Virus record (IMG/VR): IMGVR_UViG_3300042516_001356
Length of the DNA: 64,000 bases
Direction: 5' to 3' (one strand)
From: an uncultured virus (IMG/VR IMGVR_UViG_3300042516_001356)
Lineage: Duplodnaviria; Heunggongvirae; Uroviricota; Caudoviricetes
A program made the position numbers and the translations under genes. Below the pieces are notes generated by a model, which ran no database searches, had not been told where the DNA came from, and saw only the letters and a program-made list of their open reading frames with translations. Numbering within the stretch: position 1 is the first letter of the stretch; every line of letters begins with the position of its first letter. This document shows positions 1-64,000 of this stretch, piece after piece.

Positions 1-1
1 G

Positions 2-1618
2 CATAATGTTAGTCAGGAATACCCAAACTATGTTCATCAAGAAACAATTACTGCACCAACAGGAAAAACTATTGCAACAATAAATATTCCTGCCAACTGG
101 GATTATTATGGAGTAGACAATGTATCTGCTACGAGCCAGGTTACTTCAACAACAACAGTGGCAGAAGATTTCCAGGTTAAGTGGGAAGGTATTTGGACAC
201 CACAAACAACAGGAACACAGTACATAACTGCACCAGCAGATGATGGAGTTCGCCTCTATCTTGATAATGAATTAGTTATTGATGACTGGTTTGATAAGGG
301 TGGTGGAGGATCTACCGCTGATGTTATGACTACCGCTGGAGTAGCAAAGCAATTCCAAATGTGGTATTACGAAAATGGTGGAGGAGCCAATGTGTCATTA
401 CTAAGATACACAGGATCTGGATGGGAAGTAATTCCTGCATCAGAATTTAGTACAACAAATGCAAGTCCACAACAACTTCAAGCACTTGCAACTGCAAGAA
501 ATAATCTTAACATTGCACAAGGGGCACTAGATATTCTTGAGGGCGACTTGACTAGTGCAGAGGAAGATTTAATTGAGGCAGAAGAAAATTTACAGGATGC
601 TCAGGATGAACTAGACTCTTTAATACTTCAGGTTGGAACCGCTGTAAGCATTATGAACAACAAAGTTGCATATGCTAATAATACAGTTAGTCAAACACTT
701 GCCAACGAGGAAGCAGAAAGACAAGCAGCAGAGCAAGCAAGACTTGCTGCAATAGCAGCAGAGAATGCAAGAGTCGCAGCACAGCAGGCGTATGAAGCAG
801 AGCAGTCTAGAATTGCTGCAGAAGCAGCAGCACAAGCAGCCCAAGCAGCAGCAGAAAAAGCAGAGGCTGATAGAGTAGCAGCAGAAGAGGCTGCAGCGCA
901 GGCAGAGGCTGAAGCACAACAAGCAGAACAAGATAGAATTGCTGCAGAAGAAGCAGCAGCCCAGGCTGAAGAAGAGGCTAGAGCAGCAGAAGAAGCAGAG
1001 GCTGAGGCTGCCAGACAAGCAGAAGAGGATGCTAAGGCAGAGGCTGAAGCAAAAGAAAAAGAATTAGAAGAAGCAAAGGCTGAAGAAGAAGAAGCACAAG
1101 AAAAAGAAGAAGAATTAAAAGAAATACTTGAAGAAGCAAAAGACGGAAAAGAATTAACTGAAGAACAAAAAGAAGTTCTTGTTGAGGCACTGCTAGAAGA
1201 TCTTAAGCCTGGCGAATCAATCTCAGCAGCAGAAGTAAAAGCATCTGGTGTTTCATTTGCAGACCTACCACCAACGACTCCAGTAGAACTTCGCACAGAT
1301 GAGAATGGAAATGCCCTTGTCATTACTGCAGAGGTTGCTGCAAGTGTTGAATTAGTTACAGATCCAGGGGCTTTGCTTGCAGCCGCTTTTACAGATCCAG
1401 GAGCAGCCCTAGCAGCACTTGGAAGTGTTGGTGCAGATATGACTGAGGAAGAAAGAGAAGAAGCAACGGATATGGTTGTAGCAACAGTAGTAGCAACAGG
1501 TGCAGCAATTAACGCAGCAGCGGTGGCAGCAGGTAGTGGAGCACCTTCAGGAGGTTCTTCTGGAAGTTCATCAAGTGGAGCAAATTCAGGCGCATCAAGA
1601 AGGAGCGGAAAATGGTAA
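2..1618 (+). CDS. PA14-domain protein with long Ala/Glu coiled coil and hydrophobic C-terminus (5' truncated by window)
   Basis: Frame is open from position 2. PA14-like motifs (W-G...ADDGVRLYLD...WYYENGGGA), AEEAAAQAE heptad repeats. Confidence 0.75.
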   Translation, partial: HNVSQEYPNYVHQETITAPTGKTIATINIPANWDYYGVDNVSATSQVTSTTTVAEDFQVKWEGIWTPQTTGTQYITAPADDGVRLYLDNELVIDDWFDKGGGGSTADVMTTAGVAKQFQMWYYENGGGANVSLLRYTGSGWEVIPASEFSTTNASPQQLQALATARNNLNIAQGALDILEGDLTSAEEDLIEAEENLQDAQDELDSLILQVGTAVSIMNNKVAYANNTVSQTLANEEAERQAAEQARLAAIAAENARVAAQQAYEAEQSRIAAEAAAQAAQAAAEKAEADRVAAEEAAAQAEAEAQQAEQDRIAAEEAAAQAEEEARAAEEAEAEAARQAEEDAKAEAEAKEKELEEAKAEEEEAQEKEEELKEILEEAKDGKELTEEQKEVLVEALLEDLKPGESISAAEVKASGVSFADLPPTTPVELRTDENGNALVITAEVAASVELVTDPGALLAAAFTDPGAALAALGSVGADMTEEEREEATDMVVATVVATGAAINAAAVAAGSGAPSGGSSGSSSSGANSGASRRSGKW

Positions 1619-1797
1619 AAATAATAAAAAATGTGATTACTGATTTAATTGATCAAGCATGGACACTACTAGGTATGTACATAGCCTGGGTTGTTTTAGA
1701 CGGTAGCGCAAAAACAGTAGTTGGATACGGTATCATTGCAACTACGGCTCTTTGGATATTAACTAGTCCAATTAGACATAAAAATGATGAAGAATAA
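1612..1797 (+). CDS. Small two-TM membrane protein
   Basis: Two hydrophobic segments; overlaps upstream stop. Confidence 0.65.
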   Translation: MVKIIKNVITDLIDQAWTLLGMYIAWVVLDGSAKTVVGYGIIATTALWILTSPIRHKNDEE

Positions 1798-1817
1798 AAT
1801 GAGGGTATAATCAAATT

Positions 1818-2015
1818 ATGAAAAAACCACTAACATTTTTCTTATACGGTATACTAGTATTAGGACTAACATCCTGCGGATACGATGGTCACTATCGCTA
1901 TCCATGTCAGGATCCATCAAACTGGGAAAGTGCAGAATGCAAACCACCAATTTGTACGGCTAACGGAGCATGTCCAGAAGATTTAGCAAGCATGGAGGAA
2001 AACGAAAATGGCTAA
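1818..2015 (+). CDS. Small Cys-rich lipoprotein
   Basis: Signal peptide with lipobox LTSC; TATAAT 6 nt before ATG. Confidence 0.7.
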   Translation: MKKPLTFFLYGILVLGLTSCGYDGHYRYPCQDPSNWESAECKPPICTANGACPEDLASMEENENG

Positions 2016-2415
2016 AGAAAGATTGTCCCCACAAGATTTAGATGCAAGATTAAAATTTATTCTAGGAATTACACTAGGTTCAATTTTATTTATAACTGCA
2101 ACAGGAATTATGTATGCGCTAATTTTTGTTACACAGCCAGTTACAGGACAATCAGAAAACGATAAAATGTTTTTTAACGTTCTTGGAAGCGTTGCAACAT
2201 TTATTACAGGCACACTTGCTGGTCTACTTATTGGTTCATCTGGGGCCAAAGATGTTATGGCTGCACAAATTGCAAACAAAGAAGTAGATGCAAAAAATAC
2301 TTTAGCAGATAAAAAATTAGAAGCAGAAATTGATGAGGCAGCAGCAAGAAGACTTGCTAAGCCAGATGGAGCGATGCCAGAAGAACAACCTGTTGATACA
2401 GATTGGGATAAGTAA
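2008..2415 (+). CDS. Two-TM membrane protein, possible holin
   Basis: Two TM helices, directly upstream of the endolysin. Confidence 0.55.
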   Translation: MAKERLSPQDLDARLKFILGITLGSILFITATGIMYALIFVTQPVTGQSENDKMFFNVLGSVATFITGTLAGLLIGSSGAKDVMAAQIANKEVDAKNTLADKKLEAEIDEAAARRLAKPDGAMPEEQPVDTDWDK

Positions 2416-2999
2416 TGTCACAAGGTACAGCAGAACGTCTTATTGAAGTTGCTATAGCAGAAATTGGAACCGTAGAGGGTCCCAAAGATAACGAAACCAA
2501 ATATGGTAAGTTTATGAAAGCAGACTTACAGCCATGGTGCGGCTCTTTCGTAAATTGGTGTGCTAATGAAGCAGGAGTAAAAATTCCAAATACTGTATTT
2601 ACTCCAGGTGGCGCAGCAGCATTTAAAAAAGCAGGTAGTTGGACTGATGCAAAAGTAGCAGATCCAGAACCAGGAGACATTGCATACTTTGATTTCCCTT
2701 CAGATGGTGTTGATAGAATTTCTCACGTAGCAATTGTTGTTAAAGACAATGGAGATGGAACTGTTTGGTGTGTTGAAGGTAATACATCTGGAGATCCAAA
2801 AGGTAGCCAACGTAATGGTGGAGAGGTTTGTAAAAAACTTCGTGCTTATAAGAAAAATCCAAAAAATGTTATGATATCTATAGTAGGATTTGGTAGACCT
2901 AAATTCGGTGCATCTGGATCAACAACTCCAGCAGCCCCTGCAAAAAAGGGTACTGCTAAACCAAAAACATGTTCATCATGTGGACAAACTGTTAAATAA
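2415..2999 (+). CDS. CHAP-domain endolysin/amidase
   Basis: PWCGSFVNW, PGDIAYF, HVAIV and EGNTS CHAP motifs. Confidence 0.9.
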   Translation: MSQGTAERLIEVAIAEIGTVEGPKDNETKYGKFMKADLQPWCGSFVNWCANEAGVKIPNTVFTPGGAAAFKKAGSWTDAKVADPEPGDIAYFDFPSDGVDRISHVAIVVKDNGDGTVWCVEGNTSGDPKGSQRNGGEVCKKLRAYKKNPKNVMISIVGFGRPKFGASGSTTPAAPAKKGTAKPKTCSSCGQTVK

Positions 3000-3060
3000 A
3001 AGTATTTGACTAATTAACAACTTTTTGATATAATTTAAATATATTCTGAGGGGGAATGTT

Positions 3061-3591
3061 GTGACAGTGCTTGCAGTTGTACGTGATCTAGAAACAAATA
3101 AAGTTTATATGGCTGGTGATCGTGGTGCCTCAGATGATAATACTATTCTTTCTTTAACAGCACCAAAAGTTTGGAAACTTGGTCCATACTTAATAGGATA
3201 TGCTGGTGCACTAGATGGTGAACGTATTAGGTATAATTTTAATCCATACATACCAGACATTAAAGACATAGACAAATTTATGCAAACTAAATTTATTAAG
3301 CAACTTAAAAATTTTTACAATGACTGGTGGGTTGACACTGGCAAAGAGGCTGACCTTGGTTTAATTATTTGTGTTAAGGGACAAATATATGAGCACAATG
3401 CAGTTGACATGTCTTTGTCTAAATACAATTTAGATTACTTAGCAATGGGATCTGGCGCAGAGTATGCCTATGGATTTTTAAATGCTACAGAAAAATCTAA
3501 AGATCCTCGTAAAAGAGTGGTTGGTGCAGTAAATTCTGCTATTAAATTTAGCCCATCCTGTATGGGGCCTATTGATGTAGTAAGTATTTAA
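3061..3591 (+). CDS. HslV/20S proteasome beta-like Ntn threonine peptidase
   Basis: Thr right after the initiator Met, AGD, PKV and AMGSG motifs. Confidence 0.8.
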   Translation: MTVLAVVRDLETNKVYMAGDRGASDDNTILSLTAPKVWKLGPYLIGYAGALDGERIRYNFNPYIPDIKDIDKFMQTKFIKQLKNFYNDWWVDTGKEADLGLIICVKGQIYEHNAVDMSLSKYNLDYLAMGSGAEYAYGFLNATEKSKDPRKRVVGAVNSAIKFSPSCMGPIDVVSI

Positions 3592-3600
3592 GAGATCTTA

Positions 3601-4386
3601 ATGATAATTAATCAAGACAAAGATTTAGTAGTGCCAGATAACACCATAGCAATTTTTCCATTAATCCCAAATGATGGCGTTGAAGAGTTTGATATGGATT
3701 TTAATTCTTTTTTAAAACCATTAAACCTAGATCATAAAAGAGATTGGTTTTCCTCACACTTTTATCATTGCTTGCCATTATCAATAGGAAATATGCAAGG
3801 ATTTGTTTTTAGTGTTCCATTTGGATTTGATGTTTTGTGGAATGGTGGAGACTCTACCAATGACATTAAAATAGATTTACATTCAGACGCAAGTTTGTAT
3901 AAAAATAAAAACCAGGTCAATTTAAAATCTGAATTTGGAAGTGGCATCCTTACGATTCATTTTCCAGTAACGTTAAAAACACCACCAGGTATTAACTTGA
4001 TGACTATTGCTCCACCAAACTATCCGATTCCTGGAATGAGCCCAATGACGGGTGTCGTTGAGTCAGACAACTTAAGATTTACTTTTACAATGAATCTTAA
4101 AATGGATTTACCAAATATTATTATTCGTGTATTTGCTAATACTCCGTTAATGGGTTTAATTCCAATACCTAGAAATTTTTGTGATTCATTTGAATTAAAA
4201 AATGCATACGATATTTTTGATAAAGATATTGTAGAAGAAGAAAGAAATGTAGTCAAAAAACATACGGAGCGTAGAGAGATGTCAAATTACAATAAATCTC
4301 TTCCAGATAGGCTTTATTATCGTGGAATGGACGTAAACAATAATAAATTTATTAATCACCAACTTCCTAAAAAAACAACAAACTAG
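3601..4386 (+). CDS. DUF6065-like / dUTPase-fold paralog 1
   Basis: HCLPLSIGN, LKTPPG, GVVESD, TPLMGLIPIPR; shares motifs with four other ORFs in the window. Confidence 0.6.
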   Translation: MIINQDKDLVVPDNTIAIFPLIPNDGVEEFDMDFNSFLKPLNLDHKRDWFSSHFYHCLPLSIGNMQGFVFSVPFGFDVLWNGGDSTNDIKIDLHSDASLYKNKNQVNLKSEFGSGILTIHFPVTLKTPPGINLMTIAPPNYPIPGMSPMTGVVESDNLRFTFTMNLKMDLPNIIIRVFANTPLMGLIPIPRNFCDSFELKNAYDIFDKDIVEEERNVVKKHTERREMSNYNKSLPDRLYYRGMDVNNNKFINHQLPKKTTN

Positions 4387-4423
4387 ATTTGACTTTAAGT
4401 TAGTAGATAGGTATAATTAATAT

Positions 4424-4645
4424 ATGGATGAAAATTTTGAAGAAGTTTTAAAAAAAATACAAGATTTAGATTCAAACGATAAAGAATTTGAAATTTGGCT
4501 AGAAAATGGAATTGAGAGGGGCTGGATAACAGAGCCTTTCTGCAATACACATGAAGGGGATCCTTTCATGGAAGAAGAAGAACAAGAAGAGTGGGAAGCA
4601 GGAGGCGACCCATGTCAAGTAGTAGTTAAAATAAAAAATAACTAA
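4424..4645 (+). CDS. Hypothetical acidic protein
   Basis: ORF with TTGACT-N17-TATAAT promoter and leaderless start. Confidence 0.7.
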   Translation: MDENFEEVLKKIQDLDSNDKEFEIWLENGIERGWITEPFCNTHEGDPFMEEEEQEEWEAGGDPCQVVVKIKNN

Positions 4646-4657
4646 TAAAGGGGAAAA

Positions 4658-5290
4658 ATGAGAAACAAATTATTAATTTTAGTTTTTGCATTAATTGCAA
4701 GTACTATGTCTGTATTTATTCCATCACAAGCAAATGCTAGTGAGTGTACTGCAGAAAATCCTTGTGGAACATGGGCAATGCTAGATAATGATGGTCGTGT
4801 TACAAATATTATTGTTTGCCAACCGTCAGTGTGTGGCTCAGGAACATTTGCTGGAGTAAGAGTAGTGCTGCAGGTTCCAGCCAACCCAACAACCCATACC
4901 TCACAAGGTGGTTACTACAATCCAGATCCTGAAAAAGCAGTTACATATAATGAACAAAGCAATACTTTTAGTTCAGGGTCAACAAGTTTTCCACAACCAG
5001 TTACAAGAAGTGAGATTGTAGAAACTACTACTATAACTGCAACGATTCATTCAGATGCAGTTACTTTTGGTCCTAACAATTTTATTGACGGTCAAATGGA
5101 ATTTACTCCTGTTGTAACTTCAACGACAGGTGCAACTATTTCTGCAACTCAGGGTGAGTTAATTGAAACAAAATCTTTTGATGAACCAAAAACCAAAGAA
5201 CAGTTTGAAGAATCTATTCAAGAAAGCACTATTCTTAAAGAAAATTTAAGTAAGTTCTTTCAATTGCTTCGTGGTTGGATAAAAAATTAA
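4658..5290 (+). CDS. Secreted hypothetical protein
   Basis: Signal peptide ending ANA; RBS GGGG. Confidence 0.65.
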   Translation: MRNKLLILVFALIASTMSVFIPSQANASECTAENPCGTWAMLDNDGRVTNIIVCQPSVCGSGTFAGVRVVLQVPANPTTHTSQGGYYNPDPEKAVTYNEQSNTFSSGSTSFPQPVTRSEIVETTTITATIHSDAVTFGPNNFIDGQMEFTPVVTSTTGATISATQGELIETKSFDEPKTKEQFEESIQESTILKENLSKFFQLLRGWIKN

Positions 5291-5309
5291 ATAATACTAA
5301 AATATAGTT

Positions 5310-5380
5310 GCGGATATTGCATAGTGGTAGTGCGTAACCTTGCCAAGGTTAATGTGCGGGTCCGATTCCCGCTATCCGCT
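5310..5380 (+). tRNA. tRNA-Gly (GCC)
   Basis: Acceptor GCGGATA/TATCCGC, anticodon arm TAACC-TTGCCAA-GGTTA, T-arm GCGGG-TCCGATT-CCCGC. Confidence 0.92.
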
Positions 5381-5385
5381 CAAAG

Positions 5386-5458
5386 GTCCCCATCGTCTAG
5401 TGGCCTAGGACGTCGCCCTTTCACGGCGTTAACACGGGTTCAAATCCCGTTGGGGACA
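5386..5458 (+). tRNA. tRNA-Glu (TTC)
   Basis: Acceptor GTCCCCA/TGGGGAC, anticodon loop CTTTCAC, T-loop TTCAAAT. Confidence 0.95.
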
Positions 5459-5465
5459 CAATCAG

Positions 5466-5539
5466 GGAGTGGTAGCCAAGTTGGTTAAGGCCCCGAACTC
5501 ATAATTCGGTTATCGTAGGTTCAAGTCCTACCCACTCTA
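5466..5539 (+). tRNA. tRNA with CAT anticodon (Met or Ile2)
   Basis: Acceptor GGAGTGG/CCACTCT, CCGAA-CTCATAA-TTCGG, T-loop TTCAAGT. Confidence 0.92.
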
Positions 5540-5621
5540 CTTCATTTTATCTTCATGATATAATTGTTATGCTTGCCCAAATGGGGAGCAAATTAACTTA
5601 TTCGCTTGAAAGGGGAATAAA

Positions 5622-6038
5622 ATGGTAACACAGTTTGCAATGGATCTATTCAATGATCCTTTTTTTATTGGCTTTAACAGAGAGTTAGGCCGTTTAAATA
5701 CAGCACATAAAGTAAATTCACAATCATATCCTCCATACGATCTTCTTAAATTAGATGAAGATACATATAGGCTATCTCTTGCTATTGCGGGATTTACAAA
5801 AGAAGATATTGATGTATCAGTAGATAATGGAACCTTGGTAATTAAAGGTGAAATTGTAGAGGTTACAGATGCTGAAGTTGTTCACAAAGGAATTGCTGGT
5901 CGTAAGTTTGTACGATCTTTTGCTTTAGGTGAATACATGGAAGTATCTAGTGCTGAACTAAAAGATGGACTGCTAACAATTAATGTTGTTCGTGTAATTC
6001 CTGAAGATAAAAAACCTAAAGTAATTAAAATAAAATAA
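5622..6038 (+). CDS. hsp20: Small heat-shock protein Hsp20 (IbpA-like)
   Basis: SYPPYD, LAIAGF, HKGIAGRKFVRSF, LKDGLLTI alpha-crystallin motifs. Confidence 0.95.
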   Translation: MVTQFAMDLFNDPFFIGFNRELGRLNTAHKVNSQSYPPYDLLKLDEDTYRLSLAIAGFTKEDIDVSVDNGTLVIKGEIVEVTDAEVVHKGIAGRKFVRSFALGEYMEVSSAELKDGLLTINVVRVIPEDKKPKVIKIK

Positions 6039-6043
6039 AAATA

Positions 6044-6071
6044 ACAACCTTGGCATGTTGTAAAACTGCCT
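6044..6071 (+). ncRNA. 3' H-type pseudoknot element, copy 1
   Basis: ACAAC-CT-TGGCA-T-GTTGT-AAAAC-TGCCT, starting 6 nt after the hsp20 stop. Confidence 0.65.
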
Positions 6072-6109
6072 ATTTTTTGATATACTTAGATATAACTATA
6101 GGAGAGTTT

Positions 6110-6283
6110 ATGCCAAGATATGACTACAAATGCTCTATTTGTTCTTCACAGATTGAATTTGAAAAAAAGTTTGATGAAGAAATATTTCCAGTATGCTGTA
6201 ATCAATCTATGCAAAGGCTTTGGAGTGCCACTACTGCAATTTTCAACGGTAGTGGATTTTATTCAACCGACAACAGAAAGTAG
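6110..6283 (+). CDS. FmdB-family zinc-ribbon protein
   Basis: MPRYDYKC-x2-C...CC...FNGSGFYSTD; RBS AGGAG. Confidence 0.85.
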   Translation: MPRYDYKCSICSSQIEFEKKFDEEIFPVCCNQSMQRLWSATTAIFNGSGFYSTDNRK

Positions 6284-6298
6284 ATGTATAATAATACT

Positions 6299-6550
6299 AT
6301 GAATAGTGCAATTAAAGATCATCCAAGTGTAAAACCCAAAGAATGGCTTTTAAGTGCAAAAGATCGCTGTGATTCATGTGCAGCAGAAGCCCTTGTCAAA
6401 GTAACTGGATTAACTGGAGACCTAATGTTTTGTGGTCATCATTATAATAAAATTATGGATACTAAAGATGGGTATGCAAAAATGATGTCTTTTATGCTCA
6501 CAGTTATTGATGAGCGTGAAAAGTTAATTAAAGAACAAATAGGGGGTTAA
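6299..6550 (+). CDS. Hypothetical Zn-binding protein
   Basis: DRCDSC...LMFCGHH; TATAAT 6 nt upstream of ATG 6299. Confidence 0.7.
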   Translation: MNSAIKDHPSVKPKEWLLSAKDRCDSCAAEALVKVTGLTGDLMFCGHHYNKIMDTKDGYAKMMSFMLTVIDEREKLIKEQIGG

Positions 6551-6556
6551 CAAATA

Positions 6557-6964
6557 ATGTATGAGTATTTTGTAAAAGAAGTAAAAAATGTTGTTGATGG
6601 AGATACCATTGATGTAATTATTGATTTAGGGTTTGATATTTTATTTTCATCCCGTGTTCGCTTAGCAGGTATTGATACACCAGAATCACGTACAACAGAT
6701 AAGATTGAAAAGACTCTTGGTCTTGAATCTAAAGAATATTTAAAAAAACAACTTAAAGATGCAAAGTCTGTGGTTATTCGTACAGAAAAAATGAACTCAT
6801 CTGAAAAATATGGACGCATTCTCGGCTGGATATATATTAACGGAGAGTCTGAATCAATTAATAATAAGATGATTAACGATGGATATGCTTGGGGATATCT
6901 TGGTGAAACTAAGATTAAAGATTTTGAAGTTCTTAAAAAGGCTAGATCAAAGTCTGGCAAATGA
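6557..6964 (+). CDS. Thermonuclease (SNase-like)
   Basis: VVDGDTIDV, RVRLAGIDTPE, KYGRILG. Confidence 0.92.
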   Translation: MYEYFVKEVKNVVDGDTIDVIIDLGFDILFSSRVRLAGIDTPESRTTDKIEKTLGLESKEYLKKQLKDAKSVVIRTEKMNSSEKYGRILGWIYINGESESINNKMINDGYAWGYLGETKIKDFEVLKKARSKSGK

Positions 6965-7233
6965 AAAACGTTTTTTACTTTACAGCAGACTGGTGCAACC
7001 CTTGTAAAAAAACAAGACCAGTCGTTGAGGAATTAAAAAAAGAAGGATTTCAGTTTCAAATTATAGATGTTGATTATGAACAACTTTTGGCTAAACAATT
7101 TCAAGTTAAATCAATTCCTACATTTATTTTATTAGAAGACGGCAAAGAACTTGATCGTGTAACTGGGGCACAAACAAGGGAAAAGTTAAATGAGTTTATT
7201 AACTATGAAAAAAATATTCAAGAGAATATTTAA
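6961..7233 (+). CDS. Thioredoxin
   Basis: FTADWCNPCK, SIPTF. Confidence 0.92.
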   Translation: MKNVFYFTADWCNPCKKTRPVVEELKKEGFQFQIIDVDYEQLLAKQFQVKSIPTFILLEDGKELDRVTGAQTREKLNEFINYEKNIQENI

Positions 7234-7249
7234 TCCAGATAGGAAAAGT

Positions 7250-7582
7250 ATGATTTCAGATGAAAACGAAATGATTGAAAAATTAATTCTTGAAGGAGCA
7301 CTTGAGGTTGCGGGTATTGACTCTGAAGATGGTTCGTTGTTATATTCATTTACTTCCAAAATTCAACAGGTAATGCCAGAACTTTATAACGACCATCTCA
7401 ATAGAGTTAATGCTGAAATACTTTCATTATGGGAAAAAGGCTATGTAGACATAGACTTCTTGGCAAAAGAGCCAATAGTAACAGTCACAAATAAATCTTT
7501 TGATCCCGTAGAAATGTCAAAACTACGCAAGCAAGATGTTTGGGCTATAGAAGAACTTAAACGCCTAACTCGTAAAGAATAA
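7250..7582 (+). CDS. Hypothetical protein
   Basis: ORF with RBS AGGA in operon context. Confidence 0.65.
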   Translation: MISDENEMIEKLILEGALEVAGIDSEDGSLLYSFTSKIQQVMPELYNDHLNRVNAEILSLWEKGYVDIDFLAKEPIVTVTNKSFDPVEMSKLRKQDVWAIEELKRLTRKE

Positions 7583-7600
7583 CTCTGATATAATACTAAG

Positions 7601-8398
7601 ATGCCATATCGTATAGGTGCTAAGGGTTCATTTGGTTGTTCAGGCTATCCCGCTTTAAAAGAGGGGACAAATGAAGTTATGGGTTGTCACAAAACTCGTA
7701 GTGAAGCAGCAGCACAAATTTATGCAATTAATCGTTCCGAAGGGAATATAGGGAAAAGTATGAATGAAATTAAAGAAGGCGACTTTGTAACATATGTAGG
7801 CGAAGATGATGAAATTATGATTGGTCGTGTTGAATACGTAATGACTAATCCAGGATTACTTGGGTTACCAGGATCAGAATACTCTATGGAATACATGGAA
7901 AATGATAAGCCAGTTATTGTTCGTGAATATGAAGAAAAAGATGGCGCATGGGAAGAAAAATCTTATGTTTCTTATCATCGCATGTCTAAAGTTATTAAAA
8001 TTGAATCACTATCTGTATCAGTAGATCTTGTAGTTGAAATGGGCTCTAACGGATCTGGAATTCCATCAACAGCAGATTCTAAAACTATGATGGAAATGTA
8101 TGATACTCAAATTGGTAAATCAGAAGATATGGATGATGAAATGGAAAAAGCAAAAGAACCAAACTACGGAGATTTTATTCAACCTCGTAGGGGTGGATCA
8201 ACACCATCAAATCCAAAGTTATACGCAACAGTAGTGCAAGCAGCAAAAGATAAATTTGATGTTTATCCATCTGCAGTTGCTAATTCTTGGGTAGTTCAAG
8301 AATATAAGCGTCGTGGTGGTACATACAAGTCAGAGTCACAACCTACAACAAAAAGTATTTGGGATGGATCATTTAACCCTTTAAGGTTTAAAAAATAA
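7601..8398 (+). CDS. Multi-module hypothetical protein (C-terminal DUF5872-like)
   Basis: C-terminal NPKLY...FDVYPSA.ANSWVVQEYKRRGG; leaderless promoter. Confidence 0.6.
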   Translation: MPYRIGAKGSFGCSGYPALKEGTNEVMGCHKTRSEAAAQIYAINRSEGNIGKSMNEIKEGDFVTYVGEDDEIMIGRVEYVMTNPGLLGLPGSEYSMEYMENDKPVIVREYEEKDGAWEEKSYVSYHRMSKVIKIESLSVSVDLVVEMGSNGSGIPSTADSKTMMEMYDTQIGKSEDMDDEMEKAKEPNYGDFIQPRRGGSTPSNPKLYATVVQAAKDKFDVYPSAVANSWVVQEYKRRGGTYKSESQPTTKSIWDGSFNPLRFKK

Positions 8399-8544
8399 TG
8401 GCTAACAGATCTTCAGGTTCTTATTTTAAGAATAGTCCATTTAATTCTATTCAAATTAAAGATGGAAAAATTGTTCGTTTAAGAAAAGATGGCACAATTA
8501 AAGCAGAACTAGGTCCATACATAAAGAATCAAGGGAAAAAATAA
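8398..8544 (+). CDS. Small basic hypothetical protein (48 aa, not in ORF track)
   Basis: TAATG coupling; MANRSSGSYFKN...KDGKIVRLRKDG. Confidence 0.6.
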   Translation: MANRSSGSYFKNSPFNSIQIKDGKIVRLRKDGTIKAELGPYIKNQGKK

Positions 8545-8547
8545 ACA

Positions 8548-8916
8548 ATGGCTGATACATATACACCTAACGCTGGTATGAAGGCTGCTGCCCGTCGTGC
8601 ATTAAAATGGAAAGCAGACGGTAAAGCAACTGGCGCAGGAACTCCTGTAGGTTGGGGTCGTGCAACAGATATCGTAAATGGATCTGTTATGTCTCTTAGT
8701 ACTGTTAAAAGAATGTTTTCTTTTTTTTCTCGCCACGAAGTAGATAAAAAAGGTAAAGGATTTTTTGATGGCCCAGACTTTCCTTCCAATGGAAGAATTA
8801 TGTGGGATGCGTGGGGCGGTGACGCAGGATTTGCCTGGAGTCGTGCAATTGTAGAAAGAGAAAAGAAAAAAGTAGAAAAAATTTGGCAGGGAACTGCATT
8901 TGATCTAAAAAAATAG
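8548..8916 (+). CDS. Hypothetical phage protein
   Basis: GTPVGWGRA, TVKRMFSFFSRHE, WDAWGGDAG; recalled as a module of phage head-associated proteins. Confidence 0.65.
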   Translation: MADTYTPNAGMKAAARRALKWKADGKATGAGTPVGWGRATDIVNGSVMSLSTVKRMFSFFSRHEVDKKGKGFFDGPDFPSNGRIMWDAWGGDAGFAWSRAIVEREKKKVEKIWQGTAFDLKK

Positions 8917-8926
8917 GGGGCGATCT

Positions 8927-9088
8927 ATGGATAATTTAGAAAAAAATGAATTAATTCAGTTAATATCATTTTATAAACAAAAACTATCTGATATAGAGTT
9001 AGAGTCATTAAAGTTACAACTTGAAGTTAATAAACTTAATTCTATGGTTTTAAATTTAAGCAAAACGCCAGAGAAAAAAATTAAATAA
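8927..9088 (+). CDS. Small coiled-coil protein (not in ORF track)
   Basis: RBS AGGGGG; MDNLEKNELIQ...; fills the gap between genes. Confidence 0.6.
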   Translation: MDNLEKNELIQLISFYKQKLSDIELESLKLQLEVNKLNSMVLNLSKTPEKKIK

Positions 9089-9089
9089 G

Positions 9090-9518
9090 ATGGAATATTT
9101 ATTAATTATAGGCTTGACATTGCTGTCTTCTTGGTCTATAATTAAAATATCAAACAAAAAAAGAATGATATTTTTAGGCAAACATAAATATAGACAAAGT
9201 TCTATTTATGAAATGGTTAAAGATGTTATTCCAAAACAAAAGTTTGATAAACCTAAAGTTATAACGCAGTCTGAAAAACATATTCAAAAGAATATGCTTA
9301 AGGTAGTCATAACTGAAGGAAAGGCATATTGGATATTAGATAATGTTTTTTATACTGCAAATGCTATAAATGGCAGAGTAGATGAAGAAACAATAAAACC
9401 ATTAAATGCCGAAGGCATGCCAGCAAAAGAATTAGAAAAGATGTTATCAATACTTGATGACTTAAAACAAGGGGTAGGACCAAATGATAGTGGCAGTGCA
9501 GGGAACAAAAGAGTTTAA
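9090..9518 (+). CDS. Membrane-anchored hypothetical protein
   Basis: N-terminal TM segment. Confidence 0.65.
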   Translation: MEYLLIIGLTLLSSWSIIKISNKKRMIFLGKHKYRQSSIYEMVKDVIPKQKFDKPKVITQSEKHIQKNMLKVVITEGKAYWILDNVFYTANAINGRVDEETIKPLNAEGMPAKELEKMLSILDDLKQGVGPNDSGSAGNKRV

Positions 9519-9834
9519 TGACTATGGTGTATTTTTACGTGCTATGAGCGTTGCTCTTTCCGATATGGGAAAAGAAGACAAAGAGTTTGTTGTTTATTCT
9601 GCTGGTCCATTAAAAATTAATAATTTTGTTTCAGAGTTTTGCAATTTATCAGAGCGTGGGATGAAAGCAAGAGGCAAAAAAGTTAAATTCTATAACGTTG
9701 CTCCAGCATGGTTAAGTGAAAACATAGATAAAATTAACTACTTTGTTTTTTTAAGTCTTCCAAAAGAACCAAAATCAAAATTGGTTTTAACTGCAGAAGC
9801 AAATAATATTAATGTTGGTCTTTTTAGATATTAG
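9484..9834 (+). CDS. Hypothetical protein, SLOG/DUF2493-like N-terminus
   Basis: MIVAVQGTKEFNDY resembles the SLOG I-x-G-S-R-x-F-x-D-Y motif. Confidence 0.5.
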   Translation: MIVAVQGTKEFNDYGVFLRAMSVALSDMGKEDKEFVVYSAGPLKINNFVSEFCNLSERGMKARGKKVKFYNVAPAWLSENIDKINYFVFLSLPKEPKSKLVLTAEANNINVGLFRY

Positions 9835-9841
9835 GAGAAAA

Positions 9842-10051
9842 ATGATAATTAAAAGTTTAAACACAATGGAAAAAATTGTAAACAAAAATAAAAATTTAAT
9901 TTGGCATGGCTGGGACATTGTTGATTTAAAAGAATCAGAAGTAGCAAAAACTTCCCCAATGGGTATTAGAATAAAAGATAAATGGTATTTACATAGAATT
10001 TATAAGCCTACTCGCATTGGCTGGGACATACCAAATAAGTACAAGGATTAA
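9842..10051 (+). CDS. Hypothetical protein
   Basis: RBS AGGAG; ORF in operon. Confidence 0.65.
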   Translation: MIIKSLNTMEKIVNKNKNLIWHGWDIVDLKESEVAKTSPMGIRIKDKWYLHRIYKPTRIGWDIPNKYKD

Positions 10052-10053
10052 TT

Positions 10054-10335
10054 TTGAAACAGCATTTATGGAAAGATCAAGCCTTATGCTTGGGAATGGA
10101 CAACAATGCATTCTTTGATAAATACGAAGATTATGAAGAATCTAGAAAAGATATTGATGCACTTTGCAAACAATGCCCAGTAAAAAAAATATGTTTTGCC
10201 AACGGGGTCTCTGGAAAAGAATGGGGAGTCTGGGGTGGTGTTTATTTAGAGGGTGGAGAAGTTTCAAGAGAATTTAATAAGCATAAAACTAAAAAAGACT
10301 GGTATGAAACTTGGCAGTCTTTAACTATGGAATAA
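10054..10335 (+). CDS. whiB: WhiB-family Fe-S transcription factor
   Basis: W-x3-ALC...FF...C-x2-CPV-x3-C...GVWGG. Confidence 0.92.
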   Translation: MKQHLWKDQALCLGMDNNAFFDKYEDYEESRKDIDALCKQCPVKKICFANGVSGKEWGVWGGVYLEGGEVSREFNKHKTKKDWYETWQSLTME

Positions 10336-10336
10336 A

Positions 10337-10567
10337 ATGTATACAGACTCTATGCGTAAGGCTGTACATTCAATTATTCCTCCAAAAGGATTTGGGGTAG
10401 AAATTATTGACAATGATCACTTTCTTACTGTAAAATTAGATGAAAAAAAGTTTTTACGTATGGCACATGATGATAAAATATCGGCACTTCAATATGTTGT
10501 AAAACTTAAAAAAGCATTAGAGCATTGTGGAGCAATTGTTTTAATAACCAGGGAGGCACTTAAATAA
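10337..10567 (+). CDS. Hypothetical protein
   Basis: ORF immediately after whiB. Confidence 0.65.
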   Translation: MYTDSMRKAVHSIIPPKGFGVEIIDNDHFLTVKLDEKKFLRMAHDDKISALQYVVKLKKALEHCGAIVLITREALK

Positions 10568-10816
10568 TTAAAGAATTGTTTAAAATTATTTTTTGTAAAA
10601 TTAAAGGTCATATCCTAGTTACTGCTGGAGCATGTCCATTTACTGGAAAAAATTATAACGCCTGTACAAGATGTGGAGCAATGATAGCAATATGAAAAAA
10701 AAGACAAAAATATTAATACTGATAACATTATCTTTCTTGACTGCCGTAACACTTTGGGCAGCATCTAATTTAAAAAAAATATCTGAATTAGATATTTTTG
10801 ATGTAGAAAAAGACTA

Positions 10817-11305
10817 ATGCAAACCTTTCTACCTTACAAAGATTATAATCAGTGTGCGGAAATACTAGACAATAAACGATTAAATAAACAGATACTTGAA
10901 ACCTATCAGATACTCAAGGTTTTATCTGGCAGATCTACTTCAGGGGCATGGCGAAATCACCCAGCAGTCTTGATGTGGAAAGGTGCTGAGCACTCACTAA
11001 GAGCATACGTAAAGGCCATGATTACAGAGGCTACCTTGAGGGGTATTAAGACAGACAAGAACCAGGCCAATATAGAGGCTCTAGAAGCCCTTTCTGGCCC
11101 TATCTGGGGTACTGCTAAGCCTCTATGGAATAGTGCATCTCACGTAAATCGTGTTAATATCACTCATAGGACTAATCTATATCGTAAAGATCCTACATAC
11201 TATGCTGAGTTTTATATTGATACAAAAAGTGAATATAACAAGCCTTGTTGTGATAAGTGTTTATATTATTGGGTAACTCATGCCATTAGGGATAGAGTAC
11301 AATAG
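10817..11305 (+). CDS. Pyrimidine-dimer DNA glycosylase-like (MSMEG_6728 family)
   Basis: MQTFLPY...LDNKRLNKQILE..Q, WRNHPAVLMWKG, HRTNLYRKDP. Confidence 0.85.
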   Translation: MQTFLPYKDYNQCAEILDNKRLNKQILETYQILKVLSGRSTSGAWRNHPAVLMWKGAEHSLRAYVKAMITEATLRGIKTDKNQANIEALEALSGPIWGTAKPLWNSASHVNRVNITHRTNLYRKDPTYYAEFYIDTKSEYNKPCCDKCLYYWVTHAIRDRVQ

Positions 11306-11310
11306 TTATT

Positions 11311-11673
11311 ATGGAAATGATGTTTGTTATATTTTTTGCCACCCTGTCTTTTTCCTTTGGCATAGCCTATTGGTCTACTTTTGATAAACTAAAAAAATCT
11401 AATCTTTTAATGGCTGAACTTTTTATAAAAAACAAAGCGCTTGAAGAATTAGCCTTCCAGGTAAAAAGCGGTATAGGTACATCCGATGATCTAATTCATA
11501 AAGAAAACTTTATTAAATTCCTTTCTGATTCTAGGGATTGGGCTTTTGAGTATATTGAGCAGTCACAAAAAACAATTAAAGAGGTTTCAGAAGAACTTAA
11601 AAATAAAGGTTTGGACAACTATTCTGAAAAACTTTTAGAACTTTTACCAAAAATGGGTCAAGAAAAAGAATAA
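11311..11673 (+). CDS. Membrane-anchored hypothetical protein
   Basis: N-terminal TM segment then coiled coil. Confidence 0.65.
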   Translation: MEMMFVIFFATLSFSFGIAYWSTFDKLKKSNLLMAELFIKNKALEELAFQVKSGIGTSDDLIHKENFIKFLSDSRDWAFEYIEQSQKTIKEVSEELKNKGLDNYSEKLLELLPKMGQEKE

Positions 11674-11674
11674 C

Positions 11675-11833
11675 ATGAGAGATATTTTGCTATCAGTCAT
11701 TACAGGTTTTGGATGCGGTGTCGTGTTCGCAGCATTCAAATTGCCAGTACCAGCACCACCAGTTTTTGCGGGAGTCGCAGGAATTATTGGTTTGTGGATT
11801 GGCTATAAAACACTAACACAAATTATATCCTAG
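11675..11833 (+). CDS. XapX/DUF1427 small membrane protein (not in ORF track)
   Basis: MRDILLSVITGFGCGVVFAAFKLPVPAPPVFAGVAGIIGLWIG with the PxPAPP motif. Confidence 0.8.
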   Translation: MRDILLSVITGFGCGVVFAAFKLPVPAPPVFAGVAGIIGLWIGYKTLTQIIS

Positions 11834-11841
11834 GAGGAATA

Positions 11842-12123
11842 ATGAATAACTTACTAAACGATAATACAAAGGCAATGCTTGCATCATACGGACGATCTGT
11901 TCTTGGTGCTGTAATTGCACTTTACATGGCTGGCGTAACAGATCCAAAAGATCTATGGGCTGCATTAATTGCTGCTTTAGCGCCCGTTGCATTGAGAGCG
12001 TTGAATCCAAATGACAAGGCGTTTGGCATACTGCCAGATACTGGTGCTATTTCGGATGCACTTAGCAAGATCGCACCTGCTAAGAAGGCTCCAGCAAAAA
12101 AGAAGGCTGCTAAGAAAAAGTAG
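11842..12123 (+). CDS. Holin-like membrane protein with Lys/Ala-rich tail
   Basis: Two TM segments, LNPNDKAFG, PAKKAPAKKKAAKKK; RBS AGGAGG. Confidence 0.6.
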   Translation: MNNLLNDNTKAMLASYGRSVLGAVIALYMAGVTDPKDLWAALIAALAPVALRALNPNDKAFGILPDTGAISDALSKIAPAKKAPAKKKAAKKK

Positions 12124-12132
12124 TTTGTTTCT

Positions 12133-12176
12133 AATAAAGGGGGCAAACTTAAAACCTTGCCCTCTTTATTTTTTTA
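12133..12176 (+). terminator. Intrinsic terminator
   Basis: AATAAAGGGGGCAA...TTGCCCTCTTTATT followed by a T tract. Confidence 0.75.
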
Positions 12177-12189
12177 TATCAGGAGAATT

Positions 12190-12882
12190 ATGGACTTTGT
12201 GTATATATGTAAAGAAGGCATTAACGAAGAGTTAAAATATTCTATTAGATCTGTTGTTGAAAGTTTTCCAGACTCAAACATATGGGTAGTTGGTGGTAAG
12301 CCTGATTGGTATGTGGGTAATTACATAAAAGTAGAACAAAAAGAATCAAAATATAAAAATGCTGTAGAAAACTTAAAAATAATTTCTACCTCAGATCAGA
12401 TATCAAAATCATTTGTTTTAATGAATGATGACTTTTATATTATTAAAAAAATAGACAAAATAGAAAATTTTCATGGGGGTTATTTATTAAATAAAATAAA
12501 TTTATATCAAAAATTAAATGGCAACTCTCAATACACCAGAAAACTTTCAGGCACATATAAAAAACTTAAAGCCTTGGGATTTGAAAACCCTTTAGACTAT
12601 GAACTTCACGTTCCCATGATTATGGAAAAAGAAAAACTAAAGTTAGTATTAGAACTTTTAGATCAATTTTTATGGAGATCTATTTACGGAAATAAGTTTG
12701 ATGTCGGTGGCACACAAATGGAGGACGTCAAGGTTTACAACTCTGGACCATTAGTTCTTAAGTCTTATAATTTAAATATAGATGATCATACTTATTTATC
12801 TAGTGCAGATAGTTCATTTAATAATATATTTAATAAAATACTTAAAGATAAATTTGACAAAAAAACTAAATTTGAGAAATGA
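12190..12882 (+). CDS. Stealth/GT-A-like sugar(-phosphate) transferase
   Basis: MDFVY...EELKYSIRS, GGKPDW, FVLMNDDF, YELHVPM. Confidence 0.65.
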   Translation: MDFVYICKEGINEELKYSIRSVVESFPDSNIWVVGGKPDWYVGNYIKVEQKESKYKNAVENLKIISTSDQISKSFVLMNDDFYIIKKIDKIENFHGGYLLNKINLYQKLNGNSQYTRKLSGTYKKLKALGFENPLDYELHVPMIMEKEKLKLVLELLDQFLWRSIYGNKFDVGGTQMEDVKVYNSGPLVLKSYNLNIDDHTYLSSADSSFNNIFNKILKDKFDKKTKFEK

Positions 12883-13903
12883 GTTCTAAGTATTTATTTT
12901 TTAATATTGCTGGCGTAAAATGGTTAAATCCTAAATCATAGGCTTGTTGTTTATAACTAGTTTTATCAATAATAGACATATACTTATCAATTGTTTGTGC
13001 TAACAAAACATTATTTGCTTCAAACAAATTGATTCTAACTTTTGTTCTAATTGTTCCTATAGAATCTGATTCAACTAACCAATCTTGTGGCAAGATCTGA
13101 TTATTGGGTGAAACATTTGTCATAAAAACGGGGAGACCAGAAAGCAAAGCCTCATTCATTGGCAAACATAGTCCTGCATATCTTCTTGGTAATACCATAG
13201 CGTCAAAGCCATTATACAGATCTTCCCTGTTTTCTGGATTGCCAATCTCAATCTTTAGTCTTGAGTCTGTTACATTAGTTACTATTTCACTTTGACTTCT
13301 AATAACTAATTCATAATCAGACTTAGAGTGTTTTAACATATTTATTACAGTCTCAGTACCATTTCTATCTTTGGCTGCTTTTTTACCAGCAATGTGTAAT
13401 AGCCTGTTGTGTGATTTAGAAATGTTATTATTTTTTACAGTTGTAAATAACTCAGGAGTAGTGGGTGGCGGAAGATGAACTACCTTTGTTCTATCTCCAA
13501 ACATACTTTGAATTGTTTCAATTTGCCATAAACTGGGAGATAGCAAAACAGTCGGTAGTGGAAGTTCTGGGTTTGATAAGTGACCAAACAATTCATAGTT
13601 ATATTGAAGAATGGTTTTTACACCACGTTTATTTGCAAACCTTACAAAATTTTGATCATAAAAAGTTTCACAACTTAATACAACATCCACATCTCCTAAA
13701 AACATTTTTATCTGTTGAACAGATGGAAAACCTTGTGTTTTAATACAACTGTATTGGTCATACCAGTGTGGATGTTGCTTGTTATTATTAAACGGGGTAG
13801 AGTCAATTAAAAGAATCTTATCAGGGTTGAGCATATTAACTAACTCTTTAGTCTGATTACCAAGACCAGTATTGTCTGATCTTGCTATGATGCCTAGTCT
13901 CAT
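12866..13903 (-). CDS. GT4-type (GT-B) glycosyltransferase
   Basis: DAMVLPRRYAGLCLPMNEALLSGLPV. Confidence 0.85.
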   Translation of the reverse strand: MRLGIIARSDNTGLGNQTKELVNMLNPDKILLIDSTPFNNNKQHPHWYDQYSCIKTQGFPSVQQIKMFLGDVDVVLSCETFYDQNFVRFANKRGVKTILQYNYELFGHLSNPELPLPTVLLSPSLWQIETIQSMFGDRTKVVHLPPPTTPELFTTVKNNNISKSHNRLLHIAGKKAAKDRNGTETVINMLKHSKSDYELVIRSQSEIVTNVTDSRLKIEIGNPENREDLYNGFDAMVLPRRYAGLCLPMNEALLSGLPVFMTNVSPNNQILPQDWLVESDSIGTIRTKVRINLFEANNVLLAQTIDKYMSIIDKTSYKQQAYDLGFNHFTPAILKNKYLELISQI

Positions 13904-14661
13904 TCTTTATACCCCCAAGTTTCATCGTCTACCGTAAATTTTCGGGTACCTTGACGACCATCTAAGTGATAAGAACGTTTAATACTACCTTCAGGGTGAT
14001 ATATCCAAAGTTTATGCATCTCCCAACCTTCTTGATTAAACACTTCATACGGAGATATATCGTCTTGAATTGCTCCATGAAATGTATCTTCTATAAAAAA
14101 TTTATCTTTACATCTTGGAAGCACTATATCTTTATAATATTTTTTTCTACTTAGATGTGGTCGTTGACTCCACTGTATTGTTTTCATAAACCCATCTTCT
14201 AAACCAAACATTAGGTGTTCGTGATCTTTCGGTATGGATGATTCAAAATGAAAACGAATGGTGTTTGCTTTATTATACTCAAACATGTCTAAGCATTTAT
14301 CCCAGTCTATTGCTACATCTGGAGTTAATGGGGCATCTCCTTCAATGTAAAGCAATAGCGGTGTTTTAATTTCATTGATTGTTTGACGCATCATGTTAGT
14401 TTGATGGCTATGCTCTTTAAATACAAAAGGCAATATGTTTTTATCCTCATGCAAGCATTTCCATAAAATACGATTTTTATATTCATCGTAATCTTTTTTA
14501 CGGTTTTGTTGTTCTTCTCTAAGACCATCTATTTGCATAATAATTTCGTTGTCTGGAAAGTGAACACGAATATCACTAATTGTTTGCTCTATCATATTTG
14601 TACTTGGGTGATCTGGAATTACAGAGGTAGCCATGACAATTGTTATATCTCTTTTATGCAT
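13900..14661 (-). CDS. GT-A-like glycosyltransferase
   Basis: HPSTNMIEQTI, IMQIDG, LLYIEGD, HLDGR; operon context. Confidence 0.6.
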   Translation of the reverse strand: MHKRDITIVMATSVIPDHPSTNMIEQTISDIRVHFPDNEIIMQIDGLREEQQNRKKDYDEYKNRILWKCLHEDKNILPFVFKEHSHQTNMMRQTINEIKTPLLLYIEGDAPLTPDVAIDWDKCLDMFEYNKANTIRFHFESSIPKDHEHLMFGLEDGFMKTIQWSQRPHLSRKKYYKDIVLPRCKDKFFIEDTFHGAIQDDISPYEVFNQEGWEMHKLWIYHPEGSIKRSYHLDGRQGTRKFTVDDETWGYKE

Positions 14662-15508
14662 TTACTTGCCTCATTAACTCAATAAAAAGATCCCTTTTAT
14701 ATTTAATCCACCAACAAACAACTTGATGCATATCCGATGTGTAATTGTTTAATAATTCAGGTAGCAATTCAGGAAAGAGTTGCCAATTTTCAAAAGTTTT
14801 TATTTTGTGATTACCCTCAAATAAAAAATTAAAAAAGTCTGTGTTTCGCATTCTTGGGTCTAACCTATCCCCTATGGGTAAGCAAAGCATTTCAATTGCT
14901 TCATAGAATCTAAATGAATCAACAACCATTGCTCCGCTAGGGCAAGGAACAATCTTTGATAAAAACATTTTATCGTAATATGATTTCGGACTTAAGCCTT
15001 CTGCAAAACCAGTAGTTGGATTATAAAAAGAGTTTGGTATCTCAGGCATAACGGTTGCAAGTTCTTGCCTTCTTTGATGAGTTATCTGTCCTGAAAAAAA
15101 TACATCATACGATTTATCTTGATACTCTGGTAAATTATTTGATAAATGTTGAGGAACACCTAACGCTAATTTATTATATTGTGAATGTTTTCTGTGCGGG
15201 TATTGAATCCAAATCTCAATATTATTATGCTCTATCTTATCAACCTTAAAAGTGGCGCTTTCATCTCCAGTAATAAGTAAGACCACCCTATCTATTTTAT
15301 TTAACTCTTCAGATATTTGATTTTCATAGTCTACATTTTGAGGTCCAGGAATTACAACAAAGGCTCTGTCTGCTTTAGTCAAAGTTGTTACCCTGTCTGG
15401 TTTGATATTATTTTTATTAAAAAATTGTTTTAATAGACCGTAATCCCATTTATCAGCAGCACAATCTTCTTGTTTAACTGAATAAAGATATGCTTTAAGA
15501 TCGTTCAT
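14654..15508 (-). CDS. Exostosin/GT47-like glycosyltransferase
   Basis: FFSGQ, SKIVPCPSG...DSFRFYEAIEMLCLPI. Confidence 0.7.
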   Translation of the reverse strand: MNDLKAYLYSVKQEDCAADKWDYGLLKQFFNKNNIKPDRVTTLTKADRAFVVIPGPQNVDYENQISEELNKIDRVVLLITGDESATFKVDKIEHNNIEIWIQYPHRKHSQYNKLALGVPQHLSNNLPEYQDKSYDVFFSGQITHQRRQELATVMPEIPNSFYNPTTGFAEGLSPKSYYDKMFLSKIVPCPSGAMVVDSFRFYEAIEMLCLPIGDRLDPRMRNTDFFNFLFEGNHKIKTFENWQLFPELLPELLNNYTSDMHQVVCWWIKYKRDLFIELMRQVNA

Positions 15509-16208
15509 AAAATAAGTGTACCTCATGCTGATAGTCAAGCAAGGTTTCTTTGTAGCCAATACCCTTAATAAATTGTCTTAAATCATACAGATATTCTTTC
15601 CAATACATCATCATAAATTCTGGGTGTCCAGATAGCCAAATCTTGGGTCTATGCTCTTTAAGGACCCTCTCAGCCCCTCCTAGGACCCTCCATTCACTAC
15701 CCTCAACATCAAGGGATATTGCTGTTGGTGGCTTCATTCCTTTTTCATAAACAAGAGTATCAATCTTTGTTTGACCATATTTATCTGCTTCATATTGTAG
15801 TTCTTTAAATCCATGTGAAGCCTCAATAGGAGCATCAGCCTCTGGAGGCCATGCATCATAATATATACGTGCAAGTTTATTATCTACATCAGATGCAAAA
15901 CCAGGAATAGAAGCCAGTGGCATCTCTAAGTTATTTGCACTCCAAAGCAATGGAAAGTGTGACCAAACCTTTGGATTAGGTTCAAATAAAACAACTTCTG
16001 ATCCCCACATTTGACACAAAGCAGGCATCTCTCCTTCTTCTGCACCAACATAATACATAACATCTCCAGATGAAATGTTTTCTGACATATGTTTTAGCCT
16101 TGGCTTTTCCCAACCATGGGGTTGATACCAATCAGGACGTGCTGCACGATGTTCTGGCAATGTAATTTCAAAGTCACCATTTATCGTTACTTTTTTCATT
16201 TCGGTCAT
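15495..16208 (-). CDS. FkbM-family SAM methyltransferase
   Basis: YVGAEEG, FEPNP, ISLDVEGSEWRVLGGA...L..HRP. Confidence 0.85.
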   Translation of the reverse strand: MTEMKKVTINGDFEITLPEHRAARPDWYQPHGWEKPRLKHMSENISSGDVMYYVGAEEGEMPALCQMWGSEVVLFEPNPKVWSHFPLLWSANNLEMPLASIPGFASDVDNKLARIYYDAWPPEADAPIEASHGFKELQYEADKYGQTKIDTLVYEKGMKPPTAISLDVEGSEWRVLGGAERVLKEHRPKIWLSGHPEFMMMYWKEYLYDLRQFIKGIGYKETLLDYQHEVHLFYERS

Positions 16209-17089
16209 TTCTGTAACCATTCTATTAGTGATACCTTTGGCATCCATCCAGTTAAATCTTTAAACTTTGCGTTAGACGCAAGGGTTTCTTGCACTTCACC
16301 AATTCTTGGCGGGATAAATTTAATATCATTTGAAATCATATTAGCAATATCAAGTATAGAGTAGTTACTTCCATACCCAATGTTATATACTTCCCCAAAT
16401 CCATTTTCAACTTCAGATGCAAGAATGTTTGCCTGTATTACGTCTGATATGTGAGTAAAATCTCTACGCTGAGATCCATCTCCAACTACTGTCAATGGTT
16501 TTGACTCATGATATTGTTTTAAGAATAGTCCTATTACTGGTGCGTACTGACCTTTTAATGGCTGTCTATCTCCATAAACATTAAAGTATCTAAGTGATAT
16601 TGTTTTTAGTCCATAAAGATTATAGTAAACTCTTGCAAGGTTTTCACCAAAAACTTTAGCAGCAGAGTATGGCGTTAATGGATCAGGTGACTGTGTTTCT
16701 TGGTTTGGAAGCAAGGCTTTTTTGCCATAAGAAGATGATGTGCTTGAATAAATTAATCTATCTACATTATTAACCCTACAAAGTTCAAGAACATTGGCTG
16801 TTCCTACTGCGTTTGACTGAATAGATTTTTTAGGGTTTAGTATTGCTGGCTGTATTCTTGCATCAGATGCAACGTGAAACACGCAGTCAATATCTTTAAA
16901 TAATGGTGCAACCAGATCATAATCGCAGATATCATACTTATAGTTTTGTGCTTTATCATTCCAATAGAATTGTTCATGGCACTCTGCAGACTCATTATCA
17001 ATACAAATAACATCGTGACCAAGACTAATTAACTTATCAACAAGGTTTGACCCAATAAAACCAGCACCACCAGTAACTAAATATTTCAT
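16205..17089 (-). CDS. NAD-dependent nucleotide-sugar epimerase/dehydratase (extended SDR)
   Basis: LVTGGAGFIGS, YSAAK, LRYFNVYG, GDGSQRRDF. Confidence 0.93.
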   Translation of the reverse strand: MKYLVTGGAGFIGSNLVDKLISLGHDVICIDNESAECHEQFYWNDKAQNYKYDICDYDLVAPLFKDIDCVFHVASDARIQPAILNPKKSIQSNAVGTANVLELCRVNNVDRLIYSSTSSSYGKKALLPNQETQSPDPLTPYSAAKVFGENLARVYYNLYGLKTISLRYFNVYGDRQPLKGQYAPVIGLFLKQYHESKPLTVVGDGSQRRDFTHISDVIQANILASEVENGFGEVYNIGYGSNYSILDIANMISNDIKFIPPRIGEVQETLASNAKFKDLTGWMPKVSLIEWLQK

Positions 17090-18045
17090 TTTATGTTTAG
17101 AGTTTCTAGTATTACAGACCATCTATGAACGTAAGTATGTTCTTTTTTTGTTCTTTCATGCCCATTAAGTCTGATTGCTTCTCTTGATATACCGTCTAAT
17201 AAATACTTATCTATCTTATTTTTTAGATCTTCAAGGTTGCCGTGTTCATAAAATACAATCTCATTTTCATCCTTGAAGTATTCCTCAAGACCTTTAATGC
17301 GAGGGTAGATAGTAAAACCACCACGACCAGTACTCTCAAACAATCTATCACTAGTGTAGTAAGGATAATTAAAATTAATATTTAAACTATCACCTATTGC
17401 TATTTTGCTTTTTGCGTAGATACGGTTTAATGCATCTCCACGAACAGTTCCAGTGTCACCATCTCCACCAACATGTAAAAATCTTTTACCATATGTGTTT
17501 CTCAAAAAATCTATTAATTCTGGTCGGTATTTATGTTCATGATGATAACCCTTACTACCAACAAATATAATATCATTTTCAAAGTTATGTGGATCATAAT
17601 CTTCATGGATATAACATTCTTTATCATACACACCAGCAGGTAAAAAGTGTCCTTCTACCTGTGTGTTTTCATTAAACCAATCACACATTAACTTATCTGT
17701 AGCAAAAAAGTGACCTATGTTTGTATAGAAATCATCATTTTTTAAATCTTTTTCACGCTCAATACCAAACCACAAATCTAAATGATAGGTCATGGTTGGT
17801 ATGCCAGCAGCCTTTAATTGTTTTAATACATCTGTCATAGATCTAGATCCTGGAGTTTGCCATCTATGTGTATGCACCCAGATGAATAAATTAGACTTTA
17901 GTGCTGCATTTAATATTTCAGCACTACCCGCTTTCTTCTCTTGCAATTTTTGCACCGTATGCCCAAGAGATTCCAAAGATTTAGCATGATGATTCTCACT
18001 ACTATAAGGCACTTCAAAGTTACCAAGAAATACTATATTAGCCAT
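17086..18045 (-). CDS. CgeB-like glycosyltransferase (Glyco_trans_1_2)
   Basis: DIIFVGS, YAKSKIAI, SDRLFESTGRGGF, HTYVHR. Confidence 0.85.
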   Translation of the reverse strand: MANIVFLGNFEVPYSSENHHAKSLESLGHTVQKLQEKKAGSAEILNAALKSNLFIWVHTHRWQTPGSRSMTDVLKQLKAAGIPTMTYHLDLWFGIEREKDLKNDDFYTNIGHFFATDKLMCDWFNENTQVEGHFLPAGVYDKECYIHEDYDPHNFENDIIFVGSKGYHHEHKYRPELIDFLRNTYGKRFLHVGGDGDTGTVRGDALNRIYAKSKIAIGDSLNINFNYPYYTSDRLFESTGRGGFTIYPRIKGLEEYFKDENEIVFYEHGNLEDLKNKIDKYLLDGISREAIRLNGHERTKKEHTYVHRWSVILETLNIK

Positions 18046-18047
18046 AT

Positions 18048-18749
18048 TTATCCTTTTATTAAGTTATTTTTAATTTCTTTTATTATATTTTTTTTATGCT
18101 TAAGCATTGAATAATAACTTTGCAATTGTCTAGTTTTATTTACTCTATAATCTTTTGCTTTTGTAACGTCTCCTGCATATTTCATAATTTTTTCGCTAGC
18201 ATAAAATTGTTTAAAAATAATTTTTTCTTCCGTATAGAATTTAATATACTGAAAAATATCTTCTTCTTTAATTTCAAATCTATTGTAATTATTTTTTAAA
18301 TAAAAAGCAAACTCAGTTGGACGAAACCACTTTCCAATATCAAAAATTCCAGGAATTGGTATGCATCTTTTAGTTATTTCATTATCTTCTAAAAATGGCA
18401 GCATCCCTGCAGACATTTTTAAAGAATTTTTCTCAGTAAAAAAAATAAACTGTTGAAAAAATGAAAAAAGTTTTTCTTTTTCTGAACGAACCATTACATG
18501 TTTATTGAAAAAGTCTTGATCGTATAAATTAGTAAATGTACCTGTTTGATTATCTTTTATTTCAAAATTATAATCATATATGGATTCTATTGAAAAAACA
18601 TTTTTCATGTATTCTTTTACTGATGGGCAAAAATTTACTACTGTATTTTTATCTTTTATATTTTTTAAAAATTGTTTATATATTGGCTCAGGCTCTTTAG
18701 CCCTTAGCCATTCTTCTTCAATACAGGCCCAATAAACAGTAATTGACAT
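18048..18749 (-). CDS. DUF6065-like / dUTPase-fold paralog 2 (divergent)
   Basis: EPEP, FCPSVKE, IPGIFDIGKWFRP, IKEEDIFQYIKF. Confidence 0.5.
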   Translation of the reverse strand: MSITVYWACIEEEWLRAKEPEPIYKQFLKNIKDKNTVVNFCPSVKEYMKNVFSIESIYDYNFEIKDNQTGTFTNLYDQDFFNKHVMVRSEKEKLFSFFQQFIFFTEKNSLKMSAGMLPFLEDNEITKRCIPIPGIFDIGKWFRPTEFAFYLKNNYNRFEIKEEDIFQYIKFYTEEKIIFKQFYASEKIMKYAGDVTKAKDYRVNKTRQLQSYYSMLKHKKNIIKEIKNNLIKG

Positions 18750-18976
18750 TATATTTTTTCGTTTTCTCCTCTAGCAATTGCAGCAGATGCTTCAAATGCT
18801 TTTTGTGTTCTACGGGATTTCAATAATCCTTTTTCTTTCCAAAGCGGAATAGTTGCTTCAATGTCTTTAGCAATTTGTTCTCTTATTTCTTTGACAGTAA
18901 AAACAATGAAATTCCACACATCCTGTTTTTGTTTATCTGTAAGTTCTTCGGTCCAGTTAGTCATCTTCTTCTTCAA
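18749..18976 (-). CDS. Hypothetical protein
   Basis: ORF with EIREQIAKDIEA; coupled to the downstream gene. Confidence 0.6.
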   Translation of the reverse strand: MKKKMTNWTEELTDKQKQDVWNFIVFTVKEIREQIAKDIEATIPLWKEKGLLKSRRTQKAFEASAAIARGENEKI

Positions 18977-19163
18977 ACCCCTTTAAAGCATTAGAATTTT
19001 TAAAACAATTATAACAATCTCCATTAACCAGTCTACCGCCACAGGATTCGCAATACATAATTCTATGATACCAGATCATAGACTGGGTAGGTATCAAACT
19101 TGTAATAACGGAATTATTAGTTTAAAACCTTAAAAAACTTGATTGCCAGTGTTTAACAAAATT

Positions 19164-19562
19164 TTAAGCCTTTATAGACCTACATAATTTGTCAAACTTT
19201 TCAACAGAGGAAATCTTTAACTCTACTGATTTTATAACTGCATCTAAATTTTTACTTTGTAATGCTATTTTAGTATTTTGTTCTGAAACAATCCAAGTTT
19301 TTACAACATTTTTAATTGCTCCACTTGTAAGTTTTTCTCTTTTAGATAGCATTGCTATGTTTTGAGTAGTTTCTTTTAGCATATCTTCGTCAGTTGCGAT
19401 GCCAGTAGCCCAATTAAGCATAACTTCAGATTGATATTTTGTTTTAATAAATTTACAAGAATTTTTATTATTCTTAGTATTTAAAGATTTTGTTGTAGCC
19501 TCCGCTGAAGATACAGGAATCAATAATGTTAAAAGTACTGCTACTATAGTTATTTTTTTCAT
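19164..19562 (-). CDS. Secreted hypothetical protein
   Basis: Signal peptide MKKITIVAV...AEA; TATACT 6 nt upstream. Confidence 0.65.
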   Translation of the reverse strand: MKKITIVAVLLTLLIPVSSAEATTKSLNTKNNKNSCKFIKTKYQSEVMLNWATGIATDEDMLKETTQNIAMLSKREKLTSGAIKNVVKTWIVSEQNTKIALQSKNLDAVIKSVELKISSVEKFDKLCRSIKA

Positions 19563-19924
19563 ATTACTAGTATACCCCACCTATCTTGTTTTGTAAAGTT
19601 TTTATTTATTTTTTAAAACTGGATCAAGCCTATCCCAATATCCACTATTATTACCTTGGTATATTTCTCCAGTTTCTTTATCTATAAGCATCCACTTTTC
19701 AGGACATCTTGTGTGAACTACTAAATCTATTGGCCTGGTAAGTTCCTTTATTTTTTTTTGTTTTCTCATTTATGTGTTTTCATATGATTATAAATAGTTT
19801 GATGTGCCATTGTTGACCTCACCTGTATTTCCTTACTACATGTTTCACAAATAACAAATTTATTGGCTGACATACAATTCAGTATATCAAATTTATAACG
19901 GTATGTCAATACGTAATATAAAAT

Positions 19925-20647
19925 TTAATCGTATTGTTTTTTTGTCCAAAATGTTTTTTTATACCATCCTTTAAAAACACTACTAGCAGAATCACTATGA
20001 CTCTTTCCAATTTCTACCAGACCTTTTGTTTTTTCTGAGTTCCAGTCTTCTTGGCGAAACGGTATTAGTTGTGCTATTGGCGTTCCTTGCTCAATGAGTC
20101 CTGTAAATCCCTCTTTAAGGTAAAATGGAACATTTCCATCTTCGCTTAATACCAATCCTCCATCAAGCACTGCACTTAAAGTTGTAAATGGAAGATCGTG
20201 TCTATTTAGTGGATGAGTAAATAAAATACTATATCCTTTTGGAACGCCATAGGAAACTCCTGGGTGCCAAACAAATTCTGTAGGATAATGACCAATTGGA
20301 ACAAGTTTTTCACTTGCTACATTATTTCTGACATTTGGTGTGCCTTTTGCACCTTTTGGCCATAAAATAAATGGAACCCCGTCTCTTATTTCAACATATA
20401 GATCAAAAGGAAGGGTCATTACGTAGCCAATAGTTAATGAATCTAAAAATGGTACACATAATTTAACTGTTGACCTAATATTAAAATCATCACTAAACAT
20501 TACATCATCATAATATTGTGGTATTTTTTTATACCAATCTGGTACAACTTTTTTTGTTGGAACTATTGAGTTTGGATAAGTTGGAACGGCAGACTCATAT
20601 CTTAAAATTGGTTTTTGTTTTTTATTAAAAATACTTTTTTTAAACAT
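19925..20647 (-). CDS. DUF6065-like / dUTPase-fold paralog 3
   Basis: PDWYK, TVKLCVPFLDSL..GY, PKGYS, HPLNRHDLPF, GTPIAQLIPF. Confidence 0.65.
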   Translation of the reverse strand: MFKKSIFNKKQKPILRYESAVPTYPNSIVPTKKVVPDWYKKIPQYYDDVMFSDDFNIRSTVKLCVPFLDSLTIGYVMTLPFDLYVEIRDGVPFILWPKGAKGTPNVRNNVASEKLVPIGHYPTEFVWHPGVSYGVPKGYSILFTHPLNRHDLPFTTLSAVLDGGLVLSEDGNVPFYLKEGFTGLIEQGTPIAQLIPFRQEDWNSEKTKGLVEIGKSHSDSASSVFKGWYKKTFWTKKQYD

Positions 20648-20711
20648 GTCTTCTCCATTTTATCATATATGTTTGTATATTAATCTTACCATTTTTTTGC
20701 GATATAAGCAA

Positions 20712-20812
20712 ATGAGCAGTTTTTTACAGTCGTGCTCAGGACTATCCCAGTTATTTAATGTCGCTGTCTCCCCCGACATATCTGCGACTCCACGGTGAGG
20801 TGGTGCAGAAGA
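20712..20812 (-). ncRNA. Candidate ~100-nt structured ncRNA ending in pseudoknot copy 2
   Basis: -10-like TATGAT at 20820-20825; stems TCTGC/GCAGA, CCAC/GTGG, ATGTCG/CGACAT; pseudoknot at 20714-20743. Confidence 0.55.
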
Positions 20813-20845
20813 CAATGTTATCATAATTTTAAAAAACAAAAGTTT

Positions 20846-20906
20846 GGCGCAAAATAGAAGTAAAAACCTTATTGTGCTCTACGAAAGCACTATTGGTTAA
20901 TATCCT
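20846..20906 (-). repeat. Rod-hairpin element copy A
   Basis: About 61-bp imperfect repeat of 21549-21610. Confidence 0.65.
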
Positions 20907-21015
20907 CTACCTTTTTCATTATACGTTTAACCATATCCTCTCTTTCTTGAAGTGATAAGTTAACACCTGTATCTATTTCTGTCATTGAGATGGCTAAATC
21001 AACTAAATCTTTCAT
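20890..21015 (-). CDS. Small hypothetical protein
   Basis: RBS AAGGAG before MKDLVDL. Confidence 0.5.
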   Translation of the reverse strand: MKDLVDLAISMTEIDTGVNLSLQEREDMVKRIMKKVEDINQ

Positions 21016-21104
21016 TGTTCTCCTTACAGTCAGGGCATTGCTTAGTAGGCCTATCTGTCCTATCTGGCACGGTAAAAATAGATCCACAATCAAAACAAAG
21101 AACT

Positions 21105-21299
21105 TTAGTCATCTGACTCCTTTTTCCACTGTTCTTCCCATAACCCCATAAGAGACTTATTGCCTACATCATTAAAATAATAAAGGTTTTTCTTTGCATT
21201 ATATGTCCATCCATACCAAAGATCATTTTCAATCCAAGTAAGGTTTGTAGGTCTTTCATTTCTGGCTTCTATAATCATTTGATCAAAGTGGTATTTCAT
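21105..21299 (-). CDS. Hypothetical Trp-rich protein
   Basis: ORF overlapping the upstream gene end. Confidence 0.55.
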   Translation of the reverse strand: MKYHFDQMIIEARNERPTNLTWIENDLWYGWTYNAKKNLYYFNDVGNKSLMGLWEEQWKKESDD

Positions 21300-21513
21300 T
21301 TACAGGTTCCTTTGACCAGTGGATATATGACCTAATGTAAACTACTGCATAGGCAAGGGCGGAAAATATAAAACCATATTGGTTTGTTATTATTGCATAG
21401 GCTATCCATAAGCATTCATTAAATAATAAAACAAACCATCCCCATTTATCTTTTCGGCCGACAAAATATATGCCTGCAACACCGATAACCGCTAATACCC
21501 ATGACCACCACAT
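21283..21513 (-). CDS. Small three-TM membrane protein (PnuC/PQ-loop-like half transporter)
   Basis: WSWVLAVIGVAG...KWGW...NECLWIAY...YIHW; leaderless promoter. Confidence 0.6.
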   Translation of the reverse strand: MWWSWVLAVIGVAGIYFVGRKDKWGWFVLLFNECLWIAYAIITNQYGFIFSALAYAVVYIRSYIHWSKEPVNEIPL

Positions 21514-21548
21514 ATACTTATTGTATCAAAGTTTGGCGGTAAAGGCAA

Positions 21549-21610
21549 GGCGCAAAATAGAACTATCAAACCTTATCCTGCCCAACATGGGCACTATCGG
21601 TTAGTATCCT
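21549..21610 (-). repeat. Rod-hairpin element copy B
   Basis: GGCGCAAAATAGAA...AAACCTTAT..TGC..GCACTAT.GGTTA.TATCCT shared with copy A. Confidence 0.65.
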
Positions 21611-21777
21611 AAAATCGGCGGGTATACAAAGAATGTCGTAATACCCCTAGTGTAATAACAAACCATGTATTCCAGATATCCCCCATATCCCAGATACAAA
21701 GGTTTGACCAATGTGTCCAATAACACTGGTTTGATATGGACAATATGGAGCCAGAGAGATGGTTTGATACCCTGCGA

Positions 21778-22500
21778 TTATTTAAATTTTTTCTTAGAGT
21801 GATGGTTTTTTAAGTAATGACCTACCATTGTGCTATTAAAGTTTTTTTCTTGAATTACATTATTGTATTCACCATCTTCATAATAGTCAAAAGTAGAATC
21901 CCAATCATCTCGCTTAAAAGGAATAATTTGTACCATTGGAGTGCCCTTTTCAACGATGCCTTCAAAACCAGTTTTAACCCACATTGGAAAGACCAACTCA
22001 AGAGTTGAACTATCTGTATCTACAACTGCTGTAATTGCTTTAAATGCAAGATCGTTGTATCCAAATGGAGAAGTTATTAAACATGAATAGCCTTTGGGGG
22101 TTTGTGGTATCCAACAATTAAGATATTTATATACTACCTGATCATATCCTATTGGTGCTGGAATCTCCCTTGATGACTGACCATGTAATGTAAAAACATC
22201 CTGTAAAGTCTTCCAATATATATCAGGATACCCATTACCTTGTTCAACCATAACATCTGTCCATAAAGGGATAATGTATCCAGAACTTATGCTATCTAAT
22301 AATGGAACACATTTTTTGTATGTTGCGTTGGCAGTTCTGTTTCTAAAATGAAGTTTCCCATCTTGTGGATACCCAGGCAAATTTGCATAAGGTTCAGAAT
22401 TAGTAAACCACTTAGGAAGTTGTTTTACTGCAGGATATGGCTTAAGTTGTACGTCAAACTCAGTCTTACTTCTAGCCCTAAAGTTTATATTTTTTGACAT
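21778..22500 (-). CDS. DUF6065-like / dUTPase-fold paralog 4
   Basis: PKWF, TYKKCVPLLDSISSGY, TPKGYS, AVVDTD, GTPMVQIIPFKR. Confidence 0.65.
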   Translation of the reverse strand: MSKNINFRARSKTEFDVQLKPYPAVKQLPKWFTNSEPYANLPGYPQDGKLHFRNRTANATYKKCVPLLDSISSGYIIPLWTDVMVEQGNGYPDIYWKTLQDVFTLHGQSSREIPAPIGYDQVVYKYLNCWIPQTPKGYSCLITSPFGYNDLAFKAITAVVDTDSSTLELVFPMWVKTGFEGIVEKGTPMVQIIPFKRDDWDSTFDYYEDGEYNNVIQEKNFNSTMVGHYLKNHHSKKKFK

Positions 22501-22509
22501 TTACCCACC

Positions 22510-23240
22510 TAACTATACAAGTATAGCATTCGTTAATTCCTTAGTCAATACAAAATAAATCTTACTGATATTTTTTAGATGTGGTCTTGGTGGAGCAAAG
22601 TGGAGCATAGTGGGTGATTGAGCGCTTTTATAGGGGGCTTCGTAATCCCCTGGCGGCCAAACCTCCCTATCCCAAACCTCCCAAACCTTTCTATCCCGCA
22701 TATCTGGTATGCATTATATACCCAAAACCATGGTTTGTCAAACCTTTATAGCCTAAAAACCCCCCATAAAAATGCCCAGAAAATATAACAAAAAGTTATA
22801 AAACACCAGGAAAAAATCTAGAAAGGTTTGATAACTATGGTAAAAGTTTGTATTATTCTTTAATTTATTTCCCCGCCCCATAATGTTTAATAATACTGTA
22901 ATTCAGCGGCAAGGCGGGGCTGCAAAAAGGCGGGGATAAAAAGATATACAACATATCACTAGTATAAGAGACAAGAGATTCCTGATAGGAAGGTTTGTTA
23001 GATATAAAGGTTTGTTATGAATCTGGAAAAAATTTCAAACCTTCGTAATAGGTTTTTAGGATATAAAGGTTTGGAGGTTTGTCAAACTTTCTGGGATTTT
23101 TTGAATTGGGTTCTTAATGTTTTTTTCGTAAATGAGGTTTGGTAGTCGGGCTATGGATCTGGGAAAAAAAATGATCTATCGTAATAAGATTTTAAGGTTT
23201 GGGATGTCCACTTTGTCCTAATATTACCCGACCCGCCAGC
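22510..23240. repeat. Non-coding tract rich in short repeats (AGGTTTG/CAAACC, TCGTAA, GGCGGG)
   Basis: More than 10 GGTTTG/CAAACC copies in about 730 bp; no credible ORF. Confidence 0.7.
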
Positions 23241-23241
23241 G

Positions 23242-23505
23242 CTACATTTCTGCGCTACCTAGCAATTCATCAAGGCTTTCAAACCCTGTATCTTTAACAG
23301 TAAGAGCAGCCAATAATAAATCAAAGGTTTCATTTATATACATCTCTGACTGATCGCTTGGCAAAACAATCTCATTCATTAAAAGATAAGCCATTGGCAA
23401 ACCTAGATCGTTGTACTCTATAAAATCATCTAGATGATCATCATCACGATAGTTCATCCATAGTTCTGCTAAGATACTTATCTTATTTGAAAAATCTGTC
23501 GTCAT
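23242..23505 (-). CDS. Hypothetical early protein
   Basis: RBS AGGGGCGG; FIEYNDLGLP. Confidence 0.7.
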   Translation of the reverse strand: MTTDFSNKISILAELWMNYRDDDHLDDFIEYNDLGLPMAYLLMNEIVLPSDQSEMYINETFDLLLAALTVKDTGFESLDELLGSAEM

Positions 23506-23719
23506 ATGTACCGCCCCTAACTTCATCTACTATTGGTTTTTGGAACTGTGCGCTTTCTAATACTTCTATGGCACGACTAAAAATAACATAAGGAGTATCA
23601 CGAGCAATATAATATCCAACTTTTTCTAAGTCAAGATGAAAGTCAGATAGTAAAACAGTAATGCGCTCTGCTACCTTTTCCTCTTTAGTCTTTAACTTAG
23701 TGCGGTTAATTTTATACAC
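23483..23719 (-). CDS. Hypothetical early protein
   Basis: ORF overlapping the next gene; TGATATAAT promoter upstream. Confidence 0.65.
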   Translation of the reverse strand: MYKINRTKLKTKEEKVAERITVLLSDFHLDLEKVGYYIARDTPYVIFSRAIEVLESAQFQKPIVDEVRGGTYDDRFFK

Positions 23720-23753
23720 GATACCCCCAAAGTCATTATATCAAAAAAAGAAA

Positions 23754-23787
23754 GAGGGCGCAACCCCACCACAAAGTTACGCCCTCC
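23754..23787 (-). terminator. Hairpin terminator
   Basis: GAGGGCGCAAC/GTTACGCCCTC stem; T tract on the minus strand. Confidence 0.7.
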
Positions 23788-23795
23788 TTATTGTA

Positions 23796-24170
23796 TCAGC
23801 GAGAGGTGACCCCTACCCCCGCTATCGCAGCAACAGGCATGTAAGCCTGAATAAATTTATCCCAGTCTACAGATACATTATCAGTAACAGTCTTGGTAGT
23901 GAAGTCAACAAGGACGGTAAACTCACCTAGGTCATATCCGTCATTAGTAATTGCATAGATGCCAAACCCTGTCTCTTCTAGAATGCTATCTTGTATAAGA
24001 TAACTAATAATCATCCGTGTTCCATATGAGCCGTCACTTAATCTAGGCTTTGCATGCTGCAGGGCCATTGCTAGGTCCCGCTGCCATTCAGTCTGTCCCC
24101 AGTGGCTGTATAGGACAACCATAGGACCTGACTCGCTGTCTTTGAATACGTAGTTAATCCGTGCTCCCAT
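23796..24170 (-). CDS. Hypothetical early protein
   Basis: MGAR...LYSHWG. Confidence 0.7.
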   Translation of the reverse strand: MGARINYVFKDSESGPMVVLYSHWGQTEWQRDLAMALQHAKPRLSDGSYGTRMIISYLIQDSILEETGFGIYAITNDGYDLGEFTVLVDFTTKTVTDNVSVDWDKFIQAYMPVAAIAGVGVTSR

Positions 24171-24325
24171 TATTCTGGATCCTTTTCTGTTAGTACTGGT
24201 ACGATTGATAGTTGGTTTTCTATCTCACGATAGATATCTTGTTCGTCTTGATTGTCAGTCTCATACACAAAATTCATGTAATCACCTGTTGGCTCAAAGA
24301 TTATTTCAACATCCCATGTAGCCAT
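24170..24325 (-). CDS. Small acidic protein (not in ORF track)
   Basis: TAATG coupling at both ends; MATWDVEIIFEP. Confidence 0.6.
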   Translation of the reverse strand: MATWDVEIIFEPTGDYMNFVYETDNQDEQDIYREIENQLSIVPVLTEKDPE

Positions 24326-24663
24326 TAGTCATTCTCCTCATCTAGGTCGCCTTCAAAGTCAATGATTACTTTAGATACCCTGTCATCACCGTTAAGGACT
24401 ACATATACAGGATATAAACCATCGCCATATCCTGTGCTAAATACTACAGAATTGGCATTGCCTAACTCGCCATAATTGCTAGCAATAGTAGTTGCACTTG
24501 CTCCATGATAAGAGTATTGATTTTGTTTGCCATCAAGGTTCCAATCTTCATTTTTATTAGTATCCCAGTCATCAAGATAGCATGGGTCGCCTACCATAGC
24601 CTGACCGCTATCTACTGAAAAGCGACCTGCTAATATTAGGCTATCTTTATTTATTTGGGTCAT
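24325..24663 (-). CDS. DUF4241-like protein
   Basis: FSVDSGQAMVGDPCY, FSTGYGDGLYPVY. Confidence 0.7.
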   Translation of the reverse strand: MTQINKDSLILAGRFSVDSGQAMVGDPCYLDDWDTNKNEDWNLDGKQNQYSYHGASATTIASNYGELGNANSVVFSTGYGDGLYPVYVVLNGDDRVSKVIIDFEGDLDEEND

Positions 24664-24672
24664 ACTGTCTCC

Positions 24673-25131
24673 TTAGTTGAGTGTGTGGTTTTCTATTTCT
24701 TCTAACTCTTTGATTTCTTCTATTGTAGCGCAACCAGCGCATTTTTCCAAATCCTCAAATTTGTCATAGTGTAGAGAGGCCATCTCATCTTCCCAGATCT
24801 CACCACAGTTAGAGCATTCGTAAACATCTTCGCTACTGATTTGTATCTGATAGTCCTTGCTACCATTAAAGGGCACGGTAGTTACGAAGTACCCAATCCT
24901 ATTAACTATACGCATACCCTGAAATATATAGGTGCCGCCATTGTCTCCGTCACAATAAGTCCATATCCTGTTAGGATCTTGGGCTTTGACAAAGTCTAAC
25001 TCTTTACCATATGTCTCAAACATATAGCCTTGCTCCCCATCGTTAAACGAGGCATTAGGGTCTATAAGGTTTGGGAGTGGCTTAAAGGTGTTAAACCACT
25101 CTTCCTCTGTAAGTTCTATAAGTTCGTTCAT
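24673..25131 (-). CDS. Hypothetical protein with C-terminal Zn ribbon
   Basis: MFETYG, RIWTY, VNRIGYFVT, two CxxC. Confidence 0.7.
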   Translation of the reverse strand: MNELIELTEEEWFNTFKPLPNLIDPNASFNDGEQGYMFETYGKELDFVKAQDPNRIWTYCDGDNGGTYIFQGMRIVNRIGYFVTTVPFNGSKDYQIQISSEDVYECSNCGEIWEDEMASLHYDKFEDLEKCAGCATIEEIKELEEIENHTLN

Positions 25132-25139
25132 GGGTCTCC

Positions 25140-25661
25140 TTAGAAGTGGAAGTCAATAGGTACTAAGAATAACATGGCAGGGTTCTTATTGTCAATAGCG
25201 CTTTGGATATACTCCATGCTAGCGGTATACTCAATAAGATCGTAAAAGTAACTGTTAGGAGTATAGTGTTCATCCATTAGGTTACTTGCTGACTTAATAT
25301 AGTATGAGTTCATGTCAAACCTTAATTCCCCTAATGAGGCATTGTTTGATATATAGTCAACCATATTACTAATAAATTTATCAGTGTCTATCTTAGACAT
25401 ACAGTCTTGCATTTCTTTTATCCTTGCTTTTTTACAATCTTCAACTATACTATCAAACAAGGCAGGCTTCTCAGTATATGAGACAATCATGTCAGATGAA
25501 TCATTGTATTGGCTATCGCTCCAACGACCACCACCAACAACATGCCAGTCTGACCATTCAACAAACCTTTGTCCGTCATCATTAATTAATCTATCAGTGA
25601 CATTGGCTCTTGCGTTTTCTTTATCCTCTGCTTCTACTAGCCAGTAGTGTAGCGTATGCAT
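25140..25661 (-). CDS. Hypothetical early protein
   Basis: WSDWHVVGGGRWS...IDFHF. Confidence 0.7.
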   Translation of the reverse strand: MHTLHYWLVEAEDKENARANVTDRLINDDGQRFVEWSDWHVVGGGRWSDSQYNDSSDMIVSYTEKPALFDSIVEDCKKARIKEMQDCMSKIDTDKFISNMVDYISNNASLGELRFDMNSYYIKSASNLMDEHYTPNSYFYDLIEYTASMEYIQSAIDNKNPAMLFLVPIDFHF

Positions 25662-25684
25662 TCAGGGTCTCTTTCTGTAGGTTC

Positions 25685-25924
25685 TTAATATAAAGTATAA
25701 GGGTTTGTGTCTATCTTTACAACTTCTGGCTTTGTGACTTTGGTCACCTTATTGAGTTTCTTTGCCTTGACCCAACTTCCTGGTTTATGGGCTGGAGTAT
25801 TTCCAATATTAATAACAGCACTATTGCCACAGATACAGTCAGCATCCAGGGCAGGCTTAACTTTGGCGGTAACCTCAATTAAAGCATCACAGTTAGTACA
25901 TAAGTAATCATATCTATTCCACAT
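25685..25924 (-). CDS. Small Zn-ribbon protein
   Basis: YDYLCTNC...CICG. Confidence 0.6.
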   Translation of the reverse strand: MWNRYDYLCTNCDALIEVTAKVKPALDADCICGNSAVINIGNTPAHKPGSWVKAKKLNKVTKVTKPEVVKIDTNPYTLY

Positions 25925-26069
25925 ACATCTCCCAAGGTTTTACATCGTAGTTGCCACAGATCTCTTGAATGTTATCCTCTAATGAGTTAATAAATAAACT
26001 AAGTTCATTCATGTCTAGATGTTTTATCATATTATCAGTGATAGTAAATTGCCATACTTGTTTTGACAT
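25914..26069 (-). CDS. Small hypothetical protein (not in ORF track)
   Basis: 51 aa MSKQVWQF...; coupled to the upstream gene. Confidence 0.55.
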   Translation of the reverse strand: MSKQVWQFTITDNMIKHLDMNELSLFINSLEDNIQEICGNYDVKPWEMYVE

Positions 26070-26230
26070 TACTCACCCCAATATTTGACAATTGTATTTA
26101 ATGTGGTATGTAAGTTGCAATCGCAGTCCCCTGCGTTCATTGCCTCCATAAATTCAAAGTGCGATAGGTTATCTTCATAGATAGTAGTTACGAGTTCATC
26201 TATTGTGTATGGTTTGTATGTAGTGGTCAT
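26069..26230 (-). CDS. Small hypothetical protein (not in ORF track)
   Basis: 53 aa MTTTYKPY...; TTGTAT-N17-TACAAT promoter 6 nt upstream. Confidence 0.6.
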   Translation of the reverse strand: MTTTYKPYTIDELVTTIYEDNLSHFEFMEAMNAGDCDCNLHTTLNTIVKYWGE

Positions 26231-26321
26231 AAATTAATTGTAGCAAAAAATGGGGAAAAATACAAGTATTCTTAATAGAAAAAATAAATAACATTTTTGT
26301 TATAAAACCCGACCCCGCTTG

Positions 26322-26395
26322 CGATCTGGACGGGACTTGAACCCGCAACCTTTACCGTGACAGGGTAACGATCTAACCAATTGATCTACCAGACC
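26322..26395 (-). tRNA. tRNA-Asp (GTC)
   Basis: Reverse complement: GGTCTGG acceptor, TTACC-CTGTCAC-GGTAA, T-loop TTCAAGT. Confidence 0.93.
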
Positions 26396-26403
26396 TTGAA
26401 GGT

Positions 26404-26430
26404 GAGCAGTTTAAAATCATGCTCAGGATT
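26404..26430 (-). ncRNA. 3' pseudoknot element, copy 3
   Basis: AATC-CT-GAGCA-T-GATT-TTAAAC-TGCTC between the DUF932 stop and tRNA-Asp. Confidence 0.7.
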
Positions 26431-26435
26431 TTTTG

Positions 26436-27458
26436 TTATGCTAGTTGCATAACATTTTGTACAACTTTTAGCAGACGATTTTTTTCTGCATTGATTGATG
26501 GATCAAAACCACTTGCTGATGCTAATAAACTTTCGTTATTACCACCACGAGCAGAACGGTACCAATCAAGACGCTCAGTTAATGCATTGAACGCACCCCA
26601 CGCACTACCAGCAATCATGCCATTAAATTCGCCAGTGTAGATGTCATTAATGGTATCAACTTTATTTTCCCATTTTTTAACAGCACCCTTAGCATCTTTT
26701 TCTGGCTTAGGATAAGCAGCAAGAATAATGTCGTTAAACATTTTAGCATCAACAGTCTTTTCAATCATTGCCTTAGCCATGATATCAAATTCATCCATGT
26801 ACGCATTAGCAAGACCTAAAGTCTCACGAGCAACTTGCACCTTACCATTGGCAGTTTGCGTGTGGCGAATCTTGAAAGATTGCTTGATACCCTTATTCTT
26901 TTTGCGACCTACGCCACCAAGAGCAAGGTTAAGAGTATTAGCACACACAACACGAACAGGTGTTATGCTTGCTTGAATAGCGATTGAGCCATCGTGTGAT
27001 GTGTTAATAAGCAAATAAGTCTTTACCTTATCTGCAACACCATTAGGGTCAAGAATTGTTTCACGCTCTAATGCTAGTGAGCCAAATACTACACGACCAC
27101 CACGAATTGAGCCAGCAGTCTCCCAACGTCCACCGCCATCAAGAATGTTATCACCAAATGAGAATAGTTCCTCATTTTGCAATGGCACATAACGCTCACC
27201 AACAATTCCCAAAACATCAGTTTGAGATTTATCAGTAGGGTTTGTACGCACTACATATTGGTAATTCTTATCAGATGTTAGCGCAGATGGAATTTCTAAT
27301 TCCTCTAAACGAACATTCCAATTATTAAGGTTAGCAGTCTCTAGCATTTCGCTAGTTGTTTTTTCATCTGTAAACACAGTACCTAAACCATGCCAAGCAG
27401 GTTCACGGAATGATGCAAAACTTGCTACACCATTTTGTGATTCTAAATCATGAGCCAT
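26436..27458 (-). CDS. DUF932/DUF945 (phage/plasmid LGT family) protein
   Basis: PAWHGLG, WETAGSIRGG, NTSHDGS, TPVRVVCANTL, IRHT; RBS GAAAGGA. Confidence 0.88.
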   Translation of the reverse strand: MAHDLESQNGVASFASFREPAWHGLGTVFTDEKTTSEMLETANLNNWNVRLEELEIPSALTSDKNYQYVVRTNPTDKSQTDVLGIVGERYVPLQNEELFSFGDNILDGGGRWETAGSIRGGRVVFGSLALERETILDPNGVADKVKTYLLINTSHDGSIAIQASITPVRVVCANTLNLALGGVGRKKNKGIKQSFKIRHTQTANGKVQVARETLGLANAYMDEFDIMAKAMIEKTVDAKMFNDIILAAYPKPEKDAKGAVKKWENKVDTINDIYTGEFNGMIAGSAWGAFNALTERLDWYRSARGGNNESLLASASGFDPSINAEKNRLLKVVQNVMQLA

Positions 27459-27484
27459 TTTTATCCTTTCGGTTGTTTTAATTA

Positions 27485-27513
27485 ATTTTAGCACTCATGG
27501 CTGACAATGTCAA
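27485..27513 (-). promoter_or_regulatory. Promoter with PafBC/RecA-NDp element
   Basis: TTGACA-T-TGTCAG-N10-TAAAAT. Confidence 0.75.
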
Positions 27514-27602
27514 TCAGGACTGGGGAAAATAGTTTAATCTTCTTAAATGGTATAAATCGGACATTTGGGATATTCCCCGAGGATTTTTGCTGGGGATTTG
27601 TG

Positions 27603-27629
27603 AGGCAGTTTAAAGACGTGCCCAGGTCC
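27603..27629 (-). ncRNA. 3' pseudoknot element, copy 4
   Basis: GGAC-CT-GGGCA-C-GTCT-TTAAAC-TGCCT. Confidence 0.7.
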
Positions 27630-27644
27630 TTTAGTAGCCCCCTA

Positions 27645-28055
27645 CTAAAACTCCACTCCACTAAGAGAACTAGAAACATAAGTTATCTTGTCAGTGTCAT
27701 ATGAGATTGCGTCAAAATCAATATCATGAATGATATCTTCTACATCTTCACCTGCAGGTACATTAATGGTCATTGAATATTCTACGGTTACCATGACCTC
27801 AACTTCATTAGTTAATTCAAATCCACAGATTTCAGCAATTGCTTCTGCCTGCTCTTTTGTGATATCTTGATTTTCTAATTCAGTCGTGGTCCACGTATGC
27901 ATTTGATCACGCATTGCTGTTAGGTTAGCAGCGCCTGTGTAGTCACGTTGTGTTACTCTTTGGATGTGTTGCTCCAGTGTTAGAATGCGTTCATTTTTTT
28001 CTGCAATCTGAGATCTAAGATAATCTTCAGTTGCATGTATTGTTGTTTGCTCCAT
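27645..28055 (-). CDS. Hypothetical early protein
   Basis: RBS GAAAGTAGG; coiled-coil N-terminus. Confidence 0.7.
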   Translation of the reverse strand: MEQTTIHATEDYLRSQIAEKNERILTLEQHIQRVTQRDYTGAANLTAMRDQMHTWTTTELENQDITKEQAEAIAEICGFELTNEVEVMVTVEYSMTINVPAGEDVEDIIHDIDFDAISYDTDKITYVSSSLSGVEF

Positions 28056-28077
28056 AAGGGGCCTACTTTCTTAGTTA

Positions 28078-28110
28078 GAGGGGGGCAGGTTGTCTACCCC
28101 CCCTGTTTAT
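28078..28110. terminator. Hairpin terminator
   Basis: GGGGGGCAG...CTACCCCCC stem between genes. Confidence 0.55.
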
Positions 28111-28281
28111 TTATTTAGTTGTTGATACCATTGCTAAACGACGAGAGCCGTTTGCTAACTGTAGCGATACTCTAGTTAGTTTAGAGTTGATAGGTGAGAA
28201 TTTTACAATTCTACCTGTAACGCCAGTTTTGCTTGTGGTGAATAGATCACCTAGTTGATATGTGTATCCGCCTAGTGTCAT
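28111..28281 (-). CDS. Small SH3-like beta protein (paralog of 28905-29072; not in ORF track)
   Basis: MTLGGYTYQLGDLFTTSKTGVTGRIVK; RBS AAAAGGA. Confidence 0.7.
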   Translation of the reverse strand: MTLGGYTYQLGDLFTTSKTGVTGRIVKFSPINSKLTRVSLQLANGSRRLAMVSTTK

Positions 28282-28372
28282 GATTTTCCTTTTCTGTTTA
28301 TGGTGGTTTGTATTATTTAATTTTACTAGATTTTGACGGGGGAGTCAAATACCCTCCCCCATCTCTATCTAA

Positions 28373-28795
28373 TTAGAGATAACGAGCAACTGCGTTGTAT
28401 GTAGAAGTATTAACTACTTCCTCATCTGTCATCTTGAGGATACGAATAGCGTTAGACATTTCCTCTTTCTGCTCATTGTAAGTATGAGAGTGGATAACCT
28501 CAAAATCCTTTTCAGGCTCTTTAGGAAATTCTCCATCTTTGAGAATTAAATCAAAATCAACATTTAGTGTTGAGTTCCAAGAACGATAATTGGTTCTGAT
28601 GTTCTCAGCCTTAGCAATTTTACCTACTGCGAACTCAGCAAGTTCTTTTTGCCAAGCCTTGTAAGCCTTTTGATACTTTGCTTCGTTTTCACCTTGTGTA
28701 GCATAGTCTTTTTCTAGTTGTGCTAGTTTAGTTTCTAGTGCTTTGATTACTCTAGCAGTAGGGATTTTTACTGAGATTGCTTTTCCTCTTGACAT
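28373..28795 (-). CDS. Hypothetical early protein
   Basis: RBS AAAGGA; own promoter. Confidence 0.75.
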   Translation of the reverse strand: MSRGKAISVKIPTARVIKALETKLAQLEKDYATQGENEAKYQKAYKAWQKELAEFAVGKIAKAENIRTNYRSWNSTLNVDFDLILKDGEFPKEPEKDFEVIHSHTYNEQKEEMSNAIRILKMTDEEVVNTSTYNAVARYL

Positions 28796-28827
28796 GGTGT
28801 TCCTTTTCTTTAGTGGGTTATATTTCT

Positions 28828-28849
28828 AGTATAGGGGGTTGGTCTGACA
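28828..28849 (-). promoter_or_regulatory. Promoter with PafBC/RecA-NDp element
   Basis: TGTCAG-ACCAACCCCC-TATACT; no -35 match. Confidence 0.75.
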
Positions 28850-28856
28850 TTGTGGT

Positions 28857-28885
28857 GAGCAGTTTTAGTAGTCATGCTCAGGACT
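28857..28885 (-). ncRNA. 3' pseudoknot element, copy 5
   Basis: AGTC-CT-GAGCA-T-GACT-ACTAAAAC-TGCTC. Confidence 0.7.
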
Positions 28886-28904
28886 TTTAGCGTTTGCTAA
28901 AGTG

Positions 28905-29072
28905 TTATGACTTTGCTGTCCAAGTTGTCCAGCGAGTTGCGCCAGCAACATCTAACTTAACACGAACATTACCATTTGCCTGTGGCACGATTTCTTTGAT
29001 AACGCCTGTGGCTTTGGACTTTTGGCTTGTGTAGGTATCCCCTACTTTGTAAGTTGCGTTTGATACGGACAT
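28905..29072 (-). CDS. Small SH3-like beta protein
   Basis: MSVSNATYKVGDTYTSQKSKATGVIKEI; RBS AGGAG. Confidence 0.7.
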   Translation of the reverse strand: MSVSNATYKVGDTYTSQKSKATGVIKEIVPQANGNVRVKLDVAGATRWTTWTAKS

Positions 29073-29258
29073 GGTTCTCCTTTTTGTTGGTTTTTGCTTA
29101 CTATACAAGTCTAACATTTTTATCCCAAAAATACAAGTTATATCACAATAATCTCATATTTTGAGATGTGATTTAGACCACACTTAATGACCCATACCTG
29201 CGAACAATAGGCAGCAGAATATGATTGATAGTATTATTAACATTTCCAAGCGATACTC

Positions 29259-29987
29259 CTATTTTTTAGATGACGAGAATACGATGTCGCTCTTTGAGTA
29301 TACACACAATCCGCATGATACGCAAGCACTTCCACTATTTGAGATAAGGGGGATAGACTTTAGATTCTCAGGACACTTAGCGCCAGGACGGTTGAATAAC
29401 TCTTTCATGTCTGCTTGACCAATAGCAAAATTCTTTGCAAGGTATGCAAGACGCACTCCGTGATCTTTCTTTAAACTAACACCAATATCTTTATTCTCGC
29501 TATCTGTTGAATAGTATAAAGATAGATTAGGGATGTCCTTGAGCATTACCGCTGCAGAATGTACTCTAGTGTATACCCAAAACTTTACGTCACTATGATA
29601 CTCTATAACTTCTTTCCATGCTTTTGTGTAAGTGTCATTAAAGAAATCTCCGTCCCAGTGGATACGGAATAGTTTTTGTGCATTCTTCTTATCACAATCT
29701 TTTTTAAAATCAGCAATCATTACATATAGCAATGCCGTCATAGTTTCATGATCAGCGTTTTTCAATAACTCCCAATTGTGCAGGAGATTAGTTTTTACTC
29801 CTTTGAATAACTTTTCAAGTTTTCCTGCGTAGCAGACACTTTCGCAGACACTAGTAGCCCCAGGACATGAGAATTCTTTTCCAGCAGGTAATCCAAAAGT
29901 ATTGGCAATAGCGGACTGTTTTCCATTTTTTGTGACAAGGTTAGTCACCTTTCTATCATGTGATCTTTTTAACTGTGGTGTGTTCAT
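29259..29987 (-). CDS. GP88-family Cys-cluster protein
   Basis: FGLPAG..SCPGATSVCESVCYA, FRIHWDGDFF, FWVYTR, ACVSCGLC. Confidence 0.8.
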   Translation of the reverse strand: MNTPQLKRSHDRKVTNLVTKNGKQSAIANTFGLPAGKEFSCPGATSVCESVCYAGKLEKLFKGVKTNLLHNWELLKNADHETMTALLYVMIADFKKDCDKKNAQKLFRIHWDGDFFNDTYTKAWKEVIEYHSDVKFWVYTRVHSAAVMLKDIPNLSLYYSTDSENKDIGVSLKKDHGVRLAYLAKNFAIGQADMKELFNRPGAKCPENLKSIPLISNSGSACVSCGLCVYSKSDIVFSSSKK

Positions 29988-30069
29988 ATAAAAATTTTAG
30001 CATAATTTGGAGAAAATATCAAGCCTTCTTAATTGATACAAATCGGACAAATCGCTACTCGGGCGGCCT

Positions 30070-30321
30070 TTACTGTAACATCATTAAATCAAATTGGTCG
30101 TATTCGCCAACTTCAATTATTTCTCTTTCACCAAAATCATTTACAATTTCTAAAGTATATCCATCAGGTAGTGATACTATATCTACAATAGACACAACTT
30201 CATCGCCAATTAGAATACAATCTTCAATCTCTAATTGACCTGAAGTTAATATATCAACTTTTACATAGTCCACAATCTGAATGGTATCATCATTTTCTAG
30301 ATCAATCATCTTAGTCCTCAT
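30070..30321 (-). CDS. Hypothetical acidic protein
   Basis: ORF in operon. Confidence 0.6.
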   Translation of the reverse strand: MRTKMIDLENDDTIQIVDYVKVDILTSGQLEIEDCILIGDEVVSIVDIVSLPDGYTLEIVNDFGEREIIEVGEYDQFDLMMLQ

Positions 30322-30598
30322 TTACTGGGTCAATAAACCACTCTAGGTGGTGCTGGCTTACTATTGCGCTAGCAGGTGCGTGTGTCATTCCACGATATAA
30401 AATTTGAAAGTCGCCAACCATAGGCATCTCAATCATGCGTTGATAGTCCTCATCATAGAATGCGTCAATCGCTTCAATACAAGGCTTAACCATCTCTGCT
30501 GGTACTGGTGGATAGTGATTACCCTTTAAGTGATAAAGTAATTGAGTTTCTAAGTCTAAGACTTCATCTTTAATTCCTAGTGCTGTTATTGATCCCAT
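30311..30598 (-). CDS. Hypothetical protein
   Basis: HLKGNHYPPVP; translationally coupled. Confidence 0.7.
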   Translation of the reverse strand: MGSITALGIKDEVLDLETQLLYHLKGNHYPPVPAEMVKPCIEAIDAFYDEDYQRMIEMPMVGDFQILYRGMTHAPASAIVSQHHLEWFIDPVNED

Positions 30599-30807
30599 TA
30601 TTTAATTACCACATTTCCGTTAGTGTAGAAGGTCTTTGTATACATTTTACCTGTTGGGTCAGATAAATTATAGGTTGCGTATTCTTTAGCATCGCCAAAG
30701 TCTACACATTTAGTCCAAGCGTTTACTGCCTCTAGCATGTCGCTAACTCGCAGGGTATGAACTAACTCTCCGTCATACGAAGTAGTAAGTGAATAATTAT
30801 ATTCCAT
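30598..30807 (-). CDS. Hypothetical protein
   Basis: TAATG-coupled ORF. Confidence 0.65.
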   Translation of the reverse strand: MEYNYSLTTSYDGELVHTLRVSDMLEAVNAWTKCVDFGDAKEYATYNLSDPTGKMYTKTFYTNGNVVIK

Positions 30808-30992
30808 TATGCGTTCTCCTTAGTTTTAAATAATTGGTGGTAGTCCTGTATTTCATCAGCAGGGATATTGTAAGGATTACACTCACACGCCCATACATCA
30901 TAGTCTATAGCATTTCCTACGAATTGCCAACCTGCGCCATAGCAATCGCTATGAGCAAGAATATCCATTAGTGCATTTTTAACTTTACCCAT
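30807..30992 (-). CDS. Small Cys-containing protein
   Basis: CYGAGW...CECNPY; coupled. Confidence 0.65.
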   Translation of the reverse strand: MGKVKNALMDILAHSDCYGAGWQFVGNAIDYDVWACECNPYNIPADEIQDYHQLFKTKENA

Positions 30993-31137
30993 TAGTTATA
31001 TCCCTTCGCACAATACGAGCATAGCATCATAGTTTTACAATAGCAATCAGACACGCTAACACGCTCAACGTTAGAATAGTAGTCATCATAGAATTCATCA
31101 AAGTAATCTTTCATAGTTTTCCTTTCGTTATATCTTT

Positions 31138-31275
31138 ATCCTAGCAGACTGGACTGACGTTTTCAAACGACACGCCGTAAAGATCTGGGGAATCTGGGGT
31201 GTGTTTTTAATCACACGTAAAGGCCTGTGGACAAACCTGTGGAAAACGCCTCGGGGATTTTTAGAACAAACGTTC
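31138..31275 (-). promoter_or_regulatory. Regulatory block: RecA-NDp-type promoter, GACAC motif, CRP-like box, two DnaA-like boxes, LexA-like box
   Basis: CGTCAG-N10-TAGGAT (31138-31159); CGACACGCCG (~31168); TGTGT-N6-TCACA (31200-31215); TGTGGACAA (31226); TGTGGAAAA (31238); GAAC-N4-GTTC (31264-31275). Confidence 0.7.
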
Positions 31276-31458
31276 GGACAGTTTTATATCATGTCCAGGA
31301 TTTCATTTTATACTTTAAGAAGTTTACGCAATTCATTACGCAATCTACGAATTTCTTTTTGTTGTGCAATATTTTGTTTCCAAAATAAAAACATAACAGT
31401 TAAGCAACCAGTTAGCGCAATTATTATTGCAATTAAATCTAAATCAGTTAACATTTAT

Positions 31459-31671
31459 TTACCCCTTCCACATTTCAGATCCAACAGGAACTAAACCAAT
31501 TTCATCAATTCCACAAGCCTTCTCAAATCTTGCGAAATCAAAGTTTTCATTATCAGATTTGAACCACTCAGCAAACTCATTTACTAAATCCTCATAAGTA
31601 ATTTGTGGAATTTCATCAACAAATCCTTTTAGAATATTTGCGGTTTTAATATAGTCTTTTCTAGTCATCAT
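31459..31671 (-). CDS. Hypothetical protein
   Basis: MTRKDY...DNENFDFARFEKAC. Confidence 0.7.
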   Translation of the reverse strand: MMTRKDYIKTANILKGFVDEIPQITYEDLVNEFAEWFKSDNENFDFARFEKACGIDEIGLVPVGSEMWKG

Positions 31672-31816
31672 TAGTCGTTCTCCTTAGTGGTAAATAAAGT
31701 GCCTAGTGCAAAATTTTCACATTCGCACTTTTCTACATCATAGTCAAGATCATTACCCCAAAAAATAAGACCTTGCCCATTACACTCATCACAATCAAAA
31801 GCCATTACAGAGTTTA

Positions 31817-31999
31817 TCATTTAGCCAACCCCCTCAATGTTCCACGAACGCCAAGAGCGTCGCAAGACATTTTTACAGAGATACCAACAGGCAAAGCCTT
31901 TGGGTATTCGTTGATGAATTGAGATACAGCACCCTTTGAAGGAACGCTGATTTTTTTTACAGAACCATTAAAGGTTTCTAGTGTTATAGTGTAAGTCAT
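31817..31999 (-). CDS. Small protein (paralog of 35042-35227)
   Basis: RBS GAAAGGTGG; NGSVK...F...Y..ALPVG. Confidence 0.7.
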   Translation of the reverse strand: MTYTITLETFNGSVKKISVPSKGAVSQFINEYPKALPVGISVKMSCDALGVRGTLRGLAK

Positions 32000-32033
32000 T
32001 TCTGACCACCTTTCTTTATTGTTTGATAGGACT

Positions 32034-32099
32034 ATCCTACCAAAAATCCCTGACATTTTCAACCTGCTAGGGGTGTGTTGCCTTGTGATTTATCTCACA
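32034..32099 (-). promoter_or_regulatory. RecA-NDp-type promoter plus perfect CRP box
   Basis: TTGAAA-A-TGTCAG-N10-TAGGAT; TGTGA-TTTATC-TCACA at 32084-32099. Confidence 0.75.
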
Positions 32100-32219
32100 A
32101 AGCCCCTTCCTGAAATAAGCCTATTTCTAGGTCAAGCAATTCCTGCGGGGTAGCCTCAGATAAATCTACCCAGCCAGCACCATTTTCATCTAATCTAAAA
32201 ATTTCAATGTATCCCATTA

Positions 32220-32420
32220 TTATTCACCAACCTTCACCGCTATTGTGCGGAATTTATTTCTGAAAGTTCCAGAGTTAATTTCCACCAAATAGGCTTCGGT
32301 ATTTTCTCCATACCAAATTGCTTTAGGGTGTTTTTCTGCTGAGATAATTTCTCCACGCAAAGTTTTTGAGTTATAAGTCTTGCCAATTAGCAAGTTTTCT
32401 ATTGTGTATAAGTTAGCCAT
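32220..32420 (-). CDS. Hypothetical protein
   Basis: RBS GAAAGGAAG. Confidence 0.7.
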   Translation of the reverse strand: MANLYTIENLLIGKTYNSKTLRGEIISAEKHPKAIWYGENTEAYLVEINSGTFRNKFRTIAVKVGE

Positions 32421-32457
32421 TGTTAGCCACTTCCTTTCGTTATTTTCTTACTATGTA

Positions 32458-32644
32458 AGTCTATCAAAATTAGCAGACATTTACAACTTACTAGCCAGTA
32501 ATTCCAAATAATGAGACGCTCAGAGGTGTGATATGCCCCACAAAATTTCTGTGATCTTAAACACATCTCGTAAGTTATCCACAGGCTGTGGACGACACGC
32601 CAGGGGAGTCGGGTTTTTTATGCAGTGATCTGAATAATTATTCT
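32458..32644 (-). promoter_or_regulatory. Regulatory block: RecA-NDp-type promoter, TACT-N4-AGTA palindrome, two CRP-like boxes, DnaA box, GACAC, ARG-like box
   Basis: TGTCTG-N10-TAGACT (32458-32479); 32488-32501; 32527-32542; 32550-32565; TTATCCACA 32575-32583; TGAATAATTATTCT 32631-32644. Confidence 0.7.
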
Positions 32645-32911
32645 TTTACGAATAAATAAAATGCATAAGATAAACAGATCATTGAAAACCAAAACAATGC
32701 GTTACCACTTACAAAAAAGGTTTGATAAAAGTTATTCATTTATTTTTTTCCTGTTCTAATAAATCGTTATTAAATAGTTTTGCAATTCTAATTTGTTCTT
32801 TCTTTGGAGTGTTAGCCCAAAGATAACCAAGTAAATAGTGTGCGCCTGAGTCTCTATCGTTTCCACGAATTTGACGGCAGACATTTAGTACATCTTGAAG
32901 TTCAATACTCA

Positions 32912-33094
32912 TTAGTTAGACACTTTCCAATCTGTCCACATAGGCAGACGCTCTGGGTCAGTATCGTTATACCAACGCTCAATATTTTGTTCACAACTTT
33001 CGCAGAATGTGAATTGGTCATCTCCTACCATAGAGATAGCAGATTTATTTGGTGTATGCTCTTTGCATACTATTGTTTTTTCTAGTGTTATCAT
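32912..33094 (-). CDS. Small Zn-binding protein (paralog of 33921-34094)
   Basis: CKEHTPNKSAIS...FTFCESCEQNI. Confidence 0.7.
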   Translation of the reverse strand: MITLEKTIVCKEHTPNKSAISMVGDDQFTFCESCEQNIERWYNDTDPERLPMWTDWKVSN

Positions 33095-33315
33095 TTTAGA
33101 CAACCTTTCTTTTTTGTTAGTTAATTTTATTTTATTAAGTTATTATTTACACATTACGCATATTGGTTGGGCTATCCAACCGCCACCGCATTTTTCACAT
33201 TTATTGTAGCCCATAAGTTGAGCCATAGTATCTGTTATATCTTTTTCAAATATTCTGTTTGTCATTTTGACCTTTCTTGTTAAATAACCTTTATTTAACT
33301 TTCTTTATACTAGTA

Positions 33316-33493
33316 AGTATAACAGGGGGGTCTGACATCTACTAGCCAGTAAGTAGGGCAAAACGGACATTTTGATTTGTGATGTACGCCACATTTCTAT
33401 AGGTATGCCAATTAAGGCTCTGAGCAGGGCTTTTATAGAGGGGGGTAAATGTGATACGTATCATGTGGATAAACCTGTGGATAACTCCTCGGG
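33316..33493 (-). promoter_or_regulatory. Regulatory block: RecA-NDp promoter, TACT-N4-AGTA, CRP-like boxes, tandem DnaA boxes
   Basis: TGTCAG-N10-TATACT (33316-33337); 33339-33352; TGTGA-N6-CCACA 33378-33393; TGTGGATAA at 33464 and 33476. Confidence 0.72.
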
Positions 33494-33625
33494 TTTTTTA
33501 TTGCAATTTATTTTTATGTTTTATTTTTCTAGAATATTTTTTCTTATTTGGAATTGCAGTAGCCGCATTACTGCGGCGCAATTCTTGAATACGAATTATT
33601 TTATTTTTTATTTCTTTTAACATTT

Positions 33626-33817
33626 TTATTCTCCTCTACTTTCTGCGTCTGCTTCCCAATCAGATAACCAGACACGATAAGCAATTGGATCGCAATCTTT
33701 TACAATTTGAGAAGGGTAAAAAGTTATGCCACCAATTTCCACAGTGGGATAACATTCATCAAGCATTTCATTAAATTCATTTTCTAAATCTTGCTGAATT
33801 TCAAAATCAGTTTTCAT
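33626..33817 (-). CDS. Hypothetical acidic protein
   Basis: FNEMLDECYP...DPIAYR. Confidence 0.7.
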   Translation of the reverse strand: MKTDFEIQQDLENEFNEMLDECYPTVEIGGITFYPSQIVKDCDPIAYRVWLSDWEADAESRGE

Positions 33818-33920
33818 TTATTTACTCCCAACAATTAGAGCAAGTAATTATATCTTGCTCATCAAAGAATTCACTAGAAATTTTATTATCGCACAAGCGA
33901 CATGCTAAGGTTGTTATCAT

Positions 33921-34094
33921 TTACTTACCAACCTTCCATGAAGTCCAGTATGACATGAAGTCATTATCCTCACGAAGGTGAGAAGTTATATTCTGCTCAC
34001 AATCCTCGCAGAAAGTAAATCGCTCATCATGAACGATAGAGATAGCATTTTTATTAGGTGTATGCTTACACACTTTTTCTTTTAGTGAATTCAT
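33921..34094 (-). CDS. Small Zn-binding protein (not in ORF track)
   Basis: MNSLKEKVCKHTPNKNAISIVHDERFTFCEDCEQNI; RBS GAAAGGA. Confidence 0.75.
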   Translation of the reverse strand: MNSLKEKVCKHTPNKNAISIVHDERFTFCEDCEQNITSHLREDNDFMSYWTSWKVGK

Positions 34095-34143
34095 TTTGAA
34101 TTCCTTTCTTTAGTGAGAGTTTCTCACTTTCTTTATACTGGTA

Positions 34144-34559
34144 AGTCTAACATAGACCACTGACATTTTCGCTATTACTGACCAGTATATGAGACAATTT
34201 TTATGTGATCCGCAACACATTAGCCTGTGGATAACTCAGCAGTATACTCACCAGTATAAAAGTGTCTGTGGATAACCCCTGTGGATAACTCTAAAAAACC
34301 CGAGTCCAATGTCCGATTTGTACTATTTGTCGTGTGGTGTATATCACTAATTACAGGCATGTAATTCACGGCGTGTCGTCTTGACTTTTCAGGTATTGTG
34401 TGATAGTATTCTACTATAAATAAATAAAGAAAGATAGTCTCAATGAGCCTACCAAATAAGGCGAACAAGTGTTCGCATGAGCGTAGCAAGTAAGTGAGGC
34501 AAATCACACAAAAAAAGACAGCGTGTCGCCTTGACTTTTCAAGGTTTATATGATAGTCT
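34144..34559. promoter_or_regulatory. Divergent control centre: leftward RecA-NDp promoter, two tandem rightward sigma-A promoters, three DnaA boxes, CRP-like and LexA boxes
   Basis: TGTCAG-N10-TAGACT (-, 34144-34165); TTGACT-N17-TAGTAT (34381-34409) and TTGACT-N17-TAGTCT (34531-34559), both with extended TG; TGTGGATAA at 34226, 34267, 34280; CGAAC-N4-GTTCG 34462-34475. Confidence 0.8.
34437..34500 (+). ncRNA. Structured leader RNA 1 (two UGAGC/CAARUAA internal loops)
   Basis: Nested stems GTCTCA/TGAGGC, CTAC/GTAG, GCGAAC/GTTCGC. Confidence 0.55.
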
Positions 34560-34584
34560 TACGACATACAATTAAATAAGAAAT

Positions 34585-34617
34585 CCTAGTGAGCCTCGCA
34601 AGAGCAAATAACCTAGG
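34585..34617 (+). ncRNA. Structured leader RNA 2 (one UGAGC/CAAAUAA loop, GNRA cap)
   Basis: CCTAG-TGAGC-CTC-GCAA-GAG-CAAATAA-C-CTAGG. Confidence 0.55.
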
Positions 34618-34666
34618 TCAGCAAAAGGTTAAAAGGTTTAACCGCATTAAAAGAAAGGTTCATTAA

Positions 34667-34825
34667 ATGAACACTATATATAACGAAATCGCTGATGAGT
34701 TTGGCTCATCTGCTCTATCTATCAATCATCCTCAACCTGAGATTAGCATTCGCCGTGCTGCTCAACTCATTGACGAAATGGGTTTTGATGTTGCTATGGA
34801 ATATGTTAAGGCAGGTGGTCGCTAA
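34667..34825 (+). CDS. Small early protein (not in ORF track)
   Basis: RBS GAAAGG; MNTIYNEIADEFG. Confidence 0.65.
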   Translation: MNTIYNEIADEFGSSALSINHPQPEISIRRAAQLIDEMGFDVAMEYVKAGGR

Positions 34826-34929
34826 TGACTATCGCTAACATGGATAAGATTAACGAAGCCATAGAGGCTTTACAAGAAGCAAACAAAGTGTTTGTGGAAA
34901 TGTTTGGAATTGACGAGGAGAATAACTAA
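34825..34929 (+). CDS. Small acidic peptide (not in ORF track)
   Basis: TAATG coupling; RBS AGGTGG. Confidence 0.5.
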   Translation: MTIANMDKINEAIEALQEANKVFVEMFGIDEENN

Positions 34930-35041
34930 TTATGGAAACAGAAGGAATTGGTAGCGTGATATTTTTTGTAGTATTTATGTCCACCATGCTATTTTTTATA
35001 GCAGCAGATAGACAAGGTTGGTTTAACTAGTGAAGGAACAA

Positions 35042-35227
35042 ATGATACCAGTTCAATTAACATCAGTAAATGGCGCAGTCAAAGACATGCCGTTTGATAG
35101 CAAAGAAAAAGTGTTAGAGTTTATTGACAAATACGCTGACGCATTACCATTGGGCACAGCCGTCAACATTGACGCACCGCTCATTGGTATTCACTCAGGT
35201 TGGATACAAGGACGCAAGAGTGTCTGA
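35042..35227 (+). CDS. Small protein (paralog of 31817-31999)
   Basis: RBS GAAGGA; NGAVK...F..KY..ALPLG. Confidence 0.7.
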   Translation: MIPVQLTSVNGAVKDMPFDSKEKVLEFIDKYADALPLGTAVNIDAPLIGIHSGWIQGRKSV

Positions 35228-35499
35228 GTATTCTGCTGAACAGTTAAGACGCAAAGCCCACCTAGAAAATGGTGGGACACTTGCTAACTATGATAGGACA
35301 CACTACACAGAGTCAGAGTAGTGTGCTCACTATTTTTTTTCATTTTTATTTTTAAAATTACATATCATACATCTAAGAAAAATATTCAGATTTTCTCAAA
35401 ATGAAAATTTTTTCAGATTTGGCAGGGTATAGGGTATAATTATTATATGAAACAACGAATACTAGTCTCTATCATAATAATTGGTTTGGCAGCATTGAT

Positions 35500-35652
35500 A
35501 TGGCTATTTTAGACAATCTTGAAGCATCTTTGCCAGATGACTATGGTATTCCAAAGAAAACAGTTAACGATGTAATTAAAGAAATGCTTGAAGATCCAGA
35601 ACACCATAAGTTAATGGAACGTCTAAAATACATGGAGGATCATGGAATCTAA
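35500..35652 (+). CDS. Small hypothetical protein (not in ORF track)
   Basis: MAILDNLEASLPDD..., 50 aa. Confidence 0.45.
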   Translation: MAILDNLEASLPDDYGIPKKTVNDVIKEMLEDPEHHKLMERLKYMEDHGI

Positions 35653-35865
35653 CATAGACAAACCAAAAGATATTCCTATTATAAACAAACCTTGTGATTG
35701 TAATTGTCAAACCACAGTAAATGACTTACTACAATCCCAAACCTCATTTGAGGAATAATGAATTATTTAGTTCACACAGATCCATATGATCATTCGGATA
35801 GAGGTTTGTTAATTTTTGCAATTTTGTCGGGGGTAGCAATAATATTTTGGTACTTTAAAAAGTAA

Positions 35866-36462
35866 CTACAATATCTCCAATTTTATCGGGGCACCAATAA
35901 GACTCTCACTAACACTGGTCCACAACTGTGAGGACATACTAGTATTAATTTTAGCAGACATACCTATAGACTCCATAACGTAGTTATATCCTCCAGACTT
36001 GGTTTGAACTTTGTTCCAAACCCCACTATCATATATCAAGGTTTGGGAATCAAATACAAAAAGATAATAAACCTTTTTCTCATTTTCGGCGGGGACAGAA
36101 GACCAATCCTGGTCTGACTTAGCAAGACACACATAATACTTAGCACTATTATCCACTACGCTAGATATCATGGCATCTAAGGTTTGATATTTACCTAGCC
36201 TGGATCCAGAGAAGGTTAGTGTGTTATTTGCGTATACACCCGATTTAACAGAGAAACTTTCGCCTGACTCTAAAGACATGTCTACGCTGACGGAATGGCT
36301 TCTATTAGGCTGCCAGTCGTTTATCAGGCCATGTTCTGTAAAGGTGTTAGCAATAAGTTCTTCCAAGAACTCACTTGTACAAGGAAGCCTATAAACTGAA
36401 TGATGTGTTTTTAGTTTGCTTGTCAAACCTTCAATAAGGATTTGCTTAATCATATCTAGCAC
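35866..36462 (-). CDS. PD-(D/E)xK restriction-endonuclease-like protein
   Basis: EFLEELIA helix, HSVSVDM, FSVKSG, SQLW; lone antisense gene with its own -10. Confidence 0.55.
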   Translation of the reverse strand: MLDMIKQILIEGLTSKLKTHHSVYRLPCTSEFLEELIANTFTEHGLINDWQPNRSHSVSVDMSLESGESFSVKSGVYANNTLTFSGSRLGKYQTLDAMISSVVDNSAKYYVCLAKSDQDWSSVPAENEKKVYYLFVFDSQTLIYDSGVWNKVQTKSGGYNYVMESIGMSAKINTSMSSQLWTSVSESLIGAPIKLEIL

Positions 36463-36500
36463 ATCTAAGTATAACCCATATCGGGATATTAAGCAAACAT

Positions 36501-36583
36501 AGATACTACATCCGATTAGACATTTGTGGACTGCGTAGCAGTCGTATTATGTCTTATGATGGTTTGATATCTCTATTTTCGGC
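36501..36583 (+). repeat. Rod-hairpin element copy C
   Basis: AGATA/TATCT, CATC/GATG, AGACAT/ATGTCT, GACTGC/GCAGTC; flanks match copies A and B. Confidence 0.55.
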
Positions 36584-36624
36584 TTAACTTATATCCCGCC
36601 TAAATAAATAGATATAATTGCTAT

Positions 36625-36903
36625 ATGGCAACAGCGCATTCATTAGTCACACTTAGCGATTCTTCTGCTACTCGCTTGACGCCATTAGGCGCACACGGCG
36701 GAATGGATATTACCCTACAAAATGTTAACGCAACTGGATATATTTATATTGGTGGCGAAGGAGTATCATCTTCTAACTACGGGTTTAGAATTATGCCAAA
36801 CCATTCAATCTCTTTTGAACTTGTATCCAATGATGCGCTATATGCAACTTCATCCGTAAACTCTATGAACGTTGCTATGATTCAAATCGGCTTGGAGCCT
36901 TAA
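36625..36903 (+). CDS. Hypothetical virion-associated protein
   Basis: ITLQN...IYIGGEGVSSSNYGFRI; leaderless promoter. Confidence 0.65.
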   Translation: MATAHSLVTLSDSSATRLTPLGAHGGMDITLQNVNATGYIYIGGEGVSSSNYGFRIMPNHSISFELVSNDALYATSSVNSMNVAMIQIGLEP

Positions 36904-37350
36904 GTGGCAAGATTTACGCATCCCGCTTTTGGAGATGTCGGCGGACTCACAACCGAAATAAAATCTTATTTTCCAGTATGGTCTGGAACTGGATTAGTCT
37001 TTACTGGAACTCCTGCAACAGGAACATATATAAAAATAGGAAATTTTATCCAAGTTCAAATTAGCGTTGACTTTGATAATGTAAGTAATTTCGGAACTGG
37101 ACAATATTTCTTAACACTTCCGTTTCCATCAAAATACCATACGGATGTTTATGGTGGCTCCGTTCATGATATTGTAAATCAAGGTGTGGATCACTATAGT
37201 CTTAAAGGACATTTAGATGATGGCAGTTCTACTTTTACAATTTGGAATATTAAATCTTCGGCAGCAGATGAACCATTTGACCACAACAGTCCAATTGGTT
37301 TAACAACAAATGATTTATTTCATATGTCTTTTTCATACATTTGTGAATAA
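36904..37350 (+). CDS. Tail-fibre-tip-like beta protein
   Basis: GTYIKIGN...GTGQYFLTLPF...FSY. Confidence 0.6.
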   Translation: MARFTHPAFGDVGGLTTEIKSYFPVWSGTGLVFTGTPATGTYIKIGNFIQVQISVDFDNVSNFGTGQYFLTLPFPSKYHTDVYGGSVHDIVNQGVDHYSLKGHLDDGSSTFTIWNIKSSAADEPFDHNSPIGLTTNDLFHMSFSYICE

Positions 37351-37379
37351 CAGTCTCAAATAATGATATAATAAACCTT

Positions 37380-37595
37380 ATGTCACCTCAAGATTGGGCA
37401 GCATTAACCTTAACTCTTCTTACCATTGTAACTATTGTTGCTGGTGGAATTCGTTGGCTTGTAAAGCATTATTTAAACGAACTTAAGCCAAATTCTGGAT
37501 CCAGTCTAAAAGACTCCGTTAATCGCCTAGAGGAAAAAACTGACAAACTATTTGATCTTTTACTTGAACACTTTAAAGATCATTCTAAAAAATAA
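37380..37595 (+). CDS. Single-TM membrane protein
   Basis: TM segment then ELKPNSGSSLKD..NRLE. Confidence 0.7.
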   Translation: MSPQDWAALTLTLLTIVTIVAGGIRWLVKHYLNELKPNSGSSLKDSVNRLEEKTDKLFDLLLEHFKDHSKK

Positions 37596-37811
37596 TTTTC
37601 TTTATATATAATATATAAGATACTTTAAAAACCTTACTTGCTAGTTATTCTTTTTCTTTATATATTTTAAGTATACACTTTTATACCCTGGTTTTTTACA
37701 CTTTATGCGGAAATGATTATAACGATTCTATAACAATTCTTTTAATGTCTGGTTTATAACGTTTTGTTATAATATGTCCGTTTTAGAATAATACAATGTT
37801 ATAATTTTTAT

Positions 37812-37868
37812 GCTGGCACCTAGATACTACCCCCCCACCCCACTGCGTCTAGGTGTCCAGTTTTATTT
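37812..37868 (+). ncRNA. Candidate small RNA hairpin with C-rich loop
   Basis: TGTTATAAT at 37797-37805; CTGG-CACCTAGA/TCTAGGTG-T-CCAG stem; T tract. Confidence 0.5.
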
Positions 37869-37887
37869 AATGGTATAATCAATTATT

Positions 37888-38289
37888 ATGTGTGCTCCTA
37901 CAATAGAAAAATATGGCGCTTCGCCAGCAAACATTCAATGGACCGTAGTCCGTGGAAACAATGCGACCCTAAAAGTAGAATTTTTTGAAGATGACGAAAC
38001 AACTGTTTACGACACAGATGGCTGGACATACCTATCTACAGCCTATGATCCTACAGGAGAAGTTCTTGATGAACTTACAGTAACAGAAGATGATGGGTAT
38101 GCAATTATTTCTATACCTGCAGATATTGCTACTAACTGGGGGACTCAGTATAGGTCCGTGGTTTCAGAATTACAATTTGACCTTCAGGTTACAATTCCTG
38201 GTGGTAGTGGAGAAGCAGACACAATTTGGACTCCAGTAATTGGAACAATTTGTGTGCTTGGAAATGTCACCCCTGGAGGAAGTTTATAA
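37888..38289 (+). CDS. BppU-like/Ig-like tail-baseplate protein
   Basis: IQWTVVRG...FDLQV...GTI; paralogous to 39135 and 44946. Confidence 0.6.
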   Translation: MCAPTIEKYGASPANIQWTVVRGNNATLKVEFFEDDETTVYDTDGWTYLSTAYDPTGEVLDELTVTEDDGYAIISIPADIATNWGTQYRSVVSELQFDLQVTIPGGSGEADTIWTPVIGTICVLGNVTPGGSL

Positions 38290-38390
38290 TGCCAGTTGTA
38301 AAGGTTTCTACTCCAAATACAAATATTCCACCAATTGTTAAAATTGGCAAAAAGGTCTTTAAGACAAAAATAAAGTAAGGTTTGGAAAAC

Positions 38391-39110
38391 ATGACAAAGA
38401 GCATGGATTTTCCAATCAAAAAGAAAAAATACACTGAGACTGTAGAACAAACAAAATCTATTGAGTATATTGCCGTTCCTGGAATCCAAGGGGAAAAAGG
38501 TGAAGTGGGGCCAATTGGTCCTCAAGGCCCTCAAGGTATAAAAGGTGATAGAGGCGAAAAGGGTGCACAAGGACTACAAGGACCAAAAGGAGAAAAAGGT
38601 GATACGGGTAAAGGTGCAGAAGGATACGATAGCCCCTCTGGTCAGTACCCTGGGTGGGCACACTATGTTGGAAAAAATACAAAGACTTATAAAGTCGGTC
38701 CAGAAAGAGGAGAAGATGGATGGGTTTCTTTTTTCTTAGATATAGATGAATCCCAAACCAATGAAGCATATCTTCCAAACAAATCAGTTTCTTTATTAAA
38801 TCAAATAGCAAAGACTATCAACCTAAAAACACTTAAAGTAGGGGCAAAGGTAGAGGTTAGGTATGATTTTTCTTTAGAAACATATTCAAACAATACAGAA
38901 GTTTGGATTAGAACCTTTTTACGAAACGAAGAATTATCACCTATAGGATATGTTGGGTTATTAAAATATCAATATCAATATGACCTGTCTTACTCTCAAA
39001 CCATTTTTATAAATAGCGACAAGATAAAAAATTATGGAGGCATCCCTCAAATCAGAACAGACAATGAAGGATCTTTTATATTAAAAGGCATATATATAGC
39101 AGTATCATAA
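38391..39110 (+). CDS. Collagen-like (Gly-X-Y) fibre protein
   Basis: About 16 GXY triplets followed by a globular domain. Confidence 0.85.
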   Translation: MTKSMDFPIKKKKYTETVEQTKSIEYIAVPGIQGEKGEVGPIGPQGPQGIKGDRGEKGAQGLQGPKGEKGDTGKGAEGYDSPSGQYPGWAHYVGKNTKTYKVGPERGEDGWVSFFLDIDESQTNEAYLPNKSVSLLNQIAKTINLKTLKVGAKVEVRYDFSLETYSNNTEVWIRTFLRNEELSPIGYVGLLKYQYQYDLSYSQTIFINSDKIKNYGGIPQIRTDNEGSFILKGIYIAVS

Positions 39111-39134
39111 TGGTATAATGTTATAGGAGGAATA

Positions 39135-39485
39135 ATGGCATTTCCAGGCACATATAATTTTAATTACTACCGTGGTGATAGGTACGAATTTGTAATCCGT
39201 CCTAAAAACGCAAACGGCGACGCATTTGACTTAACAGGATATAGTGCAGGCTTTTTCATTGCAAATCAAAGAGGTGAAAATAAAACTCAATATGAAATGC
39301 AAGCAGTTGTTGATGGCTCTACAGATGTAGTAACTTGCACAATTTTACCAGGTGCTGGAGAAGAACTTGCTGCTGGAACATATGTTTACGATGTTCAAAT
39401 AGATTCTGGAGCAACACTAATTTACACACTTTTGACTGGATCAATAACAGTAACAGATGATATTACTGGAGCAGATGATTCATAA
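39135..39485 (+). CDS. BppU-like tail protein
   Basis: YRGD...DLTGYS...GTYVYDVQI...LLTGSITV..DIT. Confidence 0.65.
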   Translation: MAFPGTYNFNYYRGDRYEFVIRPKNANGDAFDLTGYSAGFFIANQRGENKTQYEMQAVVDGSTDVVTCTILPGAGEELAAGTYVYDVQIDSGATLIYTLLTGSITVTDDITGADDS

Positions 39486-40060
39486 TGGTTGACGTACTAC
39501 TTAATACCGATGATGTTGTTGTTATAGGACCGCCAGAGTCAATTGATCTATTAGTTGACATTGGACCACAGGGAACTCGTGGTAGTAAGTTTATTGTTGG
39601 TTCTGGAGAACCTAATGCATTAACAGCAAGTGGTGTTTTATTTGGAAACACCTTAATTTTAAATGATATGTATATTAATACCGCCCCAGGAGAAAACTAT
39701 GGATATATGTATCAATATATTTCTCAGGCTGGTGCAAATACTTGGGTTCAAGTTTTAAAAGTAAGTCCAGCAATTTACTCCTCTGTAGAAACAATTGCCT
39801 TTACGTCTGGCGCAGGATCAATAACTATTCCAATATCAAACATAGTAACAGTTAGTGGTTCACCACTTACCGCTTCAAACTTCAATGTTCAGTTTCAAAT
39901 TGAAGGAGCAAATCCAATTGCTTCATCAATGGAGATACCTGCTTTAGCAGGGGCTGGAACAAACTTAGTAATAAACTTTGACGCAGTTCAATATAGCGGT
40001 GGTAGTTGGTCAGCGCTTACTGGAAATAAAACTGTACACCTTTTTATATCTATAGTTTAA
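39485..40060 (+). CDS. Minor tail/structural protein
   Basis: GPQGTRGSKF..G.G.P...DMYIN. Confidence 0.65.
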   Translation: MVDVLLNTDDVVVIGPPESIDLLVDIGPQGTRGSKFIVGSGEPNALTASGVLFGNTLILNDMYINTAPGENYGYMYQYISQAGANTWVQVLKVSPAIYSSVETIAFTSGAGSITIPISNIVTVSGSPLTASNFNVQFQIEGANPIASSMEIPALAGAGTNLVINFDAVQYSGGSWSALTGNKTVHLFISIV

Positions 40061-40095
40061 TATAAAAATGGTATAATCTTTAAAGAGGTGATCCG

Positions 40096-40575
40096 ATGGC
40101 TGTAGAAAATATAGGAAATTTAGTACCAACAAAAATTCCAGCATTAATTGATGATGCTAATATTCAAGATGCTTTAAAGGCATACCACTACGGCTCGTAT
40201 GATTTTGATACTGCAGAAACAGATCCAGCAGAACTTTTAAATCCATCAATTGCTTATACAATTAACAGTTTACAGAGTCAAATCACTACAAAGGCTGCGC
40301 TAGAGGTTTCAGCAAGAAACATATCTTCAGCACAAAACTCTGCACCCGTTGCAGCAAACTTCACAACATTTTCTGCAACAATACCAGATGGATATATTTG
40401 GGTGGACAAAGATGCAGCAGCCCCAGTAGGGTATATATCGGCAACATCTATTTATACTGCAACACAGCCATCAACTGGATTAGCCAATGGAGTTATTTGG
40501 ATTAAAAAAGGATCAAGCCCACTAGAGATGTATGTTTATAATGGGGACACTAGCACTTTTGATCAGGTGGTTTAA
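40096..40575 (+). CDS. Minor tail/structural protein
   Basis: GYIWVD and GVIWIK fibre-type motifs. Confidence 0.65.
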   Translation: MAVENIGNLVPTKIPALIDDANIQDALKAYHYGSYDFDTAETDPAELLNPSIAYTINSLQSQITTKAALEVSARNISSAQNSAPVAANFTTFSATIPDGYIWVDKDAAAPVGYISATSIYTATQPSTGLANGVIWIKKGSSPLEMYVYNGDTSTFDQVV

Positions 40576-40955
40576 TGCCAACATTATTTAATTACGACGG
40601 AAAACCAGGATATATTTATAATGTAGCAGACGATACCTGGTATGAGTTATCTGGTAAAACAGATACATCTGGAACTTATGAGTGGGCGGGGTTGCAAACC
40701 TATTTATCTAATGTAACAATGGTTGAGGCGTTAGTTGCAAAAAGGGGTATAAATAATTATCTTAATCCAGCAGCAAGAGATGCATCAATTACATCTCCAG
40801 TCGCTGGATCAATATGTGTAATAAGACAAGATTCATCTGGAAATATAATTAATACCCTTCAAATTTATGATGGATCTAACTGGTTACCAATTGCAAAACA
40901 ATCTATCGTTGAAGAGTTAGAAATTAAAACAATTATGGGAGTTTATACCTTATAA
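40575..40955 (+). CDS. Minor tail/structural protein
   Basis: AARDASITSP.AG...LQIYDGSNW. Confidence 0.65.
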   Translation: MPTLFNYDGKPGYIYNVADDTWYELSGKTDTSGTYEWAGLQTYLSNVTMVEALVAKRGINNYLNPAARDASITSPVAGSICVIRQDSSGNIINTLQIYDGSNWLPIAKQSIVEELEIKTIMGVYTL

Positions 40956-40998
40956 AAAGGTGCTATAATAATCTCATACCACAGAAAGGTAGTAACTA

Positions 40999-41301
40999 AT
41001 GGCTACAACTTCAAAGGTGCTTTTTAGAGGAGCAGCATCAACCTCAAGCGCAACCCTATACACAACCCCTTCGTCAACCACAACGGTAGTAACAAATATT
41101 TCTGTTGCTAATACTGCAGCATCTGCAGCAACATTCACTATTTTGTTAGATGATATTGAATTACAGAAAGACTCAACAGTCGCTGCCAATACAACAGCAT
41201 ACATTGACCTTAAGCAGGTCTTAGAGGCTACAGATACAATTAAAGGTTTAGCATCTGCTACAACAGTAGACTTTCACATTAGCGGAGTGGAGATAGCGTA
41301 A
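40999..41301 (+). CDS. Minor tail protein
   Basis: ATLYTTPS.TTTVV...HISGVEI. Confidence 0.7.
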   Translation: MATTSKVLFRGAASTSSATLYTTPSSTTTVVTNISVANTAASAATFTILLDDIELQKDSTVAANTTAYIDLKQVLEATDTIKGLASATTVDFHISGVEIA

Positions 41302-42212
41302 TGGGAATAAGTGTATTTCCCCCAGCATCAGCAGCGTCTGTATTAGAAACTAAAGCGGTATCGGTACCAGCAGCATCTGTTGGCTACAGACTATCTACAA
41401 GTTTTCCCGCATCTACCTACACAATCACCTGCCCAGCAACTGTTGTTGCTACAGTAACTTTTGAAGACTCTGCTGGCGCAATTGGAAGAACTTCTACATC
41501 AAGTGGTTCAGTTCAACTCAGTTTGTCTAGAGATGCAGATAAAGCACTTATCTATACTAATGCTGGAACTAGCGTAATTGTTACGATTACCCCTAGCGGT
41601 AGATCCCTTAGCCCAGTAGCAACTGGTGCGGCTACTGAATATAATACAACTACAACTCTTAGTACAACTGGTGCTGCATATAGCATAATTGTTGGTGGCG
41701 GAGGTGGCGGATCAGGTGCTGGATCATACCCAGGCGGTGCTGGTGGCGCTGGCGGTATTTCTGCTGGCTATACTCCAATATCATCAAACGCTTCTATAGT
41801 AATTGGCGGTGGCGCAGGTGGCGCAGGACCCAGCGCAGGATTTGGCGGAGGAAATGCTTCAGGTGGTGGCACATCAACAATTTCTGGTACTGGAATTACA
41901 ACATTAACTGCAAACGGCGGTGGTGGCGGACATTACTCACTACACAATGGCGCACAAGGTGGCGGAGGCGGAACTGGAAATGCCGTAAATGGTGGTTCTG
42001 GAGGACCCCATGGATATGGTACTGGTGGTGGCACCTCTTACAACTCGGGTGAATTTATTTTCGTAAAAAGTGGAACTATATCAACTGGCGGTGCTTGGGG
42101 TACTAATGCTGGTGCAGGTCTTAAAGGTGGTGGTGGCGCAGCAGGTGGTAATGGCCCTACTGGCAATGGTGGCGATGGTGGAGCAGGCGTTGCTTACGTC
42201 CTTGAGGTTTAG
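41301..42212 (+). CDS. Glycine-rich tail fibre/receptor-binding protein
   Basis: IVGGGGGGSG...GGAGG polyglycine domain. Confidence 0.75.
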   Translation: MGISVFPPASAASVLETKAVSVPAASVGYRLSTSFPASTYTITCPATVVATVTFEDSAGAIGRTSTSSGSVQLSLSRDADKALIYTNAGTSVIVTITPSGRSLSPVATGAATEYNTTTTLSTTGAAYSIIVGGGGGGSGAGSYPGGAGGAGGISAGYTPISSNASIVIGGGAGGAGPSAGFGGGNASGGGTSTISGTGITTLTANGGGGGHYSLHNGAQGGGGGTGNAVNGGSGGPHGYGTGGGTSYNSGEFIFVKSGTISTGGAWGTNAGAGLKGGGGAAGGNGPTGNGGDGGAGVAYVLEV

Positions 42213-42224
42213 AGAGGAACTATC

Positions 42225-42503
42225 ATGAGTAAATTTGCATTTATTGATGGGGATGAAGTAGTAAATATTATTATTGCTGATTCACTAGAAATTGCACAGT
42301 CGGTGACAGAGTTTGCCTGTGTTGAGTGTACAGATGAAGATAATGCTCAAGTAGGTGGCTCATATATTAACGGAAACTTTATACCAGTTAAACCTTTTCC
42401 AAGTTGGGTCTACTCAAATGGTAGTTGGAATGCACCAGTAGAGTGTCCAGATGCAACTATGGTTTGGGATGAAGAAAATCTTTCTTGGATTACAAATAAT
42501 TAA
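42225..42503 (+). CDS. Tail-fibre partner/assembly protein
   Basis: VVNIIIAD...KPFPSWV...W.APV...WDE...W, directly after the Gly-rich fibre. Confidence 0.65.
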   Translation: MSKFAFIDGDEVVNIIIADSLEIAQSVTEFACVECTDEDNAQVGGSYINGNFIPVKPFPSWVYSNGSWNAPVECPDATMVWDEENLSWITNN

Positions 42504-42567
42504 CTAGTTTTAAAGGCTTGCTTGTAATTGCTGTATAGTGGGTTTAATAATATAAACGGGGGGGCAG

Positions 42568-43254
42568 ATGAATATTACTTTTACCAACACTATTCCTTTT
42601 GAAATAGATCCCCCACAACCCGCATCTAAGTTTATACCTGAATGGTACACAAACACAGACTCATACATTGGTAAAAATAAAAAACCAGATGGTAACGGTG
42701 GTACAACGGGAACGATAAAACGTTGCATGCCAGTGTTTGATGCTATAACTGCAGGATATATAATCTCGTCACCCGCTGATGTCTACGTTAGCCTTGTAGA
42801 TGGTTATCATTACTTTGAATGGGCTTCTTTTAATTTAATTAGTCTGCATTCTCTAGAACAAGCCATTGAGCATCCAGCCCGAAATAGACAAGATGTACCT
42901 GTACCCAAGTGGGAGAATCCTTGGTCTATTAAAACACCTAAAGGATATTCAACCTTATTTGTTCAACCGTTTCATAGAGAATCGGTTTTTACCATTCTTC
43001 CAGGAATTGTGGATACCGACACTTACACGGCGCCAATTAATTTCCCTATGATTATGAATGATCCTGACTTTGAGGGGTTAATTCCAAAAGGAACACCTAT
43101 TGCACAGGTTATTCCCTTCAGGCGTGATACTTGGCATATGAGTTTAGGATCTGACAAAGAACTTAAAGAACAACATAGTATTAGGTCAAAACTAAACAGC
43201 AAATTTTTTGATAGATATAAAACTATGTTTTGGAATAAAAAGGAGTATAGGTAA
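42568..43254 (+). CDS. DUF6065-like / dUTPase-fold paralog 5
   Basis: PEWY, TIKRCMPVFDAITAGY, TPKGYS, LPGIVDTDTY, KGTPIAQVIPF. Confidence 0.65.
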   Translation: MNITFTNTIPFEIDPPQPASKFIPEWYTNTDSYIGKNKKPDGNGGTTGTIKRCMPVFDAITAGYIISSPADVYVSLVDGYHYFEWASFNLISLHSLEQAIEHPARNRQDVPVPKWENPWSIKTPKGYSTLFVQPFHRESVFTILPGIVDTDTYTAPINFPMIMNDPDFEGLIPKGTPIAQVIPFRRDTWHMSLGSDKELKEQHSIRSKLNSKFFDRYKTMFWNKKEYR

Positions 43255-43445
43255 TGTGTCCAAACTGCGGTGCAGACTTAGCGCCAATTATTTACGGTAA
43301 TTGGTCTCAAGAAATGATTCCCTTATTTAAACAAAATAAGGTAATCCTTGCATCTGATAAAAGCCAATACTTTTATGCGCCAGGTTCTCATTGCTTTAAC
43401 TGCGGACTGTCTTCTGATATAGTTGTACCTATCCCAAACTTATAA
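43254..43445 (+). CDS. Small Zn-ribbon protein
   Basis: CPNCG...PIIYG...HCFNCG. Confidence 0.65.
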   Translation: MCPNCGADLAPIIYGNWSQEMIPLFKQNKVILASDKSQYFYAPGSHCFNCGLSSDIVVPIPNL

Positions 43446-43457
43446 AATAGGAGAATC

Positions 43458-44147
43458 GTGATAACTAAAAAAGAATCTGTTGCGCTTGGTTGGTGCGACA
43501 ATGGCAACACAGATGGTAAATTTGTAGAAGGATTAGTTTCAATTTTTACCCATGGCAAAAGTCTTGGTCTTAACATAGATTCTTTTGTGCGTGTAGAAGG
43601 AAATCAAATAGGAAGACAGAGGCAAGCACTTTTTGATTGTTGGGCAAATGATTCACAAGATGATTGGTTGTTATGGATTGACTCTGACATTCATATAACT
43701 GCAGAAACATTAAAGAAAATTTGGGATACGGCAGACAAAGAAAAAAGACCAGTTGTAAGTGGAACATATTTTATTTCTAAACAATTAGATGGCTCTCTTA
43801 TGGTACCTTTTCCCGCACTATTTAATGACCTGTCTGAGTTTGCTATTGAGTATGTACATCCTCTTCCAGTTGATGAGGTTGTAAGGTGTGATTCTGCTGG
43901 AATGGGGTTAGTAATTATGCACCGATCTATTATTTCTAAATTAAGAGAAAAATATCCAAATCAGTCTTTATTTGCAGAACAAGAGGGGATTGAAGACGAG
44001 TATATTGGTGAAGATGTTGTTTTCTTTAGAAAATTAAAAGCAGCAGGAATTCCATTACATGCACACACAGGCGCTATTGCTACGCACGTAAAAAGGTTTC
44101 AATTAAACGTTGACTACTACAACCTATACTGGACTAGCAAGGTTTAA
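43458..44147 (+). CDS. GT2-like glycosyltransferase
   Basis: WLLWIDSD, AGMGLVIMHR, GEDVVF, H.K; RBS AGGAG. Confidence 0.85.
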   Translation: MITKKESVALGWCDNGNTDGKFVEGLVSIFTHGKSLGLNIDSFVRVEGNQIGRQRQALFDCWANDSQDDWLLWIDSDIHITAETLKKIWDTADKEKRPVVSGTYFISKQLDGSLMVPFPALFNDLSEFAIEYVHPLPVDEVVRCDSAGMGLVIMHRSIISKLREKYPNQSLFAEQEGIEDEYIGEDVVFFRKLKAAGIPLHAHTGAIATHVKRFQLNVDYYNLYWTSKV

Positions 44148-44197
44148 TTTTATACTTTATTTCTAGCCTTTTATGTTAGTAAAATAGTTAACATTTA

Positions 44198-44240
44198 AAA
44201 TAAAACCCCCCAAGCCAAAAGCAAGGGGGGTATTTTATTT
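44198..44240. terminator. Bidirectional terminator
   Basis: AAAATAAAACCCCCC...GGGGGGTATTTTATT between convergent genes. Confidence 0.7.
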
Positions 44241-44244
44241 GATA

Positions 44245-44799
44245 TTATTTTTTGTCTTTTTTGCATGGATATTTGTTGTACCATTCCTGATACCGTGATC
44301 CATTCAGGGTAGTCCAGGAAGACCAGTCTTTACCACCTTTAGTCATATGATGTGCTATCTGTGCGTTTTTAACTGGGTTAAACAGTTCAGAGTTTGAACC
44401 TAATTCAAACTTCTCCCTGCGATCTGGCCCCAAGTCCCCTATCATGTTTATTTGAAACATTCCATAAGAACTATCTCCAGTTTTAGGATTACCATTAAAA
44501 GCATGTGGTCTAGCGTTGGTTTCGGCCATAGCAATTGCACAAGCAGTTCTTAAAGCATTTCCTTCAAACCCCACATGCTTTAACAAATCAACTAATTCTT
44601 CATTGGTTAATTTATCAGCATTTTCATATTTTTCTAACTTTTTATCTTTAGAAACCAAAAAAGCCACCTCTTGGGTGGCAGACTTAATGGACTCTTTAAT
44701 TAATAAGTTATTTTCGTTTGATGCTTTTGCTGTACCCACAAAAACGGTACTACAAATAACTAACGATAATACCCCTAGCCAAGCATTAGATTCTCTCAT
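44245..44799 (-). CDS. Secreted lytic transglycosylase (SLT/lysozyme-like)
   Basis: Signal peptide; AIAMAET, DSSYGMFQIN, LFNPVKNA, DWSSW; RBS AGGAGG. Confidence 0.85.
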   Translation of the reverse strand: MRESNAWLGVLSLVICSTVFVGTAKASNENNLLIKESIKSATQEVAFLVSKDKKLEKYENADKLTNEELVDLLKHVGFEGNALRTACAIAMAETNARPHAFNGNPKTGDSSYGMFQINMIGDLGPDRREKFELGSNSELFNPVKNAQIAHHMTKGGKDWSSWTTLNGSRYQEWYNKYPCKKDKK

Positions 44800-44945
44800 T
44801 GTAAAATACCTCCTAGAGAACAAATGCTACCAAGTAGGTAGCATGTATTAATTATACCACTATTTGACCTTTTGAGTCAAATACCCGCATAAAATAAAAA
44901 AATATTTATAATATTGTTATTAGTTAATGGTATAATGATAAGATT

Positions 44946-45359
44946 ATGGCTACATTTAGAAATCAATCACAAAGTTCATATTCCGTTGGATCTACCCCGC
45001 CAACCGTACAATGGACAGTTGTAAAAGGTGATACCGCTGCATTTAGGGTATACGTAACAGATGACGACAAAGATCCACTAGTTATTTCTGAGTGGACAGT
45101 TGAAATGGAAATTAAAAGACCAACAGTAGCGGGTAATCTTAATGATGCAAATCCAACAAGTGTATTAACGTTATATCCAGTAGCCACAGTAGAAGATGGA
45201 GATGGAGAGTTTACAGTATCTTTAACTTCGGCAGAATCAAGAAGTCTTAATACAGGTGATATTTTTGATATTGAACTAAGTGATGCAACTAGGGTTTGGA
45301 CAGTTGCTCGTGGCACCCTAACAATCATTGAGGATATTACAAACGGTCAAGAGTCATAA
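44946..45359 (+). CDS. BppU-like tail protein
   Basis: VQWTVVKGD...FDIEL...GTLTIIEDIT. Confidence 0.65.
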   Translation: MATFRNQSQSSYSVGSTPPTVQWTVVKGDTAAFRVYVTDDDKDPLVISEWTVEMEIKRPTVAGNLNDANPTSVLTLYPVATVEDGDGEFTVSLTSAESRSLNTGDIFDIELSDATRVWTVARGTLTIIEDITNGQES

Positions 45360-45580
45360 TGGCCTATGCTGTAATTGTTGATACAGATAGTCAAAAATTA
45401 AAAAGAATAAATTCTGTTGGCTACCCACTATCTGAAATAATTTACAAAGCAAATTCAGTAAAAATTAATGAAATTTTACCCTTTAGAATTAAATTTACCA
45501 CAATAGGAATTGCTCCAGCAAATGCAAATATCCCTGGAATTGGTCTTCAAGTTATTGGTGTAAATAACTATATACTTTAA
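45359..45580 (+). CDS. Hypothetical protein
   Basis: TAATG-coupled ORF. Confidence 0.6.
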   Translation: MAYAVIVDTDSQKLKRINSVGYPLSEIIYKANSVKINEILPFRIKFTTIGIAPANANIPGIGLQVIGVNNYIL

Positions 45581-45602
45581 CATATAATGATATAATTACA
45601 CT

Positions 45603-46049
45603 ATGGCAAAGATATCAACAGCAAACGTTAAGGCCCTGTTTGAAACAGGAGATAGACCAACACAGGCAAACTACGAAGATTTAATTGACAGCACTTCTGC
45701 TAGGTCTACAGATCTTGGTTCAGATGGCAATAACGAGTCAACAATTAATGGAATTGAAAACTCAACAGTGTTTGATAACTTTTTAGCAAGCGAGTTTAGA
45801 TCAATGAAGTATATGATCTCACTTAAATATGTAGCAGGTGGAGGAAACAAATACTCTGCTACTGAATTATCTATATTAGTTGACGGAACAGATGTATCCG
45901 TTAGTCAATATGGAATAGTTGAAAATGATGGGAATATTGGCACCATCTCTGTTTCACGGGCTGGAGATACAGTTTCATTAACTGTTGTTCCAGTTGGGGG
46001 AATTACACCTATAACTCTACGCTATATGCGTATGGGATTAAAGGCCTAA
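45603..46049 (+). CDS. Structural protein
   Basis: LFETGDRPTQANYEDLIDS; C-domain resembles the C-terminus of 46065-47825. Confidence 0.7.
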   Translation: MAKISTANVKALFETGDRPTQANYEDLIDSTSARSTDLGSDGNNESTINGIENSTVFDNFLASEFRSMKYMISLKYVAGGGNKYSATELSILVDGTDVSVSQYGIVENDGNIGTISVSRAGDTVSLTVVPVGGITPITLRYMRMGLKA

Positions 46050-46064
46050 CCAAGGAGATAAAAG

Positions 46065-47825
46065 ATGGCAACAGTAACAAAAGACTTTAGAGTAAAAGCG
46101 GGACTTGTAGTTGAGGGATCAACTGCTACCGTTAACTCTCACGATATATTAACAGAAGCATTAGTAGACGCCAAAGGTGATTTACTAGTAGCATCTGGTG
46201 CAGACGCAGTAACTCGTCTTGCCGTTGGAACAGATAATTATATTCTTACAGCAGACTCAAATGCAACAGATGGTATTGCTTGGAAGGCACCACAAGCAGT
46301 TGGTGTTTTTGAATCTTCAATTACATTTGAAGGTGCAACAGCAAACGATTTTGAAACAACTCTTTCAGTAACAGACCCAACTGGAGATCGCACAATCACA
46401 CTTCCAGATGCAACAGGAACTGTAGCACTTACTGCTGATATTACATCTGCAATAGATGCAATTTCAACAACAGTTATTGAGGAAGGTACAAACCTTTACT
46501 TCACTGATGAAAGAGCACAAGACGCAGTAGGTAATGCGGTCGGAACTGGTCTTACATACACAGACAGTACTGGAGCAATTTCTGTAACAGCAAATACTTT
46601 TGATGCATTTGGTGCAGCAGCATCAGCACAAACTGCAGCAGAATCAACTGCTTCAGGATATGTTTCAACTCACGCAGGACTTACATCAACTCACGGTGTA
46701 ACTGGTAATATCGTTGGAACAAGCGATGCACAGACTCTTACAAATAAAACACTTACATCACCAGCAGTAGACGGCAATGGAATTGTGTTTGAAGGTGCTA
46801 CAGCAAATGATTTTGAAACAACGCTTACAGTTACAGATCCAACCTCAGACAAGACTATCACTTTGCCAGATGCAACAGGTACTGTTGCTCTTACAAATAA
46901 CAAGTTAGATGTTTTTGCTGCAACAACTTCATCAGAACTTCGTACAGTAATCTCTGATGAGACTGGTACTGGAGCACTTGTTTTTGCTGATACCCCAACA
47001 CTTGTAACACCAAACATTGGTGCTGCAACTGGTACATCTTTGGTTCTTTCAGGGGACCTAACAGTTAACGGTACAACAACTACAATTAACTCAACAGAAA
47101 TCACAATTGATGATAAGAACCTTATTCTTGGTGCAGTAACATCTCCAACAGACGCAGGAGCAGACGGTGGTGGTCTTACTCTTAAGGGTGCTACAGACAA
47201 GACTTTTAACTGGGTAGATGCAACTGATTCATGGACATCTTCTGAGCACTTAGATCTTGCTTCTGGCAAGGTATTAAAAGTTGCTGGAACTCAAGTTCTA
47301 TCAGCAACAGAATACACAGGAAATGCTGCAACAGTAACAAATGGTGCATATACAACAAACAACTTAGGTGTATTCGCAGCAACAACTTCAGAACAACTTG
47401 CAGGAGTTATCTCTGATGAAACAGGAACTGGTGCTCTAGTATTTGCTAATACACCAACTCTTGTTACTCCAGTACTTGGTGCAGCAACTGCTACAAGCAT
47501 TGCTCTTCCAGATGCTCTTATGGGTTCTGCTCTTGCTACCGCTTCAGCCTCAGCAACAACAATTGACTCTTGGTCAGCAACAACATACTCAAGTGCTAAA
47601 TATATCGTGCAGATGAAAAAGGGTACAGATATTGAAGTAATTGAAGTTCTTGTAACAGTTGATGGATCAAACAACGTTTACTTAACAGAGTATGCAGATG
47701 TAATCAGTAACACTGAACTAGGAACAACTAACGCTGTTTACAGTGGTGGAAACGTTCTTCTTCAGGTAACTGGTGCATCAGCAGATACCGCTGTTAAAGT
47801 ACACAAAATTTATATTGAAGCATAA
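46065..47825 (+). CDS. Repeat-built tail fibre/structural protein
   Basis: AKGDLLVA; FEGATANDFETTL x2; VISDETGTGALVFA x2. Confidence 0.75.
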   Translation: MATVTKDFRVKAGLVVEGSTATVNSHDILTEALVDAKGDLLVASGADAVTRLAVGTDNYILTADSNATDGIAWKAPQAVGVFESSITFEGATANDFETTLSVTDPTGDRTITLPDATGTVALTADITSAIDAISTTVIEEGTNLYFTDERAQDAVGNAVGTGLTYTDSTGAISVTANTFDAFGAAASAQTAAESTASGYVSTHAGLTSTHGVTGNIVGTSDAQTLTNKTLTSPAVDGNGIVFEGATANDFETTLTVTDPTSDKTITLPDATGTVALTNNKLDVFAATTSSELRTVISDETGTGALVFADTPTLVTPNIGAATGTSLVLSGDLTVNGTTTTINSTEITIDDKNLILGAVTSPTDAGADGGGLTLKGATDKTFNWVDATDSWTSSEHLDLASGKVLKVAGTQVLSATEYTGNAATVTNGAYTTNNLGVFAATTSEQLAGVISDETGTGALVFANTPTLVTPVLGAATATSIALPDALMGSALATASASATTIDSWSATTYSSAKYIVQMKKGTDIEVIEVLVTVDGSNNVYLTEYADVISNTELGTTNAVYSGGNVLLQVTGASADTAVKVHKIYIEA

Positions 47826-47843
47826 CTAGAATAGAGGTCGGAA

Positions 47844-48302
47844 GTGGCAACTACTAATAGAGACTTTAGAGTAAAGCACGGCATTGCAGTAGCCGATGGC
47901 GGTACTTTTGGAGGAACTGTTACAGTTGCCACTCCTACTGAAAACGCACATGCAGCAACAAAACTTTATGTAGACAATGCAGTAAGTTCACCAACAATTC
48001 CAGTTAGTGAAACACAGCCAGTTTCTCCAGATAATGGAGATTTATGGTTTGACACAGTAACACAGCGTGTTCACGTTTATTATAGTAGTCAATGGATTGC
48101 TATTGCAACACTTGAAGATGCAGAAACGCTACAAGACCATATTCATGACACATCAATTGATGGAACTGGATTGGTTGTAAGTAGATTTATTGATGCTGGG
48201 TTTTATTATGAACCTGGAGTTCTTGTAAGTGCTGGACTTTATAACACTACAGAATTTGAAGCAACGTATGACGGCGGGATAGCAACAGATAATTTTAATT
48301 AA
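47844..48302 (+). CDS. Structural protein
   Basis: HAATKLYVD and GDLWFD fibre motifs. Confidence 0.7.
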   Translation: MATTNRDFRVKHGIAVADGGTFGGTVTVATPTENAHAATKLYVDNAVSSPTIPVSETQPVSPDNGDLWFDTVTQRVHVYYSSQWIAIATLEDAETLQDHIHDTSIDGTGLVVSRFIDAGFYYEPGVLVSAGLYNTTEFEATYDGGIATDNFN

Positions 48303-48338
48303 TTATCTGTTATAATATAACTAAGTATAGGGAGTAAC

Positions 48339-49628
48339 ATGGCAACCAGAATGCAACAGCGTAGAGGAACTGCAGCGCAGTGGATCTCTACAAACGGAGG
48401 AGCAGGACCAGTATTAAATGCTGGCGAAATGGGTTGGGAATCAGACACAAATAAATTTAAAATTGGTGATGGTGTAAATAACTGGACAAGCCTAGACTAC
48501 TTCTCTGATGTTAACTCTACCGTTAACCCTGCTTTTGGTTCAAGCATTACTTTTGAAGGCGCTACCGCAAATGATTTTGAGACAACTCTTGCAATAACAG
48601 ACCCAACTGCTGACCGTACAATTACTTTTCCAGATGCAACAGGCACAGTAGCCCTAACATCTGATATTTCAGAACTTTCACAAGATGCTATTGATTCTGC
48701 ACTAACTGCGGGTACAGGTATAACAAAGACTTATAACGATGGCGCAAACACACTAACTTTGGCAGTAGACACCACAACAATTCAGGCTCGTGTTACAGAT
48801 GTGTCTGATACCGAAATTGGATACCTTAATGGTGTTACTTCAGCAATTCAAACCCAACTAGACGATAAGTCAACTGCTTCAAAAACAGAAACACTTACAA
48901 ACAAAACTTTAACTTCTCCAGTAATCAATACACCTACTGGAATTACAAAAACAGACGTTGGTCTTGCAAATGTTGATAATACAACAGATGCAAATAAACC
49001 AGTCTCAACTGCAACTCAAACAGAACTTAATCTAAAAGCAAATCTTTCAGGAGCAACATTTACTGGGGCGGTATCTGGAACAGATTTAACTCTTTCTGGT
49101 AACTTAACAGTTAATGGAACAACAACAAATATTAATTCAACGAACCTTGTTGTTGAAGATAAAAACATTGTTCTTGGAGACACTACAGAACCAGCAGACG
49201 CAACTGCAGATGGTGGCGGTATAACATTAAAAGGAACAACTGATAAAACCTTTAACTGGGTAGACGCTACAGACGCTTGGACTTCATCAGAACATATTAA
49301 TCTTGCTTCAGGCAAGTCATATCATATGAATGGCACTTTGCTTAAAGATGTTTCAGAAACCCTTACTAATAAAACATTAGGAAGTGCGGTAGCAACAACA
49401 TCATTTACTCTTAATGCTACAGCAGAACTTAGACTTGCAGATACAGACTCAAGTCACTATGTTGGTTTTAAATCTCCAGAAACTGTTGCAGCAAATAAGG
49501 TATGGACACTTCCTTCAACAGATGGAACTGCTAATCAGGTTTTAACAACAGATGGCTCTGCAATTTTATCTTGGTCAACACCTGCAGCAGGAGTAGACGA
49601 AGCAATCATAATTATGGGTGCTTACTAA
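48339..49628 (+). CDS. Tail fibre with Mtd-N/hyaluronidase-like N-terminus
   Basis: RMQQRRGTAAQW...GEMGWESDTNKFKIGDG; VGLANVDNTTDANKPVS. Confidence 0.75.
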   Translation: MATRMQQRRGTAAQWISTNGGAGPVLNAGEMGWESDTNKFKIGDGVNNWTSLDYFSDVNSTVNPAFGSSITFEGATANDFETTLAITDPTADRTITFPDATGTVALTSDISELSQDAIDSALTAGTGITKTYNDGANTLTLAVDTTTIQARVTDVSDTEIGYLNGVTSAIQTQLDDKSTASKTETLTNKTLTSPVINTPTGITKTDVGLANVDNTTDANKPVSTATQTELNLKANLSGATFTGAVSGTDLTLSGNLTVNGTTTNINSTNLVVEDKNIVLGDTTEPADATADGGGITLKGTTDKTFNWVDATDAWTSSEHINLASGKSYHMNGTLLKDVSETLTNKTLGSAVATTSFTLNATAELRLADTDSSHYVGFKSPETVAANKVWTLPSTDGTANQVLTTDGSAILSWSTPAAGVDEAIIIMGAY

Positions 49629-49660
49629 AATACAAAGCACTAACCCTTAACTAAAGATTA

Positions 49661-49692
49661 ACACGCCTTAAACAAGCGTGTTTTTCTTTTTA
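49661..49692 (+). terminator. Intrinsic terminator
   Basis: ACACGC...GCGTGT plus T tract. Confidence 0.65.
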
Positions 49693-49767
49693 ATTCTATG
49701 ATATACTTAACACTACTTTGAATTTTACAAAGTACTTATAGTATTTTAATAGAAAGTTGGAACATAA

Positions 49768-51798
49768 ATGTCAGATATTTTTTCTTTTCGTTTGTCAGAT
49801 GAGTTTGTAAATAAATATATTGAGGCACCAGCCCCATTTGGCTTTTCAGATGCTGGGTCAAACTCTTTAGGAGAGATTACCTTTATACGTACATACTCTA
49901 GGATGAAAGATAATGGAACTAAAGAAAGATGGCATGAGGTTTGCAAGCGAGTAATTGAAGGAATGTACTCTGTACAAAAAAACCACGCTAAAGACAATAG
50001 ACTTCCATGGAATGATAATAAGGCTCAAAAGTCTGCTCAAGAAGCCTTTCAAAGAATGTTTGAATTAAAATGGACTCCGCCAGGTAGAGGACTTTGGGCA
50101 TTTGGAACTCCAATGACTATGGAAAAACGTAACTCTGCCTCTCTTCAGAATTGCGCTATGGTTTCTACTCGTGATATTGATCGTAATGATCCAGGAGCAC
50201 TATTTGCTTGGGTTATGGATGCTTTAATGTTGGGTATTGGAGTGGGGTTTGATACCCTTGGTCAAGACAAAGAAATGTCAATCTATTCTCCAACAGAACC
50301 AGAAAATGTATGGGATATTCCAGATACTCGTGAGGGTTGGGTTGACTCAGTAAGAATGCTTTTAAACTCATACCTGCGCCCCAATCAGGCTATACAGAAG
50401 TTTAATTATGACCTTATCCGTCCACTAGGTGCCCCTATAAAAGGCTTTGGAGGGGTTGCTAGCGGTCCAGAACCACTCATTGCACTACATAGTAAGATAG
50501 ACAGGGTAATTGGCGGTAGAGCAGGAGAAATACTTGATTCTCGTGCAATAGTAGACATTGTAAACCTTATTGGTACGTGTGTTGTTTCTGGAAATGTTCG
50601 TCGTTCTGCTACCTTGGCTTTAGGACTACCAGAAGATAAAGATTTTATTAATTTAAAAAATGCAGAGGCTTTTCCAGATAGAAACTCATTTGATTCAGAA
50701 AATCCAGGATGGGCTTGGATGTCTAATAATTCTATCGCTGCAGAGGTTGGAACAAAATATGAAGACTATGTTGACTTAATTGCAGATAATGGTGAGCCAG
50801 GATTTATTTGGTTAGACGTTGCTAGAGATTATGGAAGATTAGCGGATGCTCCAGACCATAAAGATTCTCGTGTTATGGGATTTAACCCTTGCGCCGAACA
50901 ACCCTTAGAAAGTTATGAACTATGTACACTGGTAGAGGTTCACTTAAACCGTCATGAAGATAAAGAAGATTTTCTTCGTACGTTAAAGTTTGCATATTTG
51001 TATGGAAAGACTGTTACATTAATGCCAACACATTGGCAAACCACAAATGGAATTATGCAACGTAACCGTCGTATTGGAACATCGCTAACTGGCATTGCGT
51101 CATTTGCAGATACAAAAGGCATGCCAATAATTCGTGAATGGATGGACGAAGGGTATAAAAAGATTCGTTCATACGATCACTCATACTCAGAATGGCTATG
51201 TGTACGTGAATCAATTCGTGTAACTACCGTCAAACCTTCTGGCTCTGTATCTTTGCTTTCTGGTGCAACTCCTGGAGTTCATTGGGGTCCTGGAGGAGCA
51301 TTCTATCTTCGTGCTATTAGGTTTGGAAATACAGATCCAATGCTTCATTTATTTAAAGCAGCAGGGTATAAAATTGAAGCAGACCTAGTATCTGCAAACA
51401 CATCAGTAGTATATTTTCCAGTAGCGTCTGGACATCCAAGATCTGAAAAAGATGTAAGTCTTTTTGAAAAAATTGGTTTGGCTGCTACTGCTCAAAAGTA
51501 TTGGTCTGATAATGGAGTATCGGTAACCTTATCATTTGACAAAGAGTCTGAGACCAAGCACATTGCCCCAGCATTACACATGCATGAAGGTCAACTAAAG
51601 GCAGTTTCATTTTTACCTATGGGTAACAAGACTTATCCACAACAGCCATACACAAACATCACAAGAGAAGAATATAACTCTTATGTTGGTAAAATTGGTA
51701 AAATTGATTGGTCTGCTATTTATGATGGTAAGGATAATCTTGATGCAGAGTCTGAAAGGTATTGTTCAACAGACGCTTGCGAAATTAAACTATATTAA
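49768..51798 (+). CDS. nrdJ: Class II (adenosylcobalamin-dependent) ribonucleotide reductase
   Basis: RTYSR, PPGRGLW, LQNC, GNVRRSA, NPCAEQ, TTVKPSG, C-terminal CSTDAC. Confidence 0.93.
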   Translation: MSDIFSFRLSDEFVNKYIEAPAPFGFSDAGSNSLGEITFIRTYSRMKDNGTKERWHEVCKRVIEGMYSVQKNHAKDNRLPWNDNKAQKSAQEAFQRMFELKWTPPGRGLWAFGTPMTMEKRNSASLQNCAMVSTRDIDRNDPGALFAWVMDALMLGIGVGFDTLGQDKEMSIYSPTEPENVWDIPDTREGWVDSVRMLLNSYLRPNQAIQKFNYDLIRPLGAPIKGFGGVASGPEPLIALHSKIDRVIGGRAGEILDSRAIVDIVNLIGTCVVSGNVRRSATLALGLPEDKDFINLKNAEAFPDRNSFDSENPGWAWMSNNSIAAEVGTKYEDYVDLIADNGEPGFIWLDVARDYGRLADAPDHKDSRVMGFNPCAEQPLESYELCTLVEVHLNRHEDKEDFLRTLKFAYLYGKTVTLMPTHWQTTNGIMQRNRRIGTSLTGIASFADTKGMPIIREWMDEGYKKIRSYDHSYSEWLCVRESIRVTTVKPSGSVSLLSGATPGVHWGPGGAFYLRAIRFGNTDPMLHLFKAAGYKIEADLVSANTSVVYFPVASGHPRSEKDVSLFEKIGLAATAQKYWSDNGVSVTLSFDKESETKHIAPALHMHEGQLKAVSFLPMGNKTYPQQPYTNITREEYNSYVGKIGKIDWSAIYDGKDNLDAESERYCSTDACEIKLY

Positions 51799-51833
51799 TT
51801 TTCGTCCTGCTATAATAAGGGGATAGGAGAAAT

Positions 51834-54800
51834 ATGTCTACCCCATCAAATTTATATGCAGAAAAAATATATTCTGAGCATCCAGTAGTCTTGTGGGCCT
51901 TAGACGACAAACTTGATTATAAGAGTTTAATATCTGAAGCCCAACGCAATCTTGCAACTTTCTGGACACCAACAAATGCTGCTCTTGCAGCCTCTGCTGC
52001 AGATATAAACAAACCTTTTGTAGATAGTCATTTATCAAGAATTAGGGTTGACGTACCTTTATCAGAAACGCTTGAAGCATCAGTTATTAGTCCAAACATA
52101 CTTAACCTTAATACTTTTGAAGATCTTGGAACTTTTACTGTCGGATCTTATTTTTATTCAAATAGTTTATTTTTACAAACAGTGTCAATAGGGTACGAGT
52201 ACACTGATCCAGACACGTCATTGATAGTTCAAAATTTAAAAACTTTTACAACAACTCTTTATCAAAAATGGGGATTTATTTCTGAAACTTTTGAAATACC
52301 AAATGTTTCTGCACAACTAAGGATTGTTTTTAAGATTAAAGTTTTTGAAGGATCAGTAACTTCTGAAGATAATGAATTTTATGTTAATGGTATTACCTTG
52401 GGGCAATGGAATGAAGAGTTTAACACTTATTCTTTAAACGGAATAACAGAAATTGAAGTTCCTTCAGATATAAGTATTTATGGCGGATACAATGCGGTAA
52501 AAGCAGAAGCATACGGAATAGCAGAAGATTCTGGATACTATATTACTGAGGGTGGGTTAAAATGTAAAAATACTGGCATTCCATTAGTTTATGGTGCCAG
52601 CGGAGTAACACGATTAGAACCAAACACTGATGCATCTTTGATTATTCCAGGAAAAGGATTTTTAAATAAAAAAGGACAATACAACGACTACACTATTGAA
52701 TTTTGGGCAAGAATAGCAGCAAATACATCTACACCATTTAAAGTATTTGGCCCAATATCCTCAGAGGATGGGTTATATGTTGAAGATGGATTTTTAACAT
52801 TAGTTGTTGGAGATCAATTTGCATCGCACTTTGTAGGCGAATGGTTTAGACCAATGCTTATTCATATTCGTTTAATTAAAAATTCTGCATCTTTGTTAGT
52901 TAATGGTGAAGAAGTTTTATCATTATCTTTAGATACCGCTAGTTTAATTTTTCCAGAAGAACTTGACAACAGCGGAAATAGTCAAGACTGGCTAGGCTTT
53001 TATGCAAGCAGCAACGTATATCCATTTGAACTTGATTGTGTTGCTATATATTCTTACCAAGTTCCAATTACAGTTGCAAAACGTAGATGGGTTTATGGTC
53101 AAGGGGTTATTTCTGCAGAAGGAATTAATTCGTCTTATGGCGGAACCACCGCTTTTATAGATTATTCATTTGCAGACTATACCGCTAATTACAATTATCC
53201 AGATTTTGCTGGCTGGGATCAAGGCAGTTTTGACAATTTAACAACTACTCAAACAAGTTTAAGAACTCCAGATTATAATTTGCCAGAAATATTTTTAGGC
53301 ACTAAAACATTACAAGATTTATACGACGACAACAAAGATGCACAAGATAATGAGTCTGGGCCTGTTATTAATAATAAGTTTTTATCATTTAGACCTAACA
53401 ACACTTGGAATTCTGTTGAGTCATACATAAATTTTTCAACATTTAACTTATTGCCAAGCGAAGTTGAAAGTTGCTATGGAGTGTTTAGTTCGCACAACTT
53501 AGCATCAGATGAAATATTATTTAAAATATACAACCCTTTAAATAATAACTACTTTACAATTTTTAAAGATGGAAATTTAATTAAATATTCTTTAACCTAT
53601 AATGGAGTTACCCAGTTACTTTTTACTTCTAGCGCCATTTCTGCCAACAGTCTTTTTTCAGTTGGATTTAATATAAAAAAAATGTCAGAAAAATTTGGCA
53701 GCAACGTAAATTCATTTTTTGGAAATCAAAGTTCGTTAAAAATGTATGTGTGTGGAGAAGATTCTGGAGAGTTTACATTTACTGGAAGGCTTTATTCTGT
53801 AGGATTATCTACAACATTAAATTCTACAAAAATAACAGATTATGTTGACATCAACGGATTTATTGAAATAGATAAGGGTCAAGAGTTGATCAACCATACT
53901 TCTAGTTACACTATACTTCCATCAGAGGCTTATGAAAAATATTTCTTAGACATAGGTGTTGCTGGATCCTGGCAAGACTACCTTCCACTTTCTTATTTTG
54001 CTCAGTTTGTAAAAAATAGTAACAATCAAGAGTTTTATGAAATAGATTTTTTACAGTTTAATTTAGGGTATCCAACAACAACTACTTTAGAACAAGAGTC
54101 TGGGGCATCTTCTTATTATTACAATACAGATGGTGCACAGATAAAAAGTTATGTAACATTTCAATATGTTGCCGATGGTGCAAATAACCCCAATCTTTTT
54201 GCTAATGAAGAAGCGCCAGATGAGCATAAAGTGCTTGACTTAAATAATTATGAAAATTGGGAAACAACTAGATTTGAAGTTTTGAATAATACATTAATTT
54301 ATCCAATTAAGTCGGTAGACTTTAATCAACTTGCAATTGTCTACAGCCTTGAGTTCAATAGTCGTGGAGTTTTAACTAAGCCGATTTTATTAAATAAGTT
54401 ACAGTTGGCATCTCAGGCATTTAATGATAACTCTTTTAATCCCATAGGAACCAGATTTGGAGTAGACCTGTTTCCATATAAAAAGAATGGTATTTATTTT
54501 GATTATAAGTCTAAAAATCCTTTTAGTATATATAAAGAAAGCACCCCATACCTACATTTAACGAAAACATCTGGAATTGAGGTTCGTGGTGAAATTAACA
54601 TTTTAGAAAATCGTGGAATAAATCTGCCGATTAACAGGGAGTTAGCAACAGAATATAAGGTAAGTGCTATGCAGTTGTGGTTAAAGTATGATCAAGACGC
54701 ATTTCCAGCAACAGCAACAGAGATTTTTGAAATTAATCATAAAGATGGAACTTTAAAATTTTACTTACAGGCAAACAGTGAAGACTTAAATAGAGGTAGG

Positions 54801-55298
54801 GTGTTTGTTTTAAATCAGAACGGTGTTCCATACAATGGTGTTGGATTTTATTTAAATGGAATTTTAGTAAAAGAACCAGTTTTATCTCTTAAAGCGTGGT
54901 CTTCAATAGGTATATCATTTTTAACTTCTCTTGTCTATAATTCATATCTTGGAAGCATAAATTTGACTGGTCCGATATTATTTAATAATATTGCATATTA
55001 TCAAGCAAACAGCCTACAGGAAGTTGAAAGTAGAACATTTAGGCCATGGTTTAAGGTATTAACAGACGGCATTACGACAAATGACTGGCAGTTCTGGTTC
55101 AATAACTTTACCTGGGACGGTATGTTAGTAATAGGATCATCAGAGTTCTATGGAATTAATCCATCAGATATTTATAAAACGTATACAGGCACAAATAAAA
55201 TAATTGTTGATGATGGAGAAGGCTTAGTCTATCAGCCTGAAAAATTAAATGTGTATGCAGAAGTAGATTGGTCAACTAACGTATCCACACCAGTATAA
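51834..55298 (+). CDS. Large virion protein with LamG/ConA-like domain
   Basis: HPVVLWALDD, YTIEFW, LLVNGE, DCVAIY. Confidence 0.65.
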   Translation: MSTPSNLYAEKIYSEHPVVLWALDDKLDYKSLISEAQRNLATFWTPTNAALAASAADINKPFVDSHLSRIRVDVPLSETLEASVISPNILNLNTFEDLGTFTVGSYFYSNSLFLQTVSIGYEYTDPDTSLIVQNLKTFTTTLYQKWGFISETFEIPNVSAQLRIVFKIKVFEGSVTSEDNEFYVNGITLGQWNEEFNTYSLNGITEIEVPSDISIYGGYNAVKAEAYGIAEDSGYYITEGGLKCKNTGIPLVYGASGVTRLEPNTDASLIIPGKGFLNKKGQYNDYTIEFWARIAANTSTPFKVFGPISSEDGLYVEDGFLTLVVGDQFASHFVGEWFRPMLIHIRLIKNSASLLVNGEEVLSLSLDTASLIFPEELDNSGNSQDWLGFYASSNVYPFELDCVAIYSYQVPITVAKRRWVYGQGVISAEGINSSYGGTTAFIDYSFADYTANYNYPDFAGWDQGSFDNLTTTQTSLRTPDYNLPEIFLGTKTLQDLYDDNKDAQDNESGPVINNKFLSFRPNNTWNSVESYINFSTFNLLPSEVESCYGVFSSHNLASDEILFKIYNPLNNNYFTIFKDGNLIKYSLTYNGVTQLLFTSSAISANSLFSVGFNIKKMSEKFGSNVNSFFGNQSSLKMYVCGEDSGEFTFTGRLYSVGLSTTLNSTKITDYVDINGFIEIDKGQELINHTSSYTILPSEAYEKYFLDIGVAGSWQDYLPLSYFAQFVKNSNNQEFYEIDFLQFNLGYPTTTTLEQESGASSYYYNTDGAQIKSYVTFQYVADGANNPNLFANEEAPDEHKVLDLNNYENWETTRFEVLNNTLIYPIKSVDFNQLAIVYSLEFNSRGVLTKPILLNKLQLASQAFNDNSFNPIGTRFGVDLFPYKKNGIYFDYKSKNPFSIYKESTPYLHLTKTSGIEVRGEINILENRGINLPINRELATEYKVSAMQLWLKYDQDAFPATATEIFEINHKDGTLKFYLQANSEDLNRGRVFVLNQNGVPYNGVGFYLNGILVKEPVLSLKAWSSIGISFLTSLVYNSYLGSINLTGPILFNNIAYYQANSLQEVESRTFRPWFKVLTDGITTNDWQFWFNNFTWDGMLVIGSSEFYGINPSDIYKTYTGTNKIIVDDGEGLVYQPEKLNVYAEVDWSTNVSTPV

Positions 55299-55316
55299 TC
55301 TGCTATACTTGTGGTT

Positions 55317-55712
55317 ATGGAATCTTTAATTAATCCAAAAACTGGTAAGCCTTATGTCAAAAATGTACGTCGTCAGGTAATAGATAAGCATTATGACTGG
55401 GGTCTTTACGTATATAAGACATCTGCTGGTAAATGGTTTACGGACGAAGAAGGCTCAGTTCTAAATATCCCGTCCGACCGTGGAGACATTGCAAAAATTG
55501 CAGAGTTAAAAAAGGTTGCAATGCATCACGGAGATGATGGACTTGGTAAAGCGGTATTTGTTCCAGGGCTAACTCAGGTTAGTGAAGAAGAATATTCTGA
55601 ACAAAAAGCAAGATTAAAAGAAGGATTAATTCCTTCAATGAATGACTTAGGTGCTTGGCATGCAGCACAACAAACATTAGAAAAACATGGAAGAGGAGCA
55701 ATGGATGAGTGA
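55317..55712 (+). CDS. Hypothetical protein upstream of portal
   Basis: TGCTATACT 7 nt before ATG; overlaps the portal start. Confidence 0.75.
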   Translation: MESLINPKTGKPYVKNVRRQVIDKHYDWGLYVYKTSAGKWFTDEEGSVLNIPSDRGDIAKIAELKKVAMHHGDDGLGKAVFVPGLTQVSEEEYSEQKARLKEGLIPSMNDLGAWHAAQQTLEKHGRGAMDE

Positions 55713-57309
55713 AGAACAGTATATCCGTGCAAGTCTTAATACAGAAGAAAAACAAGACAACATTTTTAAATCACATGACCCATTTAACAAAACTTGGGAT
55801 GTTTTAAAAGATTATGTTGGGCTTGACCAAAACTTTCGTCGTAGAACAACTCGCAATTTAACAAAATATGCTGCACCAGAATTTAATGAAGCATACTTAG
55901 ACGCAGCAAATGCAACCCCATCTGGAGTAAATGCGGGATCTAAGCAAATCAATCCAGGCACGGTATATAGAAATGGTTACGGACTATTTGACGTAATCAC
56001 TCCTCCATATAACATGTATGAGTTAGCCAACTTCTATGACACATCATTTGCTAACCATGCTGCTATTGACGCTAAAGTAGAAAACATTGTTGGTCTTGGA
56101 TATCGCTTTGATATTTCAGATAGAACTTTATTAAGGTTTGAAATGAATGACGATGCAGGTGCGGTAAGCCGTGCTCGTAGTCGTATTGAAAGAGCCAAGA
56201 TTCAAGTACGTGACTGGCTAGAAAATTTAAATGATGATGACAGTTTTACAAAAACAATGGAGAAGGTTTACACAGACCTTCAGGCAACAGGTAATGGTTT
56301 TATTGAAGTAGGTAGAACAACTGCTGGAGAAATTGGCTATGTTGGACATATTCCAGCAACAACTGTCCGCATACGACGCTTGCGTGATGGGTTTGTACAG
56401 ATTATTGGTCAAAAAGTAGTTTACTTTAGAAATTTTGGAGCAAAAAATGCAAACCCTTTGGGTACTGATCCACGCCCAAATGAGATTATCCATTTAAAAC
56501 AATACTCACCTTTAAATACATTTTATGGTGTTCCAGATATTATTGCAGCAATGCCATCTCTTATCGGAGATCAACTTGCCTCTCAATACAATATTGACTA
56601 CTTTGAAAACAAGGCTGTTCCGAGATATGTTGTAACCCTAAAGGGTGCAAAACTTTCAGGTGATGCTGAAGATAAAATGTTTAGATTTTTACAAACTGGG
56701 CTTAAGGCTCAGTCACATAGAACACTTTATATCCCGCTTCCTGGAGACACAGAGGGGAATAAAGTTGAATTTAAGATGGAACCAATTGAAAACGGTATTC
56801 AAGATGGCTCATTTAAAGAGTATCGCAAGCAAAACCGTGATGATATTTTAATTGCACATCAAGTTCCTATTTCAAAACTAGGTGGTGCAGACTCTGCAAG
56901 CATCGCAGCAGCACTTTCTCAAGATCGTACATTTAAAGAACAGGTTTCTCGTCCAGCACAAAGACATTTGGAAAAAGTTGTAAACAAGATTATACGAGAA
57001 AAAACCGACATCCTTGAACTTAAATTTAACGAACTAACCCTAACTGACGAAATTGCACAATCTCAAATTATTGAAAGATACGTAAAAACTCAAGTTATGA
57101 CTCCAAACGAGGCTCGTGAAAAATTAGACTTGCCATTGAGAGTAGACGGAGATGAACCATTTGTGATGTCACCAAGACAGGCAACTGATGCTAGAGCAAA
57201 TTTGGCAGGAAACCGTGAAAGAGATTCAGAAAGAACAAATAATAATTCTGACTCACCAACTACAATATCTGGACGAAATGCACAAGGTGAAGGTAGATCG
57301 TCTCAATAA
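55705..57309 (+). CDS. Portal protein
   Basis: TGNGFIE, NEIIHL...YGVP, YFENKAVP, ILIAHQVP, MTPNEARE. Confidence 0.92.
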   Translation: MSEEQYIRASLNTEEKQDNIFKSHDPFNKTWDVLKDYVGLDQNFRRRTTRNLTKYAAPEFNEAYLDAANATPSGVNAGSKQINPGTVYRNGYGLFDVITPPYNMYELANFYDTSFANHAAIDAKVENIVGLGYRFDISDRTLLRFEMNDDAGAVSRARSRIERAKIQVRDWLENLNDDDSFTKTMEKVYTDLQATGNGFIEVGRTTAGEIGYVGHIPATTVRIRRLRDGFVQIIGQKVVYFRNFGAKNANPLGTDPRPNEIIHLKQYSPLNTFYGVPDIIAAMPSLIGDQLASQYNIDYFENKAVPRYVVTLKGAKLSGDAEDKMFRFLQTGLKAQSHRTLYIPLPGDTEGNKVEFKMEPIENGIQDGSFKEYRKQNRDDILIAHQVPISKLGGADSASIAAALSQDRTFKEQVSRPAQRHLEKVVNKIIREKTDILELKFNELTLTDEIAQSQIIERYVKTQVMTPNEAREKLDLPLRVDGDEPFVMSPRQATDARANLAGNRERDSERTNNNSDSPTTISGRNAQGEGRSSQ

Positions 57310-57349
57310 TTGAGAAAAGTATATAAACCAGTGCTATAATTATAACGTT

Positions 57350-58684
57350 ATGTTAATAAATAAGGCTCATTGGGAAACTAAAGGTGACAATGTTCGCCTT
57401 TCAATGCCCATTGGAAAAATAGACGTTGAACGCCGTATGGTGTCTGGTTTTGCTACGCTTGACAATGTTGACCGTCAAGGTGACATCGTTACAACAGAAT
57501 CTAGTATAGAGGCTTTTAAGAATTTCCGTGGCAATCTTCGTGAAATGCATCAGCCAAGTGCTGTAGGAAAAATTGTTTCTTTTAAAGAAGATAAGTATTT
57601 TGATCCTAGTGACAAAAAATTTTACAGCGGAGTTTACGTATCTGCTTATGTTTCTAAGGGTGCACAAGATGCATGGGAAAAAGTTTTAGACGGAACATAT
57701 ACTGGTTTTTCAATTGGCGGAAACATTAAAACTTGGGACGATGCTTATGATGAAAAAATTGACAAAACAGTTCGTGTAATTAAAACTTATGAATTGCATG
57801 AACTTTCTCTTGTAGACAATCCAGCAAATCAGTTTGCAAACATTGTGTCTATTGAAAAAGTAAATGGACAAAACGTTGTTGAAGGTTATTTGTCAAAAAC
57901 AGAAATTGAAAACGTATTCTGGGATTCAGAAAACGGCATTGTTATGGTCTCAGACTCTGATTCAGTAACAAGTCCAGTAACTGGAAACAAAATGCAAAAT
58001 ATTGGCTTTATAGAAAAAAACGATAAAGATAACGTAGAAATGATAAAATTCTTAGTTGATAGTGCTAAAGGCATTAATACAATTAAGATTACTAAGGAGG
58101 TAAATCCAATGACAGAATCAACAGAAGCAGTTATAGAAACTGCAGTTGAAAATGCAGAGGTTGCTCCAGAGGCACAGCCAGCAGAGGTAACCTTAGAAGC
58201 AGCAACAGAAGTTGTTGCAGAAGCAAAAGAAACCCCTGCAATCGCTGAAGAAGCACCAGCAGTTGAAGAACTTGCAGTTGCTAAGTCAGATGATGCTAGT
58301 GCAGATTCTTCTGTTGCAAAAGCAGCAGTTGAAGTAGAGAATGCAGTGGAAAAATCTGTTGCAGATGTTAAAGAAGAAGTTGCTAAAGCAGTTTCAGAAA
58401 TTAATAGTTCTCTTACTAATGCCTTTGGCGATCTTGCTGAAACTATTAAATCTCTTAATGAGAAAGTAACAGCAGTAACAAAATCTCTTGAATCGGTAAC
58501 ATCTGATGTTAATGGAATCAAGAACAACTTTAACGAGTTTGGCAAGCGAGTAGATCTTGTAGAACAAGATACCGCTTTCCGCAAGTCTGGCGATCTAGGC
58601 GAGATCGTACAGGAATCACCACAAGTGATTCATAAAACCCTATGGGGCGGTCGTTTCCTCACAAATGCCGACCTATTTAACTAA
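57350..58684 (+). CDS. Prohead protease fused to scaffold
   Basis: DRQGDI, REMHQ, TGFSIGG, ELSLVDNPAN; Ala/Glu coiled-coil C-terminus. Confidence 0.9.
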   Translation: MLINKAHWETKGDNVRLSMPIGKIDVERRMVSGFATLDNVDRQGDIVTTESSIEAFKNFRGNLREMHQPSAVGKIVSFKEDKYFDPSDKKFYSGVYVSAYVSKGAQDAWEKVLDGTYTGFSIGGNIKTWDDAYDEKIDKTVRVIKTYELHELSLVDNPANQFANIVSIEKVNGQNVVEGYLSKTEIENVFWDSENGIVMVSDSDSVTSPVTGNKMQNIGFIEKNDKDNVEMIKFLVDSAKGINTIKITKEVNPMTESTEAVIETAVENAEVAPEAQPAEVTLEAATEVVAEAKETPAIAEEAPAVEELAVAKSDDASADSSVAKAAVEVENAVEKSVADVKEEVAKAVSEINSSLTNAFGDLAETIKSLNEKVTAVTKSLESVTSDVNGIKNNFNEFGKRVDLVEQDTAFRKSGDLGEIVQESPQVIHKTLWGGRFLTNADLFN

Positions 58685-58713
58685 GGTAAAAAATCACTAG
58701 GAGGTGAAAAATA

Positions 58714-59859
58714 ATGTCGGAACAAAACACAAAGATAGAAAAAAACTATCCAGGTTCAGGAGATGGCGCAGAGATTAACTCAGCGGGATCTTTAGTATCT
58801 GGTGGTGTTGGTAGTGCTACTGGTCTGGATGCTGCAGGATCATCTGTAGGTTCACAACTTGGTCACACTGCTACTGCAGGCTTCGGTTCAACAACTGGAG
58901 ATAACGCAGTAAACCCAACTGGTAACGCAGGAGGTATCCTACGTCCTGAACAAGCACAACGCTTTATTGATTATGTATGGGATGCAACTGTCCTTGCTAA
59001 AGATGGCCGTCGTGTCACCATGAGAGCAAACACCATGGAAATTGAAAAAGTCAACGTCGGAGAGCGTGTAATTCGTGCAGCATCACAAGGCTCACCAAAC
59101 TACACAAACACTGGCGCTAGATTTACAAAAGTTGAACTAACAACAAAAAAGATTCGTCTTGATTGGGAAGTAGCAACTGAAGCACTTGAAGACAATATTG
59201 AAGGCGGAGCATTGGAAGATCGTCTAGTACGATTAATGACCAACGCATTCGGTAACGATATTGAAGATCTTGCTATCAACGGTGATGGAGCAACAGGAGA
59301 TTTCTTGTCCATCATGCCTGGTTTCGTAAAGCAAACTCGTGGAACAGTAGGAAATGCTGCTCACGAATATGCTGCAACAGTATCAGACAACAACTTTACT
59401 ACATCAGTAATGCAAGGCTTGCTATTGGCAATGCCTCGTAAGTACCGTGCACTTAAGAGCAATCTTAAGTTCTACGCAGGTACTGATGCTTTTGCTGGTA
59501 TTGTTCGTAACAACGGTACATTAGCAGATGCTATCTCAGCAGCGTTCTCTGATCGCACTGGTAGCACACAGCAAAACCGTCAAGATTACATGGATGGTGC
59601 TGCACAGACATTTGGTAATGCACGTACAACTCGTGTACTAGGTGTAGATGTACTAGAAGTTCCTTACTACCCAGCAGGTTATGTTGATTTAACATTCCCT
59701 TCTAACCGTGTATGGGGCTTCCAGAGAGACATCACTGTAAACCGTGAATACAAACCAAAGAAAGACACAATTGAATACACAGTATTCGTACGATTTGGTC
59801 TTGCTTGGGAAGAACTAGATGCAGTCGCTTATGTTGACTCAGATAGTGCTGATTCCTAA
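58714..59859 (+). CDS. Major capsid protein (HK97 fold)
   Basis: GGILRPEQA, EALEDNIEG, DIEDLAINGD; position after the protease. Confidence 0.92.
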   Translation: MSEQNTKIEKNYPGSGDGAEINSAGSLVSGGVGSATGLDAAGSSVGSQLGHTATAGFGSTTGDNAVNPTGNAGGILRPEQAQRFIDYVWDATVLAKDGRRVTMRANTMEIEKVNVGERVIRAASQGSPNYTNTGARFTKVELTTKKIRLDWEVATEALEDNIEGGALEDRLVRLMTNAFGNDIEDLAINGDGATGDFLSIMPGFVKQTRGTVGNAAHEYAATVSDNNFTTSVMQGLLLAMPRKYRALKSNLKFYAGTDAFAGIVRNNGTLADAISAAFSDRTGSTQQNRQDYMDGAAQTFGNARTTRVLGVDVLEVPYYPAGYVDLTFPSNRVWGFQRDITVNREYKPKKDTIEYTVFVRFGLAWEELDAVAYVDSDSADS

Positions 59860-59878
59860 AATATAATCATCACGTACT

Positions 59879-59912
59879 AGGGAGGACGGCATAATAACCG
59901 TCCTCCTTATTG
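59879..59912 (+). terminator. Terminator after capsid gene
   Basis: AGGGAGGACGG/CCGTCCTCCTT stem. Confidence 0.7.
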
Positions 59913-59953
59913 TCATTATAATGGTATAATTACAAATGGACAATGGAGAAAAT

Positions 59954-60310
59954 ATGAATTTAACAATGGATCAACTAAAAGATAAAACAGTAATGGCATT
60001 AAAGGCATATGCAAAGAAAAACAACATAGAATTATTTGAATCAAACACAAAACTTGAAATTTTAGAAATTTTGGCTAGTTGGATTCCGCCAGAAAAAACA
60101 GAAGAAACTGCAGAAAAAGCAGGTAAAGATAAAAACTTAACAAACAAAGTAGCACTATATTCAGGTAGAAATATTCACATGGATAGCCTGGGCGCATTAA
60201 GCGTGGGGTATAACATAGTCTCAAAGGAGGCATCGGAAAAGTGGCTTACTCACAGGTTAGTACGTATAGCACAACCTGAAGAAGTAGCATCTTATTACGC
60301 TAAAGCATAA
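59954..60310 (+). CDS. Rho-N/HeH-like small protein
   Basis: KTVMALKAYAKKNNI...KLEIL. Confidence 0.6.
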   Translation: MNLTMDQLKDKTVMALKAYAKKNNIELFESNTKLEILEILASWIPPEKTEETAEKAGKDKNLTNKVALYSGRNIHMDSLGALSVGYNIVSKEASEKWLTHRLVRIAQPEEVASYYAKA

Positions 60311-61311
60311 TGTCAACAATTCTTCGTCTACCACCATATCCTTTAACTGTTAAGTATACAGTTCCAGACGCTAACGCTAAGTATGTTATAGTCATTGAAG
60401 ATGTCGCAGAGCAATCAGAAATTGCCTCTTACAGAACATCCGACGCCAGCAAACAGGTTAGTTATGTATTAGATGATGATTTTATTAAATATGATAAATC
60501 ATATGCTTTGACAATTTATGAAGATTTAGAAGAAAGTGGCATGGTTGTAGCAGATCGTGGAGATATAGTTGTTGAAGATAACCTAGAGGTAAAGCGTCCA
60601 TATGTAGACCCTACACTTTTAGCAGCAGCAAACAATCAAACATCTGCAACAGAAATTGCCAAATATGTAGAGTATGAAAATTTAGCAAGAACAATTATTG
60701 ATTCAATAACTGGTGGCTTTTATTATGAACGTGAATTTTTAGAGATTGTTGGACAAGAAGTAGACTATATTCCACTTTGGAAAAAAGTACACAAAATATT
60801 AAGAGTATACGAAAATACAGAACTAGTTTATGACATATACAACCCTGATGGCCCAACTGTAGGAGACTACACATACGTAATTACTAAAGATAAGACTGCA
60901 CTTACAAAAGATCCAACTGCGTCAGAGGGTGCAATAAATAGAGCAGAGCGCCGACCATCAAGAATTCCAATTGGTACGTCAGATTCTTTTTCACTTTTTG
61001 ATACAGAGGACAGCGGAAACACTATGACCGTAACCCCTGGAGTAGCATTTCCAACAGGAATAGATCTTATATTATTGTTAGAAACTGGATACAAGGTAGT
61101 TCCTATTGATATTCAAGATGCTACAAAGTTATTGGTTGAAGATATTAGGTGTGGAAAATTAGATTATTACAAGAGATATATCAAGAACTACAGCACTGAT
61201 CAATTTAAAATTGAATATGACAAAAGAATGATTGAGGGTACTGGAAATATTATTGTAGACAAGATTTTGTCTAAATATGTTAATAATATTGTTCGTCCTG
61301 GAGTGTTGTAA
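60310..61311 (+). CDS. Head-tail adaptor
   Basis: ARTIIDSITG..F, GY..VP.DIQDA; synteny. Confidence 0.7.
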   Translation: MSTILRLPPYPLTVKYTVPDANAKYVIVIEDVAEQSEIASYRTSDASKQVSYVLDDDFIKYDKSYALTIYEDLEESGMVVADRGDIVVEDNLEVKRPYVDPTLLAAANNQTSATEIAKYVEYENLARTIIDSITGGFYYEREFLEIVGQEVDYIPLWKKVHKILRVYENTELVYDIYNPDGPTVGDYTYVITKDKTALTKDPTASEGAINRAERRPSRIPIGTSDSFSLFDTEDSGNTMTVTPGVAFPTGIDLILLLETGYKVVPIDIQDATKLLVEDIRCGKLDYYKRYIKNYSTDQFKIEYDKRMIEGTGNIIVDKILSKYVNNIVRPGVL

Positions 61312-61760
61312 TGGATGCATGCGAAGTCACAGACTTTATGTTTCCAATGAAGGCTGATATTTACTTCCCTATTCTTGCACAAGGTGGTTATGGACAACCT
61401 ACAAAAAACTGGGTATACGATAGAACAATTACTTGTAATGCTACATCTGTAGGTGGGCTAGGATCAGAAGACGTTAAACCAGATAATTTTTTAAAGTATG
61501 AAAATAAACTTATTGCAAGAACAAAAGAAGACCCAAGACTTTCTTCAAACAACGCAAACAATGCAACAACAAATATACTTATAACAAATATTAGAGATGC
61601 ATCTGACAACATTATTTATAAAGAAACAGCAGGAGCAAGATCAGGCAGAGGAACAATATACGAAGTGGCAACAGTTGAGCCATTTACTGGGCCATTTGGA
61701 CATACAGAATATTATAAAATGTTGTGGCGCAGGGCTGAAAATCAAACTGTAGGTGATTAA
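61311..61760 (+). CDS. Head-tail stopper
   Basis: Synteny; GGYGQ...W motif. Confidence 0.6.
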   Translation: MDACEVTDFMFPMKADIYFPILAQGGYGQPTKNWVYDRTITCNATSVGGLGSEDVKPDNFLKYENKLIARTKEDPRLSSNNANNATTNILITNIRDASDNIIYKETAGARSGRGTIYEVATVEPFTGPFGHTEYYKMLWRRAENQTVGD

Positions 61761-62437
61761 TGATAATTTCAATGAATACAAAATTGTTTGATAAGCAAAT
61801 GAAAAACATTGTTGATTATTCTGTTGGATTTTTAGATGGTATACATAAAGGTAAAAAAATATTTTTAGATAAGTTAGGACTTGGAGTAATCAGTGCTCTT
61901 GCACAATATGTTGATATTGAAGCAAGATCAAACCCAAAAGCATTACATCATATTTACGAATGGAATCAAACTGGCAGTCCAAATGCAAGACTATTTGATT
62001 TAAGATATACTGTTAGCAACCTGGGACTATCTATTAACTCTTCATTTAGACAATCAAGGACAGTATCAGAAAATATGACAATTCCATTTTACAATAAAGC
62101 AAAAATTATGGAAGATGGTGTTCCAGTTACAATTGCACCAACTAAGGCCAAAGTCTTAAAGTTTAATGGACCAAGTGGTGAAGTATTTACAAGTAAGACA
62201 ATTACTGTGGATAACCCTGGTGGAGATATGGTTTATGGCAGTTTTGAAAAAACGGTAGACGAGTTTGTATTAAAATATTTTAAACAATCATTTCTAAAGG
62301 CTTCTGGTATTTATGACTATATCAAAAAGCCACAACTATATAAAAAAAATATAAAGACTGGATCAAGAATGGGCAAAATTAAGGGTATTGATACAGGATT
62401 TAAATGGATTGCTAATGCAACAATTGGGGTAGAATAA
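61760..62437 (+). CDS. Neck/tail completion protein
   Basis: Synteny; I.P.KAKVLKF. Confidence 0.55.
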   Translation: MIISMNTKLFDKQMKNIVDYSVGFLDGIHKGKKIFLDKLGLGVISALAQYVDIEARSNPKALHHIYEWNQTGSPNARLFDLRYTVSNLGLSINSSFRQSRTVSENMTIPFYNKAKIMEDGVPVTIAPTKAKVLKFNGPSGEVFTSKTITVDNPGGDMVYGSFEKTVDEFVLKYFKQSFLKASGIYDYIKKPQLYKKNIKTGSRMGKIKGIDTGFKWIANATIGVE

Positions 62438-62441
62438 GACC

Positions 62442-63014
62442 ATGACTATATTAACTGACACTGGATTTCCACCAACCTTTTTAAATAGATATGTTTTGTC
62501 TGAGTTGGCTCATTATGAACTTGTAGCAGACTCAGATTTAGTAACGCCAAGCCCAATGATTCCAGCACAGTTTCCAACCAATATTGAAGATTTATATAAT
62601 GACAGTATTCAAATTAGACAGACAGAAAGCCCTATCTTAATTGTTTATGATAGATTAATGAGATTTAGGCCTACCCCGTTTTATCTACATAAAAGAGAGC
62701 AGTTAATATATTTTATTTATTCTACAGACGTTGGTAAGTTAATAGACTCCGTTCGTGTTATATCTAACGCTCTTGATCGTGAAGACTCATCCGCAGAAGA
62801 CGTAAACAGATATAATATTAATAACCCTATACTGGATGCTAATGCAGATATTTCTACTCCGTTTAATCTTATGTTCCACAGTACAAGGGTATACCAGGCA
62901 GACGAAAGCAGAGACATAGCAGAACTAGCCTCAGCAAGGACCCTGTTTGTAAACAAGTTAATTGTTGAATATGACTATCATGTTGCAGTTGACTCAGACT
63001 CTAGATATACATAA
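62442..63014 (+). CDS. Tail terminator-like protein
   Basis: Synteny, directly upstream of the major tail gene. Confidence 0.55.
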   Translation: MTILTDTGFPPTFLNRYVLSELAHYELVADSDLVTPSPMIPAQFPTNIEDLYNDSIQIRQTESPILIVYDRLMRFRPTPFYLHKREQLIYFIYSTDVGKLIDSVRVISNALDREDSSAEDVNRYNINNPILDANADISTPFNLMFHSTRVYQADESRDIAELASARTLFVNKLIVEYDYHVAVDSDSRYT

Positions 63015-63088
63015 AAAGCGGTATAATTGGTTTTAGAGGAAACACGCCAAACAACTTAATAAATACTTTATGAAAGAGGTGAAATAAT

Positions 63089-63730
63089 ATGCCATATAGC
63101 CGTGGTACGTCAAATAACATTATCGTGGGTGCAGCAGCATTCTTCATTAATGATACAACTTTGACTCCAGCAACTTTAGCGTCATCAGCAGTGATTGATT
63201 CAAGTGAGTCTTACAAGGAAACACTTACATCAGCCGCTACTTATACCAACGTGGGTTACACCATGAATGGTTTAGAATTACAATTCCAACCAGACTTCGG
63301 TGAAGTTCAGGTAGATCAAATTCTTGACGTTGCAAGACTATACAAGCAAGGTATGCAAGTAAATCTTGCTACCGCTTTTGCTGAAGCAACCCTAGAAAAC
63401 TTGCTTGTAGCACTAGCATACTCTGATGATAAAATAACAGGAAATAAAAACGCATCAACAGGTCAAACACTTAACTTAAGTGCAGGAGATATCGGAGATG
63501 TTCCAGTAGAACGAGGAATCGTTGCTGTTGGTCCAGGATCTGGTGACCCAGCCACTTTTGCGGACAAAGAACGCATCTATGCAGCATATCGTGCTCTATC
63601 AATTGAGAACGTAACTGTGTCAGCAAAGCGTGATGAGCCGTCAATGTTTGAAGTTTCATTCCGTCTTCTTCCTGAAGATACATCAGGTTCTTACGGTAAG
63701 ATCATTGATCGTACCTATGGACAATCATAA
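63089..63730 (+). CDS. Major tail (tube) protein
   Basis: NIIVGAA, VGYTMNG, VDQ, EATLENL; strong RBS and terminator. Confidence 0.85.
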   Translation: MPYSRGTSNNIIVGAAAFFINDTTLTPATLASSAVIDSSESYKETLTSAATYTNVGYTMNGLELQFQPDFGEVQVDQILDVARLYKQGMQVNLATAFAEATLENLLVALAYSDDKITGNKNASTGQTLNLSAGDIGDVPVERGIVAVGPGSGDPATFADKERIYAAYRALSIENVTVSAKRDEPSMFEVSFRLLPEDTSGSYGKIIDRTYGQS

Positions 63731-63750
63731 TCTAAACTTAGATTAAACAA

Positions 63751-63785
63751 AAGCCCACCTTTAATTAGGTGGGTTTTTTGTTTTG
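63751..63785 (+). terminator. Intrinsic terminator
   Basis: AAGCCCACCT/AGGTGGGTTT plus T tract. Confidence 0.8.
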
Positions 63786-63805
63786 CCTATGATAGAATAG
63801 AAATT

Positions 63806-64000
63806 ATGGCAACAACCGTTTATCAAAATAAAGTAATAAAACTTATTGATGGCACAGAGTTAGAAATAAATCCATTAAAAATAAAACATTTACGTGAGTT
63901 TATGGAAGCATTTGAGTATGTCAAAAAAGCCAAAAATGATGACGAAGCCATAGAATGTATAACAGAGTGCATTAGAATTTGTATGAAACAATATTATCCA
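63806..64000 (+). CDS. Tail assembly chaperone (3' truncated)
   Basis: MATTVYQ...LIDG...PLKIKHLREFM; follows the major tail gene. Confidence 0.65.
   Translation, partial: MATTVYQNKVIKLIDGTELEINPLKIKHLREFMEAFEYVKKAKNDDEAIECITECIRICMKQYYP

What the first reader, a model, noticed from the sequence alone, without database searches (positions are those of the whole stretch)
34381..34643. Tandem promoters each launch a leader RNA with the same UGAGC/CAAAUAA internal loop
Seen: two near-identical promoters 150 bp apart, each followed by an A-rich leader and a hairpin. Hairpin 2 is CCTAG-TGAGC-CTC-GCAA-GAG-CAAATAA-C-CTAGG (GNRA cap). Hairpin 1 has the loop twice, head-to-head around a CTAC/GTAG stem. 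Loop strands are conserved while all stems differ. The first unit has no ORF. Inference: a nascent-RNA antitermination element (analogous to HK022 put or lambda nut) or an RNA decoy for a host protein.
Basis: partly seen in the sequence, partly recalled or inferred. Interest (0 to 1): 0.74.

Follow-up and report, generated by a model that had tools for sequence, protein, structure and literature searches.

The report
Repeated-loop leader RNA of lake actinophages
Just after its two tandem early promoters, this uncultured lake phage makes a folded RNA built from copies of one small conserved internal loop; many related phages keep it, no RNA catalogue searched lists it, and its partner and job are unknown.

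Summary
Two near-identical sigma-70-type promoters lie 150 bp apart (-35 at 34381 and 34531). Each launches an A-rich leader carrying the internal loop (R)UGAGC / CAAAUAA(R). It occurs twice head-to-head in hairpin 1 (34437-34500) and once in hairpin 2 (34585-34617).

It is not chance. A loop finder gives 3 loops in the window, all on +, against a mean of 0.075 in 200 shuffles. Over 190 loci of uncultured ~100-kb lake phages carry the loop as 1, 2 or 3 nested copies with compensatory stem changes. In 129 of 130 unselected matches the two middle 4-mers are exact reverse complements. In a motif-only sample, 113 of 121 elements sit 20-90 nt behind a co-oriented promoter-like site, against 3 of 121 on the opposite strand. 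In five complete genomes the element occurs only in the divergent early control region.

No Rfam 15 family matches. No host copy was found in 151 genomes of the phylum, nor in three rRNA operons. The loop sequence fits a sarcin-ricin (S-turn) type module.

Function is not established. My best guess (about 0.4) is a nut/put-like signal on nascent immediate-early transcripts. Rivals are a 5'-UTR stabiliser, a decoy, or a shut-off tag.

This scan reported the same motif before on other genomes (at least five earlier notes).

The parts
34371..34409 (+). Promoter P1: conserved upstream GCGTGTCG, -35 TTGACT (34381-86), 17-bp spacer, TG (34401-02), -10 TAGTAT (34404-09). Predicted start is about 34416.
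   Evidence: The same promoter core is found in 69 viral-contig loci. The start site is inferred from spacing, not mapped.
34416..34436 (+). A-rich unstructured 5' leader of unit 1 (AUAAAUAAAUAAAGAAAGAUA).
   Evidence: Relatives keep AAUUAAAUAAG-type leaders behind both promoter types.
34437..34500 (+). Hairpin 1, a double element. Outer stem 34437-42/34495-500. Loop 1: A+UGAGC 34443-48 opposite CAAGUAA+G 34487-94. Middle stem CUAC 34449-52 / GUAG 34483-86. Inverted loop 2: CAAAUAA+G 34453-60 opposite A+UGAGC 34477-82. Apical stem-loop 34461-76.
   Evidence: Covariation in 35 distinct double elements and 65 inner hairpins.
34462..34475 (.). CGAAC-N4-GTTCG palindrome forming the apical stem of hairpin 1. 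It looks like a Gram-positive/actinobacterial LexA box (consensus recalled from memory).
   Evidence: Relatives put either this palindrome, a TGTGA-N6-TCACA palindrome, or unrelated stems at the apex.
34494..34507 (.). GTGA-N6-TCAC palindrome (CRP-like, consensus recalled) upstream of P2. Its left half doubles as the 3' arm of hairpin 1's outer stem.
   Evidence: A TGTGA-N6-TCACA-like palindrome precedes nearly every promoter copy printed.
34521..34559 (+). Promoter P2: GCGTGTCG, -35 TTGACT (34531-36), TG (34551-52), -10 TAGTCT (34554-59). Predicted start is about 34566.
   Evidence: One RNA-library contig of a relative ends at 34566. This is a weak hint only, because contigs cannot show ends.
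34585..34617 (+). Hairpin 2, a single element: CCUAG / UGAGC / CUC-GCAA-GAG / CAAAUAA+C / CUAGG.
   Evidence: Covariation in 19 distinct single elements.
34627..34643 (+). Second leader hairpin GGUUAAA-AGG-UUUAACC between the element and the ribosome-binding site.
   Evidence: Relatives have different arms at the same place (GUUAGC..GCUAAC, GAUAAC..GUUAUC, AUAGAC..GUCUAU). Read by eye, not counted.
34650..35227 (+). Ribosome-binding site (AAAGAAAGGU, 34650-59) and the four small immediate-early ORFs: 34667-34825, 34825-34929, 34932-35030, 35030-35227. Sizes 52, 34, 32 and 65 aa; pI 4.1-5.6.
   Evidence: No Pfam family for any of them.
35292..35340 (+). Intrinsic terminator closing the early operon: hairpin 35292-35332 (15.2 kcal/mol, z -2.88) followed by U8 at 35333-35340.
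   Evidence: It is the strongest of 4 sites my scan lists on + in 34000-46000; the other three lie at 38729, 40041 and 41021 at about -8 to -9 kcal/mol. A like site lies 630-1300 nt behind the promoter in 32 of 58 relatives.

Best explanation
SHOWN. The region encodes a conserved, modular, structured RNA in the 5' leaders of the immediate-early transcripts of a family of ~100-kb lake phages with actinophage hallmarks (whiB). The building block is one asymmetric internal loop, 5'-(R)UGAGC-3' opposite 5'-CAAAUAA(R)-3', held between two helices of free sequence. It is used once, twice (head-to-head, two-fold symmetric) or three times in one hairpin. It appears about 15-40 nt after the predicted start of transcription, behind two different promoter types, whatever gene follows.

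INFERRED.
(1) The loop folds as a sarcin-ricin/loop-E type S-turn. The proposed contacts are: sheared A.G; U.A trans Watson-Crick/Hoogsteen with a bulged A or G; A.G; then C.A or C-G plus one extra C. A covarying A.G / G.A pair sits next to it.
(2) Such an invariant, non-Watson-Crick surface on variable stems is a docking site for one conserved reader.
(3) Most likely mechanism: the element acts in cis on the nascent transcript. As soon as it leaves RNA polymerase it binds the elongation complex, either directly (put-like) or through a phage or host protein (nut-like, probably a dimer on the symmetric pairs). Early transcription then resists pausing and Rho-dependent or intrinsic termination in the long untranslated leader, and at the terminator that closes the 0.6-1.3 kb early operon.

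I put about 0.9 on 'real structured leader RNA read by a specific factor' and about 0.4 on the elongation/antitermination mechanism.
For: Structure:
- Double elements: 35 distinct, 89.6% of cells paired against 69.3% in shuffles and 26-44% with slid partners. 11 of 17 pairs change on both sides.
- Single elements: 19 distinct, 98.7% paired, 6 of 8 pairs compensatory.
- Inner hairpins: 65 distinct. The apical helix was not selected for pairing, yet 92.1% is paired and all 4 pairs are compensatory.
- In a scan that fixed only the loop strands, 129 of 130 matches have exactly complementary middle 4-mers: CTAG/CTAG, CTAC/GTAG, CTAT/ATAG, CTCG/CGAG.
- Loop strands are invariant: UGAGC in 70 of 70 cells. 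The A-rich strand is CAAAUAA, CGAAUAA or CAAGUAA. The flanking purine pair is A.G 45, G.A 20, A.A 5, and never G.G or Watson-Crick.

Strand and place:
- 113 of 121 unique elements have a promoter-like site whose -10 ends 20-90 nt upstream (nearly all 22-53) on the same strand. The complementary strand gives 3 of 121.
- All 3 window loops are on +.
- Core-stem G.U 9 against A.C 1.
- RNA-library contigs of relatives cover both hairpins and the first gene.

Early-region restriction: in five genomes that CheckV rates 100% complete, all 16 short-spaced loop matches lie in one control region of 1.5 kb or less, in divergent orientation, with 0 control hits. The structured hits of a looser pattern lie in the same region.

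Terminator: a hairpin plus U8 lies about 775 nt behind P2. A like site is seen in 32 of 58 relatives on the promoter strand, against 6 of 58 on the other strand.

No host copy. This fits a reader that is a phage protein or the polymerase itself.

S-turn fit: published variation of the motif includes a bulged A, a G.A trans Hoogsteen/Hoogsteen pair, an A.C lower sheared pair, an extra bulged C and 6x5 forms (PMC8450098, passages seen).

Features of put used for comparison come from the Introduction of PMC9378689.
Against: - No functional datum exists. Metatranscriptome data here are contigs, without strand or ends.
- Terminators also follow promoters that lack the element, e.g. L040, L064 and L070.
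- Promoter-like sites lie just behind the window's terminator, so downstream genes need no read-through.
- In some relatives only the upstream promoter of a tandem pair has an element, e.g. L004 and L029.
- The four early proteins are acidic, not N-like.
- Two-fold symmetric pairs suggest a dimeric protein rather than the polymerase.
- The shape is a single composite hairpin of repeated loops. It is unlike put (two stem-loops, about 70 nt) and unlike nut (conserved apical loop).
- Hairpin 2 alone is marginally stable at -5.4 kcal/mol.
- A bulged A is reported to cost about 5.5 kcal/mol relative to G in a model S/R duplex.
- CGAAUAA variants put G opposite C, where the S/R motif has a sheared pair.
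Confidence: 0.4

Rival explanations
1. 5'-UTR expression module. The element, with or without a bound host protein or 30S subunit, blocks 5'-to-3' or 5'-end-dependent decay (RNase J/E). It raises the yield of the tiny immediate-early proteins, like known 5' stabilisers of Gram-positive and phage mRNAs (recalled: STAB-SD, SP82 early RNA).
For: It is always in a 5' leader. It is part of a conserved multi-hairpin UTR made of an A-rich 5' segment, the element, a linker, a second hairpin, and a ribosome-binding site with the AUG inside a further hairpin. The operon is short and terminated. Tandem strong promoters suggest a need for a burst of expression.
Against: A plain stabiliser needs no invariant internal loop. 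The hairpin is not at the 5' end: by the -10-to-loop distances, about 15-40 nt of unpaired RNA precede the first loop. Unit 1 lies about 220 nt and one promoter away from the first start codon. Double elements are often followed by another promoter (43 of 121).
Confidence: 0.22
2. Decoy or sponge. The abundant first transcripts display 1-3 copies of a binding site and titrate a host RNA-binding protein, probably a dimer.
For: Multiplicity and two-fold symmetry of sites. Unit 1 has no conserved ORF. Tandem strong promoters.
Against: Unit 1 has no convincing terminator before P2, so it is a leader and not a separate small RNA. No host copy of the site was seen. In 46 genome-contig loci only 5 are true elements; two of those (the 85-kb contig and L222) show phage context here and three are 1-2 kb MAG contigs of unchecked origin. 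Only 2 of 151 genomes of the phylum hit the model, one being that phage contig. None was seen in three rRNA operons.
Confidence: 0.12
3. Tag for phage-encoded post-transcriptional control. A middle-phase phage protein, either a repressor or an endoribonuclease, recognises the loop and shuts off or processes all immediate-early messages together.
For: One invariant tag sits on transcripts from different promoters and with different genes. There is no host copy, which fits a phage-encoded reader. Symmetric sites suit a dimer.
Against: No candidate protein was found. The window's proteins with Pfam hits include a staphylococcal-nuclease homologue (6557-6964) but no known RNA-binding fold. Nothing ties any gene to the motif.
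Confidence: 0.12
4. DNA-level element. The inverted repeats act as single-stranded DNA hairpins or a cruciform. They might scaffold the LexA-like or CRP-like palindromes at their apex, or expose short single-stranded loops next to PafBC-type promoters.
For: Apical stems are often transcription-factor-like palindromes. 32 of 121 double elements are followed within 150 nt by a TGTC[AG]G-N9-11-TAnnnT site. PafBC is activated by ssDNA of 6 nt or more (PMC11804915, passages). The minus strand folds as well as the plus strand.
Against: Orientation is tied to the promoter, 113 against 3 of 121. Single elements and many doubles have no such palindrome. Loops of 5+8 unpaired bases with stems of 3-6 bp make extrusion from duplex DNA very unfavourable (inference). 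A 12-nt ssRNA did not activate PafBC in vitro, which also weighs against an RNA-ligand version of this idea.
Confidence: 0.04
5. Leader peptide. RUGAGC supplies an AUG or GUG start and CAAAUAA a UAA stop for a mini-ORF.
For: The base before UGAGC is A or G in 149 of 180 entries. In 86 of the 158 entries with A, G or U there, the frame ends at the last UAA. In the window a 25-codon frame from GUG 34589 ends at the UAA that abuts the AUG of the first gene.
Against: Element length is spread over all three residues mod 3 (98/56/26). C precedes UGAGC in 22 entries. 77 different peptides result. Those 180 entries include repeats of one element with different downstream DNA. In 33 distinct single-element leaders the frame stops after 2-27 codons at scattered places, and only the window's twin record abuts the gene start. 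The starts are buried in helices and have no ribosome-binding site.
Confidence: 0.02

Closest known systems
HK022 putL/putR RNAs (Introduction of PMC9378689 read)
   Same: Cis-acting folded RNA made just behind the divergent early promoters of a phage. Conserved unpaired residues sit on helices. No dedicated protein gene lies next to it. Terminators lie downstream in the early operons.
   Different: put is about 70 nt with two adjacent stem-loops. It binds the beta' zinc-binding domain of E. coli polymerase. Here the element is a single hairpin of 33-95 nt made of 1-3 nested copies of one loop, often two-fold symmetric, in phages with actinophage hallmarks. No sequence likeness was tested, because I had no put sequence from a tool. 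No activity is known.
Lambda-type nut sites (boxA + boxB bound by N); features recalled, partly
   Same: A linear conserved leader segment (AAUUAAAUAAG) is followed by a hairpin in the leaders of both early operons. A purine-rich non-canonical surface could take an arginine-rich peptide.
   Different: The recognition feature is an internal loop, not the apical loop. Apical loops vary freely. The first four proteins of the operon are acidic. Copy number is 1-3.
Sarcin-ricin / loop E (S-turn) internal-loop motif (PMC8450098, passages)
   Same: A(A/G)UA opposite GAG matches the core of upper sheared A.G, U.A with a bulged purine, and a Hoogsteen pair. The variants seen here (bulged A, G.A, A.C, extra C, one more non-canonical pair) are each reported in solved structures. 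Two copies in two-fold arrangement recall bacterial 5S loop E (recalled).
   Different: Loop size is 6x4 plus a purine pair rather than 5x4. The bulged base is mostly A. In CGAAUAA variants G faces C. The fold is not tested. Such motifs are modules of rRNA and riboswitches, not a functional class.
Repeated-site regulatory RNAs such as CsrB/RsmZ (recalled)
   Same: Several copies of one short protein-binding motif are displayed on stems.
   Different: Those are free-standing small RNAs with their own terminators, and the host has many mRNA targets with the same motif. Here the sites are in an mRNA leader and no host copy was found.
Promoter-early stem-loop (PeSL) cassettes of T4-type phages
   Same: A conserved promoter plus stem-loop module is repeated in front of small early genes, and may spread by recombination.
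   Different: PeSLs are described as DNA-level shuffling cassettes. Here the conserved part is an RNA internal loop with covarying stems, and it occurs behind two unrelated promoter types.

Membership tests
HK022 put RNA | Lies downstream of the early promoters of both divergent early operons | tested here: met
   113 of 121 elements lie behind a co-oriented promoter-like site. They are confined to the divergent control region in five complete genomes. In this window only the rightward side carries it.
HK022 put RNA | About 70 nt, two adjacent stem-loops | tested here: not met
   Single composite hairpins with nested loops of 33 and 64 nt in the window. The same shape is seen in relatives.
HK022 put RNA | Acts alone on RNA polymerase (beta' zinc-binding domain) and suppresses intrinsic and Rho-dependent terminators | not testable with these tools
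   Only context is available: a terminator lies 0.6-1.3 kb downstream.
Lambda nut (boxA/boxB + N) | Conserved apical loop of boxB recognised by N | tested here: not met
   Apical loops vary (GCAA, AAGU, UAA, CCAAUAA, GAAA, ACAA and others) while the internal loop is invariant.
Lambda nut (boxA/boxB + N) | Small basic arginine-rich antiterminator encoded in the early operon | tested here: not met
   The four ORFs before the terminator have pI 4.1-5.6. The basic 25-codon leader frame is unique to this phage.
Sarcin-ricin / loop E 3D motif | Sheared A.G, U.A trans Watson-Crick/Hoogsteen with a bulged G, trans Hoogsteen/Hoogsteen pair, lower sheared pair, in a 5x4 (or 6x5) loop | tested here: inconclusive
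   The sequence signature fits: the A, U, G and A positions are invariant in 35 and 65 distinct sequences. However, the bulged base is A in most copies and G only in the window's third copy. The loop is 6x4 plus a purine pair. 13 of 35 outer loops have G opposite C. The comparison is with published variation.
Any Rfam 15 family | Covariance-model match | tested here: not met
   At gathering threshold the window gives only 4 tRNAs. At E up to 10 on 34300-34700 there is one chance-level hit, STnc320 at 17.8 bits against a cut-off of 50. At E up to 1 on 14 relatives' loci there are two chance-level hits.
Sponge small RNA (CsrB type) | Free-standing RNA with its own terminator; the same motif in host targets | tested here: not met
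   No convincing terminator lies between hairpin 1 and P2. No host copies were seen in those searched.

The most novel reading that the evidence does not exclude
The repeated S-turn module is a self-sufficient nascent-RNA device. It docks on the host RNA polymerase elongation complex without any protein and makes immediate-early transcription termination- and Rho-resistant. That would be an independently evolved 'put' of a completely different architecture. To my knowledge (recalled, not searched) it would be the first such element in actinophages and outside lambdoid phages. Its modular, copy-number-variable design would tune strength.
Probability: 0.2. Interest if true: 0.85.

Novelty: new variant of a known kind. 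Interest (0 to 1): 0.68.

Why it matters
If the fold and its restriction to immediate-early leaders hold, this is a widespread RNA family absent from every catalogue searched. It is kept by more than 190 loci of abundant uncultured lake phages. It has an unusual building principle: one small non-Watson-Crick loop used as a stackable, invertible module.

It marks the very first transcripts of infection in a host group, apparently freshwater Actinobacteria, for which almost nothing is known about phage takeover. That group lacks Hfq and CsrA (recalled).

Finding its reader would reveal one of two things. It could be a new way to reprogram an actinobacterial transcription complex, or a new RNA-protein recognition pair. 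Either would also give a compact, tunable RNA part for synthetic control.

Tried and rejected
Sequence and family searches:
- BLASTN of 34100-34900 against 50,697 phage records gave no match.
- Rfam gave nothing.
- Full-text searches for CAAAUAA+UGAGC returned 19 papers. The 10 listed were all unrelated by title, and none was read. The 16-mer of the double element returned 0 papers. I therefore found no description in that library. Subscription journals are not covered.

Host copies:
- The genome-contig scan gave 46 loci. 41 of them are unrelated direct tandem repeats of TGAGCGAAGCGAATAA type with non-complementary 4-mers.
- Model R1 in 151 genomes of the phylum hit only the phage-like contig itself, plus one weak hit at 26.8 bits that lacks UGAGC.
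- The taxonomy of these genomes is not shown by the tool, so I could not aim at the likely host order.

rRNA-site mimicry: three 16S-23S-5S stretches hold no internal loop with these strands.

Coding: the mini-ORF and leader-peptide idea was rejected.

PafBC ligand: the idea that the RNA activates the WYL-domain regulator PafBC was considered because PafBC-like promoters adjoin many elements. It was weakened by the published finding that a 12-nt ssRNA does not activate PafBC.

Sequencing runs:
- Four RNA libraries hold only small shares.
- Laid as contigs, they cover the hairpins and gene 1 of relatives. They cannot show strand, ends or level.
- Uncovered parts (34182-34304 and 34961-35165) are no evidence.
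- Some contigs also cover promoter DNA. The cause may be read-through from an upstream tandem promoter or DNA carry-over.

Methods that added little:
- Single-sequence folding energy does not support the structure or the strand.
- My first mismatch count was confounded by helix ends and is discarded. The later counts give few wobble pairs: 9 G.U against 1 A.C and 1 G.U in 275 apical pairs.
- Shared-gene analysis with the 85-kb contig G007:C1 showed it is simply a related phage (portal 68.6%, RNR 79.5% identity). It could not narrow down a partner protein.

Full report
WHAT IS THERE

The finding lies in a 570-bp divergent intergenic region (34095-34666). To its left is a leftward block of small genes. 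To its right is a rightward block whose first gene starts at 34667.

The window belongs to a large phage with about 35% G+C. It carries four tRNA genes, a portal, a protease and other structural genes, and a ribonucleotide reductase. It also has a WhiB-like gene at 10054-10335. The ISME J paper on Nanopelagicales phages calls whiB a key indicator of actinophages (PMC10202952, first part of the text read).

The best portal matches among deposited phages are about 46% identical and belong to Streptomyces phages. DNA runs holding the stretch are labelled lake-water metagenomes. A 42-kb IMG/VR record is 100% identical over the 801 bases compared, 34100-34900.

CHECK OF THE OBSERVATION

- The 21-mer GCGTGTCGNCTTGACTTTTCA occurs twice, 150 bp apart, and nowhere else. 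None is expected by chance.
- Both copies have TTGACT, a 17-bp spacer, a TG and a TAnnnT -10.
- A script that demands both loop strands plus helices on both sides finds three loops, all on the + strand and only here. Shuffles give a mean of 0.075.
- Folding energy alone is unimpressive and does not tell the strands apart. The real test is comparative.

RELATIVES

A scan of IMG/VR for the promoter core found 69 loci, one of which is the window's twin. Behind most copies comes an AAUUAAAUAAG-type leader. It is followed by a hairpin holding UGAGC and CAAAUAA as opposite strands of an internal loop. The stems differ from locus to locus.

By the order of loop strands, the elements fall into three classes:
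- singles (22 listed, of which 4 are chance co-occurrences without stems);
- head-to-head doubles (34 distinct);
- triples (14 distinct).

A second scan fixed only the loop strands of a double. In 129 of 130 matches the two unconstrained 4-mers are exact reverse complements. Chance would give about 1 in 256.

Formal pair counts agree:
- A1: 35 doubles including the window, 89.6% paired, 11 of 17 pairs with changes on both sides, slid controls 26-44%.
- A2: 19 singles including the window, 98.7% paired.
- A3: 65 inner hairpins. Helix 1 is complementary by my selection. Helix 2 was not selected and is 92.1% paired, with all four pairs compensatory.

The loop strands are invariant or nearly so. 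A purine pair next to the loop covaries as A.G or G.A.

STRAND AND PLACE

In the motif-only sample, 113 of 121 unique elements have a promoter-like site whose -10 ends 20-90 nt upstream on the same strand. Nearly all lie 22-53 nt upstream. The site is either the TTGAC type or a TGTC[AG]G-N9-11-TAnnnT type. The complementary strand gives 3 of 121. The element therefore follows two unrelated promoter types and is always co-oriented with them.

In five phage genomes that CheckV rates 100% complete (three with terminal repeats), all 16 short-spaced loop matches lie in one region of 1.5 kb or less per genome. They sit in divergent orientation, and the control pattern gives no hit. A looser pattern adds structured hits only in that same region.

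RNA-library contigs of relatives cover both hairpins and the first gene. These are contigs and prove neither strand nor ends.

Wobble pairs favour the promoter strand, but they are few.

WHAT THE LOOP MAY BE

I read the two strands against the published description of the sarcin-ricin motif (PMC8450098, passages). The proposed correspondence is:
- the A before the last A of CAAAUAA with the first G of UGAGC as the sheared pair;
- U with the A of UGAGC as the trans Watson-Crick/Hoogsteen pair;
- the preceding A as the bulged base. In the window's third copy, CAAGUAA, this is the canonical G;
- A with the second G as the Hoogsteen pair;
- A or G opposite the final C as the lower pair.

One C is left over, and a purine-purine pair sits on the other side. 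Each deviation is reported somewhere in solved structures. However, a bulged A is much less stable than G, and G opposite C is said not to form the sheared pair. The assignment is an inference from sequence, not a test.

SEARCH FOR A KNOWN FAMILY, A HOST COPY OR A PARTNER

- No Rfam 15 family matches the window or 14 relatives' loci.
- I found no paper with these strands in a relevant context.
- In one genome per species of 185,579 prokaryote species, the double pattern hit 46 loci. 41 are unrelated tandem repeats. Five are true elements, all on MAG contigs: three of 1-2 kb, one of 9.7 kb and one of 85 kb. I checked the origin of the 85-kb one only.
- The 85-kb contig is filed in a Bifidobacterium MAG. 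It is a phage related to this one and carries three double elements in its early region.
- A covariance model of the inner hairpin (R1) found nothing credible in 151 genomes of that phylum apart from that contig.
- Three rRNA operons hold no such loop.
- None of 93 window proteins has a known RNA-binding fold.
- The four proteins of the early operon are small and acidic.

CONTEXT THAT BEARS ON MECHANISM

The rightward early operon is short, with four ORFs spanning 34667-35227. It ends in a clear intrinsic terminator: hairpin 35292-35332 followed by U8.

A comparable site lies 630-1300 nt behind the promoter in 32 of 58 distinct relatives. Only 6 of 58 show any on the opposite strand. It is also present behind promoters that lack the element.

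Promoter-like sites follow the window's terminator. In 43 of 121 cases a double element is itself followed by another promoter, as in the window (P1, hairpin 1, P2).

Apical stems of doubles are often LexA-like or CRP-like palindromes (consensus sequences recalled from memory). This suggests the RNA module was built around palindromic operators that fold anyway.

INTERPRETATION

Firmly supported: this is a real, strand-specific, promoter-proximal structured RNA family. It is built from a stackable internal-loop module. It is confined to the immediate-early leaders of one group of lake phages with actinophage hallmarks and is absent from Rfam.

An invariant non-Watson-Crick surface on free stems calls for one conserved reader. 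No host copy was found, so I favour a reader that is either the transcription complex itself or a phage protein.

My preferred mechanism is a nut/put-like action on the nascent early transcript, protecting it against Rho-dependent or intrinsic termination. I give this about 0.4. The rivals cannot be excluded with these data: a 5'-UTR stabiliser, a decoy, a shut-off or processing tag, a DNA-level hairpin, and a mini-ORF. The last two are unlikely.

COMPARISON WITH WHAT IS KNOWN

The position matches putL/putR and nutL/nutR. The architecture does not. put is two stem-loops of about 70 nt acting on the beta' zinc-binding domain (Introduction of PMC9378689). nut relies on a conserved apical loop and a basic protein. 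I therefore do not file it under either family.

EARLIER NOTES OF THIS SCAN

The same motif was reported before on other genomes: e1-5967272, e1-5996435, e1-5995485, e1-6025254 and e1-6041421. The verdict there was the same: a real family, not in Rfam, reader unknown. For one of them a later check says that part of it fell. I cannot see which part.

Note e1-6010113 gave the lead that the promoters carry host-regulator sites of Actinobacteria. I saw the matching strings but tested no binding.

- the sarcin-ricin reading of the loop;
- the covarying purine pair;
- the promoter-type independence with a strand control;
- the restriction to one locus in complete genomes;
- the conserved terminator;
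- the negative host, rRNA and mini-ORF tests.

Noticed in passing
window 34226-34234, 34267-34275, 34280-34288 (+): Three copies of TGTGGATAA, the complement of the DnaA-box consensus (recalled), lie in the divergent early region about 100-150 bp upstream of P1.
   Followed up: no
window 34165-34144 (minus strand), leader hairpin 34112-34128: The leftward operon seems driven by TGTCAGTG-N8-TAGACT, which matches the PafBC/RecA-NDp promoter form as I recall it. It is followed by a simple hairpin and a ribosome-binding site, without the loop motif. The same promoter form precedes the motif in 56 of 121 relatives' elements (45 alone, 11 together with the TTGAC type).
   Followed up: partly
window 34370-34380 and 34520-34530; loci L072-L194: GGCGTGTCGNC abuts the -35 hexamer. 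In relatives the same 10-mer also occurs inverted (CGACACGCCG) about 10 bp further upstream. That pattern suggests a protein site read as duplex DNA.
   Followed up: no
window 34403-34418 (P1) and the same place in L003-L071: An inverted repeat spans the -10 hexamer and the predicted start site, and its arms seem to change together between promoters: ATAGTA-TTC-TACTAT, ATAGGA-TAC-TCCTAT, CTTAC-GGA-GTAAG. It would not be in the RNA if the start is where I predict. Read by eye only.
   Followed up: no
window 35226-35345 (+): A conserved stretch of about 75 nt holds a hairpin (GCCCACC..GGUGGGA) just before the terminator. It is present in the contigs of all four RNA libraries laid. It may be a stable 3' end of the early transcript.
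   Followed up: partly
window 34589-34666 (+): A 25-codon, very basic frame (GUG..UAA) runs from the loop of hairpin 2 to the stop that abuts the AUG of the first gene. Among 33 distinct leaders it is found only in this phage's twin record.
   Followed up: yes
window 34656-34680 and relatives: The start codon of the first early gene sits in the loop of a small hairpin whose 5' arm begins at the end of the ribosome-binding site. The first codons (MNT.., MTT..) may be constrained by it.
   Followed up: no
window 12866-18749 (minus) and 18001-20000: A block of glycosyltransferase, methyltransferase and nucleotide-sugar epimerase genes lies next to a G+C dip to 27.6%. It may be a DNA- or surface-glycosylation island.
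   Followed up: no
L196, L200, L201, L211, L214, L219, L234, L240 and others (genome contigs): Tandem direct repeats of TGAGCGAAGCGAATAA-type units occur in many Bacteroidales and other MAGs. They are unrelated to the finding and unexplained.
   Followed up: no
G007:C1 (L244-L248), 85,019 nt: A contig filed in a MAG titled Bifidobacterium is a phage genome related to the window (portal 68.6%, RNR 79.5% identity, 41.9% G+C). It carries three double elements at about 2945, 3918 and 6748. It is probably mis-binned, so it is no host evidence.
   Followed up: partly
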